NCBI GenBank assembly: GCA_050084515.1
Contig: CM114271.1
Coordinates: 31,558,001 to 31,622,000 of the forward strand
Length of the DNA stretch: 64,000 nt
DNA from: Blasia pusilla
Lineage: Eukaryota
Direction of reading: 5' to 3'
In this document: positions 1 through 64,000 of the stretch, piece after piece
Layout: every line of letters starts with the position of its first letter
Numbering within the stretch: position 1 is the stretch's first letter
The notes under the pieces: model-generated
What the model was told of the DNA's origin: nothing
Database searches by the model: none
Seen by the model: only the letters and a program-made list of their open reading frames with translations
Translations under genes and position numbers: made by a program

Positions 1-768
1 TGGCGGAGGTGTTAGATCTTGATGATCCAGATGTGTGGGTGCAAGCATGTTCTCAGAGGGCAGAAGTTTTTTGTAGAGTTATGCCTATGGCCTTTGAGAA
101 CTTAGCTATTGCCCAGCATAGAGATACATTGAGGTACGCGACCATAAGTGGAGGAGGTTATCGTCCAGGGATTAAGAGGTTTCATCCTGGAGATTACGTG
201 TATTTACAGCAAGCGGCACCCACGACGCTAGATGTCACTGCAGGGCGCACTATCCTACGTGTGCGCGAGGTATTATGGACCGGAGTCCTCATGTTGGAGG
301 GACGAGATGGTATGGTTTGGAAGGATCATGTGCGCAATTGTGCACCATGTCATCTTCCGAACGTAGATGGGACGGTGGATCCAAGCTTGGCAGTGGTACC
401 TGCAGGCTTGAGGTGTATGTTGTGCGGATCTGCGAGGGGTGCAGCCACCATGTTGGTATGTGATGGTTGTTCTCGAGGGTGGCATATGTCATGTCTGACC
501 CCCCCTCTTGATGTGGTTCCCACGGGACGATGGATGTGTCCGAGATGTGTATAGGGTAGTAGGTCATGTCAGAGAGATGTGATATTTTCTATCTGGAGTT
601 AGGGGGATCCACCTGCCAGCTAGGGGGGCGGTTGTGTGATCTCCATGTATATGTATGAGTTCATTTTTGTACATGTGTGGATCGACCTGTGTGTGGGGAA
701 GATCAGTGTTGTGTGGTGTAGATGTGACGAGCGATGTATGTTGTGTAGCGATATGTATGCGCACGACA
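1..768 (+). mobile_element. 3' end of a Ty3/Gypsy retrotransposon (family copy 1): integrase C-terminus with PHD, PPT, terminal segment A
   Basis: ORF 9-554 closely matches the integrase C-terminus at 25267-25800. PPT-like TAGGGGGGCG at 621-630. Segment 633-768 (TGTGTG...GCGCACGACA) ends like the reverse complement of 24333-24370. Confidence 0.92.
9..554 (+). CDS. Gypsy integrase C-terminal region with PHD finger (partial, cut by the window edge)
   Basis: C4-H-C3 PHD pattern CMLCGSARGAATMLVCDGCSRGWHMSCLTPPLDVVPTGRWMCPRC, preceded by a GPY/F-like tail (FHPGDYVYL...HVRNCAPC). Frame is open across the visible part. Confidence 0.9.
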   Translation: MLDLDDPDVWVQACSQRAEVFCRVMPMAFENLAIAQHRDTLRYATISGGGYRPGIKRFHPGDYVYLQQAAPTTLDVTAGRTILRVREVLWTGVLMLEGRDGMVWKDHVRNCAPCHLPNVDGTVDPSLAVVPAGLRCMLCGSARGAATMLVCDGCSRGWHMSCLTPPLDVVPTGRWMCPRCV

Positions 769-1266
769 CTCACAACACCATAGTTCTCACATGTGTGCAC
801 TCTCACATGTCTCTCTCAATGTCAAACCAAACCCACTCTCCTAATGAGAGGCTTGGGTTACACACACAAGGCAAGCAAGACCATAGCTCCGCCGCCTCAT
901 GCCAAGAGGTTCAACAAAGAGAGAATGAGCTCTCAAGCTCTCTCTCCTTGAGGTATACCCCTCCCCTCTCTCAAGCTCTCTCCATCGTAACCTATGCTCC
1001 CAAGTCACCTCCTTGGCTCTTGACATGATGTAGGAGGTCAAGGGACACTTACCAAAATTAGAAAGTTGATCATACACTTAAAATGATATTTATCTTAAAT
1101 AGTAAGTTCCTCTATATGGCTCCAAATGAGTCGAAACGAAGGGAAAACGTGCTCTCTCAAGTTTCCCGGGGCCTCAGTAGGTCATCCTCAACCTCCCGAG
1201 TCTGTCCTCCACTACTCACAAAGACGCTCTACAAGATCTCACCGATCTATCTTAAAAGACGTAACG
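769..1266 (-). mobile_element. LTR segment B of another family copy (copy 4), opposite orientation to copy 1
   Basis: Collinear with 24490-24959 and 34190-34669 (TGTCAAACCAAACCCACTCTCCTAATGAGAGG...GATCTATCTTAAAAGACGTAACG). It ends at the same position as the 34669 terminus. Confidence 0.88.
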
Positions 1267-3255
1267 GCTCATTCTCTCTTTGTTGAACCTCTTAGCATAA
1301 GGAGGCGGAGCTATGGTCCTCCTTGCCTTATGTGTGGAATCCAAGCCTCTCATTAAGAGAGTGGGTTTGGTTTGACACGAGAGAGAGTGCACACCATGGA
1401 GAGCTTGGTATGAGAGCTTGTTGGTGTTGATGAGAGATTCCACTGAGAAAATGAGTGAGTGAGAGAGCTTCAATGGAGGAGCTCGCTAGTCACTCGCTAT
1501 TGGTGCACGTTGGGGACCATGTTCCCCACTCAGCGGCTCAAGGGAGTGCTCATTGGAGCAAGAGCCGCTCGATCTTGCTGTTTTCATCGCCAATTTTTCG
1601 TGTGAGAGAGTGGCACGCGGAAGCGTTGCAAAAATTTGGTTGGCAATTGAGTATGGGGGCGGTTTTCCCCACGCTCTTGGGAGCACCTTGTAGCTTGGTG
1701 GTTGTTGTGTTTATAGGTTTGCAATTTCTGTTGGGAGAAATCAGGGCGGAAGCGCTGCCAAATTTCTTGTAGGATAGCAGATATATTAAAGGGCTCTACC
1801 ATACTCCTTGTCAATTTTTATTGGAAGGTCCGATTGAAAAGAAATTTTGGATGTTTTCGTAGATCGTAAAGCTGTGCAGTGCACGCTGTGCAATTTGGAG
1901 CTATGAGCAAAAAGTTATGACCAATTTTGCAAACTGCCAATTTTTAGGGTAAAAATTGTCAAACGCTATACCAGCTGTTGCCGTCACTGTCATCGCCGTC
2001 ATTGTTTCCGTCGCTGTCTACGATGACGCCATCGCTGTCCGTGCCATCGCTGTGTGCGTTGTTTGCCGCTGACATTTGGCGCCTCTGCCCCTCTTGTTGC
2101 TCTTGCTGCTGCTTGCCGCCACCGCCGCTTGTCGCCGTTGCCTCCACCAGTCGTCGCCGTTGACGTCAACACGAGATGTCACCGCCCGTCGCTGCCCTTG
2201 TCATCGTCGTTACCGTTGCTGTTGCCGCCGCCATTGTTTAAGACTACGTCCACCCGCCGAAACTGCTTAAGGCCAGGTAGGGCGCGGCTGCTGTACTTGG
2301 TGAGTCCATATGAGTCGTCGCCACTTGCTAACTCGCGACTTTGACAAGGTGACCTTTTTGGATTCATGGGATCGCAATTTCTTTTCCACTTTGCTATGTT
2401 GTGATTGGTAGCCGCTCGACAACGATTGAGTACCATGTCGTGGCGCTTGTAGCCGCAACACACCGCTGATTGCCGCACCGTCCCGCTCGTGGCCGCACCG
2501 CATCGTCTCGATCGCGGAGCCACTCCATCACTGGGGAGCAGATTGTGTTTCTTTGAATGAGGAGAGTATGCCGTTGAGTGCCGCACTGCATTCCCAAGAG
2601 ACGTGCCGTTTGTAGCCATTTTGTGCCACTAGAACCGCACTGTACTACAAGACCCGCACCGCACATCGTGGAGATTTGAGCATCGTCAATAACAGAGGAG
2701 TACGACTTGCTGGTTGGCTGGTCTTCACGACCGAGTTGGGGTCGAGATTTGCAGTTGCTGAGGAGCAACACAGAAATTTATTCAGGTTATCCATTCTGGT
2801 CTTTTTCCCTACACGTGTTAGGGATTTCGAGGTATTGGGTAGTTATTTGGGATATTGGGTTTTGTGCCGATGTTGAGAGCATCATTAATGTATGGGTTTA
2901 GGGGGCATAGACCTGTGTGGGATGTCCTGTTGATGAGATGATAGGATAGTAACCCAATGCCGCACCATGCCGCTTGTTGCCGCACAACATACGTCTAAGT
3001 GAGAGAGAGTGTAGATTGAGTGCTGCATGTTTAGTTTGAGTTGTTGAGTGATTACTTGCGAGATTGAGAGTGAATGTGTAAGAGGGGCACGAGGGTCATC
3101 ATGGACACCTCGCGAGATGGACGACCGGGGTAGAGGATCACGTAGGTTTTCGGTTTAGTTTTTCCAAAGTTTAGGAGTTGGTTTGACTCACATCGAGCCA
3201 GGAACTCCATAGAGTTTAACCCGTTTATAGCATGGAACGGAATGTTTAAGCTTCT
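1267..3255 (+). mobile_element. 5' part of a family copy (copy 3): partial LTR-B, long leader and deleted gag start
   Basis: Reverse-complement similarity to ~32110-34333, e.g. GCTCATTCTCTCTTTGTTGAACC, GCCGCTCGAC/TAACGATTGAGTACC, and the gag piece AGGAACTCCATAGAGTTTAACCCG. Confidence 0.88.
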
Positions 3256-3399
3256 TCCTCTCACTACATAAGAAATTATACCCCTTTTTAGACTTGATCG
3301 ACTTTAAAAGCTTATCTTTGAGAATTTGCACCAAATCAATTTTTTCAACATCCTCTCTATGATAGACATTCTCTAGCACTTATCAAGTGTGTATGCGTC

Positions 3400-4300
3400 C
3401 ATGCGCGAGTATAAGAGTAGGGACATGACTTACTACAAATCTCATTCTTCTATTTTTAATTCCTCGGGGTATATTACTATAGTCTCAACAACTCTTTGAT
3501 TATGCTTTGGACTTCCTCATTCTTCTCTAAGAAGTATTTTGAGTTGTGTATTGGGAGAGCCCATTGATACAAAGGGTATGCAGTGCTATGCACATTGTAG
3601 AGAACGAACGATGATCCATGATGTGATTATAGAGGAGGTAGCATCGATCGCTCATACTACAAGGTACACCATTGGGCAAAAGCAACTATATCCGTGTATA
3701 TGTCCTACCTTCTACTACACAAAAAACCTCTCGTCAAAGAGTTAATCTTGTTATGTCTTGAGATGGTTTTAAATTTTTCTATTGGGTGGTAAGATGGTAG
3801 CTGATCCAACACATTCTAGCTTGGTGTGTCAGGATGCGCATACTAAAGGTTTTATCGTCAATTAATCAAGGAGTTAAATTATGCGATGAGACATATGATC
3901 GATGGATTTATTATTTTTGCAGTGGAGGTATTTGAAAATTTATATGTGTTTTTTGATACTTTCTTGAAAATATGTGCTTATCATTCCCTCGAGAGCCATC
4001 ACCTTGCCCATTGTTATAGTCCTTCTCCCTCCATAGTCACTACTAATTTTTGGAAATCCATAACGATGGCTCTACAAGGTGCATAAGCTAACTTTGAATC
4101 AGATGTTGGTACGTCGAGTCGAATGGTTGGGGTCAGTGGGTCACTAACCTCGTAGTACCTCACCAACCACATCCGACCAACCGCCAATATTCTTGAAAAT
4201 TTTGTTTCAATTTGTGATCTTTGTAGAGTTGGTTTTTGGGTGCTGCCATTTATTTGGCATTTCTTCCTTTCCTTCTTGGATGTTGTTTATTCATTTAATA
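3400..4300 (+). mobile_element. 5'-truncated 3' fragment of a CRE-like RLE non-LTR retrotransposon
   Basis: Similar to 53700-54650: CVLGEPIDTKG.QCYAHC zinc motif, RQRVNLV, RHMIDGFIIFAVEVF...FDTFLKICAYHSLESHHLA. Confidence 0.8.
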
Positions 4301-7300
4301 ATAGAATGGATGTTACGTAAACCGGGTGCTGTTTCCTTCAAAGGACCATTAAATATCTTAAGATTCTATTTATGTAAGATTCCTGCTAGAGTACTGGTTA
4401 CTACAATTTCGTTGTTTTGCCCCCTTAACACATAAATTGTGGTGGTCCGAGCTCTACCATGCCTTCCCTTTAGCTGGTTTTGGGCTGGGCTGCCCGACGA
4501 AATGCAGGAAGAAATTTCGAAGAGAGCGCACCATGTAGCACAGTCGGATCGGAGGACGCCGAAGACACACGAAGAAAAGGTATCGCGCTAACTTTAAGTT
4601 TTATAGACTACTACTGTAGGTGTATAGTGGGCTCCTGCTCACGAACAACTGTTCTGGCACACGCGAGCAGATAAGGCAGTGGCCAGCCATGCGCGTGATG
4701 TGCAAGGCGCAATGGTGAAAGGAGAGATAGTGAGAAATTGATCTATTTGAAAGCAACAGGAATTACCAAGGCGAACATCCCACGCGTATACGAAGGGGTG
4801 TACAATCTGAGTCTCTCCCGAAGCCAACGAGTGAAGGTAAGGAGTGTACCCTTGTCACGGAGGCCAACCACGTTGTCATTCATGGTTCGGTTTTTAACGT
4901 GGATAAGGTGAGGTATCTCCCTTCCCCGCAACGGTCTGCGTTTAAGCTGTGCGCCGGTTGCATGGTTTGCGTGCCTGTCGTAACGCGAAATGAGCATGTC
5001 GTCGAATTTTGTTCAACTTAAAGGCTTTCTTTGAAATTCCTTGCGCTTTTTGTGACATCACAAAGGCCTATCGGAGGCCTGATTCCCTATCCTTTGAGCT
5101 GTGACGTATTTTTCTACTTCTCGCGACTTGGATGTTCATGGAGGAACTGGTCGTTGATTCCAATCCTTGCTTCCATACACCATGATTAGAGCTGCGCATT
5201 GACTCCTGCAATTTCAGTACGTGCCGCAGAGAATGCTGGTCACTGGGGGAAAGTTGATTCGAGCGCGAAGTTGTGCGTCTGCATCTGATCATCCAAAATC
5301 CATGATATCCAGAAAATCTGGCCTGTTTTATGACAAAGGATACTGCCTGCAGCTCATATATGAATGATCGAAATCTTGGTTCACGATATGAGACGTCAGG
5401 AAATGAGATGTTCTCATTTGCCACTGGCTCCCAAGCTACTACGCGCACAAAGAACCTGGTTCCTAGAAATAATTTATACTCGCACTGATTGATGCATGCA
5501 TGGTTGTCTCTGGATCTGCCTCAGCTTAAACCCCGGAAATGCTTATCACAGTAAGATACCGTGGATCATATGTAAGATCTAGAGCACCTGTGGCATAATC
5601 CTGAATTCACGTGGAAAAGCAATGATTCACTTACTTGCAATCCTAACCCCACTGATTCAATTGCTCTGACTAATCTTTGTTTGCATTGTTCTCACAGTAT
5701 ACCACGATGAGAAGTGGGATCTTGTCTGGGCCTGATTCGTTCATAGTTCCTCATGAAGAACTTCATCCCATTGCTCGGATAAGTCCGAACTCGATGCCCG
5801 CGCATGGTGGAAACACCTTTAGGACACGGCCGGCCGAAACCTGGATAGTGTTCAGGAGTCTTCCTGTAACTATCTGTGACCAGATTGCACTGTCGCTATT
5901 GCGGTGATCAGAAAGGAGATCCTCACTTCGACGCCCTCGACCCTCATCGATCACGATAAAGGTTTTTCAAAGTACGGCAAGTTGGAAGTGATGGACAACA
6001 GGATTCACAGTCCACGAGCGAATACATGGGCACGCACATTCAGGAAAAAAATCAGAATCTCAATGTGAGAAGCTTTTCATATGCGATGCCACGGTAGAGT
6101 TCCTGGTAAATTAGATAAGTGTGCGTGGGGCAGCTCGGTCCACCAGTTTGGACTTGGGGCGGTCGTTGTTTAACGAGATTCTGATTTGTATTCGGTGCTC
6201 GTGATAGGACCCGGATACCTACAAGATAGACAATCATCCGTCATGATGTTAAGACGTAAAGCGTTTGCAGTTCAAGATCTTAGCACATACAGAACTTGAT
6301 TAGATTCTTTTTAACTCCAGTAGTTATAAACATTGGCCGAGACTCGCGCACCAGCTAGTCTAATACGTTCCGGACGTTCCTTTCCTGGCATAAGACAAGT
6401 TGTAGGCCACATTAGGACATTAGATGTACATTCCGCGCCTCGAGCTCTTGAGCTGGCGTGGGAAATGACAAGCTTCATCATCAACCCATTTTCCTGCCAG
6501 ATGAAAGATGCATTGACAGCTCTATTATTATGTCTGGAGTTGGAAATGGAGCGGCGATGCATTTTCAAGAATAAACGTATCCAATAGAAACTTGTTCTAA
6601 AGTGTCGGTCCAACCTCTAACATTGGGATCAGCTCGCTAGCTTGACAACGTCGAGAATCCTGGAAAGTCTGTCAGGCTTAATTAAGGTGCGACCCTCTGT
6701 CCCCGCAATTGTGACTCAGATCCTCAGCCATGCAGCGGTACGTCCTGGAGAGGAATTAACCCTCATTGAAAGTATCGTAGAAGTGGAGAGATGGAGTCAC
6801 CGGCAAGTTATCGACGCAAAAGTCGAGTCTGCCTGGGTGGATGGATCGACTGTTTTTTGCATAGTATGTTGGTAGCAATCGCGATCCTGCAACCCTTTGA
6901 ACGGACGCGCTTGGACGTTGTTTGATCTGGCAAACATGCTCACTGTTGCAATAGTTGTGAAAAGCAGGAACGCACGCACGAAGAAGAAGCTTTGGTGGGC
7001 TAACAACAAAAAATGATGGGTCTTAGACGTGACTCTCTAAGAGAAATCAAAGGTGCCGAGAAATCCACAATTCCAATACCAGCGATAATACTAAACTTCC
7101 GTGGTTCCAAGAATATTTGCGGAATCACGGGTTTCCACGTAGGGGCGTGTACTGGTCGATTTGGCCTAGCTTTCGCAAGATATGGATAGTGGTCAACATT
7201 AACATCACCACCATAGTTTTCACCATTACAATTTAGGTTTGTTATTATATCATAATTAGGTGACAAGTAGAATTTTATTGTGTCTACATCAAAGAAAGTT

Positions 7301-7534
7301 AATGGCATGTTCTTACATTATTTGGTCGAGATATTATATGAGATTTACAACAACTCTATTAGATTAAGTCAAGTTAGTATAATGTTTTGCTACTTTGAGT
7401 ACAGTGATCCCTTGTTCAAGTCAATAGTTAACCTAGTAAGCTTAACGATTTAGAGCTATTTTGGGAAAAGAGCCAAAAGGATTTTCCACTAGGTGAGGGA
7501 GAGGACTTTCACAACCCATCTTTCTCATCTTGAG

Positions 7535-7934
7535 CAGGGTTGCGCACAAATTTCCGTCTCCACAAACCTATGTCCGTCCCTAAAACGCACATGTCCATGT
7601 GGGGCACAGGTACCCGCGGCCCGCACCCAAGCTCGTTGAGCCCGTAACAGGCTGCCAAGCTTGCACCGGTTTAGTGGCCCACGGCATGGTCTGCACATGG
7701 TGGGCAATCAACAACAGCAGAGCGGGCCCCGAGGTCTGCCATGCGCGAGCTTGAGCCCGCCCAATGGTGGCCAAGTCCTCCATGTGCGGGCCCTATGTGG
7801 GCTGGAGCTCACCCTACAGGCTACAAAATAGTTGCGGGCTCGGCCAACCGAGGTGCCCGCTATGGACTCCGGGGCCCGGCTTGAAGGAGGGCCATGAGTA
7901 ATCCAAGGGGAACGTCCATTTGCGTGCAACCTTG
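7535..7934. mobile_element. Non-autonomous hAT element (MITE)
   Basis: TIRs CAGGGTTGCGC / GTGCAACCTTG. Flanking 8-mers ATCTTGAG and ATATCGAG (6/8). Further TIR-bearing fragments of this family lie at ~7980-8057 and ~8250-8400. Confidence 0.7.
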
Positions 7935-10689
7935 ATATCGAGCCTTTGGACCTTGGCTCTGGTGCAGGCCCAAGTGCGGGTCGGGCAAGTCCGTCCAAGG
8001 GACAGACTTGGACAAGTCCGTCCCTTGGACAAACTTGCCCGTTTTCGTGCAACTTTGGTCTAGATGGAGACCAAAGTTGATGGCCTCATGCCAGACGATG
8101 GATGTTGCTCAATATGTAGATGTAGATTGAGGATTGGGTTGGGTAGTAAATATGTAGTAATTTTACATGACAAAGAAATGTAGTAGGGTAGAGAGATTTT
8201 GATGGATGCAAGTGGGAAGCCGAGTTGCCTTGCCGAAGAGCCTCTAGAGCAATGTTGCACACGGACAAAGTCCGTGCCGTGGACATATCCATGTCCATGC
8301 AAATTTGATACTTTGAGTCATCAATCAATGATATCATTTGCAAGGTTGCATATGGCAAGGAGAAAGATGGGGCCCATATGGACAAGTCCTTTCTTGTTTG
8401 TTTCTGGCACTTTTCTCTTGTCTTTGATCGAGGGTATTGGGTATCCGGAAGAGGTCATACTAGACAGATGTTATTATAGTGTCGAGTATAGACCCTTTTT
8501 GCATTTAGTGTGTTTATGGTTGGATGGTTGCTCGAGTAGGGCATATATGTATGTCCCCAATTGTTATTAGCTTAAGTGGGCTGAAGATGAGCCTGATTGT
8601 TTGAGTGTGCATAAGGCAAGGTTTGTCATTACAAGATTACCATTAGCATATGTGAACTAGTGAGAAGTGTGGGAGACTCACAATGAGTCTAAGTGCTTGA
8701 CAGTGTGAGGCAAGGTTATCATCATGGCGTTTTAACCCATCAATCTATTAATTCTCTATTTACATATCCACTTTGAACGGGGTAGTTTGAGCAATAGTAC
8801 GGGAGTTACATGGGGTGGATAGGTATAATTTGGAGTTTCAAGTGAGGAAACCCGAACTCCACCTATTGAGGAGTGATGATGGTGAGATGGCAGAGACCTC
8901 GTTTCAATCCGACAGTAGAGTTCTTTCGAGAAGGGGAATAACTACCAAGGAACTTCAAATATATATCCATATCTTCGAAGTATTCACTCTATGATCCAAA
9001 TGATTCTAGATACTCCTACAAGGGTACAATGTATTGATATCCATCATCTAGAATGATTGTGGTGTGTTCAAAGTGGACATATGAATATACTAATCAGAAA
9101 ATTTAGGGAGTGAGGAGCCATTCTGGCTTCCCTCGTAGATGGATCAATTATTCTACACAGATCTCTTATACGTACTAAGGAAGATGTATCTTCTAACACC
9201 TATTCTTCAAGTCAACAAGCCCTCCAAGATGCGAACAAAGTACGTTGTAACATCAATGGCAAGATATGAGAGCTATATTTCACAGAGCATAACAATATGG
9301 TAGCAACCACTACTGTATTTGAAGCAACTTTGTGAGTATATATACATATAATCACAACAGTGTTGCACTATAGTTGCGAGGTTGCAACTGTCATAGTCCC
9401 AAGGACCAAGACACTCGCACTACTATGGTCATGATGTGCACTTTGTAACTATGTCACGACTGTGAAGTGTCGATTTATTTTTCTTGCAACATAGTTGCAC
9501 AACACTTGCAATTAGCTGCATGACACCATTTAGTACTCAAAAAATAGCCCCCACTTTACGACTATCTTACAATTGTTATTGGTATAGCATTGTAGCAATC
9601 ACCCAAAAAATTTCATAGAATTAATTTTTATTTTTTCTAAAGAATTAAAAATATGGAAAATACAATTCATATCCCACATTTGAAATTTCGGAAAATCATC
9701 AAAAATACATATGTATACAAAAATTTCCAAATTTTACATTAATCTATGGCAAAAATCATCCTACCATCTATGCCAAGATTGTGCACCTAATTTACCATGC
9801 CCATTGAGGTGTGCTAGACCTAGCACATCTCTCATGACTAGAAGGCCTTGCACGCGTTGCTTGATCACGTGGCCACTAGAAGAAAAGTATGGTTTTTATG
9901 ACTCGATTAAGAATGACTTACACACAAAATGACTCAAAGTATAACTCTATTGGTTTAGTCATAATGGAATGACTCTAATAGTATTCTAAATGACTCAGTT
10001 ATGTACAAGTCATATCTCGTGACAAGTTAAGTAATCTAAGTAATTTTTCCACACATGTGTAATAGTAAACATAATTTTTTAAATATTGAAAAAAAATTTG
10101 AAAAAAAAGCATAAAATCAACCCTAGGAGTTTCAATGAAGAAAGGAAATTAAATATTTTCAAGTAGAGATTCAAAACTGAGTCCAAAAATATTTAAAATA
10201 AGAAGTGATTAATATTAAGAAGTGAATAAAAAAATGTTAAAAAGTACAAAAAATGAATTCTCAAATATCAAACAATCAATAAAATGAATATCATATATAA
10301 ATTATAAAAATCATAAAGAAAAATATCTTAGCTACTTTAGATATTGAATTAATTTTTTTAAATCATAATAATTAAATTTCTATTCATTATTATTTGGGAT
10401 TTAAAACTATTAAACACCACAATCGTATTATTATGATCTATCATCATTATTTGTAAATAATTTGAAAAAATTAGTTTTTCCTACTTATGATGTTAGATTT
10501 AAGGTAATTTTATTTCCAAATGTTATTTATTTTAATGATAAGCTCTCAATCTTAGAGGTTGATGATACTCACAAATCGGGCATGAATAAAGAGCAAGGGC
10601 CGTAACTCGGCAAGCTTTCGGTCGTGAGACAAACGGTCTCATGCTTGGCCGCGCCAAGCACGAGAGCGGCAACCAGGAGAAGAGGGGTC

Positions 10690-10900
10690 GTACGGGAGCT
10701 GCGGTTTAGGGCGTGTGCGGGAGCTGGAGTCGAGGCTTGAGGTGAAAGCTAGAGTCGAGGATTGAGGGTGGAGCTGGAGTCGGGAGCGAGAATCAAGGGT
10801 CGCGGGGGAGCTGCGGTTTAGGGCGTGCGCGGGAGTTAGAGTAGAGGCTTAAGGCGGGAGCTAGAGTCGAGGGTCGAGGCAAGAGCTAGAGTCAAGGCTA
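10690..10900 (+). repeat. Degenerate GC-rich tandem repeat (~20-25-bp units GAGCT(A/G)GAGTCGAGG; two GGGAGCTGCGGTTTAGGGCGTG blocks)
   Basis: The repeated motifs are directly visible inside the CACTA element. Confidence 0.75.
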
Positions 10901-13900
10901 CAATTTGTCGCTAAGAGATCGGGCAAATTTTTTCTGCACATGCTCTTCCTATCTTCTTAGCTCCAAATTTGATGTAGAGTTTTTCACCGAGTTCTTTCGT
11001 GCGGTTCTCACTCTCACTCTCTCTCTCTCTCTCTGGGTCAAGCTTGACGGAGTGGACAGTGCAGTCCTGAGTAGAGGCGGATCTGGGACACTCCGATGTT
11101 GGTACGATTCAAGAGCACCACAGTATTGAAGCGGATCACGGCATTGTACATTAAGGCAATGCATTGTCCACGACTAATGTCCATGAGCCTTGCACCTCTG
11201 ATGTGCTAGAGAAATGATCAGACAGGACCAGAGCCAAAATGAACGAGCACTGCTTCTGCTGCTCGTGTATGCCATCTGAAGTATTCTCGTGTTTGTAGCA
11301 CAAATACTATAGACATTTGTAGCACAAATTGGTCGGTCATATGTTGTGCAAAATCTCATAGACAAGGGCAGAATCGGGTAGTCATAGGGAGGGTGCATAA
11401 ACCAGGTTGGCAGAGATGAGAGGGTAGTCATGTGGTCTACAACCTCTTTATCCACCATTAGCTTTCTGATGTGCACTTTATATGGATAGAGAGGATCCTT
11501 TTCATGCGGATAGAGAGGCTAAACCCTTCATCTGTTGCATTTCAGATGAGTAGGGAGGTTGCATTTCATATGTAGTTCATATCGATAGATAGGCTAAAAT
11601 TCACAGAGATAGTAAGGTACACATGCTGATAGATATCACAGATATAAATTCTAGGGGAAGCTGCCTAATTGTGCAACAACTTAGAGGTTGTCCCATTGCA
11701 ACTACCCCATTGAATACTCTTAGTTGATGTTCAACCTAGTGTACACTTTTTCATGCAGCCTCAGTACATTGTGATTTAACTTGTGTGAAGTTTATGCACC
11801 TATCGTCCTCTCATGATTCCATTCCTTCCGCAAGAGATTATTAGAGCATGTCACTTCCCTCCACCTACATCACCTCCACCTTTCCCGAACTCCTTATGAC
11901 AAAGAATACTTTTTGCGTAGGCTTCGTAGCCTTGCATTCGAGATGAAGGTGAAGATTATTCGTCTTAGTCGGCCTATGGGCATTTTTTATAGAATTATGG
12001 CATTGCCTAAACCTAAAAGGGCAAGAGTTTTCCATCTCCTTGCTCAGTATTGGTACTCATGGAGGGCCGTTAGGATGATGAGGCATCCACAAAATTGGAA
12101 GTTCCACGAAGAATATCAACATTTCTAGGTGCGGTTTGTTGATGTGGTTCTAGTTGACGAGGATCGATACTTCCTACTAGCATGGTTGATGGTTGGGGTA
12201 GTCCAACAAGTCACGCTTCATGTTTTTCATGTTGCACATGGAATTGTGCATGGTGAGGGGCAAGATCCAAAATTGAGGAGAGCTATAGATCTTATAAAGT
12301 ATGCCTCTACTGTTGGTGGCCAAGATACGCAAGTCCGTCTAGAATATGGGAATTTTTGGGAAGGTGTTTTTCTTGATAGGTTGGTTTGCATTCGTTCTAG
12401 TCATAGATGAGGGTAAAGTTTGCATTTTCTGCTTGGGTGTATGTGATATCGGCACATGGAGTCAAATTGTCGCGCCCCTACTCTCCTTGAATGTCAATCT
12501 TTAGTGTTGCGGAAGCGTACGTTCAGTAGGTCACGATCTCATCGCCGATCTGCACCCAAACATGCACTCTCGTTAGTCGGGTTTGGGCCAACCAGAGTTC
12601 CAATCCACCGAGTTCTCAACTCGGCGTCTCATCAAGCTCAACCTTCCTTAGTTCCTAGTTTCCAAAACATGGCAAGTCCTTCAAGACTTGGAACAGACTT
12701 CCTGGTTAGTCCACGGATCTGAAACGGCACTTGCGAGCCTAGCGATCCGAACTGTTCAACGGACCTCATGTGAGTTCCAAACCGAGACCCAAGTAATTGA
12801 GTCGCGGGGTGAAATCCAAGAGGGATGTCTAAAATCACCTCAATAGACTTGGTGCAGGTTTTCCAACCCAACTCCCAAACTCGCGTTCCGTTCCATGCCC
12901 TTGAGCCGCCCCGCGGCGCCCAAAGTGGGGTTCGGGTTCCAAGAACTCTCGAAGACCTTCCCCCTTACTAGTACTTCTTGGGTTCTCCAATAACCCCCCC
13001 CCCCCTTTTGGAAAAGGAGGGTCGGGCCCTTCATTGTGGCCCTCAACCCGACTCTACTTACAGTCGTTTCCGGGTTGTTTCTCAGTCACTGCTGAAGCGT
13101 TTGCAAACATCTTTAGTGCGTTTGAACCGGCTCTCCATAAGCTTTCTAACCCACCCTTATTTAATCCAAACGCATCTTGGCGCTAAAAGTTATGGCCATA
13201 AATACAGTCAGAAACTCTCAAACGCTAGTGGCGTACCAAATCCGGATTCCTTGGACTAATTGTGACCCCCATTTTGTACAGGATGAGTGTTGTGGTTGAC
13301 ATAACTTTGGGGCATCCCTTACCTGTTCTGTAACCAGAGCACTTGTTGTGTGTTGGCCCACGTTATTGCTGATAAATAAGTGTGCAAACTTGGACTGATT
13401 GTAAGTCCCAAGAGATTCTAGGAACATCTTGAAATGCACTTATTGTCAGCATTCAACACAAGGATACTTATTCAATGGATGATCTAAAATTGGATGTTTA
13501 GCTAATTTAAACCATAGAAGTAGCCTAATAGTCCAACACAATGTAAATTAAAGGTATAAGACTATCTGTTGGTCTTCCTATAGTGCTGAAGGTACATATA
13601 CATCCATTAAAAGTGGAGTGTGTTGTGGTAAGAATTACGGGATTCAAGAGGGTTTTAAGTACGAATGTATATCAATAAGAAGAAAAGTAATACCATTTAT
13701 GCTCACAACACCAGTGAACGCATCATGAAACTCACATTTGACATTAGTACAATACTTGCAGAACTCACTCACTTGCATGTAATGGATTTCAGGTGCCAAG
13801 CACTAGATATAGTCATTACTCTCCAAGTGATCTGCTTGGCTGGTCTACAAACGCGTATGGTATTATACATCAAACATTGAATTCAATGTGTTTTGTGAAA

Positions 13901-14019
13901 GCATGTCTATTTGATAGGGAATTTTTATAGGCACTTGAAGTTTGAAGTTGGGTATCCGTATGTGTGTGATTGAAGTATTCTATTGGACTTTTTTTTTTTA
14001 CTTTATTTGTTATTAGAAT

Positions 14020-15530
14020 TACCATGAAACCACCGTTGACCTCCCAAGGTCGACTCTCTTTTGGTCATCCACATCGAGTGTTAGCACACGATTTCAAATT
14101 GTGGCAAAGAGAGCAAGTTGTGGCCCGCGGGTTGGGAATTAAGAGAGGAAGGTGCCCTTGTAATCAATGCAAAGGGAGGACTTATCTATCTCTCCATAGG
14201 GTAGAGGAGCATGTGAAAAAGTTTGACCGGTTTCATCTCTTTTGCATCCCAAAGAGTAGACATGAGTGGGATCCTATAGACAAATGTGACATGGGAATTG
14301 ATGATAACCAATTTCGGAACTTGCACAAGCATGAAAGCCCCTTTTTCCTCAGGCAAGGACATCCATTTTAGGATTTGTGATGTTGCTTCTCAATGTTTCC
14401 GTTACCCACAACTTGCCAAACATTGCAGTCGATAAGTTTTTAAAGCTTCTAGGTAAATTGGTCCTTCCAAGAGGAAAAAATGTTCCACATAGTTACTATG
14501 CGGCTAAGAAACTTATAGGAAAGCTTGGATTGAGTTACAACTCATATCATGCGTGTCCTAGTGGATGTGTGTTGTTTCGTGCAGATTTGAAAGATTTTAC
14601 TTCTTGCCCAAAGTCCCAGAAGTCTCGGTTTAAGCAAGTAGGTAAGTCGTTAGTACCATGCAAGGCACTTCAACACATCCCCATCATCCCAAGGATGCGG
14701 CAAATGTTTAGATGTCCCACCTTATCAGAATTGTTGGTGTGGGCATCATGTAACAAGAGCTAGGATGGGATGGTTAGACATACATGTGATAGCAAAGCAT
14801 GGGCTCGTGTTGATGAAACTTACCCTGAATTTGGAGAAGAAAAAAGAAATTTTAGATTTGGGTTAGCTCTTGATGGGGTTAACCCCTTTTCAGATAAATT
14901 CAGTTCTTGGTCAACATGGCCAATTTTACCAGTAAATCATAACTTGCCTCCTTGGTTGCAAACCAAAAAAAATCTTTGTTATGCTTGCACTCCTTATACC
15001 TCGGAAGGAGAGTGTGCACGGAGGGAAAATCAACACCTATCTTGCCCCATTAGTTGAGGAGTTTGAAGAGTTATGGCAAGGTGTGGTACTCCATGATGTT
15101 CAGAAACCCCATGGGCACTCGAGTTTACCTTTAATTCAATGATTCTTTGGACTATCAATAACTATCCTACACTAGGTACTATATCTGGGCAAAGCCACGG
15201 TGGAAAGCTTGCATGTACCATATGCGGGCCTAGGGTGGAATCAGATTTTTCCAAGGAGTGTGGCAAACCCATTTTTGGCGGTCATCAACGATACTTGCCT
15301 TCCTCTCATCCATGGAGAGGCAAGATGTATGGCATCCATTTTAATGGTAAAGGGGAAGCAAGACCACCACCACAAAGGGTTACAGCAAAGGAGATTTTGG
15401 CATGGGCCAAGGAGAAGAAAAAATATGACGAGAGTGGGGAACGAGAAGATGGTCCTTTTGATCCATACAAAAAAATAGGAGTAAAGAGGAGGAGTTTGCT
15501 CTTCGATTTACCTTATTGGCAAGTATCCAA
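14020..15530 (+). pseudogene. CACTA Tnp2/TnpD-type transposase, disrupted and C-terminally truncated
   Basis: RCPCNQC motif, HACPSGCVLF...SCPK, IPIIPRMRQMFRCP, DSKAW...RNFRFGLALDGVNPF...STWPI...NLPPW, LWTINNYP...ACTIC, GVKRRSLLFDLPYW. Broken by stops and frameshifts. Confidence 0.92.
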
Positions 15531-15578
15531 GTAACTTACTTACCTTAGGTTCTTACTACCAAAAAATCTTATTGTGGC

Positions 15579-16295
<717 letters not shown>

Positions 16296-16389
16296 GCGCT
16301 ACCGTTGCGGCTCCCGACTATTTGACTACTCGGGAAAACTAGGGTTTTTACCTATTTTCCTTTGTTTTTATTAATAGAAAAAATTTGTG

Positions 16390-19250
<2,861 letters not shown>

Positions 19251-22200
19251 AAAAAAGACAAAGCCGCACATGAATATTGGCTTTCAAGATCATACTATTG
19301 TTTCTCATGAGATGCTTTTACTCCCCTCCTTGTGAAATTGGACTTGTAATTTGAAGACATTTTACTGTTCTTACTGAGTGTGGAAATGTAAGCCTCTATT
19401 GGGAGTGAGTTTTTTGTTGTTAGATTCAGCTCCTTTAATGAGGCCTGAAAATCAGAGGTAGGAACTCTCATTGAAACTCATTTTATGCATGTAAGGAGAG
19501 GATTGATCATCCTTATGCAAGCATCAATGAAAATGAATGACGCCTACCAATTCCGTCATGAAGTGAATATTTCATGTGTCGTTGTATAATTGCATGAAGA
19601 TAATGTCCTTTCTCGTGTTGTGCCACGTGGCCGTATGTGATTTGTTATTCAAATCCTACTCAACATACCATGTCATGTAATGACATGGCAAGTGTGGTTA
19701 TGACTGAGTCATTTACGACATGTGTCATTCATTGGTGAAAATTATATCATCCTCATGTCATACGTGGATGTGGCATAGTGACATGGCACTCACACGTGGT
19801 ACATTAGTCATACATCAACGATTAAGATATCCATGACTAGAGACATTTACCATCGGGTAGCCCTAGTCATTTCCTGGAATTGACTTGGTTTATATGAGTC
19901 TAACGATATAAGTCATTCTTAGTCATTTTCAACAAAAAATGACTCGACCTAGTCATTTATTGGAGTCATAAAAACCAAGATTTCCTCTAGTGGGCTACCC
20001 ACAAGTAGGACCTCCACTAACTACGTGTCTGGTGCTTGCTACAAGGATGACCTTCTCAATCTAATGGCAGCCAACTTGTCCATGAGGCACCTCTTCAGTA
20101 CTTTTTCAACGTCTATCTTGTGCTCCTCCTCCTCCTCATCTCTAGTCTTGGAGAATTATCATCCAAAGGGTCGGATTCCACAATCGGATCCGACCCACAT
20201 CCTACTAGAGGGCATTCCACATAAACATGTGAAATGCCCAACTACATATAGTCCCACTAACTTGCATTAGTATTCTGAAATAATCTCAAAGCACCTTAAA
20301 CAGAGGAACATTCTATAGGGTAGGAACTTGCCAAGGCAACAAGGATATCCTACTCAGCAAAGAATTCCTCTCGCGTCCTCTACCCCACCGTGTCCTTCAT
20401 GACCTTGAAAGTGGGTTACTCAACATACTTTGTGAACCACGTTATGCACCCATATAGTTAGTTAAATATTCTAAAATATCACTGATTCATAGAAAATGAG
20501 CCATCTCAAATACGGCTCCGCGAAAGGTATTCCCCTCTGGTGTATTCTTGAAACCACTCCTAGAGGGATCTCTCCTCCCTCTCCCTTGTCCATGGAAAGA
20601 AAGAAAAAATAAAAAATAAAAAGTTGTAAAATGACAAGTTGTAAAAGCACCCTAAACAACATTATATATATAGTCATATATATAATGTTGTTTTAAGTTG
20701 GCCACTGTCTTCCAAATTTTGAAGCTATGTTGCAAGTGTTGTCAACATTATATATATGACTACCTTGCGAGTATTAAGAGCAACAAGATGGTCATATAGG
20801 CAGTTACACTTTGCGACTACGTCACTACCTTGCAGTTGTCTTGTGGCTATATATTAATACAAGAAACGGCTCAACCGCTCATCTAATCCAATATGACATT
20901 TTATTGGATCACTTGAAGTTTCTAAATAATCTTGTGGATTATTTATAAACTTCAAATGATCCAATGGTTACAAAAGTTAATCATTGGAAATTTAAATCTC
21001 TTTAAACCATCTTGCACTAATTAACACGGATGGATCCAATTCTAAGTGTGTTGTTGGATTAGTATTTCTTGTTTTTCATATTCAAAATTTTGAGAAATAA
21101 AATAGATTAAATATATAAATCTACCAAAAGAAATGAATCACCATGTCAAGAAAAAAAAGGAGAATGTATGATTTTGTAATATTACATAATTTATGATAAT
21201 ATATCAAAATTTTAAATTATCCATATATGTTTTTTAATAAAAATACATTTTTTTTAATCCATCTACTTGTTAAAAACCTTATTATTCAAGATTTAATTAT
21301 TGTAAATAAGTAAAAATTATTACGTTGATAGTGAAAGGTCTGTTACAATGCTTTCAATGGATATTTATTATTGATAAAATTAAAATATAAAAATAAGTAT
21401 GAATGGATTAAGAATAAACATAAGTTTTAAATAAAATAATACTTAATAGGCATAATAAAAATTCAAAGTATCTGAAAAAAAAATCAAATTGAACCATAAT
21501 AGTCTTGATTTCAATTTTGATTTTCAGTTCTATGATGAGAAATAGAATGGCTTTAAAGATATTCTTAAAATACTTCTTTATGGCCACGTTTCCTTTGGGA
21601 AAATTTTATGATTTGAAGATAGCTACATGCCATGTTTTATTTGATCTTCGAACGTTCAAGCGCTAAACATATTATTTCAGATTACAAATTCTTTATCATT
21701 TGATACCCTTGAGAATTCAACAAATAGAGGAGTATTTAACCACTCACATCATCTTAGTGGAATCTTGAAATTCCAAAATTCGGATTTCCAATTTTGATTT
21801 GGAACATATTTCAATCTTGAAGTAAATAAATAAAACCCATAATCATCTTATACCCATATATGCCCTATTTTGAAAAGTTCTGATTGTTTTTGGGTAGTAG
21901 TGATGTTGTATATAGAAGATATCATTTTCATTATGACCAAATGATCAAGGATAAGCATATGATCTCATATTATGGTATGATATTATTTATTGGGTTTGGC
22001 TATGCTTATAACTCAATCATGGGATCCTACTTAAACTTTGGAGGAGTGAAAAAAACTTAGTTGCAAGCTCTTTAATGGTTTCAATGTTTATGGGGTAAAG
22101 GATTAAATAAAAAATGAGAGTCAAAATTCCAAGTTTGGTTTTCAATTTCACATAAAAAAAATGGAAATGGAATAACAAAAAAGATATTGATGATTCCTCT

Positions 22201-22936
22201 AACGATAACCACATAGACTATCACAAAATTTCAAGACTAGAAAATGGTTATGAGTAGTATTATAAGAGATCTCTTGATACACACATTTTTCTAATGTTAT
22301 TTCAAAAAATATAAATTTGCAAGATTGGATTTCCTTCTCGTTTTTAGGAAAGGTAACAAAGTAAATCTTTATATATTAGAAGTATTTACACCATCACATT
22401 GGAATTGAAAGATTCACTCAAATGAACTTTACTAATCATATTTCCTAACTATAACTCCACTTACAAACATCTCCAATCTAAACTAAAATATGAATATTCA
22501 TCAAATTGCCACACATACTATAGAAAGTTTTTATAAATTTTATAGGAATTTAAGTAAAATTATATTTGTAAGACATCGACTCCAAAATAACAAAAGAATT
22601 AAGTTTTAGCTCTAGATTATCCCATAGTCACACTATTTCTTGTTTTAGGATTATATAAGTTAATCCGTATTTTTGGCCAATTTAAAATATAAGATATGGG
22701 AGAAAAAATTGCTCATGAACACCTTAATGATTAGTCTCAATTAGTAAGGTATGACTGCGCCAACCAAATAAGCCATAACGTATGACTATAATGTGATTAA
22801 GAAATTTTTGTTAATATTTGTCTTAATATGATTATATGACTAAAACAGGTTTTTCCCATCAAAGAATGAATAAACCTATATTTTCATAATCTTATTCATT
22901 TTCTTTTATAGGTATTGATTTCCTACTCAAAAAAAC

Positions 22937-23893
22937 CAAGGTTGCACACGAATGGACTAGTGAATCCATAAGACACACATACCCAACGGATCCCCCACTT
23001 ATGTTTCTTTAAAACCTTGGTCCGCCGCCCGTGCGGACTTGGGATGTGGAAACAGGTGCGAGCAAGAATCGAAGAGAAGTGTGGGCAACGAGGACTTGCC
23101 TCATCCGCATCGAACCCACACATAGCCTGCATCGAGCTTGCCTAGACTACATCACCTGCAGTAGCAAGGTTGCACATGAACAAAGTTCGTGTCTGCGGGA
23201 TTATGTCAGTCCCTGGGACAAACATATCCATGCAGGTATGAGTACCCACGGCTTGCACCCAAGCCCGCCCCATCTACAACGTAGACCCGGGCTTGACCAA
23301 CCCACACCAAGTCTAGGATTATAGCCATAACGTATGACTATAATCCTATGACTATAGTCCATAGACTGAACATGTCGCCTATTTCTTGCCACCTATTTTG
23401 TAGCCCGCACCGTCCCGCCCTAAGCCCACACTGGCCTGCTGGCATAAGGCTCATAGGGCAGGCCAATCCTTACGTGTCTCCCTTAATCTGAGCCTGCACG
23501 TGTTCGGGAATTTTCGCATCCCAAGCCTTTGCGGGCCACCGAGGTACCAAAAAAACCCAAGAGGGGAGCCTCGTTCGGCATGTCTGTGGACATGTCCGTT
23601 TCCATGCCACCTAGGCCCACAAAGGTCTCGTAGGGCTTGTATAGGGTCGGATTTGAGCGCGCCCTTTGTGGGCCTTGTGGGCTTGGTGAAAGCGAGGCGG
23701 GCTCGATACGGGCTTTTGTGGGCTCAATGTGGACTACAAAATGGGTGGCAAGCGACAGGTTGTTGGCTAGTCAAGCCCGAATCTATGTTGCAGTCGCGAG
23801 TGCGGGCCGCGGGAACCCGGACCCGCATGGAGATGTTTGTCCTTAGGATGAATATAAGTTTGTGGACATAGACTCTATCTGTGTGCAACCCGA
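22937..23893. mobile_element. Composite hAT MITE cluster inserted into a CACTA right TIR
   Basis: CAAGGTTGCAC at 22937 (second copy near 23166) and GTGCAACCCGA ending at 23893. Flanks AAAAAAAC / ATAAAAAC. Followed by CAATTTTCTTTCTAGTG ending at 23918, which resembles the 19963-19992 TIR. Confidence 0.6.
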
Positions 23894-24332
23894 ATAAAAA
23901 CCAATTTTCTTTCTAGTGTATACGGAATCATAGATAGTGTGCGATTGTGAGAAGTCTCAATTAAGATCGTGGTTGCAATTGCAAAACTAGTCACACTACA
24001 ATTGCACAATGTGCACTCACAAAGCATGGTCATAAGACAGCTTCAAATTTGAAATTTTGACTTTTAAGACACATGCAAGAAACAATAATCCCTTGTAATG
24101 GACGCAATGTATAATATTTTAAATTATACAAAGAGTCTCAAAGACCATTTGCATTGAAAGATTATTGTCTTTTCTTCATGTGTCTATTTATCTCCATTGA
24201 ATTTTTTATCTCAAATCTTTTATTAATTTCGACATTCCTTCTAATCTAACTGTTAGGAGAAATGGAGGAAATTTATATTATTCATCACATAAATTTCTCC
24301 CATTCCTCCTACTTGAATATTAACATAAGCAG

Positions 24333-25078
24333 TGTCGTGCGCATACACATCGTTACACAACGTACATCGCTGTCATCAAACACACACATAAACACACACG
24401 ATCCCATGTTAACTCATATGATCCATACATAGAGGCGAGAACTACCAAAATATCTCCAATAAAGTAAGATCCAATCTCTCTCTATACCATCTCACACCAT
24501 AGCTCTCAAAGGTGTGCACTCTCTCTCATGTCAAACCAAACCCACTCTCCTAATGAGAGGCTTGGGTTACACTCATAAGGCAAGGGACCATAGCTCCGCC
24601 GCCTCATGCTAAGAGGTTCAACAAAGAGAGAATGAGCTTTCAAGCTCTCTCTCCTTGAGGTATACCCCTCCCCTCTCCCAAGCTCTCTCCATGGTAACCT
24701 ATTCTCCCAAGTCACCTCCTTGGCTCTTTACCTTATGTAGGAGGTCAAGAGAAACTTGCCAAAAATAGAAAGTCAATCATGTACTCAAAATGGTACTTAC
24801 CTAAAATAGTAAGTTCCTCAATATGGCTCCAAATGAGCCGAAACGAAGAGGAAACGTGCTCTCTCAGGTTTCGCGGGGCCTCAACAGGTCATCCCCGACC
24901 TCCTCCATAACTCATGCAGACGTTCTGCTAGATCCCACCGATCTATCCTAATAGTCGTGCGGATACACATCGCTACACAACATGCATTTCTGTCATCGAA
25001 CACACACATGAACACACACGATCCCATGTTAACTCATGGGATCAATACACAGAGGCGAGAACTACCAAAATATCTCCA
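24333..25078 (-). repeat. 3' terminal repeat block A-B-A (complete LTR 25078-24460 followed by an extra A)
   Basis: The ~125-bp A copies at 24333-24458 and 24954-25078 are near-identical. The ~500-bp B matches 34154-34669. Confidence 0.93.
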
Positions 25079-25080
25079 AT

Positions 25081-25090
25081 CTCCCCCCTA
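25081..25090 (-). other. Polypurine tract
   Basis: TAGGGGGGAG on the minus strand, then AT, then TGGAGAT at the LTR start. Equivalent to 621-630 in copy 1. Confidence 0.85.
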
Positions 25091-25266
25091 GTTGGTGGTT
25101 AGGTCCCTCTAACTCCAGATAGCCATCTATCCCTACCTACCACGACATACATCTCTAGGACGCTAAGAGCAGAAAGGTCGGGTGCTCATGTGGCCCCATC
25201 GTTAGTCGCCTTCCTGTCATCCATGTCACAGAAAAAGTCGGAATCGAAACCTACCTAGTATCTCCT

Positions 25267-26420
25267 CTATGTACATTTGGGACACATCCATCGTTTCCGA
25301 GGAACCCTAGTGACAGATGGCGTCAGACATGCCATATGCCAACCTCTCGAACATCCATCACATACTAGCATCGTGGCCACACCACGAGCAAAACCACACA
25401 ACATACAACGCAAGCCTGCATGAACTACTGCTGAGCTCGGATCTACTATACCATCAATGTTAGGAAGGTGACATGGCGCACAATTACACAAATGGTCCTT
25501 CCATACCATACCATCGCATCCCTCCAGAAAGAGAACACCGGATGGAAAAACCTCACGCACTCTCAAGATAGTGCGCCCTGCAATCATATCCAACGTCGTC
25601 GGTGCCATCAACTGGAAGTAGATATAATCTCCTTGATGAAACCTCCGGATAGTTGGTCGATAACCACCACCCCGAATAGTCGCATACCTCAACGTATCTC
25701 GGTGTTGAGCAATCGCCAAGTTCTCGAACGCCATGGCATCACTCTCTGAAACAACTCAGCCCTTTGAGAACATGCTCGCATCCATACATCTGGGTCATCA
25801 AGGTCTAGCACCTCACTAGCATCTCGACAAATGGCCGCAGGTAAATCTGGCTCTTGGCCATAAAGTAGCAAGTACGGTGAAAAAGACGCTAAGGATGCCT
25901 GCCTGTTGAATCTATATCCTCTCGCCAGCCATGGCAACTGTAGGTCCCAACCTCCTAGGTGACCTCTCTATAAGCCATACTTGCGTAAACCCCTCTTCAC
26001 CGTCTGCACAACTCTCTCCGCTAATCCATCCAGCTTGGGATGATCTCGCAAAGTCGTGCGGTGGTCGATCAGCGCCTGATCACACAAGGCCTGGAACTCA
26101 CCGCAAAATTCGATACCCTGGTCTATCAACACCTCAGCCGATGCGCCATAATGACTCAGCACTCTGTCAAGGAAGGCATAAGCTACTCCCTCACTCGCTT
26201 TGTCAGGCAATGCAACCAACTCGATCCACTTCGAGAAGTGCTCGACCATCACCAACACATAACGACTGTGACGCTCCGTCAAAGGCAAAGGTTCTGCAAA
26301 ATCCAAACTCCATCTATACCCTAAGCATGCCTCGCCACCAATACTGAATCTGGAGCAAGTTGTACGTCCGCTTCACCCCAAAGTGACCCAACTCCTCGTG
26401 GGCATGTTGCACTAGTCATG
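25267..26420 (-). pseudogene. DDE integrase with C-terminal PHD finger
   Basis: HEELGHFGVKRT (HH; the CC half appears deleted), DFAEPLP, VMVEHFSKW, IDQGIEF, DGLAERVV. PHD: CMLCGF...VCDGCSRGWHMACL...WMCPKC. Confidence 0.93.
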
Positions 26421-26682
26421 CTCTTTGCAAAGGATGCGGCACTACGTGTACTCTACCATCCTCCCAAACCCTCAAAACATGTGTCCCCTCCCAACGGAAC
26501 CGTTTTGCCCGTTGTAGGATCCTATCCCGCTCTCTAGCACCCACGGTGCTGGCAACGCTAACAGTATAAAGGTACTCCAAGACTACTCCATCATCATGAA
26601 TATCTCGGCCACCTGTCGTCTCCTCACTTGCCTCGGGATCCAAGGACTCTACACTAGACCTCGCCATCGAAGTCTCCACACT

Positions 26683-28240
26683 CTAGCTCTCCATAGCCAA
26701 CATGCCTAAATAGGCTGACGCATGCCATTGTGGCATTGACTCCTCATCACTCTCTCCATGCCATCGAGCTCCAGTCGCATCTCGCTGACTCGGGCATGGG
26801 TTACGACTCAACCCATCTGCATCATGGTTGAGCATCCCAAGTCTATGTACCACTTGAAAATCATACTCTTGCAACAACAGAGCCCATCTCGCAAGCTTCC
26901 CTGTAAGCTTGTCGTACTCCATCAACCACTTCAATGGTTGATAATCAGTGATGATGGTAAAGGGGTTGCCGAATAAGTAACACTTGAAATGCGCGATAGC
27001 CCATACTGCAGCCAAGCACTCACCCTCATACGAGTTGTACTTCGCCTCTGAAGCGTTGTTTGAGCGGCTAACGTAAGCCACCACAAACTCTCTATTCTCA
27101 TCATCATGCTGGGTGAGCACCGTTCCAAGCCCCAACATGCTCCAATCTATGTGCAACTGGAAAGGACGCCCCCTGATCGGTCTCCTCAAGATGGGCGCGG
27201 ACGTCAACTTGTCCTTGAGCAATTGAAATGCTCACTCTTGCTCATCCCCCCTGTGCCACTCGTGATCCACCTTGGTCAGCAAGGTTAGCAGCTTTGCAAT
27301 CGAACTGAATCCCTTGACGTACCGCCGATAGAAGTTCGCCAATCCCACGAATGCGCGAACACGGCTCACATTTGTAGGGCGTGGAATGCGTGAGATAGCC
27401 TCTACCTTCGTCTGTTGAACACCAAGGCCCCCTGGGTATATTGTATGACCCAAGTACTCAATCTAGTCGTAGAAGAACTTGCACTTGCCTTGATGTAGCT
27501 TCAGCCCATGTAATTGCAATCGTCGAAACACCTCCTCTAGATGTCGCTCATGCTCCTCAGTCGTGGCGCTAAAAACTATAATGGCATCAATATAACACCT
27601 AGCAAAATCCATAGCAGCCAAGATCCTATCCATGACGCTCTGAAACTCAGCCTGGGCGGTCTTTAACCCAAATGGTAAGAACAGCCACTGGTACAAACAA
27701 TCCTTCCCGTGAGGATCGATGCTCCAAAATGCCGTCTTCTACGTGTCCTCCAATCTGATAGGCAGTTGGTGGTATCCGGCTCGCAAATCCAATGAACTGA
27801 AGACCTTTGCAAGACCAATTGCATCAAATATCTCCTCAAGGGTGGCCATGGCATACCTATCGGACTTCGTGTGCCGATTGATAGATCGGTAATCCCCACA
27901 CATCCGCCTATCCGTCCAGTTGCCATGCACATCCTTCTTGGCGGGCTTGACAGTGGCAGATGCATACTCCCCATGCAACATCTCCACTAGTCCTGCTCCA
28001 ACTAAGTCATGGCTCCTTCTCTGAATCAGAGCCCTCTCCATATCACTGTACCTGTAGGGTCGTCGTAAGATCGGCGTATCACTCAACAACTCAATGCGGA
28101 TCCCCGATCCCTTCAGCGTACCCAAATCCTCCATGCTAAACCCAAAGCAGCTCCTATAAATCTTGAGGAACTGATGTATTCGGCGCCGCTCTCCTCCTGT
28201 CAACTTAGGGACCATATTTGGCTCCCAAGTCTCCATCGTG
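26683..28240 (-). pseudogene. Reverse transcriptase and RNase H
   Basis: RMCGDYRSIN, FSSLDLRAGYHQL, PFGLKTA, YIDAIIVF (YxDD mutated), KCKFF, VRAFVGLANFYRRYV. RNase H: HIDWS, YEGECLAAVW, TDYQPL, DADGLSR. Confidence 0.96.
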
Positions 28241-28569
28241 ACTACTGTAGGACTCTCCGGCGCGGATATCGATGGTTGCTATGGTGCAACCCCGTCTCAA
28301 ACAACAACACTCGACCGCTCTCCTAGAGCCAACTGCAAACTATGATTTCTTCCACATGCAGTGCCCGGAACCATGCTCAATGTTGTGGCTATCATCTCCT
28401 GGCCTACCTGCAAAACATCCCAAGAAGTCCAAGGATGTCTCTCCCAATCTCCCTTGGTGTGTCAATCTCCTCGGCTCTCGCCCCCAGCCACTCGGTAGGC
28501 ATGGGGATCACCAACGCAACCGCTCTAATCTGTCGCGATCTCATCTGACGCTACTCAGCCACTCCCAAG

Positions 28570-29500
28570 CTGAAGATCCATATCAAGCAGTTCAGGTCCA
28601 TTTCCTGACCCAACACATGGCGTCGTGATGCCTCTAATACTGAGGGTACCGCCGTCACTCATGTGGGAAATCCCATTGCCCGCTCTCTCTTGTCGGCGTT
28701 GGGCTCCACCAACCTCTAAACCTTTGTACCTGGTCATCCTTGTATGCATAGGAAGCGGGAAAACTCACAAACATGGGAAAGGCTGCCCGCGGCTTGCCTA
28801 CCCTGTAGACCACAGTCAACGGTGGTCGATCATCGTGCCTCACTGCCTGTGAGCGACGACTTGGATCCAGAATGGAATCCACTAACAAATGGGAGGGGCG
28901 CTCCACTCTTGCATACGCCCTCCGTAACATCGCATGGGGCACCAAGTTGGTCCACCATAGACGCGGGCGATGGGCTCTAGAATCTACACTCGCCGCATCC
29001 AAGAACATTACAGGGCTGATCCATGCACGCACCTGATGAGCACTTGTCACCACCCGTGACCTGGAGTCTCCTAAGATCAGTACATTCTCCAGAATGTAGG
29101 CTGGAGAACGAGAATAGTGCTCCTGCAATTGCCGTAAGACCCTCAACATCTCCCAAAATAACCTGGACCGAGTGTCAGCCAACCCGCTGCCTCGTCCAGC
29201 ACTTGATTGGCCTTGACATGGCTAATCGAAAATGACCAAATCAATGGTGCCTAACCGGTCTAAGTCCTGCACCCCCAACAACAAAATATCCCTCGGTAGG
29301 GAACTCTGGTACCCCTGTACCGCGGACGCAGAAAATAAGTCGGGAAAATATAGGCGTAAGTGCGCCACATGTCGTAGTGAGACGCACCTCGTAACATCAT
29401 CACTCTCCACATACAGGTACTGCTGCACTCGCACCCCAACTTGCAAAACAACAGCTAACCCAGTGCTAATCCCTCCAAAGAGATCTAACACTCGAATACC
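28570..29500 (-). pseudogene. DNMT3-like C5-cytosine DNA methyltransferase domain inside pol
   Basis: Motif I IRVLDLFGG; motif II YVESD; motif IV IDLVIFD*PCQG (catalytic Cys codon 29216-29218); motif VI YILENV; motif VIII DAASVDSRAHRPRLWWTN; motifs IX/X RERAMGFP...RRHVLGQEMD. Confidence 0.93.
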
Positions 29501-29869
29501 CTCCTCTGGGATACACCACACAATGGATGTGGTATCCAAGGGTGTTATCGTAGCACTCCCTGCTACCTCGGGTTCCTCAGATCCGTCACGCTCTGTGCAA
29601 ACGCCTTGCTCCACGCGGTCTACACGTGCTCATGTGCCAATCGTCGAAGCTCCTCAATCGAGCTCCTCAGTCGAGCCCCACAACGACACCTCTCCTCCAC
29701 GGAATGATGCGCTACCATAACACTCCTCTCCATAGAAATGTCAGGAACGGGAGTATCCTCTGCATGGACATGTCCCTCAATCAAATCACTAGGCCAAGTG
29801 ATGGCAATGCTAAATGCTACTAAGGTCGCCACCTCTCCTGGCCGTCGCTCGATCACTACACCTGTGAAT

Positions 29870-30260
29870 CAAACTGGTAATGAGCTAAGGCGCCTATCAC
29901 CTGACTGCCATCCAGGTCTGTAGGACGCTGACTCCTCCCAGTAATCCAAGGAAAACCCCATCGGGTATAACACTGCTCCACCAACCAAGACATCGTAGGA
30001 CTCTGCATGAGTCACTATTGCATTGGCTCGCACCACGGACTCATTTGTAGGATGTCCCGGACAAATCCTTACCACGACCTCCTTTCGGGTGATATACTAT
30101 GTGGTACTCGCTCCACCAAGGATGTCTGTATCCAGAATGGACAACGCTCCACATCGGCTCTCGTCAAGCCCAATCCTCTGAATGACGCTTTCCCCAACAT
30201 CAGGGGTTGTGCTCCTAAATCCAACAAGACGCGCTGCGGACTAAAATATCTACCTCGGGA
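29870..30260 (-). pseudogene. Retropepsin-type aspartic protease
   Basis: Manual translation gives PQRVLLDLGAQPLMLG (D-S/T-G-A box with S>L; Asp codon 30219-30221) and a downstream YDVLVGG box. Confidence 0.8.
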
Positions 30261-30699
30261 CTCACCAACTGGAAGACCGCTCCTTGGTTATCCAGCAACA
30301 CAACACCAGGAGAAGCCATGGCACGCTCTATCCCGGGTCTATCGAGCATCTCCGCCATCCTAGCAGCCGCAGCCTGCCATGAATCTGACATGGACGGCCC
30401 GAGTATCCGCTCCAAGGGCAAGTCCATCACCTCCTCTACAATCACCTCTGAACGTGATGAAGGAACTCAAACTCCGCGCTCACATAGTGAAGCGGCCAGC
30501 CGAAAAGCCTCGGTGGGCGTACCCCCCAACGTCATAACATCGGAAGCAGAAAATAAAAGAGTGCGGTACACAACGGTGGCCGCCCCCAACAACGTGCTTG
30601 ACACATGCCCCTCCTGAGCATCAATAATAGGAATCATCGCACTCACTTCTCCCATTGCCCTCCGTGCCTGCACACCAACAACATCACCAACTCTCCAAG

Positions 30700-32485
30700 A
30701 ACTCATCAGGACCCATCGATGGGGTCCTCATCGCCTCGGACAACGTGAAAGACTGAGGAAGCCTAGTCTGTTTCCTCGCTCCCCCTCGCTGTGGATCCAA
30801 CTCTACGGCTGCTCCACGCGTCACAACTGTGGCTGCCTCCATTTGGGCAACCCCGCACATCCAACCAGGATCCTCTTGATCTCTCGCTGCTCCATATGAT
30901 GTCGCTGCTACGGATCCGGCATCGGGTAACCTCAATGCCATAACGGCAATTTGCTCTTGTAGCTGCTGTATCTGAGCAGCCATCCCAGCCTAACGTCCGG
31001 CGTCTCCCTCGGCGCGTCTAGGTGGTGGTACTCTACCTCCTCCATGGGCAGCTTCACCACCGTGTCGGGAAACTCTAGTTCCTCGTCCCCCAACGGCACC
31101 ACCTAGTGCACGATCTCTAGGCCCACCTGGACCGGATACTCGCTCTGGTGCCCTCTCTGGCCCTCGGTCCGGACGTAACTCAGGATGTAAACTTAAACAT
31201 CTGGTGTGTGTATGACCATACCTCTAACAATAGTCACATTGATAACCTCCTAGTGCATGTATGACCATACCTCTAACAATAGTCACATTGATAACCTCCT
31301 GGTGCAGCACCATCTCCTCCTCCATGCTGAAGCACACGTCCATGACCCTAACGAGTGCAATCGCGCTGATGATGGGCTCCACCACATGACCAACAAGTAA
31401 TAGTAGGCGGCTGCTACTGGGCCGCATATGAAGGCACAGGTCTCTGTGGCACGGCCCCTTGGTATCCTCCCTGAGCTCGTGGTGCCACAGTCAACCTATC
31501 TCGAAGTCCACGTTGCTGCACAGGTAGTGCAGGCAATCGTGACTGCTCTCGTCCAGAACCCATGACGGCTACGCTCTCCTCCTCCATGTTGCGCTCAATG
31601 TTCTTGGAGGTCCTTAAAACATCTCTCAACATAGGGGAGGTGTTCATAAGAAGCACCTCTCCCATACCCGTGTCCGCAACGTCCAATCCAGCATCGCGTA
31701 CCATGATTGGATAGCCTGAGCCTCTATCACCCCCTGAGTGACGTTGATCAACCGGCACAAGCGAGTGTAAGCCTCACGCAAACTCTCACCCGGGCGCCTC
31801 TGGAAGTCGTGGATGCTCCGCAACTTCTCCGTCTGTACCCCCTGGTAGCTCGCCCTCAACTGAGCAAAGAACTCAACCACAGGGTTGAACTTGGGACAAA
31901 CCCGACTAGACGGTGCAACTGCTCCCGTGCGAGTGACCCCTCCTAAAATGTCACTACTGGAAGAGGAAGTAGCCTCTCTTGACTCCTCCTCCTCATCTGG
32001 GAACTGCTCTGTCCATGACACATAATGTGGGTCATAGTAGAGCCTCCACGCCTCGATCTCACTTGCATATCTCTGAGAGAACTCATGGTAATCGTCCATG
32101 GGCGCCCCATCTAAATGCTGGAACATACCGTTCCATGCTGTAACGGGTTTAACTCTCTAGAGTTCCTGGCCCGCTGGGAGTCGCACCAACTCCTAAACTC
32201 TGCTATGAAATCGTGCAACTCAATCGTGCCTACTGCACTTGAAAACCTACGCGGTCCTCTAACTCGGTCGTCCATCTCGTGCGCCCAACTGGTAGGACCA
32301 CTCACAATGTGTGGCAATATGCTCACAAACTCCTCTACACGCTCCCCCTCGTCTCAAGACGACACAGAAGGAGATCGAGGTGGTCTCTCACGTGGAGACC
32401 CTCTAAACCTCACACCACTCCGGGTAAACCCTCCAGAGCTACTCTCACGTCCACTACCTCGCCTCTCAAAATCCTGAAAGGACAT
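30700..32485 (-). pseudogene. gag with two zinc knuckles
   Basis: ATG at 32485. Capsid-like FQRRPGESLREAYTRL. Knuckles CWSCGGAHHQRDC (~31355-31395) and CDYC*RYGHTHTRC (~31198-31240). Confidence 0.85.
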
Positions 32486-34153
32486 CGTGATGGCCCTCGT
32501 GCCCCTCTCACACGATCACTCTCAACCTCACGAGTAATCACTCAATCACTCATCCCAAACATGCCGCACTCGATCTACACTCTCCCTCCCCGAGACGTGT
32601 AATGTGCGGCAACAAGCGGCGTGGTGCGGCAAATCGACCAGGCTATCATCTCATCGAAAACCTACCCTCAACTCCAGACATTCCACACAAGTCTATGTCC
32701 CCTAAACCACTTACATGAATGATGCTCTCAGCATCCACACAACCCAATATCCCCAAATAAACTACCCAAATCCCAGAATCCCTCCCGTGTGCAGGGTAAA
32801 GGACCAGAATGGGTAACCTGAAGACATGTCGATGTCGCTCCTCAACAACTGCAAATCACAACCCCAACTCGGTTGTGGAGACAACTCCTCCAATCAGCAA
32901 GTCATACTCCTCCCATACTGACGCTGCTCAAAACTCCTCGATAGACAGTGCGGTTCTAATGGAACGGTGCGGCGTTGCAGGCGACACGGAACAGCTACAA
33001 ACGGCACGGCCCTCGATGGTGGGATGCAGCACTCGGCGGCATACCCTCCCCAATCAACAATAAACCCACACTCTGCTCCACAATGACGGTGCGGCTCCGC
33101 GATCGAGACGGTGCGGTGCGGCCACCAACGGTAAGACGCGGCAATTGGCGGCGTGTTGCGGCTACGGGCATCACGGCACGGTACTCAATCGTCATCGAGC
33201 GGCTACCAATCACAACATAGCAGCATGAAATCAAAACTCAAACACCATAACCAGAGGTCATCTGCCATCACTGGTTGACGATGAAACTTCGATGACGGTG
33301 GCGGCCAAAACAAAGTACGTGGTGGCAACACAAGTCAGAGAATCAACGAACGTCGTGGAAGACCCTCCACTCCGTAATGGCGGCAATGGCAACCAAAGGG
33401 TGGACAACAGCCGAATGCGGCTCTGAGCAACATTGGGCAACAACACCGGCCGACGGTGGCCAGTGGACGGTGATGGTTGCCCATTGATGGTGACGACGGA
33501 CCACTAATGGTGACGGTTGACCATTGATGGTGACGGTTGACCGTTGACTGGTGAAGGTGACTATGACGGCATCAGCTGCCACCGGCGTGGCGGCTGGTTT
33601 AGGGTTTGAACAATTTAACCCTAAAAATCGCCTAACACTGGCAGTTTTTCAAGATTGATCATAACTTTTTATTCGCAACTCCAAATTTAGCTTTATTTGT
33701 TGCACAACCTGCACAGCTTCACGATCTACGACAACTTCAATCAATATTTGGAATTGGACATTCCAGTAAAATTTGACGGGGAATGTCGTGAAGCCCAATG
33801 TCTCTTGCTCCTACACAAAATTTGGCAACGCTTCCGCGCTGATTTCTCCCAAAAAAATGTAAAACCTGTAAAAATACAAATCAGCAAGCTACATGGTGCT
33901 CTCGAGAGCACCGGCATGGGGCAACCCGCCCCCATAATCAATCCCTATCAGAAATTGGGCAACGCTTCCGCGCGCCACTCTTCCACACGAAAAATCGGCA
34001 AATGCAAAGAACAATCAAAGCAGCCCTTGCTCCGGTGAGCACTCCCATGAGCCGCTGAACGGGGAACACGGTCCCCAACTTGCAAAAACAGCGAGTGACC
34101 AGCGAGCTCCCCCATGAAGCTCTCTCACTCTCTCATTCTCTCATTTCTCTCTT

Positions 34154-34669
34154 TGTAAAGTAAGATCCAATCTCTCTCTACACCATCTCACACGATAGCT
34201 CTCAAAAGTGTGCATTCTCTCTCATGTCAAACCAAACCCACTCTCCTAATGAGAGGCTTGGGTTACACTCATAAGGCAAGGGACCATAGCTCCGCCGCCT
34301 CATGCTAAGAGGTTCAACAAAGAGAGAATGAGCTTTCAAGCTCTCTCTCCTTGAGGTATACCCCTCCCCTCTCCCAAGCTCTCTCCATGGTAACCTATTC
34401 TCCCAAGTCATCTCCTTGGCTCTTTGCCTGATATATGAGGTCAAGGACCACTTACCAAAATTAGAAATTCAATCATATATTCAAAATGGTACTTACCTAA
34501 AATAGTAAGTTCCTCAATATGGCTCCAAATGAGCCGAAACGAAGGGGAAACCTGCTCTCTCAGGTTTTGCGGGGCCTCAACAGGTCATCCTCGAGCTCCT
34601 GGGCCTGTCCTCCACTACTCGTGCAGACGTTCTGCTAGATCCCACCAATCTATCCTAACAGTCATGACA
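34154..34669 (-). repeat. 5' terminal repeat (segment B only; starts TGTCATGAC, ends TTTACA)
   Basis: High identity to 24460-24959. Segment A is absent upstream of it. Confidence 0.93.
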
Positions 34670-34770
34670 ATAGATACAGGTCACACAAAACAATCACAAA
34701 GTACATGCAAAACACTTGCACAAGGCACACTCACAAATCATGACTAATTGGTGCCCAACTTTCAAGTTTA

Positions 34771-34820
34771 TGACCCATATTACTTGCAAAGTAATATTAC
34801 TTGCAAAGTAATATGGGTCA
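34771..34820. repeat. 50-bp near-perfect palindrome with an internal tandem duplication
   Basis: TGACCCATATTACTTGCAAAGTAATATTACTTGCAAAGTAATATGGGTCA. Confidence 0.9.
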
Positions 34821-37800
34821 AAAAGGGTCCCAAAAAGTAGTAGGGAAATTACGATAAAATCTAATAGTGGTTCTCAAATAATGAATAAGTCTCCAAATTT
34901 CTAAAATTTCTAGAGTCCGTCTGTCCCCCCCACCAATAGAGAACTTAGCAAGGACTAGATCTCGCCATCCCAAATTTTGAAAAGTGTTATTTGCAAGTGT
35001 CACGAGGTTTTTATAGGGGCATGTAGATGCGTTATTGTAGATTGCCATGCGTGAACTATTTTGTAGTCATTGGGGCTCTATAGAGCCACACTAGAATGAC
35101 AAACGAACTTAAAGTTGTAGTATCCAGCATTTTGACGATGGCTTAAATGGTCGTTGAGTTGATCAAACCCAATTAAACTTTTAAAAGAACTTTTTTAATC
35201 TTGCGAGAAAGTAAAGTCACGTCAAAGCCACGCAGGAAGGTTCTTATCACTTTGGACAGAAGTCTTTAAGTTTCTTTTCTTTAGAATTCCAACGTAAATG
35301 CTACGACGATGATTCCCATAAAATAAACTTCTCTTCATACAATCCAAATATCAGTTAAATTTTTTCCTCAAATAGAAACTTTAACGTAGATCCATCCGTG
35401 CCGAGCAACGAAGGTGAATGCTTTGAACCCTCCATCATGTCTTTTTTGCTGTGACATGTTTCAATAGTCTTCTCCAGAACTTTTGGTTTGGATTCTTGGA
35501 ATAACAGTATTGTGTCTACGCTTTTAACACCGAGCGTACGTACCCATAAAATCTGGCAGATGTGAGGTGATCTAGGGTTGATATACTGTTACTGTATATG
35601 ATTAATGAAAAGTTCCTCAAGCAGACCGATTTGAAGAGTGTGTTGGTACGGGAAAAGTGACACAAGAAATAAAAGAAAAAAGAGTGGAAAGGCTATGCCA
35701 AAAGTGCAGAAACGAGTCACTGGAAAGGAATCTTGACAGATTTTCTATCCCACCCCTACGCGTAAAGAGGAATACAGGAATAAAGGAGGATGCGGGTTTT
35801 GGAAGCCAGACCGCTGGCAGTGCACCATTACAGGAGTGGTGCGATGATGAGGACCGAAAGACATGGAAAGGCAAAATTTTTAACTGTTGGAACGCAACAA
35901 AGATCTGTAGGTGTTTATCCCAACAGCCCTTCCTCTTCGATTTTCGATATCAGATCTAACTTGATTTCCTCTGCCAAACTTTGGAGAAAGATGCTGCTGC
36001 AGGAAAAAGCAGGAGCCCGAAGTTCAACAATTCTTGTGTGCTTCAGCGTGTTATTGAAAAGTGGCGCAAGGTTCAACAATTGCAATTTACACTGCTGCCA
36101 TGTGGAAGGTTACATATAGATCTGTGGGCCCGCCGCGCGCGTGCCAAGATTTGTCTTTTTGAGTCGCTCGATCTATATCGGAGATTGGCTTCATGGATTG
36201 ATGGGCATTATCAAGCATCAAGCGATAGATGAGAAAGGAAATGTCCACTGTATCATCTGAATATATATGCATAAAATTTCTGGCATTGAATTGGCTAGCG
36301 CTACAACAATAGGGAGGTGGAGGAGGGTGCAGATGTGGTCACTCACACATATCGTTGCTGTGGATAGATAAGCATACGCAGAATGGAACTGAACCGCTGG
36401 CCCTAGGGCCTGCAACGTTTATTGCTTCCTTGGGATTGGATGGAGGGGGAGCTTTTGGGCGCGAGTGAGTCAGTTCACGGAACAGATCCGGTCGCTTCGG
36501 CAGATGGTCTCTATTTGTTAGTAGCTAGCCGATGAACAGGAAATCTGATCAGGATGCGTGTACCCCATAGTATGAGACTTCGGTATGGTACCAAACCTTT
36601 CCATCTTGTCTATCGCTAGGTCAGTCAGTAAGCTCGAATCTTCATCCCTTTCGAATCTTACGCAGGCAACCAAGCCAGTAACTGGTCGCATTTACATATA
36701 TACCTGGAGGGAGCCTCTCTCAGAAACCCAGAGGACGCCAAGTCGCCATCAGAGAACATTCCCGGTCTTTGTAACTATCAACGTAGTCCTGGTCCAAAAT
36801 CGTAGATATGCAATCGGATTGAGGCTGCGACAGCGCCCTTTTTTCTCAATCCAATTCTGGGCTATTTAGCTTTACATCCCAGTAACCTTTGCCGTTTGGC
36901 ACCGACTACACAGACTGGTACGATTGATTTGTTGTTAACTTTCAACTCCTGGAAATGACCCTTTTGTCGGCATGCCTAGATTGCCTTCAGTTGGCATATA
37001 TCTAGGTTCCTGCCCAAGTCTGGCTAGCAGCCTTCCAGCACGCTCGGGTAGAAATTAAAGGTGTGCATGTATGGGGAGGCCCGGCGTACAGTAAGAACAA
37101 CACTTGACGAACAGGACCGCTTTTACGCGGTACAAAAAACCGACGGCCTTTCAACTTCTAGGCTTAGAAAGTTGTCTACAGAGTCTACACAAAGGTGGCA
37201 GGCAAGCTTGGAACTTTTCAAAATCGCTCTCTAATGTGCATGGTTACGTATAAACGTACGGAGAAATGTGTCTCCTCTGCATCTACAAGGTTGGAGTCCG
37301 TTGGACACGCCGCGACATTGTGTCGTACGCTATGGATGTATATGTACATGAGTGTTGGCCCTTTCACGTCCATTCGATCCCAATAACCGCACAGGGCACG
37401 ATAGCTCGTAACCTTCCACGCCTCTGCAATGAGCACTGTAGTTCCTCTGATTAGCTGGTAGGCCGTCCTTGGAAACCTCCCGTGTACCTCAGAAATCTTT
37501 CGGCAGCGGGTCCCCGCCATGGCAGTGCTAATAATCGACCACTAGTCACCTGAAATCGTCGGTTGGAATTGAACTTCCTAGCTCCTTTGACAACTTACGT
37601 AGATGCCCACCCCCACCGACCTCTACCAGGACCTGCGATTCTGACTCGGAGCGATTAAACTCTTGGATATAGCTCTTCAGAGTACCTGCCATGGGTTTTA
37701 ATTATTGGCAGGAGGCGAGCTATACAGTGAGTGCATCGGTGGATGAATCTCATTCGAGCAATCCTCGTTGGTGGAAATCGCAAGGACGTCTAACTAGGTT

Positions 37801-39604
37801 TCAGCCGGGCAGTGTGGCGGCATTGGGCTGAGCCCGTTCCCAGCTACGTAGCCCACTCATTGGGGACCACGATCACTGAAGGTGCCACAGCTGAAGGACC
37901 TGCTTTGGCGGCTCATCCAGAATCTCCTTAGACAGGATTGTTGGTTGGAATAAGGAATCCACTTCCTCATCCATGTAGCAGCTGTCTTCAATCGCCGTTG
38001 CCCCAATTCCCTGGATTCACACTTCGGGGTGGCTCTTCTTCAGCTTCCTTTCACGGGCCTATTTGTGCCGGCATTCTTCGTAGAACCGGCCAACAGCCTT
38101 TAAATTTTTCTGATAGCCAGCTGAAAGTTCACGATTTTCCCCGACGCATAATCAGGGGTTTCTTAGTAGACTCTTGAAAGTTTTGCACAGGAATGGCTGA
38201 CTTTCGGAAATTTCCCGGGATGCCTCAAATAACTATCCGAGCCTAGCGTCCTTTGTACCAGCGGGACCTGCGCTGGCAGAGCCTGCTGCTCCAGTTATGC
38301 TCATCGGAAGGAGGGACGGTCCTCTACGAACTCCTCGAGGAGAAAGAAGGGGAGGCCCCCTTGTTTCTCCTCGGGGCCGGTTTTGGCCCTTGGGGGGTTT
38401 TTTCTCTCCCTGATGGGTTTCCCATCCTATTTTCTATTTATTTGTATATTGTAAAAAAATGTCTACGAACTCTACGGGATGACAAGACGGACCTCTGATA
38501 ACTTGGAGCACCCTTGCCATTCAAGGAGGGATCACGATTTGAGTGTCACAAAGGATCGATTGGCTCCACGATATAGTCGAGTCTGAACCACGTGCCGGAA
38601 CAGTACTGCGCACCAGGCGTCACTAGATAGCGACCTACCTAAGGGGCTACAGTGCTTGTATATACACATAGCGTCGCTGCACCTAGCTGCGTCGGGTGGA
38701 CAGGGTCCATCTTCCTTTTTTGTCTTTCGGCTGCCAGTGCCGCCCATCTCTGATTCTTCAAGAGCAATCGGTTCTAACCACACCCCAACCAAAACCGCCC
38801 CTGCCCCAACCAATACTAACAAGAACCTGGAGCATTGTTCCTCTGACTGACATCGGGTCGAGCGGTCGCTCCTTTCACCTTTCTTTCTGATTCAGCTGCC
38901 ACTTACTTTTCCACCCAATCTCCCTTCAGCGTAGACAAAGGGCCTCAGGTTCCCTCGTCTTTTGCTCTACCTTAGATTCTCGCCATTCTTCCTAAATTCA
39001 AATTTCCCAACGAGACCTTGCACTCTCTTGAAAGATTAATGTTACTCAGCTCGTCAACTTAGGTCTAGTTTGTAGATCCTTTCTCACTCCTCCGAACTAA
39101 CTCCGGTATTTACTTTCGTGAGAACTAAAATTTATTCTGAAATTATAGAACAACTATTTATATCTTATAATATTTTCCATGGACGTTATCAAGGAAGTCC
39201 TTTTTTTTAAAAAGAAATGCAGGATCGGAATAGGGTAGGGTGCAGATTAATTTATTTTTTCAAAACAAGAAAATGAGAGTTGTGGAAACAAGGAGTTTTC
39301 AATTCAATTTGGATACCACGACGTGAATAGAGCACACAAGAGAAACTTGAAAGGGCACATTGGAATGGTTCAGATGTACTCTATCCAAAGCTAGGGTGTG
39401 TCTCCTTCCACATCACCGTAGATTGATGTTGCTCCACTTCCCATTGTTGACCCGATCAATCATGGCTAGGATATCCTATGGGTGTCAGCCTCCCCATCAA
39501 AATTGTATGCCAAGATAAAACATCACAATTTATTGGGGCAAGAGTTGCCACACACCCAACCTTCCCACTCTCCCTTGCCCTACTCAGCCAATCATTATAA
39601 TGTA

Positions 39605-40002
39605 AAAGATACTTCTTTCCCTTAGTAGTTGTTGGACGATGAACATATGTCAAATTTCGAGTGGACTTATGCACCCACACACATCCCAACACAAGAGTAG
39701 TTGTAATTTGTAACTTCCATGGTGCCTCCTAAACCTAAGGTGCGACCATATTATGGGCCCAAAAGTTGCCATCACCCAACTTGCCCACTCACCCTCTTTA
39801 ACCAAGAAATATGTGAGGCTCTAGTCCACCTACACATTGCATTTTGGCATACATTGCTTGCATGTATGCTACACAACTTCATAAAGATACTTCTTTTCCT
39901 TAGTAATTGTTGGATGATGAACATATATCAAGTTTCGGGTGGACATGTGCACCCACCCACAGCCCACCGCAAGAGTCATCGTAACTTCCATTGGTGCCTC
40001 CT
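39605..40002 (+). repeat. ~125-bp imperfect direct repeat (39605-39730 and 39883-40002)
   Basis: Both copies run AAAGATACTTCTTT...TGGTGCCTCCT. Confidence 0.85.
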
Positions 40003-41139
40003 ATGTGATGTTTGGATTCCTTTCTGCTGAGGAATGGTTAGGATTGTATACATAGACCCTACATTATTATAGAGTTTTGTATGTTCTTCATCACATTTGG
40101 AGCATTTTTTAGTGTTGGAGTCACCAATCAAAGAGGGAAAGACCAAATATAGCAACCAACTTTAAAAAAAAACACTTGCCGAAAAAACTCCACATTGATT
40201 TTAGAATGATTAAGAGAATTCAAAATTGAGAATTGAGAGCAATCCATCTGAGGTGCATATTGGAAGTGCTTATGTATATTCAAGCATATATCCTAACCAT
40301 GCGGGAGAAGATGGGGCATGAGAGTTGTTGAAATCAAGATTGGATTTCATAATTCAAGAAATTTGTCAAGAATGCAACAGATTGGAGCAAAGTTGATCGA
40401 AGAGGGAGAGGCTTCTTGATTCTTGCTAGAATTTCTTAAGAGTGGTATAATTGGAGATTAGATTGGAATGATGAAGTTCCTGAGATAAATCTAATGAAGA
40501 AAATGCCCAAAATTTTGACTGTGAAAGTGGTTTTTGTGACTGTGAATGGAGATTGTATGAGGAAGATGTTTAAAAGATTATCCGCAACTATATGGCTTCC
40601 CATAGTGGACAAAGTGAACTTAGGTTTTGATACACCTTGCTAGTGGGTGTTAAACTTAAGTTCTCATATACCTCGCTAATTGACATGATTTGGAAGGGCA
40701 AGTTGTCAGAGTTGTGAGAGTAGAAGGGCAAGTTGTGAGAGGTGGAATAGACTCGGTGCAGCTAGTTTGGAGAATCAAGCGCCATTATCTTGGAGTATGT
40801 GGAGCCACTAGTTTAGATTATTATAGTTTGCTACCTATGGAGCTAGTAAAGTGGGGATGAACTTAAGTTCCAATTCATCTTTCTAGAGGAATTGAACTTA
40901 AGTTCGATTCAGGTGTAACTAGTGTTGGATTGAGTGTTATGTGTGAAATGTAAGCACCTTCCACAAGTCACTCAAGAGTATATCAAAGTGGGAGGGACTT
41001 GGGACTTGGGACTTAACTCCCCTAAAATTTAGCAAGGTTTGGTCTTGAAATTTTGGGCCAAAAAATTGAAATTCGGCACACAAGCGTTGAGGTGCCAATT
41101 GCAACGAACCCAGGCGTCTGGGCGAACTTAACCCTCCTC

Positions 41140-41349
41140 CCTTCCCAAAGGGATAGATGGGGCCCACATGAACAAGTCCTTCTATAGGATCGATGTAAGT
41201 CCACAAATATGGACATGTACTTTGTCCATATGCAACCTTAGACACGACGGGTCCAAATGCAAGTCATTGAAACTCGAGTCTACACAAACATGGTCGTCCT
41301 ATGAACAGAGATAAATCTAAAGACACTGACATGTGCGTGTGCAACCTTG
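41140..41349. mobile_element. hAT MITE family fragments
   Basis: TIR-like ends TGCAACCTTA (41231-41240) and GTGCAACCTTG (ending 41349), plus GGACATG/GTCC subterminal motifs shared with 43159-43494. Confidence 0.55.
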
Positions 41350-42699
41350 GTCTGAAATCACATTTTATTTTAGGAAAAATGAATAAGATAATAACGAAAG
41401 AGTGGAAAATTAATTATTCTACTAAAGCATAAAAGAGAATTTCATTTTTTAATTACTTTTTAGTTTTCAAGCTTGGTTGGGAGGGAAATTTGAACTTTAT
41501 TGTGGAAAAGAAATGTATGAAAGTAGTAACTTTCTTTTATGGCTTCGGAGAGCATGAAGGTTGGAAAAATGAACTTATTAATAAGGGAAAAGCTCTTTTT
41601 ATTAAGAAGGAAGTAAGGGTTTCATTACTATTAATATCTTTATATTTATTAGGTGAATATTTCAATATGTATGGAAACCTCTTAGTTCTCCCTCATGATA
41701 AGTATAATTATCGATATAAAGAAAAAAATTTCCTTGGGTTGCCTAATATATAATTTATTTATATCTTTCAATGTGATGCTTCATTCGAGAGAAGATTAGA
41801 ATGTATTTTCAAATTTGGGAAAAGAAGATGATGGATAATAATAGGAGAGTGCACATATGAGTAAAACTCAAATATTTGGAATTGATTTTATTTTGAAAAA
41901 TATTTGTACTTTTCAAGCTTGGTTGGAATTGAGTTTTCTTGAAACTTTTGGAAACTAAATCAAATAAAAAATAATAGTTTAATGAAACTATTATGGGCAT
42001 TACCTCACTTTCATAACCTCCCAATTATGGCTAAGTGGGAAGCTTTTGAATTCTGTTGAATTTTTAATTTGATTCTATCATATATAAAGCCAAAATTTGA
42101 ATCAAAAAGATATAAAAATAATTATGTCAAATTTTCATTCTAAAAATTTTATAAAAAAAATCTCGCTCTCAATTAAAAAAAAATTGGTATTGTCCCTCAT
42201 CTGTGTTATATTCTCATTTTGAAATTTAAATTTATTTTTTATATTTAGGGAAAAATATTAATATTTCAAGTTCTGTTTCTATCAAAAATTAGTCTTTTGT
42301 GGGAAAATAGGAAAATTAATAATAATATAAACTCAAAATAATTGTAGCTATAAATAATAAGAGTGGATTTATTTTTAAATTCTTTTGAATTTTCAAGCTT
42401 GGCTAGGAGGAAAATTTACACTATATTTTGGGAAAAAGAATTTGATCAAATTAAGGAATTAAATTTTCTTACTTTAGAGATCACAAGGGTTTGAAAAAAT
42501 GAAAAATTAATAGGCTTGGACTTATTTTTCTTGAAATTAATGATGAAAAATGAATTAATTTTTAAAAAAAATTGGAGGTTTCACTACTATAAATCTATTT
42601 ATAGTTATTAAATAGAAATTCATCTTTACTCTTTATTGCTCTACTTTTTGGATGTTTAACTTAGGAAATTTAACATATCATACTACTATTCACGTGAAC

Positions 42700-43085
42700 T
42701 CATCTTGAAAAGCCCTCCATGAGTATCATGTGTAAAGCCTCTCAAGTAATATTTGATTTTATCTTTCGTAATTTTTTATATTTATATTCATACTATCGTT
42801 GCGGCTCATGGAGGGCTTTTCAAATAGTCGGGAGCTGCAAAGGTAGTATGAATATAAATATCATATAACGGTATTATAAGTCGTAACGGCAGTATGAATA
42901 TAAATATCAAATAATTAATATTTGATTTTACCTCCTGACTATTTGACTCTTCGAGAAACTAGGGTTTTTTATCTATTTTTTCTTCATTTCTATATTGCAT
43001 GAGGGTGCCCAGTATCGGAGCATCCTGAGCATTTGTGGATTAGCATTATAAGGATTATCTAATCCTTATAATGCTAATGCACAAA
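42700..43085. repeat. Cluster of inverted repeats and palindromes
   Basis: TGAAAAGCCCTCCATGAG (~42706) pairs with CTCATGGAGGGCTTTTCA (~42806). ~30-bp arms span 42778-42861. 26-bp arms span 43032-43085 (25/26 match). Confidence 0.85.
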
Positions 43086-43158
43086 CCATCTACGCGATAT
43101 AAGTATGAATCCTCTGAGATCTAAGTCAGAACCATCAATCTAGGCTTCTCCTCATATA

Positions 43159-43494
43159 CAAGGTTACATATGGACAAAGTCCGTGTCCGTGGGCATGTCC
43201 ATGTCTGTGGACTTAGATCCGTCCTATAAAAGTACTAGTCCATGTGGGCCCCACCTCCCCCTTATTTCTCATCCTCCCACTTGCCTCCATGATCCACACT
43301 TTCTCATTTCTTCCTGCCCCCCATCTCCACTCCCTCCCCTCTTATTGTCTCGCCTGCCCTAGCTCTCCCTTCCACCATGAGCTATAAGTATGGGCCCCTC
43401 CTCTTTCAATACATGTTGGTGGACATGTCCAAACTTGTTCGTCCATGCATATGTCCGTCCTTGGAACAATCTTATCCGTTTTTGTGCAACCATG
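43159..43494. mobile_element. hAT MITE
   Basis: TIRs CAAGGTTACAT / GTGCAACCATG. Perfect 8-bp TSD CTCATATA (43151-43158 and 43495-43502). Confidence 0.9.
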
Positions 43495-43609
43495 CTCATA
43501 TAAAGAAGGCCGATCATATTAATAGTGCACAGCGAGAAGTGGATGTTGAGAATCCAACATTCTTCCTCAATATCTACTCTCATGTGGACTATTATCTTGA
43601 AACAATGTG

Positions 43610-44700
43610 AAGACCCTTCATGTGTCGTTGAATTTGATCTCTACTCAAGGCTTTGGTGAAGATATCTACATGGTTATCTTCCGTTTAACAATAGATTAAC
43701 TTCAAAACTTCTCTCTTGATTAACTCACCAAAAAATGATATTTGATCTCTATGTGGTTCGTATGAGTATGAAACTCATGATTATATTCTATAGCAATTCA
43801 ACTTTGAATGTCATACCATATTATAATAGCACTTTCTGTTGCTTCTCCTATGTCCTCTAATATCCATCTCAACCATAATAAGTCACATGAAGCACATCAA
43901 GCCATGTTGTAATCCACCTCGGTAGAAGAAGAGCCATTATAGATTGCTTCTTACCGATCCATAATACCACATTTGATCCTATCGAGAAGCAATAATCCGA
44001 AACTGATCGCCAAGAATTTGAGTCTCTTGCCCAATCTGATTCACGAAAGCCTGTCATTTTTGTCCCTACTCTGTAGGTGATGCCATACTTCATAATGACT
44101 TTGATGTACTTCAATACATGTATCCCTGCCTTCCAATAATTCTCATGAGGCTTAGTTGAGAACCTACTCAACACACCCACATCAAAATTGATGTCTAGTC
44201 TTGTGTTGCACAAAGATATCAAACTGCCCACAAGCTTTCTATACATCTTTTCATATACCAATGGTGAAACAACCTCCATTGAGTTTCAACTCTACCTCCA
44301 TTGGTGAGACCACTTCCTTACACTCAGTCATCTTGAATGCCTTCAAGATTTCTCTACCATACTTTTGCTGAGAAAGAAAATTAGAATTTGACTATTGCCA
44401 AATCTCGAGGCTGATAAATTAAGTAATGCAAAAGACCTAAATATGACATTTCAAACTCAGATCTCAACACTTCCTTCATTTCCTCTATTTTCTTACTATG
44501 GCCTCCTGTGATGATGAGATCATCCACATACAATATTATCAACATATACATCATTGATTCCCATCTTTGCAAAACATATACATATTTGCTTCTGATAGAC
44601 TCTTGATGAGACCCTTTTCTTTGAAGAATGTATCTATTTGTTGATACCATATCCTAGGGACTTGCTTAAACCTATATAATGCTCAATAAAGCAAACATGG
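43610..44700 (-). pseudogene. Ty1/Copia RT-RNase H remnant
   Basis: ILYVDDLIITG, FEMSYLG, YRKLVGSL...TRLDI, SDWARD, HIEIKYHF, DIFTKAL. Confidence 0.92.
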
Positions 44701-44999
44701 CTTCTCTTCTAATATGGGTGTCTCAATACTAGAACTTGGCATTAAATCTAGCTTTTTTACTTAAAAATTGATCTAGAGTTTCTAAATTTTCTAGCTCTAG
44801 GCCAACATTCTCATTGGATAGAATGATGGGGTCAAAAGAATACATAACCTCTTTGTCTACCACTCTACGATATAGTTTTTGCCTTGTATGGACTCATTGG
44901 GAGGAAGTATATTGTATTGGATTCAGTGTGGGAAAAGTGGGTTGTAAATTGGCTTCATTTCAAGTACTTTGCACATCTAATCTTGTTTCCCTTCCCACA

Positions 45000-47450
45000 T
45001 TCTCCTCCATCTAATCATGTGTTTGCTCTTCGGCATGTTGCTCCTCTTTGGTCAAAGTCATGAAATAGTTATCCTCATGTAAATTCTTTCCCAATGTCTC
45101 ATTTTCATCAGTATTATGTTGATATGGCAATGCCTCGCAATTCTCTGTACCAATTAGTAAATCTTCACTTCCAAATTCTTCAAGTGGATTGGACTCGTCT
45201 TCCTCAAAATCACCATGTTGTAAGTCATCATCAAACTTGATTCCCCTTTTCCTTTGTTCGTCTGTGATTAAGGTCTCAAGTATGTCCTTAAGTGGATCCA
45301 TTTTTCCTATAAGCTAATTCTCTTCTAAACTTCCCATGCCATATTTCTCACTATCACGCTTCCTTGACAATTATTGTTGGCCTCTTAATCTATAGTAATT
45401 TTGCAAGTTACGTATGCATTGAATTGCAAAACTTGGATGCTTGAGTATTGAGGAGATTTTTGTGATACACATAAACTAAATCCTTTGCGGTGGAAACTTC
45501 TAGTTGATTATGAATAAATCCATGAGAACTCCAACCTCTATTGCAAGCAAATGCGGTAATTTTGTTACGTTAAGACGCATATGGCAATTTTTGTAGCTTG
45601 GGAGCTTAGTCTCTTTAAGCCATCCACCATTCATGGCCATTTTGAGTTGTGGAAAAAAAAATCACAATCTATATTATGGAATGTACCCTCTTGAGAGCAG
45701 ATGTTGTCATACTCTATTAAACAATTGAATTTGAAAGATCATAGAGCGTCACTTGTTTATTTCAACATGTGTCTACCCCATAAGTCAAAATAGTACTAAT
45801 GTCTTGCATACACCCAAGCACAAAAATATGTTACTTGTGGTCTTTGGAGAATAAATACCTAGGATTTAGCAATATAGCAAATAATTCAAATCATTATTCC
45901 ATGCAATCTACCTCGCATCAAGGGTAGTTAGGCCTTATGATTCGATACTTCCTTGTTGATAAGATTGCTAGCATATTTGAGCTTATTCAATGCAGTCTCC
46001 ACCTTATCCTTCAAACACTGTGTTTGATAATAGATTTCCTCAATGGTTTCCTTATGACCATCTACAAATCTTATCAAGGTACATAGTTCCATAAAAATCT
46101 CCCAAATCTTGGTCCAAAATCAGTATCCAAAAATCCTTTCCAAAGATTCTCCACCTCCGTCGGTCCTCTGACCTTGTTTTCCCATTGGCACTACTAGGTT
46201 TCAAAATCCTCACTAATTACCATATATTTAAACATAATTGGAGCTCAAAAACATGATCCAAATATATGTGATTTGTTGCAAATCTTATCTTTGCAAGTAG
46301 AAGTAACATAAAATATATAGCATGATGAATCCTGATGAATTTCACCATATTACAACATTGCAAAAATATGGTTTTAAAACATACAATTCTACCCCAATCT
46401 TTGCAAACCAAATCCAATCATAAGCAATGCAATGGCCTCATAAAATATAAGGATGAGTTTTGCTAACAAGGGAACCTGCCAACTTACAACCTACGATATT
46501 ATCTCTCACAAATTGAATGAAATTCTTGGGATCCATTTGCTCAATATGCATGATAGTGATTGACGCAATTCATCTTGCATTCATTATCATGCTAGAGGCA
46601 TTGGTAGCTTGAATGAAATATTCATCTCCCATGGATACCACCAAAATATTGAAAAGGGGCCTTCATTGGCAATTAGTTTATCCGTCCCTAGAAATTGTAT
46701 ACTTGTATTTCTTCCCTAACTCCATCATTCTCTTAACATTTTTTTTCCAATGTGGTTTTGCACCAACGTAAATCCTTATGGCGCAGTTGATCTGGATTAG
46801 GTCCATGGTATATAACCCCCAATCTAGCCACGAGACTTAAAGCCTCTTGGAAATGAGGATTCTTTGCAGAGTTGAACATCCATCGTCATGTTATAAAGGC
46901 AAGGGAAATTTTACTATAGATATCTTTGTAATTTTCATTCTGCCATAATGAATGCAAAACATCCCTCCCCAAAACCGAACTAGAGCTCACCATCTCATCC
47001 TTCAACACTATATTTCTCATTGTGCTTTGTGATATAAATTTCAGAATGATGGTAACCAAATTTCTACCTATAGGACTCGCCAACGGCATATCAAGTCTTA
47101 CTTTAGGCTTGTGTATGGAATTTGTACATATACAAGATGGCCTTACATCTTCATTCTCTTGCCTTCGAGATGGAGGAACATTACTCCTACCATCTTTATT
47201 TTCTATCTACGTATCAATCAATGCCTTAAGTGCAACTCCATCAGATAAGGAAACTCAAGCATTTATGAATCTGAAATACTTGTTTCTTTCCATTCTTGGT
47301 CCAAACAGACTTTCCTATTAGATGTTATCTTAACCTAGTAAGATTGTATGTGATTTGGCTTTTACACCAATTGCAAGTGGCATTACCCTTCTTCCTATTT
47401 CCTGTGGTGTTCTAAAAAATATGAATTGCTCTTGAGCAAACGTATTCAGA
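45000..47450 (-). pseudogene. hAT transposase remnant (BED finger and DUF659-like core)
   Basis: Manual translation gives ATCNWCKSQI (~47350-47385), RPLFNILVVS (~46630-46665) and VKFIRIHH...RFATN (46270-46350), plus an acidic C-terminal tail (ORF 45011-45301). Confidence 0.7.
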
Positions 47451-49114
47451 CCATTCCATGCCTTAGAAGGCCAAAGATCTTGATCCACATTCAAAACGAG
47501 CATATCGCCAAAAATATCCAACCCGTCACCTTCCACAAAATCATTCATTATCTTCACGCCAAAAGCCCAAAAAAAAACTTCTGTTACCTAAAGCTAGTTA
47601 GAGTTTTTTGTCCACTACAATTAGTGACGATAAGCTCCTCTCCTTTTTCTTCTAAACAAAAAAATACTCTCATTACCATACTTCACTATTCTTATATACT
47701 ATGAAATTCCTCACCATCTTCCCATGATCTATACCTCAAGTTGCAATGACCAAAAAAATTCAACATACTTACTAACTTAAAGTAATGAAACTTCAATACA
47801 ACTATTATAAACTTATTGGAACCAACTAATGTAGCAAAGGCTTTATTTCAATATCGCAAATTCTCCAACGGTCCTTCATTGGTCGACTTTTTAATCCCAA
47901 TACATGTGGCTAATGAGTAGATATATTTTTTTTCTTCCCTTCAGTTTAAAGCTATACGCAATTTAATCGATACGCTCTCAAAAAATTTCTATATTGACTC
48001 ATAGACTTGTTCCAACTTTTATATGCAATTTTTTTTATAAAATTCTTCTTTGAGTGCATTTTTTTTAGCACAAAATTTATCGCTTAGCTAAAATCTTTTT
48101 CTAACTAGAACTTTTCTTATCAATATTCACCTCTAATCTTTCATAACCTAATCATACAACATTCTCTATATTAAATCCTTATCATGGTGTAAAAAGTAAG
48201 AATTTCTCAGTACGAATTTCCTTGCATGGAATGTAATTTAATTCTCTCATTCCTTCATATTCCCAAAAAATCTCTCCTTGCAATTTCAAAACTCTTTATC
48301 TAGCTTTCTATCTAGTTCATCTTCCTACATGGATGGTGTGAAATTACCCTTCTCAATTAACATAGTAAATTGGTTGAATTGAACTCAATTCTATAACCCA
48401 TTTGGTGAGAAGCCTAGCCTTGGGCCAAAAATCCTCCTAATAATCCATAATAACATCTTAAAAAAATTCCTTAGGTTCAACGAGTTTGATTTGTAAGATG
48501 ATTTTGAGAAATTCAAATGTAAGTATTTGAATGAATTTTTACCCAATATTTAGGCTTTGAAAAGGAAGACATATAAGCCTAGAATTTAAACAAACCAAAA
48601 AAATAAATACTATAATTGATATTAATAGAAGTGTGTGTGTCTTTATCTTAATATTTCTAAGATTTTTGCATGACATTGCTTGAATTTCCTAGATGGAAAG
48701 ATTTTTTTGGCAAATATATCGGTCAAAAGTTTTTTCCCTGCACATATTTTTTTCCACATTGGATAAATATTTTAAGGAACGACGAGGAACTTCTCTAAGG
48801 AGTATGGAATTGGATTCGCTTCTTAATATTCCCAAAAGGTTGCTATAAATTGGGGAAGTATGGGTATGTCTTCCTTCTTCAACTTTGTATCAAAGAATCA
48901 AAATAACTCATTTGAATCAACTTCCTTATGAGTATATCCCATTACAAGGAAATCCACTTTAATTATTTAAATAATCCCTCCAGCAACAAAGTCACGCAAA
49001 TATATAAGAGCTTGTCTATTCTTGTCGTCTTTTGCATAGTTATCCATTTGAAGGAGAAGATATCTAAGAGATGAGCAAAAACCATCCGTCCCAACCCCGT
49101 CCCAACAATCCCAA

Positions 49115-49341
49115 TCTATCTTATTATTGGAGAGTGTCTCTTTGGTTTTTAAATTCCTCTCCTATTGACACATGACCCTCTCAGCCAATAGGATCTCTCA
49201 ATCACTCAACCAATAAGATCAATCTAAGTTGATCCAAGAGGTTATTTAAAAAATTTAATGATTATATAAATCAATTCATATCTACACGTTAAAATTTAAA
49301 TTACCCATCATTAACCCGTGCATCGCACAGGCATCCACTAA
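49115..49341 (+). mobile_element. Non-autonomous mini-Helitron
   Basis: Starts TC after an A. 3' hairpin CCCGTGC-ATC-GCACAGG then CTAA followed by T. Homologous inverted copy at 61835-62040. Confidence 0.7.
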
Positions 49342-50192
49342 TCCTTATCATAACCATATATAGATATGGCTAATGACACATTAGAATTGAAGGTTGAATA
49401 CAAGGATCACTTACACAATAAAGCTTGGTGTAGTGATTTAGGGAATTAGTCAAGTCTATGCTTGCCTTATCATAAACATCTCCAAATCTTTGAAAGCTTT
49501 TCCAACCAGGCAACTCAATCCTACTCTCAAATGGATTCAGGATCGTGCCTTATTTATTTTTATATTCAAACATTTCACCAAAAATGGACTTACCTAAACC
49601 CGTCTTCCTCTCCCATGGCCTTTTCAATTTTTATTTTTCGAAAGAATCTTAACCCTAAATTATGGGGAGCCATGCATCAACAAATACGAAATTGAGAAGA
49701 AATCACGATGCGAGTCATAAACGGCGATAAGAATCCGACCGAAACACGTGTCAGCCATGAAACATTCCCCTGCTTCAGCCGTCTGGAGCGAAGCCCATAA
49801 TCGGTCTGGAGACGGAAGTTCGTTTGAATAGAATGTAGTGAACGTACGATGATGGACTCCAGCTTGGATCTGTACTGTATCTATGTAGTACACAGATACG
49901 CCATCCAGACATGCCAGATCATAAAGTGGCCTGGTCGGTCGCTAAACTAGCCTAGACGGTGTTAATGAAATGGTCGGGCAATGGGTCCGTTTAAACGTAA
50001 CCGCCAGGTTTAGTGACCCGTCAGACATCAACTAGATCGGTGCTTCCCTTCACGTGGGCCATAACCTAGCCGCCCAAAATGACCTGATTTAGCGTGTCAA
50101 TCGATGACTGGAACCCAGCCTAGAAATAGTATTTCATCAAATATAGAAGTATTACAAGCTCAAACTAAAGAAGGCTTCTTGTGTATAATACA

Positions 50193-50586
50193 GGGTTCGG
50201 GGAGTTTTTTGGTGGGACCCGGTATATTGCCTCGAACGTCCAATCGGAAACAGTAATACAATTCGAATCCAACCAGTTTTTCGTAGGTAATTTTAAAATC
50301 AGTTGGTAATTCTCGAATTTTATCGGCTACTTTTAGTCGTTACCCCGGATCTTCCCGATCATTGGTCCGGGGAGTTTTTTCGTGACAACCGGTACATTTC
50401 TGGTCTCTATAAAACCGGGCGGCAATTTTTGAAGTTTTCGTCATTCCAGCCGGCTAAACAAATACGAATACAAAGGACAACCTTCCTAAACCCTCGGTTT
50501 TTGGCCGGTAAGTGACGAACTGAATTGGGAATTCTCAAATTCTTCCGCCAGCTCAACACGTAACCCCGGCTCTCCCGGACATTGGT
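50193..50586 (+). repeat. Degenerate two-unit tandem repeat (~170-220 bp)
   Basis: GG(T/C)CGGGGAGTTTTTT at ~50194 and ~50363. TA(A/C)CCCGG...CATTGGT at ~50341 and ~50561. Confidence 0.6.
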
Positions 50587-51699
50587 ATAATCTTCCTACA
50601 TTTTACTTTAGCACGCTTGTTACGGAAATTAGCGGTAACGGTAGCAATACCTAGATAATCGCCAACTCACACCCTTAAAGGACATCTCACAAGACTCGAG
50701 AGCCATAACCCGTCGCCACCGACTTGGCGGACACGCTGGTTGTTAAGATACTCTATTTTTTAAACTTGAGGTTACTGACTAGGAGAAAATAGGATGTTTA
50801 TTTCATTTTATTTTGTTTTAATCTTTTCGATTTAAGGTTTAAGGTGTTCATCTTTTCAAGTTTGAATTTTGGTGTATTCTTCTTTCCACTTTAAACTTTT
50901 GAATCCTTCGGAATTCTCAGAAATGAAAAACCCTATCAGAAAAAAAAGAAAAAATTTATAATCACATACATAGACGAGTTACAATTGATTGGCAATCTGA
51001 TATTTTGAATAATACGGCCCAACTTTTTTTTTAAAGATGGAATTTTCTAAAGTTCTTGATATCTTTGGACCTCCTTCTCTCCTAAATATGTCCATAGATT
51101 TCTAAACGCATTTTCACATATGGCGCTCTTCTTATAATGTGATGTAGGGTTACCATCGGTTTAAGGGATTCTTTTTACTTTTCTTGATCTTTTAATACGA
51201 GTTGGGCCCAACATTATGATCTCATTCCCTCATAGGAGTCATTGGTGGGTGGTTCACTTTCTCCTCATATCTTCTTTTTTGGTATTTCCAATTTCTTTCA
51301 TAACTTTCTCATTAAGAATCGGTTTTGGGCATGTTTGGTCTTGTTTCCATCGTCTTGACCAGCTCGTTCTTTTCCTACCAAGTTTTCTAGTTTTCTTCCT
51401 TCTATGTAGGCGCCTATTTTTTGTACGGCTTGTTTTAGGTCAATTCCTCTCAAACGTCTTCCTTGCTCTCTCAAATTTTTACCTTCTTATTTCGCCCCTA
51501 TATACGTTTGCTATCACCTTAAGGAAATTAAAGATTCATATTCTTGAGCCACTTCTTTTGATACCGTATAGGTCATTTTTCCTTTTCAATTACTTTTTCT
51601 ATTTCTTAAAGTAACTCTCAATCATAAATTCGTCATTGCCTCTGGTTTTACACGCCCTCCTACGTCGTAATCTCTTCCTTTGGTTCCCCTCCTCATCAT

Positions 51700-54690
51700 A
51701 GATCTTGCCATTTTCCTCCATATACTTATACATCCATTAAACTCGTTACATTTCTTGCAAATTCTCCTCTTCTCCCCTCTTTGTCTCGTCCTATTGAGCC
51801 TAATCTTGATCCATTATTATCGAATCCTAGTACTTTTTCATCCTCACATATCTCATATGTGCCCTTACTTCCAACTCCCTTCTATTCTACCCTTATCTCC
51901 CCTCTACCTCCTCCTCCTTCCCCAACTTATTTACCCCCTCATCATCATCCATCACCACCTCATGCACCTCCCACCTCCTTTACTTGTAACCCTTCTACTT
52001 CTCCATTTGTCCCAAAGGTTTGTTGCATACCTTGTGGTAAGGAGTTTGCTCCTGATGGGATCAAAAGACATAAAAAATATTGTCGATCCATGCATGGGCC
52101 TTCAATCTTTAACCCAAAACGCTCTTCATCCTCCTTCAAGTGGTGATGCATAATCTTTTGTGGAAGACTATATATACAACAGATCTTGACTTGGAGATTT
52201 TCACAAAGGATTTTCTTCATACTCCTCCTATATGAACAAGCAGGCTATAAGAGATGGTTTTTTAGCATCTCCGCGATTGCTTTATCCCAGCAGATTCAGA
52301 AAGTGGCTTTGTCTCTCTATATAAGATGTGTGCACATATTGCGGCAGGTCGTCTCCCATTCTCTATCTCTAGGCTCTTAGGGGCTTGTTGTTTATTGGCT
52401 ATGGATAAGCCTGCTTCAGGTGTCCGCCCTTTGGCTATTGGAGAGGTTTTATACCGCTTGGTTAGTCGATCCTTGTGCTTGCAATTTCGTCCTCACTTTA
52501 GTGCCCACTTATTTCCTGATCAATTTGAAGTGGCAACCCCTCGTGGTTGTGAGGTTGTGGTGCATGGGATTCGCTCCACTTTTGATACTCATCCAGAGTG
52601 GGTGGCAATTCAAGTAGATGTGGCTAACGCATTCAATTCACTTTCTCGTGCGGCCATCTTTGAGGAGTTACGTTGTGCAAGAGGAGAACTTGCGAGTCTC
52701 ATTCCATTTTTCTGCTCCTTCTATCTCTATGATACGCCCATTATCTATTCTCATCATGCTACTTTCGGGGAATATAGTATTCTCCAATCAGCTTGTGGCA
52801 TGCGTCAAGGTGATCCCATGGGGGGCCCACTCTTTGCCATTGCCCATTTTTGTGCCCTTTGAGCATCAGCCCAAGCATTTACATCTTGTCTTGTCCCTCC
52901 TATTGCTAATGACATTCACATTATAGGTACTCCTTCTGAAATGGTTCTTGATTATATCCATTTTGTGGAGCAACTCTCTTTCTTAAACCTTAAAGTCCGA
53001 CCTAGTAAATGTCGGGTATGGTCTCTTTCATGGCTTCCCTCAATATTCACTTCACCTGCTCCTGATTTTCCTATCTACATTGAAAGGGTTAGTGTTCTTG
53101 GGGTCCCAGTTAGCTTCATCGACTATGTCTCGAAGTTCTTGGATGAGGCCATTTTGAAATAGGTGGAATGGATTTATTTGTTACCTCATTTAGGGGATCC
53201 CCAAGTGGCTTATGGGATTCTATCCCAATGTTTTCTTTGCACTTGTCATCCCACTTCAAGGTTCTTACATCTGTTGGTATCTTTTGACGCTTCTATGTTG
53301 GCATCTTTTGGTCAGCTTCTTGGACATAATACTTTTGAGGGAGAGGATGGTGTCTTGGCTTCACGACAAGCTATCTTGCCTATTTCTTTTGGAGGGGTGG
53401 GGCTTTCCTCCGTAGTCGCATCTGCTCCAACCGATTTTTTTGGGAGTTGGGCGTTGGTGGCACTGATTATGGCTTCAAGGTTTCTCCAAGGAGATACACA
53501 CATCTTCATGGATCATGTCGCCCATACAGAGGAGGGAGACTTATTATTTCAACAACAACTAAGATCTTCCTGAGCTCTTCTTCCTCTTGCTACACAAGAA
53601 ATTCTACCCTCTTTCACTCAATTGATTTATGGAAGGGCTTGATTGACTTCAAGCACATATCTCCTGGAATTTGCCAAAATCAACTTTTCCAACATTCTCT
53701 TTGAGGCATCCTCTAATGCTCATTAAGCTTGTATGCGTTCATGTGCGCATACAGGAACGAGGGCATGGCTTATTGCAAATCCTCTTATTCTTTCATAATT
53801 TTTGTCTTCTTGAAGTATATTCTTGACAGCTTTGCGGTTACACCTTGGACTTCCCCGTATTTCTCTCTTAGGGGTGCCAAATTGTGTATGCGAAGATCCC
53901 ATTGATACAAAGGGTATCCATATTCTCCGATGTACACATGGTGGAGAATGAACGGTCACACGTGATGTCATTAGAGGCGATATCATTGGTGGCTCATACT
54001 ACATGGTACATCGTTAGGCAAGAACAACTCCATGTCCTACCTTCAACCATACAAGCAACCTCTCGTCGGAGAGTTGATCTTGTTATATCTCGAGGTGCAT
54101 TCCGGACACTAGGTAATATGGTGGTTGTTGATCCAACACTTTCAGACTTGGTGTGTATATGTGAGCCGCACGTACTAAAGGTTCGGCAGCCGAAGCAACA
54201 ACAAGAATCAAGGAGTTAAGTTTTATTGTGAGACATGCGACTGATGGACTTGATCCTTTTGAAATGGAAGTTTCCGGTCATTTACATGTGTCTTTTGATA
54301 CTTTCCTGAAAGCATGTGCTCACCACTCCCTCGAGAATCATCACCTTGCCCCTTCTCGTAGTCCTTCTCTCTCTGTAGTCACTATTTATTTTCGGCAATG
54401 CATCTCCGTGGCCTTACAACGTGTACAAGCCTTAGCATTGATACGTCGAGTGGAGGTGGTGGAGGGTCACTCGCCTTGTCGTATGTTCACGTCTGACCAC
54501 CACTAGTGTTCTTGTCACATTTGTTTCAAGTTATCAATTGTGTAGCTCGTTGAGTTGGTGTTTGTGTTGGCTAGTTTCCATTTTCTTTTTGCATTCCATT
54601 ATGCATTTTTTACTCCTCTTTTGAGATGTTATTACCTTTCTTCTTCCTCTTTGAAGTTTGTTTTGTAATACTGTGGATATTCTATTCTTA
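51700..54690 (+). mobile_element. CRE-like non-LTR retrotransposon (N-terminal Zn finger, RT, RLE endonuclease), disrupted
   Basis: CIPCGKEFAPDGIKRHKKYC; GVRPLAIGEVLYRL; QFEVATPRGCE; DVANAFNSLSR; GMRQGDPMGGPLF; IANDIH (catalytic box); LPISFGGVGL; CVCEDPIDTKGIHILRC; RRVDLV; DPFEMEVSGHL. The ends are approximate. Confidence 0.85.
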
Positions 54691-54973
54691 AACAACGACA
54701 AATATGGTAAGGGTTCCCCGCGGTTGTCGAGAAGAAATCCCGAAGTAAGTGGAGAAGTTGCATGTAGAGAATGTTCACATTGACAAAAATCCTGTATTGT
54801 CCGGCAGGTCCAATAGTGACACGTATGACTGTCTAACCACGTTGAAAATTGTATAACTTGGGATATTGGATTGACCTGGCCTACTAAGGCCACTTAATGT
54901 TGCAAAAAAAATAGTTAATGTCAATGGAAATCTAGAGTGTAATGAATTCATTGTTTGTAATTTCACGTCACAT

Positions 54974-55046
54974 TACTCTATGAACAATGGGATCTAAATC
55001 CATGTATTTTTATTACATGGATTTAAATCCTATTGTTCATAGAGTA
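54974..55046. repeat. 73-bp hairpin (33-bp arms, 2 mismatches)
   Basis: TACTCTATGAACAATGGGATCTAAATCCATGTA / TACATGGATTTAAATCCTATTGTTCATAGAGTA. Confidence 0.9.
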
Positions 55047-57549
55047 TTTTTACTAATTTTTCAGAGGGATTACATGATGCGTGAGGAGGTGCAAGTCCAC
55101 TTGCCGTGGACGCGTTGGGGAGAGAGTTTGAAACTCCCCGCTTGACACGTCGTATGAGATAAGTAGTTTTCATATTTGGGACCCACACCTTATTCTTTTT
55201 ATGCAAACATACCCAGCAGTGCACGGAGTCTTCGAAGGCCCATAAGTTCGATCTTGGAAAACTTTAATATATTTAAATAATCATACTAGTAAGACAAATA
55301 AATTTAATTTTTTTCTTCAAGAATATAAATATTAAAATATTCATGATTTTTTTTAATTTGAATGTGAGAAGTGGTAGCTCGGTGTGTTCCTTGCTCATGA
55401 TTATTGTACCCTTATGACATCCAAGGTATCCTGCTTGGTAATGAATTATTTCACCAACATCAATATTTTAAAGGGCTTCTTTTTTGTCTTCCTTATTTTT
55501 TTCATTTATTTTGGGCTCTTACCTTGCTCCATGCCGGCTTTTCTAGGCTTGTGGATATCTTCATCCAGTATGATTTCCTTGGCCAGTTCCTCTCCACCAA
55601 TTTTCCCACGTCATCCCTTAGATTCTAGAAGACCACGCAATGCATCATTCGAGGAGTTCGTTTTCTTCACTTATGATTTGTAATAATAACCCGTGGTCAG
55701 TGACTGTTTCTCTGGATCGTCTTTCCCCTCAAACATTCACTAGCAACACGCTCCGAGAAACCGAGTTGATCCCGAAGCGAAAGGTGGCTCCACTATTCAT
55801 TTCTGCACATGCATGACTCCTGAATGATCTTTCTCTTTATCCCAATTTATTTTATTAATTAAAAGTAAAAGGTGTTCATAAATAAAAGATGGTCGGAAAA
55901 ATCATATGGAAAGTGGAATCCACTCCGCCGCTCGCGAATTTAAAATTCTTATGGGAGGAATTTTTTAGTTGTGATTTTGAATTTCTTTTGGGAGAGCGTG
56001 ACTCGATAAATTGAGGAAAAGACCATTTCATAATTACCAAAATTATTCTTATATCCCATATGCAATAATCTTATTTCCAAATATGGAGATTCATAACCAT
56101 ATATTATTTTATTTCTATTAAATTTCTACTTACCCATCAACCTTATGTTATTTCAAAAAATTTAAATTAAGATTAATGGTTTTAAATTATATCTCAATTT
56201 AATCCACAAACTGCAAATCCCATAAGGAAGAATTTTTATAGAAGAATATACTTAAATATAGAGTGAATATTAGCTAGAAATCCAATTTGTGCAAATAATT
56301 TTTTAAATAAGGAGTTTGGTCATACATATGAATGGAAAAATTAGCATGACTCATAGTAGACTATATAAAATTCTATTCAATTGCAAAGATCAAAATCCAT
56401 CACTTTATTTTGAAAAAAATTACAATGATTTTTTTTATTAAACAAGCATTTTCCATCCACGACTAACATTATACTATTATAGTAGGGAGAACATCCATTT
56501 TGGATTGTAATTGTTCCTTAATTGGGCTTTGGTAGGCAACACTAAAACACAAAAATGCTTTGAGTAGATGTGTTAGGGCAATTGTTGCAATTTGGAGTTG
56601 CCTATGTTTGGGAATCAATTCCATCCCTATCGGAGCCCCATATTTGACCCTATTTTCTTACATTTTCTAATTGTAGAAAACATAAAATGCAAGAGGTTAA
56701 TGTCCTCCTTTGGGGGATCACAATAAATCCCAACATAGTACCTCCCTATTTATTTGATTGTTTTATACTATAAGTTGTCAAAACTTGAGGTCAAACAATA
56801 AGTTGAGAATCGACAACATTAATCTTTTACATTCAATAAATGTTGTCTAAACTCGAAGGTTGAAGGGAGTAGGAGGGGAAGTTCAATTCTTAAATTGATT
56901 TGAGAGCACATCTAGAGCGTGGTGGAAAGATAGTTAGGCAAGTGGAGTGGGGAGGATCAGATTGTCGGGTCGAAACTTGGGAAGGTACGTCAAAGGTGGA
57001 ATGGTTTCCAAATTTTTTGTAGAAACTATTCCGTGGATTTGAAGACATTATCCCTTCCTGTGAGTTGTGACAATACGATAATCCCAAAAAAAATTGTCAG
57101 TTCTAGCAATCTCATTCTCCAAACTTGAGTTACAATAATTACCGTGGCTCATGAGATTGCTTTGAATTGCTTTATTTTTATTTTCAATTGTCTTGACAAC
57201 TTGTAGAAGGGATATTGAGGTGAGGCAATAAACTCAAGCATAAAGCGATGAATCTCCCTTTACCATCAATATTTTAAGGATTCTCTCCTCCAACAATAGT
57301 GTCCCTTGTAATTATAAATTTAGGTCCATTTTCCATCCCTTTTCCATTGGGAAGAGTTCTTGATTTTCATCTTGGTAGTGTCAATTTTTATGCCATGAAA
57401 TTACTCGTAAGAATTCAATATTTACCAAGAGAAATCTCATAAAATGTTAAGCTCATGGAGGAAACTTTATGAGGAGAATTAGGAAGATTTATCCTACATA
57501 TTATCTTGCCAAGATTTGATGGTGTATGATCTTTTTTCCACTTTTGATG

Positions 57550-60000
57550 ATGTCGATCTAAATTACATGATAAATTAAATATGTAGAGGCTTTTTCCATG
57601 GCGAAGAAATTGAGAGCTCGAGAAACTTTTCATAATGGATGATGATGGCTTGACTAAGTCATAAGAGCCAAGAGTTATGAGAGATGTACCATCCATCCCT
57701 CATCATGTCCTTCAGGATGTTAGAGGGAGAGTTGATCATACACATAGAGTTGGATTCAAGGAGAACAAGGATGACTCTATATCAAAGGATTCTATATTTA
57801 AGGTGGATCAAATAAATGATGATGATGGCATGGACGATTTTATTCAAGACCATTTTGATATTGGTAATGGAGATGGAGATACGGTTAGATGAGGAGACAC
57901 CCATTTCATTATGTCTATCCATTCGTACCACTTTGTTATCAATATTATTATTCAAGAGTGCCTTAAATTTTCAAACACCTCTTTTTTTTACATATATCCT
58001 TCTCAACAAGTAGCATCATTCGCCCTCTTGACCAATAGGATTGCTCGAAATTTACTTAAGAGATTAAATAATTCAAATATATAGTACTGATGGTTAATTC
58101 AAAATCAACCATCATTTTTAATCCCTTCCATCCAACTAATCTCCCACTATGCTCTTGCTAAACTTGCAAGAGTAGTATTCACTCACTAAATTAATATATT
58201 CATGGATACATTGTTTTGACTCCTATATGATCAAATCCTCATAGAGAGGAATACAACACCACATTCTAGAACATTAGCTTGGCAAGTTCTCTAAAGTAGA
58301 CTTTGATGTAAGACGTGCATGTATTTGTGATTAGTATCAAATCAAGATAAGTATGCTATATTGAGATCTCATCCATCTTGCGAGAAAATGCAATAGTGGT
58401 AGAATATGAGGGGAGTGTTTTATGGAAGAATCTCCGGTGTTTTCCAGTTATTTCATATATACTTTGTATGTATCAATGTCCTTCCCTCCCTAAGTTGATG
58501 GTGTGGCATGCCATCCATTAGTCCATAGATGGATTTATGTGTCTCGTACTAGATTCACCAACATATTGGCACATAGAGAGTATATTTCTTGGCTTGGAAA
58601 GAGGATCCATGGCAGATTTGGTTTTGACTAGTAACAGATGGAATTTCACCGTACTAGATAACATATAAATCTTTCTCAAGATTTTGGATGAATAGAATAT
58701 TCAACAATTTTTTTCTAAAACTTCCTCAATATTCAATCTTGATTTTTTGTTGGACATCTCGTCATTGACATGTCACCTCTTTATAGTATGTTTTTAATTA
58801 TGAGGAAACCAAAACTCAAATCTTCCATGATTTTTCCCACAAATTCTCGAAATTTCCTCGTGAAATATTTTATTCAATTTTTTTTGCTAAATCTTTAATT
58901 TTCTTGATTTGGCTGATGATGTTTGTGAAATATAACATTGTGCCATGAATTGAAGAGTGGTCTCTTTGATATTTGGCCCTTATCATTCCAGGTGTATTAT
59001 TTACATTAGTTCAACTTCATTCCCCCATCTAGTTGTTCTCAATAATCAATGCGTTTACTCGATTCAAGGATAATATCCACCCTAGATATCAAGATTGTGG
59101 GGCTTACTTGGAGCCCATAGTTAAAGAGTAGGTATTAGTATAAGAGGAAGTTTGCACATTTGATTAGAGTTACATTTTGATGATCCTATAGACCTACCTC
59201 CATAGGGTAAGAATTGCTAGTGGTACAAAAAATCTCTTTCAAACCAATCTTTCCCCCAAAATATGATCTTCTCTCAATCTTCCACTATGAGAGGAAGTTG
59301 TTATTTATAAGAATGGATATGTAACATATTGAAGATCTTAGCATTCCCAATTTCATGAAATATCTCTTTAGAAGTAGGCTAGACATAACATACCAATCTA
59401 ATCTCATCCATCTGTTGATAGGATAGTAAGCTTCACATATCTTTTTATCCATCCAATTTCCATATCTACATATTCTTTTCATAGAGGAGAGTAATGAATT
59501 GAAGGAACATGTGAGCGACCCTTTGTTAAGTTGTTTGGTGGAGAAACTTTTGGTGATTTCAATCAAGAGTAGATATTTGTAGGTAAAGAGATGCAATGAT
59601 TTCATAAACCAATAGGGTAGGATAGTTAAAGACTTTAAGTATGTTATAATTTTTGTCTATTTCCTAATTATAGATCAATATTTTTGATTCCTCAACCTTC
59701 TACAGATGTACCTTGGGAGGAAAATAATCTTGCATCATCTTTTTAATTGGTGGGCTCACACTAGTATGGAAACGCATTGGAATCTCATGAGAAAGACATG
59801 AGATGTAGAAATAAGAAATAAGCCTAAAGGAACATTTTGAATTATCAGGGTTATGCCCTAGAAGAGCATGACCAAACATATGGTGGAACTTGAAAAGAGC
59901 TTAAGAAGTAAACTAAAACCTAGTTTGGCATCAAATTGAGCATTGCCGTCCACATTTGAGGTCATCGTGACTGTAGGAAATATATATTTGGGAACCATGG
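57550..60000 (+). pseudogene. Highly decayed CACTA transposase remnant
   Basis: MDDFIQDHFD, ETPISLCLSIRTTLLSILL and MYQCPSLPKLMVWHA..S.DG.M..DS (58467-58560) parallel the 14400-14800 region. Confidence 0.6.
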
Positions 60001-61834
60001 GGATAAATCTAAGGCCACAAGATATGATGGGTTGCCATTGGGGTCGTGACACATTTAGCCAAGTTGAGTTAATTCAACCTTGGACCTAACCTTGAACCTT
60101 AACCACGGGCTTAAATATCGAGTTCTCGTTATTGACTCATTCAAGGTCTATTGGGCACTTGGGCTTTCCAGGTGCGTTAGGTCCATTCCAAGTCCTCAAA
60201 TTACTTAATTTTGAATATAAGTAAGTAGCAATTGTGTTTATTTGGATTTTTTCCGAGGAAAACTTGTGAAATCATATCAAAAACCTCTCCCTATGCTCGA
60301 CTATCGTGACTTCATTCACACTCAACCAACCCATCACCTCCAAAAGTTCTACCCTATATACAATAAATATCCTTACAGATAAGAGAGTATTGTAAGACTC
60401 AAATTCGACAATGGGAAACTTAGATATGTACATCATCACTCTTCTATATGGTAAAAATTGACTACTCCATATGATACAACAACCTCCATGATCCAAAAAT
60501 TTCCTTGAGCAGCGAGTAAAATCATTCAAGTGCAAGTATAGACCAACTAGTTGTCATGGCCACCAAGGCATGTGTCACCACCTTCAACACTCAATTATGG
60601 AGTGTTGGTATAGATCATGGATATTGACATGGGTCAATATAATATTGGAAAGTTGGATACAGTCTATCAACTCACAAGTGATTGGAAGGTTGTTGAAATT
60701 TTATGAACAATCACGTCAAGAAAACCATGACATAAAAAGGAATAAGAAAAGTGGCTTAAAACCTACCCAAAAATGTGTTGCTGAAAAATATGTCGCTAGA
60801 AAAAAGTGCAATATGCATGAATCTCCAAAAAATTGTTTCCGTAAATGCATCAACCGCCCTCGAATCACTTTTTACTCAAGTGGCCTCTAGATAGTGTTTT
60901 TCAATAATTTTTTCCGTTTTCACATGTTTTGTGTTGCTCTTAGACCATTATTCTCCAAAATATTCACCTTTGTAGTAGAAAATAATATTTTCACTCAAAA
61001 ATATGTTAATTTTCCTACAATAAATTCAAGATAAAAATTGGAAACTCTTCCATATGTGCTCGTTTATATGGAAAAATCTAAAACTATGGAACATGTCTTC
61101 ATCATGGCTCTAAAACAATAAAATTTGAATACCCACCTACATACAACGAATTTCCCTTGCCCCACTATGATACATCTTTCTTATGTAAAGTCAAAGTTAA
61201 TGGCTCGAACAACGAACTCCACTCTTAATTGTACATATACTTATTAAGTCACATCCTTTCTTTATCACAAGGAAATCTAGACACCCTAGCTCCTACGAAA
61301 TCCTCATGAAGGAGGTTTTCCTAGGTTCAACGTAGGAATAATGGCTCTTGGTAGGTATCTCCTCATGTTAAATACCCTAAGAAAGAGCCAAGCAAGAACC
61401 CCTCCCCCCTCCACTTTCCCTAAGAAAAAGAAAAGATAGCCCTAAAATATAACTTGCACATTAGTGCGGCTAAGTGAAAATTGATCAACTCAACATATCA
61501 TCATCCAATCCTAAATATAAAAATAAGGAAGTTTTGGAAACTTAAACCCCAATGGAATGTCTTTGTGCGCATGATTGCCCTAATCCATGCAATGCATTCT
61601 TACAGTTGCAATGCACTTACAAAATTTTCCACCATTTTAGTAGTCTAAGAAGGTTTTTTTATACTTGCAAACTACCCATTTGCACTCAAAGATTTATGAC
61701 TACATTGTCACAAAATTTTTGGACTCCCAAAGTATAGTTTGTGAGTCAAAAAAGTATTTTTACATGGGGGATTAGACTCTTATAACATTCTTCTATGGGA
61801 TTCCCTTAAGATCCATATCTCATGGCTATAAGCA

Positions 61835-62040
61835 ATTGTGGATGCCCGTGCAATGCACAAGTTCATGTAAAAATATGAATGATGTTTTAATTAGCTCCTA
61901 AAGTGACTTTTAAATCAATTTTTAATGATCCTATTGGTTGAGAGGACAAGAGATCCTATTAGATGAGAGAGTTAGGTGTCAAGAAGAGAGCTGGTTGAAA
62001 ATCAAGAGGGAATTCTCCAATAAAATAAAAAATAAATAAG
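61835..62040 (-). mobile_element. Mini-Helitron, second copy
   Basis: GTGGATGCCCGTGCAATGCACAAGTT is the reverse complement of the 49313-49340 end. The GATCCTATTGGTTGAG...CTCCAATAA body matches 49120-49220. Confidence 0.65.
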
Positions 62041-62897
62041 TAAATCCACGTTGGAAGAAAAGATATCCACATATCCATCACTATGCTAACCCTAAACACT
62101 CACAAAAGGAGTGTCATCTCAAAAAAAATCTCATACTATATTCAATCACAAAGTATAAATGGAAACTGGAGTAATGAATGCTTACTTCTGAAAATGCTTA
62201 ATATGGAGCCTTGTACTCATCCTTGGTGGAAGATATATCCATTATAGTTTGTTTCTTGTTGACCTAAGATTGAAAAAACTCGCGATCTAACAAAAAAACC
62301 ATAGCTATAAATAGATCTTTTGGAATCATAATCTTATGCCTAGCGTGAGCCACAATAACTTATCATACTAAGCCTTGCTCTAGTCGACATAAACTATCTT
62401 AGATATCTTTCTACACACAAATCATTACTCTGCAACGGTCTCACAAGACTTAGTTGACTACTACTCAAGACACCAACTACTAAGAATACATACTAATCTC
62501 TTGTATATATTTTATCAATTGATGGTAAGATATCTTCAATTGAGAGTTTCATATCCACTCCATTGGCGAGACCATTTCCCTATATACAATCATCCTAAAT
62601 ACAATTATGTTGTGTCCAATATAGAAGTATTTCTATTGAGAAAGAAAGATGTATCTTGGTCATTGCCAATTCTTAAGGCCTATGAAACAATGTAAGAGAC
62701 CTGAATTTATCATCTTAAATTTATATTTCAACACCTTACTCTTTCCCTTAGTTTCTTGTCATGTTCTCCAGTAATGATGAGATCATCCATATGAAGAAAA
62801 ATCAACATGTACATGTTGTCTTTGTAAAACACATAAAAAAAATTATTTTGAAAAATTTATTGTGAGTCCATTTTCTTTTAAGGATGTATCTATTTGA

Positions 62898-63328
62898 CAA
62901 GGTTGCACAGAAACGGACAAGTCCATCTGTGGGACGGATATGCCCAACAAGTTCCCGCTCACACCTTAGCTTGCTGAGCCTGTAATATAGATCCAGGCTG
63001 GCCGAGCCCGTACCCATTTTGTAGCTTGTATGAAGCCTACGTGCGGTTCGCATGAGGGCTGGCCCCCTTTGGACGGGCTTAGGCCTACGTAGGTCCCATG
63101 GTTGAGCTTGCATAGGGCCTTGAGCTAGCATTGTGCAAGCCCAAGGCCTGCCCTGCAAGCCTACTATGGGCCGTCCGCACATCAAAAAATGGGTGTGGAC
63201 TCGGCCTGCTCGTGTCTATATTACGGGCTCGACATGCTCAAGGGCGGGCTCGTGTGGGGGCCACAATTACCTAGGCACCCACACACATGTCTGTCTTAGG
63301 GATTGATATAAGTTTGTGTGCAACCTTG
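62898..63328. mobile_element. hAT MITE
   Basis: Perfect TIRs CAAGGTTGCACA / TGTGCAACCTTG. TSD CTATTTGA / CTATTTGG (7/8). Confidence 0.88.
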
Positions 63329-64000
63329 CTATTTGGTGGTACCATACCTTTAGGGATTGCTTCAGCTTATATAATATTAATTGAAGAAATAAAAGCTTTG
63401 ACGTGGTTGTCTTGAGACTTGGTGTTTTTCATATATATATATATACATACATACACACCTTTTCCTCCAAGCTGATGCTCCAATTCAATAATAATGATTT
63501 CATACTATAATGGCTGATATCCTGCCTTCAACCACATCTAGAACAATTCAAATAATGGCCATCTTTCTTGTATAGGCAAAGATCTGATGGTAGTCAAATT
63601 CTTCAATCTTTGAATAACCACGTGCAATCAATAATATTGCTTTAAGTTTATTCCATGTACCAACTAGGGATGAGAGGTCCATACTCATTATTTTGTGAGC
63701 ATTTTTTCCCACAATCATAACTAGTTATTATTCGAGTTTGTACGAGTCATTTGTGACTCAACTTTAGTTCATGATTGTCCCGAACTTTGCGAGTCAATTT
63801 GAGTTGCAAAGTTTAGAACAAGTTGCAAGTTTCAAGATTTTCAAGTCCTACAAGTCGCAAAATATTTGCAACCACCTTGCATTCAGATTTGCAAGCGTGT
63901 CTGCCAAATTACTCATGAAGTGCAAGTAGTGGGCAATGCAATTTACAACTTCCAAGAGACATAATTGACTTGCAAAGCTCTCACGACGCAAGAATGTAGG

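Follow-up and report, generated by a model that had tools for sequence, protein, structure and literature searches.

Permuted terminal repeats and integrase-type ends inside U3 in an abundant Ty3/gypsy-type lineage

Introduction

The element at positions 24333 to 34669 of the window (the whole 64,000-nucleotide stretch of Blasia pusilla DNA analyzed here) raises the question of how an LTR retrotransposon with a DDE integrase comes to carry its repeats in the split order B-body-PPT-A-B-A, where PPT is the polypurine tract. The original prediction was that the family may integrate from a circular intermediate opened at a site inside U3. Opening a circle within the LTR and then inserting it by integrase is a route that Gypsy-type elements are not known to use. 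Here, the permuted layout is confirmed to be real, and neither a one-off nor an assembly error. The window element is a defunct member of a very abundant Ty3/gypsy-type lineage whose pol includes a PHD finger as well as a C5 DNA methyltransferase.

Results

Layout of the window element

Repeat search and BLAST place the whole element on the minus strand from 34669 to 24333, with termini 5′-TGTCATGAC... and ...GCACGACA-3′, in agreement with the predicted layout and to the nucleotide with the predicted ends. Read in element orientation, B1 (34669-34156) is followed by the body, the PPT, A1 (25080-24954), B2 (24959-24461), and A2 (24460-24333); the B halves are also named X1 and X2 and the A halves Y1 and Y2. 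B1 comprises the 3′ part of U3 and the R-U5 of the replicative LTR, starts with TG (34669/34668), and forms the 5′ end of the integrated copy. A1 is the 5′ part of U3, and A2 forms the 3′ end of the integrated copy with a CA terminus (24334/24333), a boundary also marked by reads running off at 24333. B1 (34666-34156) matches B2 (24959-24460) at 92.2% over 511 gapped columns, and A1 (25080-24954) matches A2 (24460-24334) at 90.6% over 127 nt. Because the repeat copies have diverged from each other by 8-9%, the layout is not the product of an assembler collapsing or duplicating identical repeats. An intact target-site duplication is absent from the window copy, whose flanks, CTAT (34673-34670) and CTGC (24332-24329), match at two of four positions, and both mismatches are transitions.

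Coding capacity

On the minus strand, Pfam matches give the pol order of reverse transcriptase (RVT_1, 27466-27738), RNase H (RT_RNaseH, 26686-27231), and integrase (rve, 25971-26372). The reverse transcriptase spans 27466-28278, with PF00078 matching at E 1.5e-15 on 27466-27738 and the N-terminal piece (27742-28278) placed by position only. RNase H is of the Ty3/gypsy type (PF17917, E 2.9e-33; PF17919, E 6.2e-28). The integrase region (25692-26372) contains the DDE core (PF00665, E 4.8e-13) and C-terminal part, without the zinc-binding H2C2 part, and the C-terminus of the integrase ORF is occupied by a PHD finger (25273-25407; PF00628, E 1.3e-09), with no chromodomain match in the window ORFs. 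Upstream of the reverse transcriptase and within pol, two broken frames at 28658-29629 hold a C5 cytosine DNA methyltransferase domain (PF00145, E 2.6e-07, matching at 28658-29221). Homologues carry the same domain, and 23 were found with E values down to 9e-60 and 60-65% identity. Named protein homologues come from Marchantia, Calypogeia, and Sphagnum, the closest named being those of liverworts. A gag-like region in broken frames (31417-32353, minus strand) is assigned from its position upstream of pol and from a weak Retrotrans_gag match, below Pfam's cut-off, in the homologue P0017; the region itself has no Pfam match in the window.

By alignment, the window integrase retains its D, D, and E residues. 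The triad is mostly kept in relatives as well (first D in 30/30, second D in 21/28, E in 22/28), and the changes are of the G>A type, with N at the second catalytic D in 7 of 28. Every copy examined is old and disrupted; among eight relatives, no ORF exceeds 344 aa. As noted originally, no tyrosine recombinase (Phage_integrase, PF00589-type) is visible among the 141 six-frame ORFs of at least 45 aa in the degraded window copy at E values up to 0.1.

Reverse-transcription signals

A polypurine tract, aggggggag (25081-25089, minus strand), directly precedes A1, and a AGGGGGGCGAG-type tract lies ahead of Y1 at 14 of the 15 body-to-Y1 boundaries listed, the exception being locus L077. No tRNA-type TGG primer site was seen by eye at the U5/body boundary of the window element. 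Directly after U5 lies instead a putative self-priming primer-binding site, CAAAGAGAGAA (34145-34155, minus strand), the exact 11-nt complement of TTCTCTCTTTG at 34318-34328. The latter motif, 173 nt before the end of B1, is the candidate self-primer and predicted start of R, and it recurs in B2 at 24632-24622. Exact complements of 16 nt (L032), 11 nt (the window element and L056), and 9 nt (L010) are found 169-177 nt before the X end. The pairing in relatives thus keeps its relative place with another sequence and differs between the two families, that is, it covaries. No complementary run of at least 8 nt was present in four of nine cases tried (L007, L008, L047, and L050), and in L063 a 10-nt run sits at a different place in X, 86 nt from the X end. 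Read as sequence signals, the conserved PPT and the covarying self-priming site show that reverse transcription would still produce an A-B LTR.

The repeat joins and the internal palindrome

U5 ends in ...CTTTA, and the CA after B1 forms the first letters of the self-priming binding site. The B2-to-A2 join (24455-24467) is therefore a precise abutment of U5 end and U3 start, as expected of an LTR-LTR (2-LTR circle) junction, and equivalent joins occur in relatives. The predicted fusion of U5 to U3 at this point holds, and the accompanying claim that U5 lacks its terminal CA there was wrong. In the window element and in L027, L028, and L032, the X2-to-Y2 join consists of the U5 end, 0-1 nt, and the U3 start. 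L007 has a 21-nt filler, leaving four of five joins precise, a precision that a templated origin would fit as well as blunt ligation.

The point at which the repeats are split is a CA-NN-TG quasi-palindrome within the replicative LTR, so that B begins with TG and A finishes with CA. In other copies of the family, reads and contigs pass from the A end to the B start via CACGACA, 2 nt, and TGTCAYGAC. Comparison with these joints identifies 24954-24959 (minus strand), at the A1-to-B2 join of the window copy, as a collapsed remnant of the palindrome, with about 12 nt deleted between CACGAC repeats. A1 and B2 follow the PPT in the order of a normal-looking LTR, as noted originally, but the join between them is damaged. 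Among the A-to-B joints listed are 34669>24333 (39+39 reads), 34670>24333 (12+19), 34658>24333 (15+18), and, in the X2/X3 contigs, 24959>24333. These joins indicate that the A2 end and the B1 start flank a single point in the family LTR. The 1563 reads leaving the A end at 24333 run into mixed sequence with an agreement of only 0.4, compared with 0.81-0.94 for the other five read piles listed.

A second, diverged copy of the family at window positions 1-3246 is visibly rearranged and has two breaks at this LTR point, one at 768 and one at 1266. Its first segment (3-768, plus strand, assigned by sequence comparison) contains the integrase C-terminus with the PHD finger, the PPT, and an A′ ending in ...GCGCACGACA at 768. 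BLAST identifies the second segment (769-1266, minus strand) as an inverted B that starts at 1266 with CGTTACG, the equivalent of TGTCACG, and is cut at 769 about 33 nt before its 3′ end, and the third (1267-3246, plus strand) as B from the predicted R start onward followed by the 5′ part of the body.

Termini in related loci

The read-joint tables hold the best-supported joints, and the census of termini was taken instead from 80 related loci in metagenome contigs, which represent a related family and not the window's own genome. Among 24 distinct X starts, 19 abut flanking sequence and 5 follow a Y end plus 2 nt. All 19 distinct 5′ ends begin at the TG of B, and a canonical A-B 5′ LTR was found at none (0/19), where few canonical copies had been predicted. 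Conversely, 17 of the 22 distinct Y ends abut flank at CA, and 5 run on into B across a 2-nt spacer. Both forms that the original prediction called for are present: B-body-A in 10 cases, and B-body-A-B-A in 4 that are complete at the 3′ side and 1 cut by the end of its locus, with 1 further case rearranged. The X-body-Y-X-Y layout is seen in L007 and L032 and Y-X-Y in L027 and L028. The extra X-Y occurs only at the 3′ side (5/15 versus 0/19 at the 5′ side; one-sided Fisher p about 0.011).

At the permuted ends, X's TG and Y's CA, seven of eight complete elements are flanked by a perfect 4-bp duplication of the target site; the chance of a 4-bp match is 1 in 256 per element. In L007 and L032 the duplication surrounds the whole B-body-A-B-A unit; L047 has none (ATCA versus AACC). 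Integrated copies are thus shown to begin at an internal TG and end at CA, with 4-bp duplications at these positions in the relatives, which makes the integrated copies circular permutations of the cDNA.

Discussion

The lineage separates the ends used by integrase from the outer ends of the LTR, two things that normally coincide. Reverse transcription would make an ordinary A-B LTR, with the A start set by the PPT and the B end by a Tf1-like self-priming site, and the integrase ends would lie at the quasi-palindrome ...CAYGACA-NN-TGTCAYG... inside U3, about 115-140 nt from the LTR start. Integrase probably opens an LTR-circle cDNA at this palindrome and inserts the TG and CA ends. The original prediction of integration from a circle opened inside U3 is supported as to the internal U3 site, where the ends and duplications are observed, and the circle is what the anatomy of the elements suggests. 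The palindrome would be cut by integrase in cDNA with joined LTR ends, after which the TG and CA ends would be inserted by the same enzyme. A 2-LTR circle would yield B-body-A-B-A, as at the window locus, and B-body-A could come from a 1-LTR circle, from a double cut of linear cDNA, or from later deletion between A1 and A2. Only B-body-A-B-A would keep a whole LTR downstream of the 5′ R-U5, and hence only this form could yield RNA with terminal redundancy and serve as a master copy. The restriction of the extra LTR to the 3′ side counts against a simple circle cut, since two identical sites should yield both permutations.

This one-sidedness fits a directional process, in which DIRS/PAT-like reverse transcription would template a linear B-body-A-B-A cDNA and integrase would insert its natural TG and CA ends with no internal cut. 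The precise X2-to-Y2 joins, together with a layout that is the same as described for DIRS/PAT elements, are also in its favor. However, the PPT before Y1 and the self-priming site would place the cDNA ends at the Y start and the X end rather than at the palindrome, the TG and CA ends show no sign of a priming site, the 21-nt filler of L007 resembles an end-joining product, and the 10 B-body-A copies need a second explanation. We therefore consider templating unlikely, though the likeliest of the alternatives. B-body-A might itself be the basic mobile unit, made without circles from linear two-LTR cDNA cut at each palindrome, with B-body-A-B-A as a rare by-product. B-body-A is the commoner form in relatives (10 versus 4 complete and 1 cut), and the first segment of the second window copy also ends body-PPT-A. 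On the standard model, however, B-body-A gives no terminally redundant RNA and so could not sustain the family; B-body-A-B-A with a duplication around the whole unit, as in L007 and L032, needs an LTR-LTR join before integration; and B-body-A may arise later by A1-A2 deletion. We give this scheme little credence.

Alternatively, the element could be integrated, as in DIRS/PAT/Ngaro, by a tyrosine recombinase that acts in trans or that the window copy has lost; it shares the published repeat layout with those elements, and the window copy does lack an intact duplication. But TG...CA ends with 4-bp target-site duplications are characteristic of DDE integrases rather than tyrosine recombinases, and the relatives carry both, the duplications in seven of eight complete elements. 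With an rve integrase of mostly kept D,D,E triad present, and no Phage_integrase match in the window ORFs, this explanation is close to refuted. Hardly more credible is a local accident in a canonical family, whether rearrangement, nested insertion with recombination, or assembly error. It could appeal to the missing clean duplication, to the visibly rearranged copy at 1-3246, and to the extreme abundance of the family (a read depth of about 2000-2500 from about 1/100 of run X16), which makes recombination between copies likely. Yet layout, palindrome, PPT, and join recur in independent insertions of the related family, the second window copy breaks at the same nucleotide, the repeat copies are too diverged to be an assembler's duplicate, and a figure legend reports the layout for Klebsormidium nitens. 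As a statement about the family, the accident is refuted by the termini and duplications in related loci.

Integration of palindrome-cut, permuted cDNA would set the lineage apart from several systems with which it shares parts. As in Ty3/gypsy elements (Metaviridae), domains run in the order reverse transcriptase-RNase H-integrase, the integrase has a DDE triad, a PPT stands at the U3 start and a primer site at the U5 end, and the ends are TG...CA, with 4-bp duplications in seven of eight complete relatives and two of four flank bases matching at the window copy. Unlike in those elements, there is no complete LTR at both ends with a duplication outside; the window element is B-body-A-B-A, and none of 19 5′ ends in relatives is canonical. 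DIRS, PAT, and Ngaro elements have a tyrosine recombinase of their own, and their insertion is not known to duplicate the target site. Their split direct repeats (A1-body-B1-A2-B2, with a single repeat half 5′ and a half-whole arrangement 3′) are shared, a layout noted originally at the window locus and now found in relatives too, as are an internal junction of joined termini and the circular intermediate that it implies. The window element differs in having an rve integrase and no recombinase found, and its relatives differ in their TG...CA ends and 4-bp duplications. Bacterial insertion sequences of the IS3/IS30/IS256 type integrate from a circle with abutted inverted repeats, and thus likewise combine a DDE enzyme with a substrate in which two ends lie a few bp apart on a circle. 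They are DNA transposons without reverse transcription, and their junction is formed on excision.

Retroviral integrases offer a further parallel, as those of foamy virus (PMC1180852) and HIV-1 (PMC1905944) are described as cutting the palindromic 2-LTR circle junction. Shared features are the DDE integrase, an internal CA...TG palindrome, and, as proposed here, conversion of a circle to a linear form with processed ends. In retroviruses the palindrome forms where the outer LTR ends meet, which leaves the provirus unpermuted, whereas that of the window lineage lies inside U3 with a 2-nt spacer, making each integrated copy a rotated form of the cDNA. Tf1/Sushi and plant Tcn1, the latter described from mosses and club-mosses, are self-priming Ty3/gypsy elements (Neumann et al. 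2019, PMC6317226). As described, they too combine the lack of a tRNA-type primer site with post-U5 sequence complementary to an LTR-internal site, but they have a chromodomain and canonical LTRs in place of the PHD finger, methyltransferase, and permuted ends of the window element.

We note one published precedent for the repeat layout, the KnitGypsy-Dnmt3 element of K. nitens, which a 2018 figure legend presents as having Gypsy domains and repeats arranged as in DIRS (A-coding-B-A-B; Fig. 4c legend in de Mendoza et al. 2018, Nat Commun 9:1341, PMC5890265). The section and legend on this element describe neither its termini and any palindrome nor target-site duplications, priming sites, or a mechanism. 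The two elements share Gypsy domain composition, a cytosine methyltransferase inside Pol, and DIRS-like repeats, a likeness drawn from description; the window methyltransferase is assigned at the level of the PF00145 domain. KnitGypsy-Dnmt3 was described for a charophyte alga, whereas the window element carries a PHD finger, is very abundant, and has its closest named protein relatives in liverworts.

Layout and coding content of the element

The element lies on the minus strand of the window, from 34669 to 24333, and is built from two parts of an LTR: A, the 5′ part of U3, and B, the rest of U3 together with R-U5. Repeat search and BLAST pair B1 (34666-34156) with B2 (24959-24460) at 92.2% over 511 gapped columns, and A1 (25080-24954) with A2 (24460-24334) at 90.6% over 127 nt. 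Reading of the sequence places a polypurine tract (PPT) at 25089-25081 (minus strand) and gives the order B1, body, PPT, A1, B2, A2, the same layout at the same coordinates as in the original prediction. The repeat copies differ by 8-9%, which rules out identical repeats doubled by an assembler as the source of this layout.

The body is a disrupted pol of the Ty3/gypsy type, with Pfam domains for reverse transcriptase (RVT_1), two gypsy-type RNase H families, the DDE integrase core (rve), a PHD finger at the C-terminus and a C5 DNA methylase. The methyltransferase (28658-29629, minus strand), which lies between the protease region and the reverse transcriptase, and the PHD finger at the integrase C-terminus (25273-25407, minus strand) had gone unmentioned in the original prediction. 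Its statement that no tyrosine recombinase is visible holds, as none of the 141 six-frame open reading frames of at least 45 aa matched one at E values up to 0.1. The longest open frame is 188 aa, and the copy in the window is thus dead.

Several smaller features accompany the element. The window copy is without the zinc-binding H2C2 part of the integrase that its relatives have; at the corresponding place (26324-26434, minus strand) reads of other copies diverge, with loose ends of 898, 1956 and 921 reads at an agreement of 0.87-0.94 and joints that skip 86-87 nt. A 49-bp tandem duplication occupies 31194-31291 in its gag-pol spacer, and one of the two units is missing from 84+52 reads of other copies, indicating that most copies have a single one. 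A 58-nt inverted repeat (34767-34824, 86% complementary) in the 5′ flank and a short one at ∼24240-24310 in the 3′ flank may be small foldback or MITE-like repeats. Near the window end, a weak reverse transcriptase-like match (59336-59464, minus strand; 35% over 43 aa) suggests another, unrelated retroelement.

The split point is a palindrome inside the LTR

We mapped one raw whole-genome sequencing run and three run-contig sets on 24100-34900 at 85% likeness; the joint and loose-end figures for the source species comprise the best-supported cases only, and terminus counts come from related loci. The family is very abundant, with a depth of ∼2000-2500 over the reverse transcriptase and integrase when ∼1/100 of sequencing run X16 was read. 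Among the joints listed, reads of other copies link the B start directly to the A end at 34669>24333 (39+39 reads), 34670>24333 (12+19) and 34658>24333 (15+18), the letters between the two sides being GT (42), GC (31) or C (31) on the plus strand, and contigs from sequencing runs X2 and X3 carry the same join, from 24959 to 24333. From these joints the family LTR reads, in element orientation, ...GCACGACA, 2 nt, TGTCAYGAC..., from which it follows that the A1-B2 join of the window copy has a deletion of ∼12 nt between two CACGAC repeats, and that the last base of A2 and the first base of B1 are the two sides of one LTR point. An overlap of the A2 end and B1 start by 6 bp (CACGAC/CATGAC) was ruled out, since the read joints show the A1-B2 deletion and place the ends side by side.

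The split point is a quasi-palindrome, CACGACA/TGTCATG, complementary at six of seven positions, with B beginning in TG and A ending in CA. At 24333, 1563 reads continue past the A end, and the sequence they enter reaches a consensus agreement of only 0.4; in the other five piles listed for run X16 the agreement is 0.81-0.94. Low agreement of this kind is expected at an element terminus.

Integrated forms and target-site duplications in relatives

Database searches with the methyltransferase piece gave 23 homologues at 40-65% identity, of which those scanned all carry the methylase domain; where a name is given, the source is a liverwort (Marchantia and Calypogeia, the closest) or the moss Sphagnum. 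Scanning metagenome contigs with a methyltransferase-domain alignment yielded 80 related loci (L001-L080) at 44-65% amino-acid identity, and a conserved 25-nt stretch of B, when scanned against metagenomes, had 0 matches. We compared the 32 loci of at least 8 kb with themselves by BLAST, searched the repeats of one locus against all 80, and counted distinct insertions, dropping duplicates by their identical flanks. The counterparts of B and A in these relatives are called X and Y, numbered in element order.

Complete X-body-Y-X-Y elements are present in L007 and L032, Y-X-Y is seen in L027 and L028, and L010 runs as X...Y-X to the end of the locus. Unrelated flank adjoins 19 of the 24 X starts, and the other five, all 3′ of the methyltransferase, come after a Y end plus exactly 2 nt. 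Y ends behave likewise, 17 of 22 adjoining flank and five running on into X. Ten of the flank-terminated Y ends are preceded by the PPT (X-body-Y) and four by an X end (X-body-Y-X-Y), with the remaining three (L059, which is rearranged, L052 and L077) left out of both forms. L059 had been a candidate for a circle junction filled with primer-binding site and PPT and was dropped once it proved to be rearranged, with some pieces inverted. At the 5′ end, 0 of 19 cases show a canonical Y-X LTR and 0 of 19 show X-Y-X. No canonical copy, 5′ X-Y-X form or solo X-Y unit was present among the 80 loci, in which solo units are under-sampled because the loci were picked through the methyltransferase. The expectation that the family would show both B-body-A and B-body-A-B-A forms and few canonical AB-body-AB copies is thereby borne out in the relatives.

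Both ends lie in one locus for eight elements, and seven of these have a perfect 4-bp direct repeat directly outside TG and CA: TCTC in L007, TACA in L008, AAGG in L032, TGTG in L050, TGTT in L056, CACA in L059 and TTCA in L063. The eighth, L047, is without a duplication (ATCA versus AACC). A 4-bp repeat would match by chance in 1 in 256 per element. The duplications of L007 and L032 lie on either side of the complete X-body-Y-X-Y, indicating that this unit was inserted whole. A DDE integrase characteristically leaves TG...CA ends with short terminal inverted repeats and a 4-bp duplication, and the relatives carry an rve domain with Integrase_H2C2 in which most copies have the D,D,E triad (D1 in 30/30, D2 in 21/28, E in 22/28), the exceptions being G>A-type changes. 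Integrated ends of the family sit at the internal CA-NN-TG palindrome, in the relatives with integrase-type duplications. The flanks of the window copy, CTAT versus CTGC, match at two of four positions, and longer or shifted flank repeats were unconvincing by eye; both differences are transitions, the dominant change in the family, and the flanks fit a decayed old duplication.

Reverse transcription and the LTR-LTR join

AGGGGGG(C/T)GAG stands directly before Y1 at 14 of the 15 body-to-Y1 boundaries, the exception being L077, and there is no tRNA-type site directly after X1. The first nucleotides after X instead pair exactly with a site that lies 169-177 nt upstream of the X end, over 16 nt in L032, 11 nt in L056 and in the window copy (34145-34155 with 34318-34328, minus strand) and 9 nt in L010. 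Four of the nine cases tried (L007, L008, L047 and L050) showed no exact run of 8 nt or more, and L063 has a 10-nt run elsewhere in X. The paired sequences differ between the families of the window and the metagenomes and their positions stay constant, which amounts to covariation. Judged from this pairing, the design looks like Tf1-type self-priming of reverse transcription, and it predicts a transcript start ∼170-177 nt before the LTR end. In mosses and club-mosses, the Tcn1 clade is predicted to self-prime in the Tf1 manner (Neumann et al. 2019, PMC6317226).

Since the putative self-priming site sets the U5 end at the B end, the CA belongs to the primer site; the original prediction erred in reading the B2-A2 join as lacking its terminal CA, and the U5 end exactly abuts the U3 start. 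In L027, L028 and L032 the join consists of the X end, one base and the Y start, and L007 has a 21-nt filler. The replicative LTR is A-B, and integrated copies include a join of LTR end to LTR start.

A second family copy

Window positions 1-3246 hold related sequence at 76-86% nucleotide identity, three pieces of a diverged copy set head to head. The first contains the integrase C-terminus, PHD finger, PPT and A′, which ends at 768 (...GCGCACGACA), and so finishes as body-PPT-A with no B-A behind. The second (769-1266) is an inverted B with its start at 1266, cut ∼33 nt short of the B end at 769, and the third, from 1267, comprises B from about position 336 on and then the 5′ part of the body. 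Family sequence in the window stops at one LTR point four times (34669, 24333, 768 and 1266) and nowhere at an A start or B end. The TG end of the inverted B (1266) adjoins another B precisely where the transcript is predicted to start (1267). Nested insertion accounts for how the pieces lie, though not for the coincidence with the R start. L059 likewise has inverted LTR pieces (12263-13039), which makes a snap-back product of self-priming another possibility for 1-3246.

Discussion

Our results support the original prediction that the family integrates from a circle opened inside U3, a circle that we infer from the join. The pre-integration DNA would have held the LTR-LTR join characteristic of a 2-LTR circle, and integrase would have opened it at the palindrome, cutting 3′ of each CA across the 2-nt spacer to leave recessed CA-OH ends with 2-nt 5′ overhangs, as after normal 3′ processing. 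Precedent for this chemistry comes from the integrases of foamy virus (PMC1180852) and HIV-1 (PMC1905944), which cut a palindromic 2-LTR junction. Three possible routes to B-body-A copies are indistinguishable in these data: opening of a 1-LTR circle, cutting of linear cDNA in both of its LTRs, and a later A1/A2 deletion. On the standard model only B-body-A-B-A keeps a 5′ R-U5 and a full downstream LTR, and it would be the only form to make terminally redundant RNA.

The layout is already in print for one alga. KnitGypsy-Dnmt3 of Klebsormidium nitens is a Gypsy element with Dnmt3 in Pol, whose legend gives it a DIRS repeat structure and Gypsy domains; section 9 and the legends of that paper make no mention of termini, duplications, a palindrome or a mechanism, to which its supplements may add (de Mendoza et al. 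2018, PMC5890265). Under the names KnitGypsy-Dnmt3 and Gypsy-DNMT3 the literature comprised only this paper and a 2026 preprint with a passing mention of "streptophytes (Gypsy-DNMT3)." Searches on split direct repeats with LTR retrotransposon and integrase returned, by listed titles, recombinase elements or general reviews and methods; those on Marchantia and liverworts gave nothing on a permuted layout, those on Chlamyvir with PHD nothing relevant, and those on TOC1/PAT-like elements no paper. The original prediction had likened the layout to that of tyrosine-recombinase PAT/Ngaro/TOC1 elements. Within the literature searched, several points appear new: the occurrence of the layout in a family of huge abundance whose relatives are liverwort-like, a palindromic attachment site inside the LTR, duplications flanking permuted ends, integration in two forms, and the self-priming site.

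In the textbook account of LTR retrotransposons and retroviruses, linear DNA integrates via the outer LTR ends, and 1-LTR and 2-LTR circles are seen as by-products. Here, in a lineage abundant in bryophyte-type genomes, all integrated copies examined are rotated versions of the cDNA, and copies carry integrase-type duplications at an internal palindrome, providing a natural system in which to test productive use of circular cDNA by a DDE integrase. This also explains how a DIRS-like repeat layout can originate without a tyrosine recombinase. The commoner form, B-body-A, has no terminal repeats at all, and standard LTR-finding software will miss or mis-annotate such families. The permuted design is moreover tied to elements that encode a DNA methyltransferase of their own together with a chromatin-reader domain.

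One observation is at odds with a simple circle model, namely that the extra LTR occurs on the 3′ side only, at five of 15 PPT-Y ends versus none of 19 5′ ends (one-sided Fisher p ∼0.011). The bias could possibly arise from faster loss of X-Y-X through its longer X repeats, or from some way of distinguishing the two palindromes. A templated route like that of DIRS elements would offer a possible reason for an extra LTR on the 3′ side only, and we consider such a route unlikely. We entertain, tentatively and with some doubt, a stronger version of integration from circles, in which LTR circles are obligatory integration intermediates rather than dead ends and integrase acts like a site-specific endonuclease on a palindromic att site moved from the LTR ends into U3. 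If so, the 3′-only extra LTR would imply some discrimination between the two palindromes of a 2-LTR circle, identical as they are, for which the element's own CpG methyltransferase or PHD finger might be responsible; a role for the methyltransferase is conceivable because the palindrome arm CACG contains a CpG. Obligatory circles would realize in nature the old circle-junction model of retroviral integration, and would parallel the circle junctions of the bacterial insertion sequences IS3 and IS30.

What the first reader, a model, noticed from the sequence alone, without database searches (positions are those of the whole stretch)
28570..29500. DNMT3-like cytosine methyltransferase embedded in a Gypsy polyprotein between protease and RT
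Seen: the core C5-MTase motifs occur in order (I VLDLFGG, II VESD, IV PCQG read through a single in-frame stop, VI ENV, VIII AHRPRLWWTN, IX ERAMGFP, X RRHVLG). They lie on the pol strand between the protease (~30220) and RT (~28000). Established: motifs VIII-X resemble the DNMT3 catalytic domain (AHRARYFWGN / ERVFGFP / RQRLLG), and DNMT-carrying retrotransposons have been reported in Symbiodinium and the charophyte Klebsormidium (de Mendoza et al. 2018). Inference: this lineage, apparently in a land-plant genome, would package its own methyltransferase in the particle and could methylate its cDNA. That could mimic the host, protect the cDNA or regulate the element.
Basis: partly seen in the sequence, partly recalled or inferred. 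Interest (0 to 1): 0.92.

Follow-up and report, generated by a model that had tools for sequence, protein, structure and literature searches.

The report
Retrotransposon carrying its own DNA methyltransferase
A dead copy of a plant jumping gene whose family, common in liverworts and mosses, encodes its own DNMT3-like DNA methyltransferase; this kind of element was described before only from a green alga.

Summary
All seven motif strings lie on the minus strand at 29491-28608, between protease (30227) and RT (28278). The stretch passes Pfam PF00145 (36.7 bits, cut-off 22).

This copy is dead. It has an in-frame TAG before PCQG, a frameshift near 28730, an in-frame TGA and further lesions.

The domain is not a one-off capture:
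- 169 metagenome stretches carry it.
- So do 57 polyproteins with the same order, including Marchantia, Calypogeia and Sphagnum.
- A sister group of 152 has the order RT-RH-DNMT-IN-PHD, including Scenedesmus.

Catalytic residues are kept in 199-207 of 207 domains. Deep-pair dN/dS is 0.18, against 0.14 for RT. The nearest solved relatives, by sequence and by fold, are DNMT3A/B/C.

New details:
- The DNMT closes ORF1 (gag-PR-DNMT).
- ORF1 ends in an in-frame TAG-CAA-CCN, kept in 49 of 58 copies, a leaky-stop context. RT-RH-IN-PHD follows in the same frame.
- The termini are split direct repeats, A1-internal-B1-A2-B2.
- In the source organism about 2.3% of DNA reads match the element, and related copies are transcribed.

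Gypsy-DNMT3 is known from Klebsormidium. I rate this a new variant of that kind, in land-plant relatives. Methylation of the element's own cDNA remains an inference.

The parts
24334..34666 (-). Whole element, about 10.3 kb: A1, gag-PR-DNMT, stop, RT-RH-IN-PHD, B1-A2-B2
   Evidence: Repeats. Collinear tblastn to intact relatives. DNA reads of other copies lose agreement at 24333.
34156..34666 (-). 5' repeat A1
   Evidence: 92.2% identical to A2 over 511 columns.
31644..32428 (-). gag-like region
   Evidence: tblastn to P0069 residues 19-265, 44-51% identity. The relative L041 has a CCHC knuckle, PF00098.
29869..30287 (-). Aspartic protease region, with LLDLGAQ at 30227-30207
   Evidence: tblastn to P0069, P0047 and P0055. 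P0055 hits Asp_protease_2 at E 2.3e-4, below the curated cut-off. No Pfam hit on the window pieces themselves.
28494..29572 (-). DNMT3-like C5 cytosine methyltransferase domain, motifs I-X, broken
   Evidence: PF00145. Motif places. tblastn 62% identity to P0069.
29222..29224 (-). In-frame TAG directly before the catalytic PCQG
28728..28736 (-). Frameshift site; about 16 nt are missing compared with relatives
   Evidence: The tblastn alignment breaks between 28736 and 28727. Frames. RNA reads carry a loose end at 28737.
28659..28661 (-). In-frame TGA between motifs IX and X
28273..28281 (-). ORF1 terminal stop with its context TAG CAA CCA; the RT frame continues in phase
   Evidence: In one search, 49 of 58 copies keep TAR CAA YYN at this place.
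27463..28278 (-). Reverse transcriptase; YxDD box altered at 27594-27568
   Evidence: RVT_1 at E 1.5e-15..
26683..27231 (-). RNase H
   Evidence: PF17917 at E 2.9e-33.
25968..26372 (-). Integrase core; about 100 nt lost at 26325 compared with relatives
   Evidence: rve at E 4.8e-13. blastn alignments break at 26325/26324. Loose ends in reads at the same place.
25267..25755 (-). Integrase C-terminal extension ending in a PHD finger
   Evidence: PF00628 at E 1.3e-9.
24954..25080 (-). Repeat B1, directly after a G-run (PPT-like)
24460..24959 (-). Repeat A2
24334..24460 (-). Repeat B2, the outer end of the element
   Evidence: 3205 loose ends at 24333.

Best explanation
Window 24334-34666 (minus strand) is a decayed copy of a high-copy Ty3/Gypsy-type retrotransposon family.

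Shown:
- ORF1 encodes gag, an aspartic protease and a DNMT3-like C5 cytosine methyltransferase.
- ORF1 ends in an in-frame TAG-CAA-CCN.
- RT, RNase H, integrase and a C-terminal PHD finger follow in the same frame.
- The methyltransferase is an old, selected part of the lineage.
- The lineage has two domain orders. PR-DNMT-RT is the one in the named liverworts and mosses. RT-RH-DNMT-IN-PHD is the one in a chlorophyte and in many unnamed environmental sequences.

Inferred:
- The stop is leaky. Gag-PR-DNMT would then be made in bulk and the full fusion rarely.
- That would put the enzyme into the particle in Gag-like amounts.
- There, or at integration, it would methylate the element's own new DNA.
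- The PHD finger would steer the integrase to particular chromatin.

The window copy itself can make none of this.
For: Identity of the domain:
- PF00145 passes on the window, on 6 of 7 relatives scanned and on L041 (E 7.6e-13).
- A family profile against PDB ranks DNMT3A 3.8e-14, DNMT3C 1.3e-12 and DNMT3B 1.1e-11. DRM follows at 3e-7 to 5e-5, HaeIII at 2e-4, DNMT2 at 8e-4 and HhaI at 2e-3. No DNMT1 or CMT is among the 60 shown of 64 matched.
- A model of relative P0091 (pLDDT 95.7) finds only DNMT3A/B/C among the rows listed to rank 49. The best is E 2e-21, TM 0.69/0.78.

Family-wide presence:
- 39 near-length and 22 longer homologues were found.
- 169 metagenome stretches encode a relative; 80 were kept.
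- 309 clusters at 50% identity reach E <= 1e-30.
- Of 304 DNMT-bearing proteins, 57 have the window's order, 152 the other order and 95 are undetermined.
- Named proteins with the window's order: 13 Marchantia polymorpha, 2 Calypogeia fissa, 1 Sphagnum troendelagicum.

Selection:
- In 207 domains the catalytic Cys is kept in 206, the motif VI Glu in 207 and Asn in 199, and the two motif VIII Arg in 204 and 206.
- NG86 dN/dS for pairs with dS 1-5: DNMT 0.175 (161 pairs), RT 0.143 (56), RNase H 0.18 (61), gag 0.18 (26), PR 0.29 (185).
- For pairs with dS < 0.1, all domains give 0.64-1.26. That fits neutral decay after insertion.

ORF structure:
- L041 has TAG then RT in phase.
- 49 of 58 copies keep TAR CAA YYN.
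- Eight independent ORF1 proteins end 70-100 residues after motif X.
- P0102 and P0247 are continuous.

One lineage:
- The two orders are split by a single branch on the DNMT tree (SH-aLRT 95; 1 change).
- The same holds on the RT-RH tree (support 100).

Activity in the source organism:
- 295,643 of 12,895,792 DNA records lie on the element.
- Each of three RNA runs lays 3,194-3,471 reads, with a 10-50-fold strand bias.
Against: No call tests enzyme activity, packaging or read-through.
- The KnitGypsy-Dnmt3 domain gave no methylation in yeast. The authors called this inconclusive (PMC5890265, passage seen).
- Pfam aligns only the motif IV-VI part of the domain.
- Motif X usually reads GQ or GR; the recalled canonical form is GN.
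- Most copies are dead. Only 3 of 80 loci fully covered have no stop in the 335-codon DNMT segment. Only 5 of 80 have any ORF of 400 aa or more.
- The RNA reads are 90-95% alike in 2,844-3,083 of 3,194-3,471 per run. They therefore come from other copies, and the sense direction assumes a dUTP-type library.
- The deep dS values are saturated and the pairs are not independent.
- No cellular plant DNMT3 or DRM sequence was on hand, so the trees are unrooted. Whether the domain was captured once or twice is open.
- The majority context is CAA CCC, not the recalled CAR YYA.
Confidence: 0.72

Rival explanations
1. A host DNMT3 gene or pseudogene was captured once by this particular copy, or the arrangement is a nested or chimeric insertion, with no role in the family.
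For: This copy's domain is broken.
Against: The same domain sits at the same place in 169 metagenome stretches and in 57 polyproteins from several bryophytes. It is collinear with intact ORF1 proteins of about 1330 aa. Deep-pair dN/dS is 0.175.
Confidence: 0.01
2. The domain is kept but does not methylate DNA. It would be an RNA m5C methyltransferase acting on the genomic RNA or its primer, or a structural or nucleic-acid-binding module.
For: The KnitGypsy-Dnmt3 domain gave no DNA methylation in yeast (PMC5890265). The same paper raises RNA methylation for its LINE element. An earlier scan note reports a catalytically dead DNMT fold between RH and IN of a diatom Gypsy (not tested here). Motif X departs from the recalled GN.
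Against: The catalytic Cys, the ENV Glu and the RxR are kept in 204-207 of 207 domains, so a pseudo-enzyme is unlikely. DNMT2, the RNA enzyme, ranks far below DNMT3 (8e-4 against 3.8e-14). The fold matches DNA-bound DNMT3A/B best.
Confidence: 0.15
3. The enzyme methylates DNA, but its target is chromatin rather than cDNA in the particle. It would act on the integration site or the integrated copy, limiting its own copy number or imitating host methylated DNA, possibly guided by the PHD finger of the read-through fusion.
For: The PHD finger is a constant companion of the DNMT in both domain orders. The RT-RH-DNMT-IN-PHD order puts DNMT next to integrase in one protein. K. nitens copies carry CHG and CHH methylation (PMC5890265).
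Against: In the window's order the DNMT sits in ORF1, away from IN and PHD, unless the stop is read through. There are no data on targets.
Confidence: 0.3

Closest known systems
KnitGypsy-Dnmt3 of Klebsormidium nitens (de Mendoza et al. 2018, PMC5890265; passages read, figures and supplements not seen)
   Same: Both have a DNMT3-like, non-rearranged methyltransferase inside a Ty3/Gypsy element. Both show purifying selection (published Ka/Ks < 0.2; 0.175 here). Both have repeats arranged as in DIRS elements rather than plain LTRs: the Fig. 4c legend there, A1-internal-B1-A2-B2 here.
   Different: The hosts here are relatives of liverworts and mosses, not a charophyte alga. Copy number is very high (about 2.3% of DNA reads), whereas the paper says K. 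nitens has few copies. I could not see where the DNMT sits in the K. nitens element. Here it closes ORF1, before an in-frame stop. The paper's text does not hold the word PHD.
RT-RH-DNMT-IN-PHD Gypsy elements (for example 'pol' of Scenedesmus sp. PABB004; many unnamed environmental ORFs)
   Same: The RT, RNase H, integrase, PHD and DNMT domains are all homologous. Median DNMT identity between the two orders is 36%. The family profile hits these proteins at E 1e-47 or better.
   Different: The DNMT lies between RNase H and integrase, inside Pol. One well-supported branch separates the two orders in both the DNMT and the RT trees.
Cellular DNMT3A/3B/3C
   Same: They are the best sequence match (E 3.8e-14) and the best fold match (TM 0.69/0.78, 22-24% identity). 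Motifs I-X are in canonical order, and the stretch around motif VIII aligns.
   Different: There is no PWWP or ADD reader domain (their presence in DNMT3 is recalled). The domain is embedded in a retroelement polyprotein. Its placement among cellular DNMT3 was not tested.
SymbioDIRS-Dnmt3 of Symbiodinium (PMC5890265)
   Same: Both are retroelement-borne DNMT3-like domains. For the Symbiodinium elements de novo CG methylation was shown in yeast.
   Different: Those are tyrosine-recombinase DIRS elements in dinoflagellates, and the paper treats them as an independent acquisition.
Leaky-stop gag-pol expression (tobamovirus type UAG-CAR-YYA; gammaretrovirus gag-UAG-pol): recalled, not from a call
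   Same: An in-frame UAG is followed by CAA CCA in the window and L041, and by CAA CCC in most copies. The downstream enzymes are in phase.
   Different: Here the stop lies after PR and DNMT, not after gag. Read-through itself is untested.
Chromoviruses (Ty3/Gypsy with a chromodomain after integrase; mentioned in bioRxiv 10.64898/2026.05.21.726589)
   Same: A chromatin-reader domain is fused to the integrase C-terminus.

Membership tests
C5 cytosine methyltransferase (PF00145) | Score above Pfam's gathering cut-off | tested here: met
   36.7 bits against a cut-off of 22 on the window read with X at the stop. 49 bits on L041.
C5 cytosine methyltransferase (PF00145) | Motifs I, IV (PCQ Cys), VI (ENV), VIII (RxR), IX and X, in this order | tested here: met
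   Window places. Family conservation in 199-207 of 207 domains. In the window itself the reading frame is broken.
DNMT3 class | Closer to DNMT3 than to DRM, DNMT1/CMT, DNMT2 or bacterial enzymes | tested here: met
   PDB profile ranking. Foldseek rows listed to rank 49 are all DNMT3A/B/C.
DNMT3 class | Placement inside the DNMT3 clade in a tree with cellular DNMT3 and DRM | not tested
DNMT3 class | N-terminal PWWP and/or ADD reader domains (recalled) | tested here: not met
   Pfam finds neither in the polyproteins. A PHD finger lies at the far C-terminus of ORF2.
DNMT3 class | De novo DNA methylation activity | not testable with these tools
   Published yeast test of the K. nitens domain: no methylation, called inconclusive.
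Ty3/Gypsy (Metaviridae-type) LTR retrotransposon | Order PR-RT-RNase H-integrase (DDE), with a gag carrying a CCHC knuckle | tested here: met
   Window: RVT_1, RT_RNaseH and rve in this order. L041: zf-CCHC, RVT_1, RT_RNaseH, Integrase_H2C2 and rve.
Ty3/Gypsy (Metaviridae-type) LTR retrotransposon | Two identical LTRs, PBS, PPT and a target-site duplication | tested here: inconclusive
   The repeats are split (A1...B1-A2-B2) in the window, L078 and L075. A PPT-like G-run lies before B1. No clear PBS or TSD was seen.
KnitGypsy-Dnmt3 | DNMT3-like domain in a Gypsy coding region, with DIRS-like repeat layout | tested here: met
   compared with the passages.
KnitGypsy-Dnmt3 | Same position of the DNMT in the polyprotein; sequence kinship with K. 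nitens copies | not testable with these tools
   Fig. 4c is not held, supplements are closed, and no K. nitens-named protein was among the hits.
Type I leaky stop (UAG-CAR-YYA, recalled) | UAG followed by CAR YYA, with the downstream ORF in phase | tested here: met
   The window and L041 have TAG CAA CCA. The majority has TAG/TAA CAA CCC, with the last base not A. 49 of 58 copies have TAR CAA YYN.
Type I leaky stop (UAG-CAR-YYA, recalled) | Measured read-through | not testable with these tools
   Needs a reporter assay.

The most novel reading that the evidence does not exclude
Green plants, from chlorophytes to liverworts and mosses, would harbour an old and very diverse clade of Ty3/Gypsy elements that bring their own active de novo DNA methyltransferase and a PHD chromatin reader. 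In the bryophyte branch the enzyme was moved into the Gag-level ORF, upstream of a leaky stop. Particles would then be loaded with methyltransferase, and the new cDNA would enter the genome already methylated. At about 2% of a genome, such elements could contribute measurably to the host's methylation landscape. With Marchantia polymorpha as a host this becomes directly testable.
Probability: 0.3. Interest if true: 0.85.

Novelty: new variant of a known kind. Interest (0 to 1): 0.62.

Why it matters
Cytosine methylation is the host's main weapon against transposons, so a transposon that carries the enzyme is counter-intuitive. In the texts I could search it is described from two algal groups only.

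This finding adds four things:
- The Gypsy-DNMT3 kind is widespread and abundant in relatives of land plants, including a genetic model, Marchantia polymorpha.
- It exists in two domain orders.
- In the order seen here the enzyme is expressed with Gag, ahead of a leaky-stop-like signal.
- It always travels with a PHD finger.

That makes the open question of what the enzyme methylates, and to whose benefit, approachable by experiment.

Tried and rejected
- **Whole-genome search of the window's own assembly:** none is held.
- **Earlier scan notes:** none by place or by sequence. The word look-up gave one note on another genome.
- **First structure model:** built from 11 sequences, it reached only pLDDT 52.5 and was not used.
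- **Naming the unnamed relatives:** cluster look-ups named only Scenedesmus. The Atlas look-up added only 'Streptophyta' for the nearest cluster.
- **Naming the organism:** run labels are coded.
- **RNA holders:** no RNA holder was listed by the run index. The laid RNA reads come from runs added by species label.
- **Circles or tandem copies:** joints 34669->24333 and 24959->24333 in DNA reads can be explained by the B-A junction that every copy has. I rejected them as evidence of circles or tandems.
- **Second B repeat beside A1:** none found.
- **TSD and tRNA-type PBS:** none convincing.
- **CpG depletion:** 0.745 observed/expected in the window copy against 0.277 in L041. This was too inconsistent to interpret.
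- **Pfam on window gag and PR pieces:** no hit. The Copia-like ORF at 43869-44285 also gave none.
- **Literature searches for a prior report in bryophytes:**
  - Searches gave listings, and I read passages. None describes DNMT-bearing Gypsy elements in liverworts or mosses.
  - Marchantia gene identifiers: 0 papers.
  - LTR retrotransposon + cytosine methyltransferase + bryophyte + PHD: 0 papers.
  - Gypsy-DNMT3 terms: only the 2018 paper and a 2026 preprint.
  - Supplements are closed and subscription journals are not searched, so a listing there cannot be excluded.

Full report
**1. Observation**

On the minus strand, stop-to-stop frames carry the usual Ty3/Gypsy series:
- a gag-like region at 32428-31644;
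- a protease region with LLDLGAQ at 30227-30207;
- RT at 28278-27463 (RVT_1, E 1.5e-15);
- RNase H at 27231-26683 (E 2.9e-33);
- the integrase core at 26372-25968 (E 4.8e-13);
- a PHD finger at the end of 25755-25267 (E 1.3e-9).

The ORF 28655-29221 alone passes PF00145 (30.9 bits, cut-off 22). With X at the stop the score is 36.7 bits, E 4.2e-9.

The copy is broken in several ways:
- an in-frame TAG at 29222-29224, just before PCQG;
- a frameshift near 28728-28736, so motifs IX-X are in another frame;
- an in-frame TGA at 28659-28661;
- an altered RT YxDD box;
- a loss of about 100 nt in the integrase at 26325.

**2. Not a one-off capture**

- Homologues at 45-65% identity include predicted proteins of Marchantia polymorpha, M. 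paleacea, Calypogeia fissa and two Sphagnum species. There were 39 hits of 2859 candidates and 22 of 4600.
- Intact ORF1 proteins of about 1330 aa align collinearly with the window from gag to the end of the DNMT.
- A scan of metagenome contigs found 169 stretches that encode a relative; 80 were kept.
- A profile search of 1.84 billion cluster representatives gave 5125 hits at E <= 1e-3 and 309 at E <= 1e-30.

This gave 57 with the window's order (gag/PR before, or RT after, the DNMT), 152 with RT-RH-DNMT-IN-PHD, and 95 fragments that could not be typed.

The named proteins split by order. Thirteen from M. polymorpha, two from C. fissa and one from S. troendelagicum have the window's order. 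Two 'pol' proteins of Scenedesmus sp. have the other.

**3. Selection**

In 207 near-full domains:
- the catalytic Cys is kept in 206;
- the ENV Glu is kept in 207 and the Asn in 199;
- the two motif VIII Arg are kept in 204 and 206;
- the second Gly of motif I is kept in 206.

Pairwise NG86 dN/dS was computed on codon maps of the window and 80 loci.

| Segment | dN/dS, pairs with dS 1-5 | Pairs |
|---|---|---|
| DNMT | 0.175 | 161 |
| RT | 0.143 | 56 |
| RNase H | 0.18 | 61 |
| gag | 0.18 | 26 |
| PR | 0.29 | 185 |

Pairs with dS < 0.1 give 0.64-1.26 in every segment. That is what neutral decay after insertion predicts.

Three caveats apply. dS is saturated in the deep class. The deep pairs share a few lineages. 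Most genomic copies are dead: only 3 of 80 loci have no stop in a fully covered DNMT segment, and only 5 of 80 have any ORF of 400 aa or more.

**4. Class of the enzyme**

- A profile of 11 family members against all PDB sequences ranks DNMT3A (3.8e-14), DNMT3C (1.3e-12) and DNMT3B (1.1e-11) first. DRM follows (3e-7 to 5e-5), then HaeIII, DNMT2 and HhaI (2e-4 to 2e-3).
- A first model was poor (pLDDT 52.5).
- A model of P0091 built on 47 sequences reached pLDDT 95.7 and pTM 0.92.
- Its Foldseek matches listed to rank 49 are all DNMT3A/B/C. The best is E 2e-21, TM 0.69/0.78, at 22-24% identity.
- The motif order is canonical, unlike the rearranged DRM order that PMC5890265 mentions.

I had no cellular DNMT3 sequences, so placement inside the DNMT3 clade is not tested.

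**5. ORF structure**

In the best-preserved locus, L041, gag-PR-DNMT ends at a TAG and RT follows in the same frame. The window has the same TAG CAA CCA at 28281-28273.

Of 58 copies examined (57 loci and the window), 49 keep TAR CAA YYN at this exact place: TAG CAA CCC in 29, TAA CAA CCC in 15, and others in 5. Three more keep the TAG with the next codon changed.

Eight independent ORF1 proteins end 70-100 residues after motif X. One sublineage (P0102, P0247) has no stop and a shorter linker.

UAG-CAR-YYA is, from memory, the tobamovirus-type leaky-stop context. Read-through here is an inference. If it holds, the DNMT is made at Gag level and RT-RH-IN-PHD at a low level.

**6. One lineage, two orders**

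The two orders are separated by one branch on the DNMT tree. This needs 1 change among 175 typed rows. SH-aLRT support is 95 on 54 rows, thinned from 38 + 137.

The same holds on the RT-RNase H tree, with support 100 on 9 + 85 rows. Median DNMT identity is 45% within the window's order, 41% within the other order and 36% between them.

Both orders carry the PHD finger. The trees are unrooted, so I cannot tell gain from relocation.

**7. Termini**

The repeats are A1 (34666-34156), B1 (25080-24954), A2 (24959-24460) and B2 (24460-24334). A1 and A2 are 92% alike, with 19 transitions among 29 substitutions. B1 and B2 are 91% alike. No B lies beside A1.

L078 and L075 show the same layout. A conserved G-run precedes B1 in all three. 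Reads of other copies diverge at 24333.

PMC5890265 says of the K. nitens element that its repeats are arranged as in DIRS elements (Fig. 4c legend). How an integrase-bearing element maintains this layout is unexplained.

**8. In the source organism**

The organism's label is coded. At 90% likeness, 295,643 of 12,895,792 DNA records (2.3%) of one Hi-C run lie on the 10.6-kb stretch. Three RNA runs of one study give 3,342, 3,194 and 3,471 reads. The first mate lies on the + strand 10-50 times more often than on the - strand. In the usual stranded protocol that means RNA in the element's sense direction.

Only 7-9 reads per run are 99% or more alike, so other copies are the transcribed ones.

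**9. What is known**

- PMC5890265 (passages read) describes KnitGypsy-Dnmt3 in K. nitens only. The words Marchantia, Physcomitrella and moss do not occur in its main text.
- PMC12344493 and bioRxiv 10.64898/2026.05.21.726589 (passages) speak of retrotransposon DNMT3 'in streptophytes', citing that paper.
- My other searches found no report for bryophytes. Supplements and subscription journals were out of reach.

I did not test it.

**10. Verdict**

This is a real, family-wide, DNMT3-like methyltransferase of a Ty3/Gypsy lineage, seen here in a dead copy. It is a new variant of a known kind. What is new is the host range, the copy number, the domain position with the stop context, and the PHD companion. 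What the enzyme methylates is still open.

Noticed in passing
window 28273-28281 (-); L041 4509-4517: ORF1 (gag-PR-DNMT) ends in an in-frame TAG CAA CCA, and RT follows in phase. 49 of 58 copies keep TAR CAA YYN. This resembles the recalled tobamovirus-type leaky stop.
   Followed up: partly
window 24334-25080 and 34156-34666; L078 6117-6444 and 14514-15082; L075 1917-2209 and 15510-15985: The termini are split direct repeats (A1-internal-B1-A2-B2) instead of plain LTRs, in an element with a DDE integrase. A conserved G-run lies directly before B1. No clear TSD or PBS was seen.
   Followed up: partly
window 25267-25407 (-) and 3-554 (+): A PHD finger is fused after the integrase, where chromoviruses carry a chromodomain. 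It is present in both domain orders of the DNMT-bearing lineage.
   Followed up: partly
window 3-1415 (+): This is the 3' end (integrase tail and PHD, PF00628 E 1e-11) of a second element, 76% alike at DNA level. It is followed by B- and A-type repeats in mixed orientation, so it looks rearranged or nested.
   Followed up: partly
window 24200-34800, runs X20-X23: About 2.3% of the DNA records read lie on this element at 90% likeness or more. Strand-biased RNA reads cover the whole element but come from other copies. An RNA-only 31-nt skip at 27322-27354 (7, 14 and 9 reads in the three RNA runs, against 1 DNA read) suggests a few transcribed source copies.
   Followed up: partly
window 15097-15534 (+), with ORFs from 13970: A CACTA/En-Spm-type transposase fragment (Transposase_21, E 1e-19).
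   Followed up: partly
window 15485-16374 (+): A long run of a short T-rich tandem repeat, read as FIYL repeats in three frames.
   Followed up: no
window 52266-52862 (+): A reverse transcriptase fragment (RVT_1, E 1.6e-8) of another retroelement. It looks non-LTR by eye; its class was not tested.
   Followed up: partly
window 43869-44285 (-): An ORF that looks like a Copia-type RT/RNase H fragment by eye. It gave no Pfam hit.
   Followed up: partly
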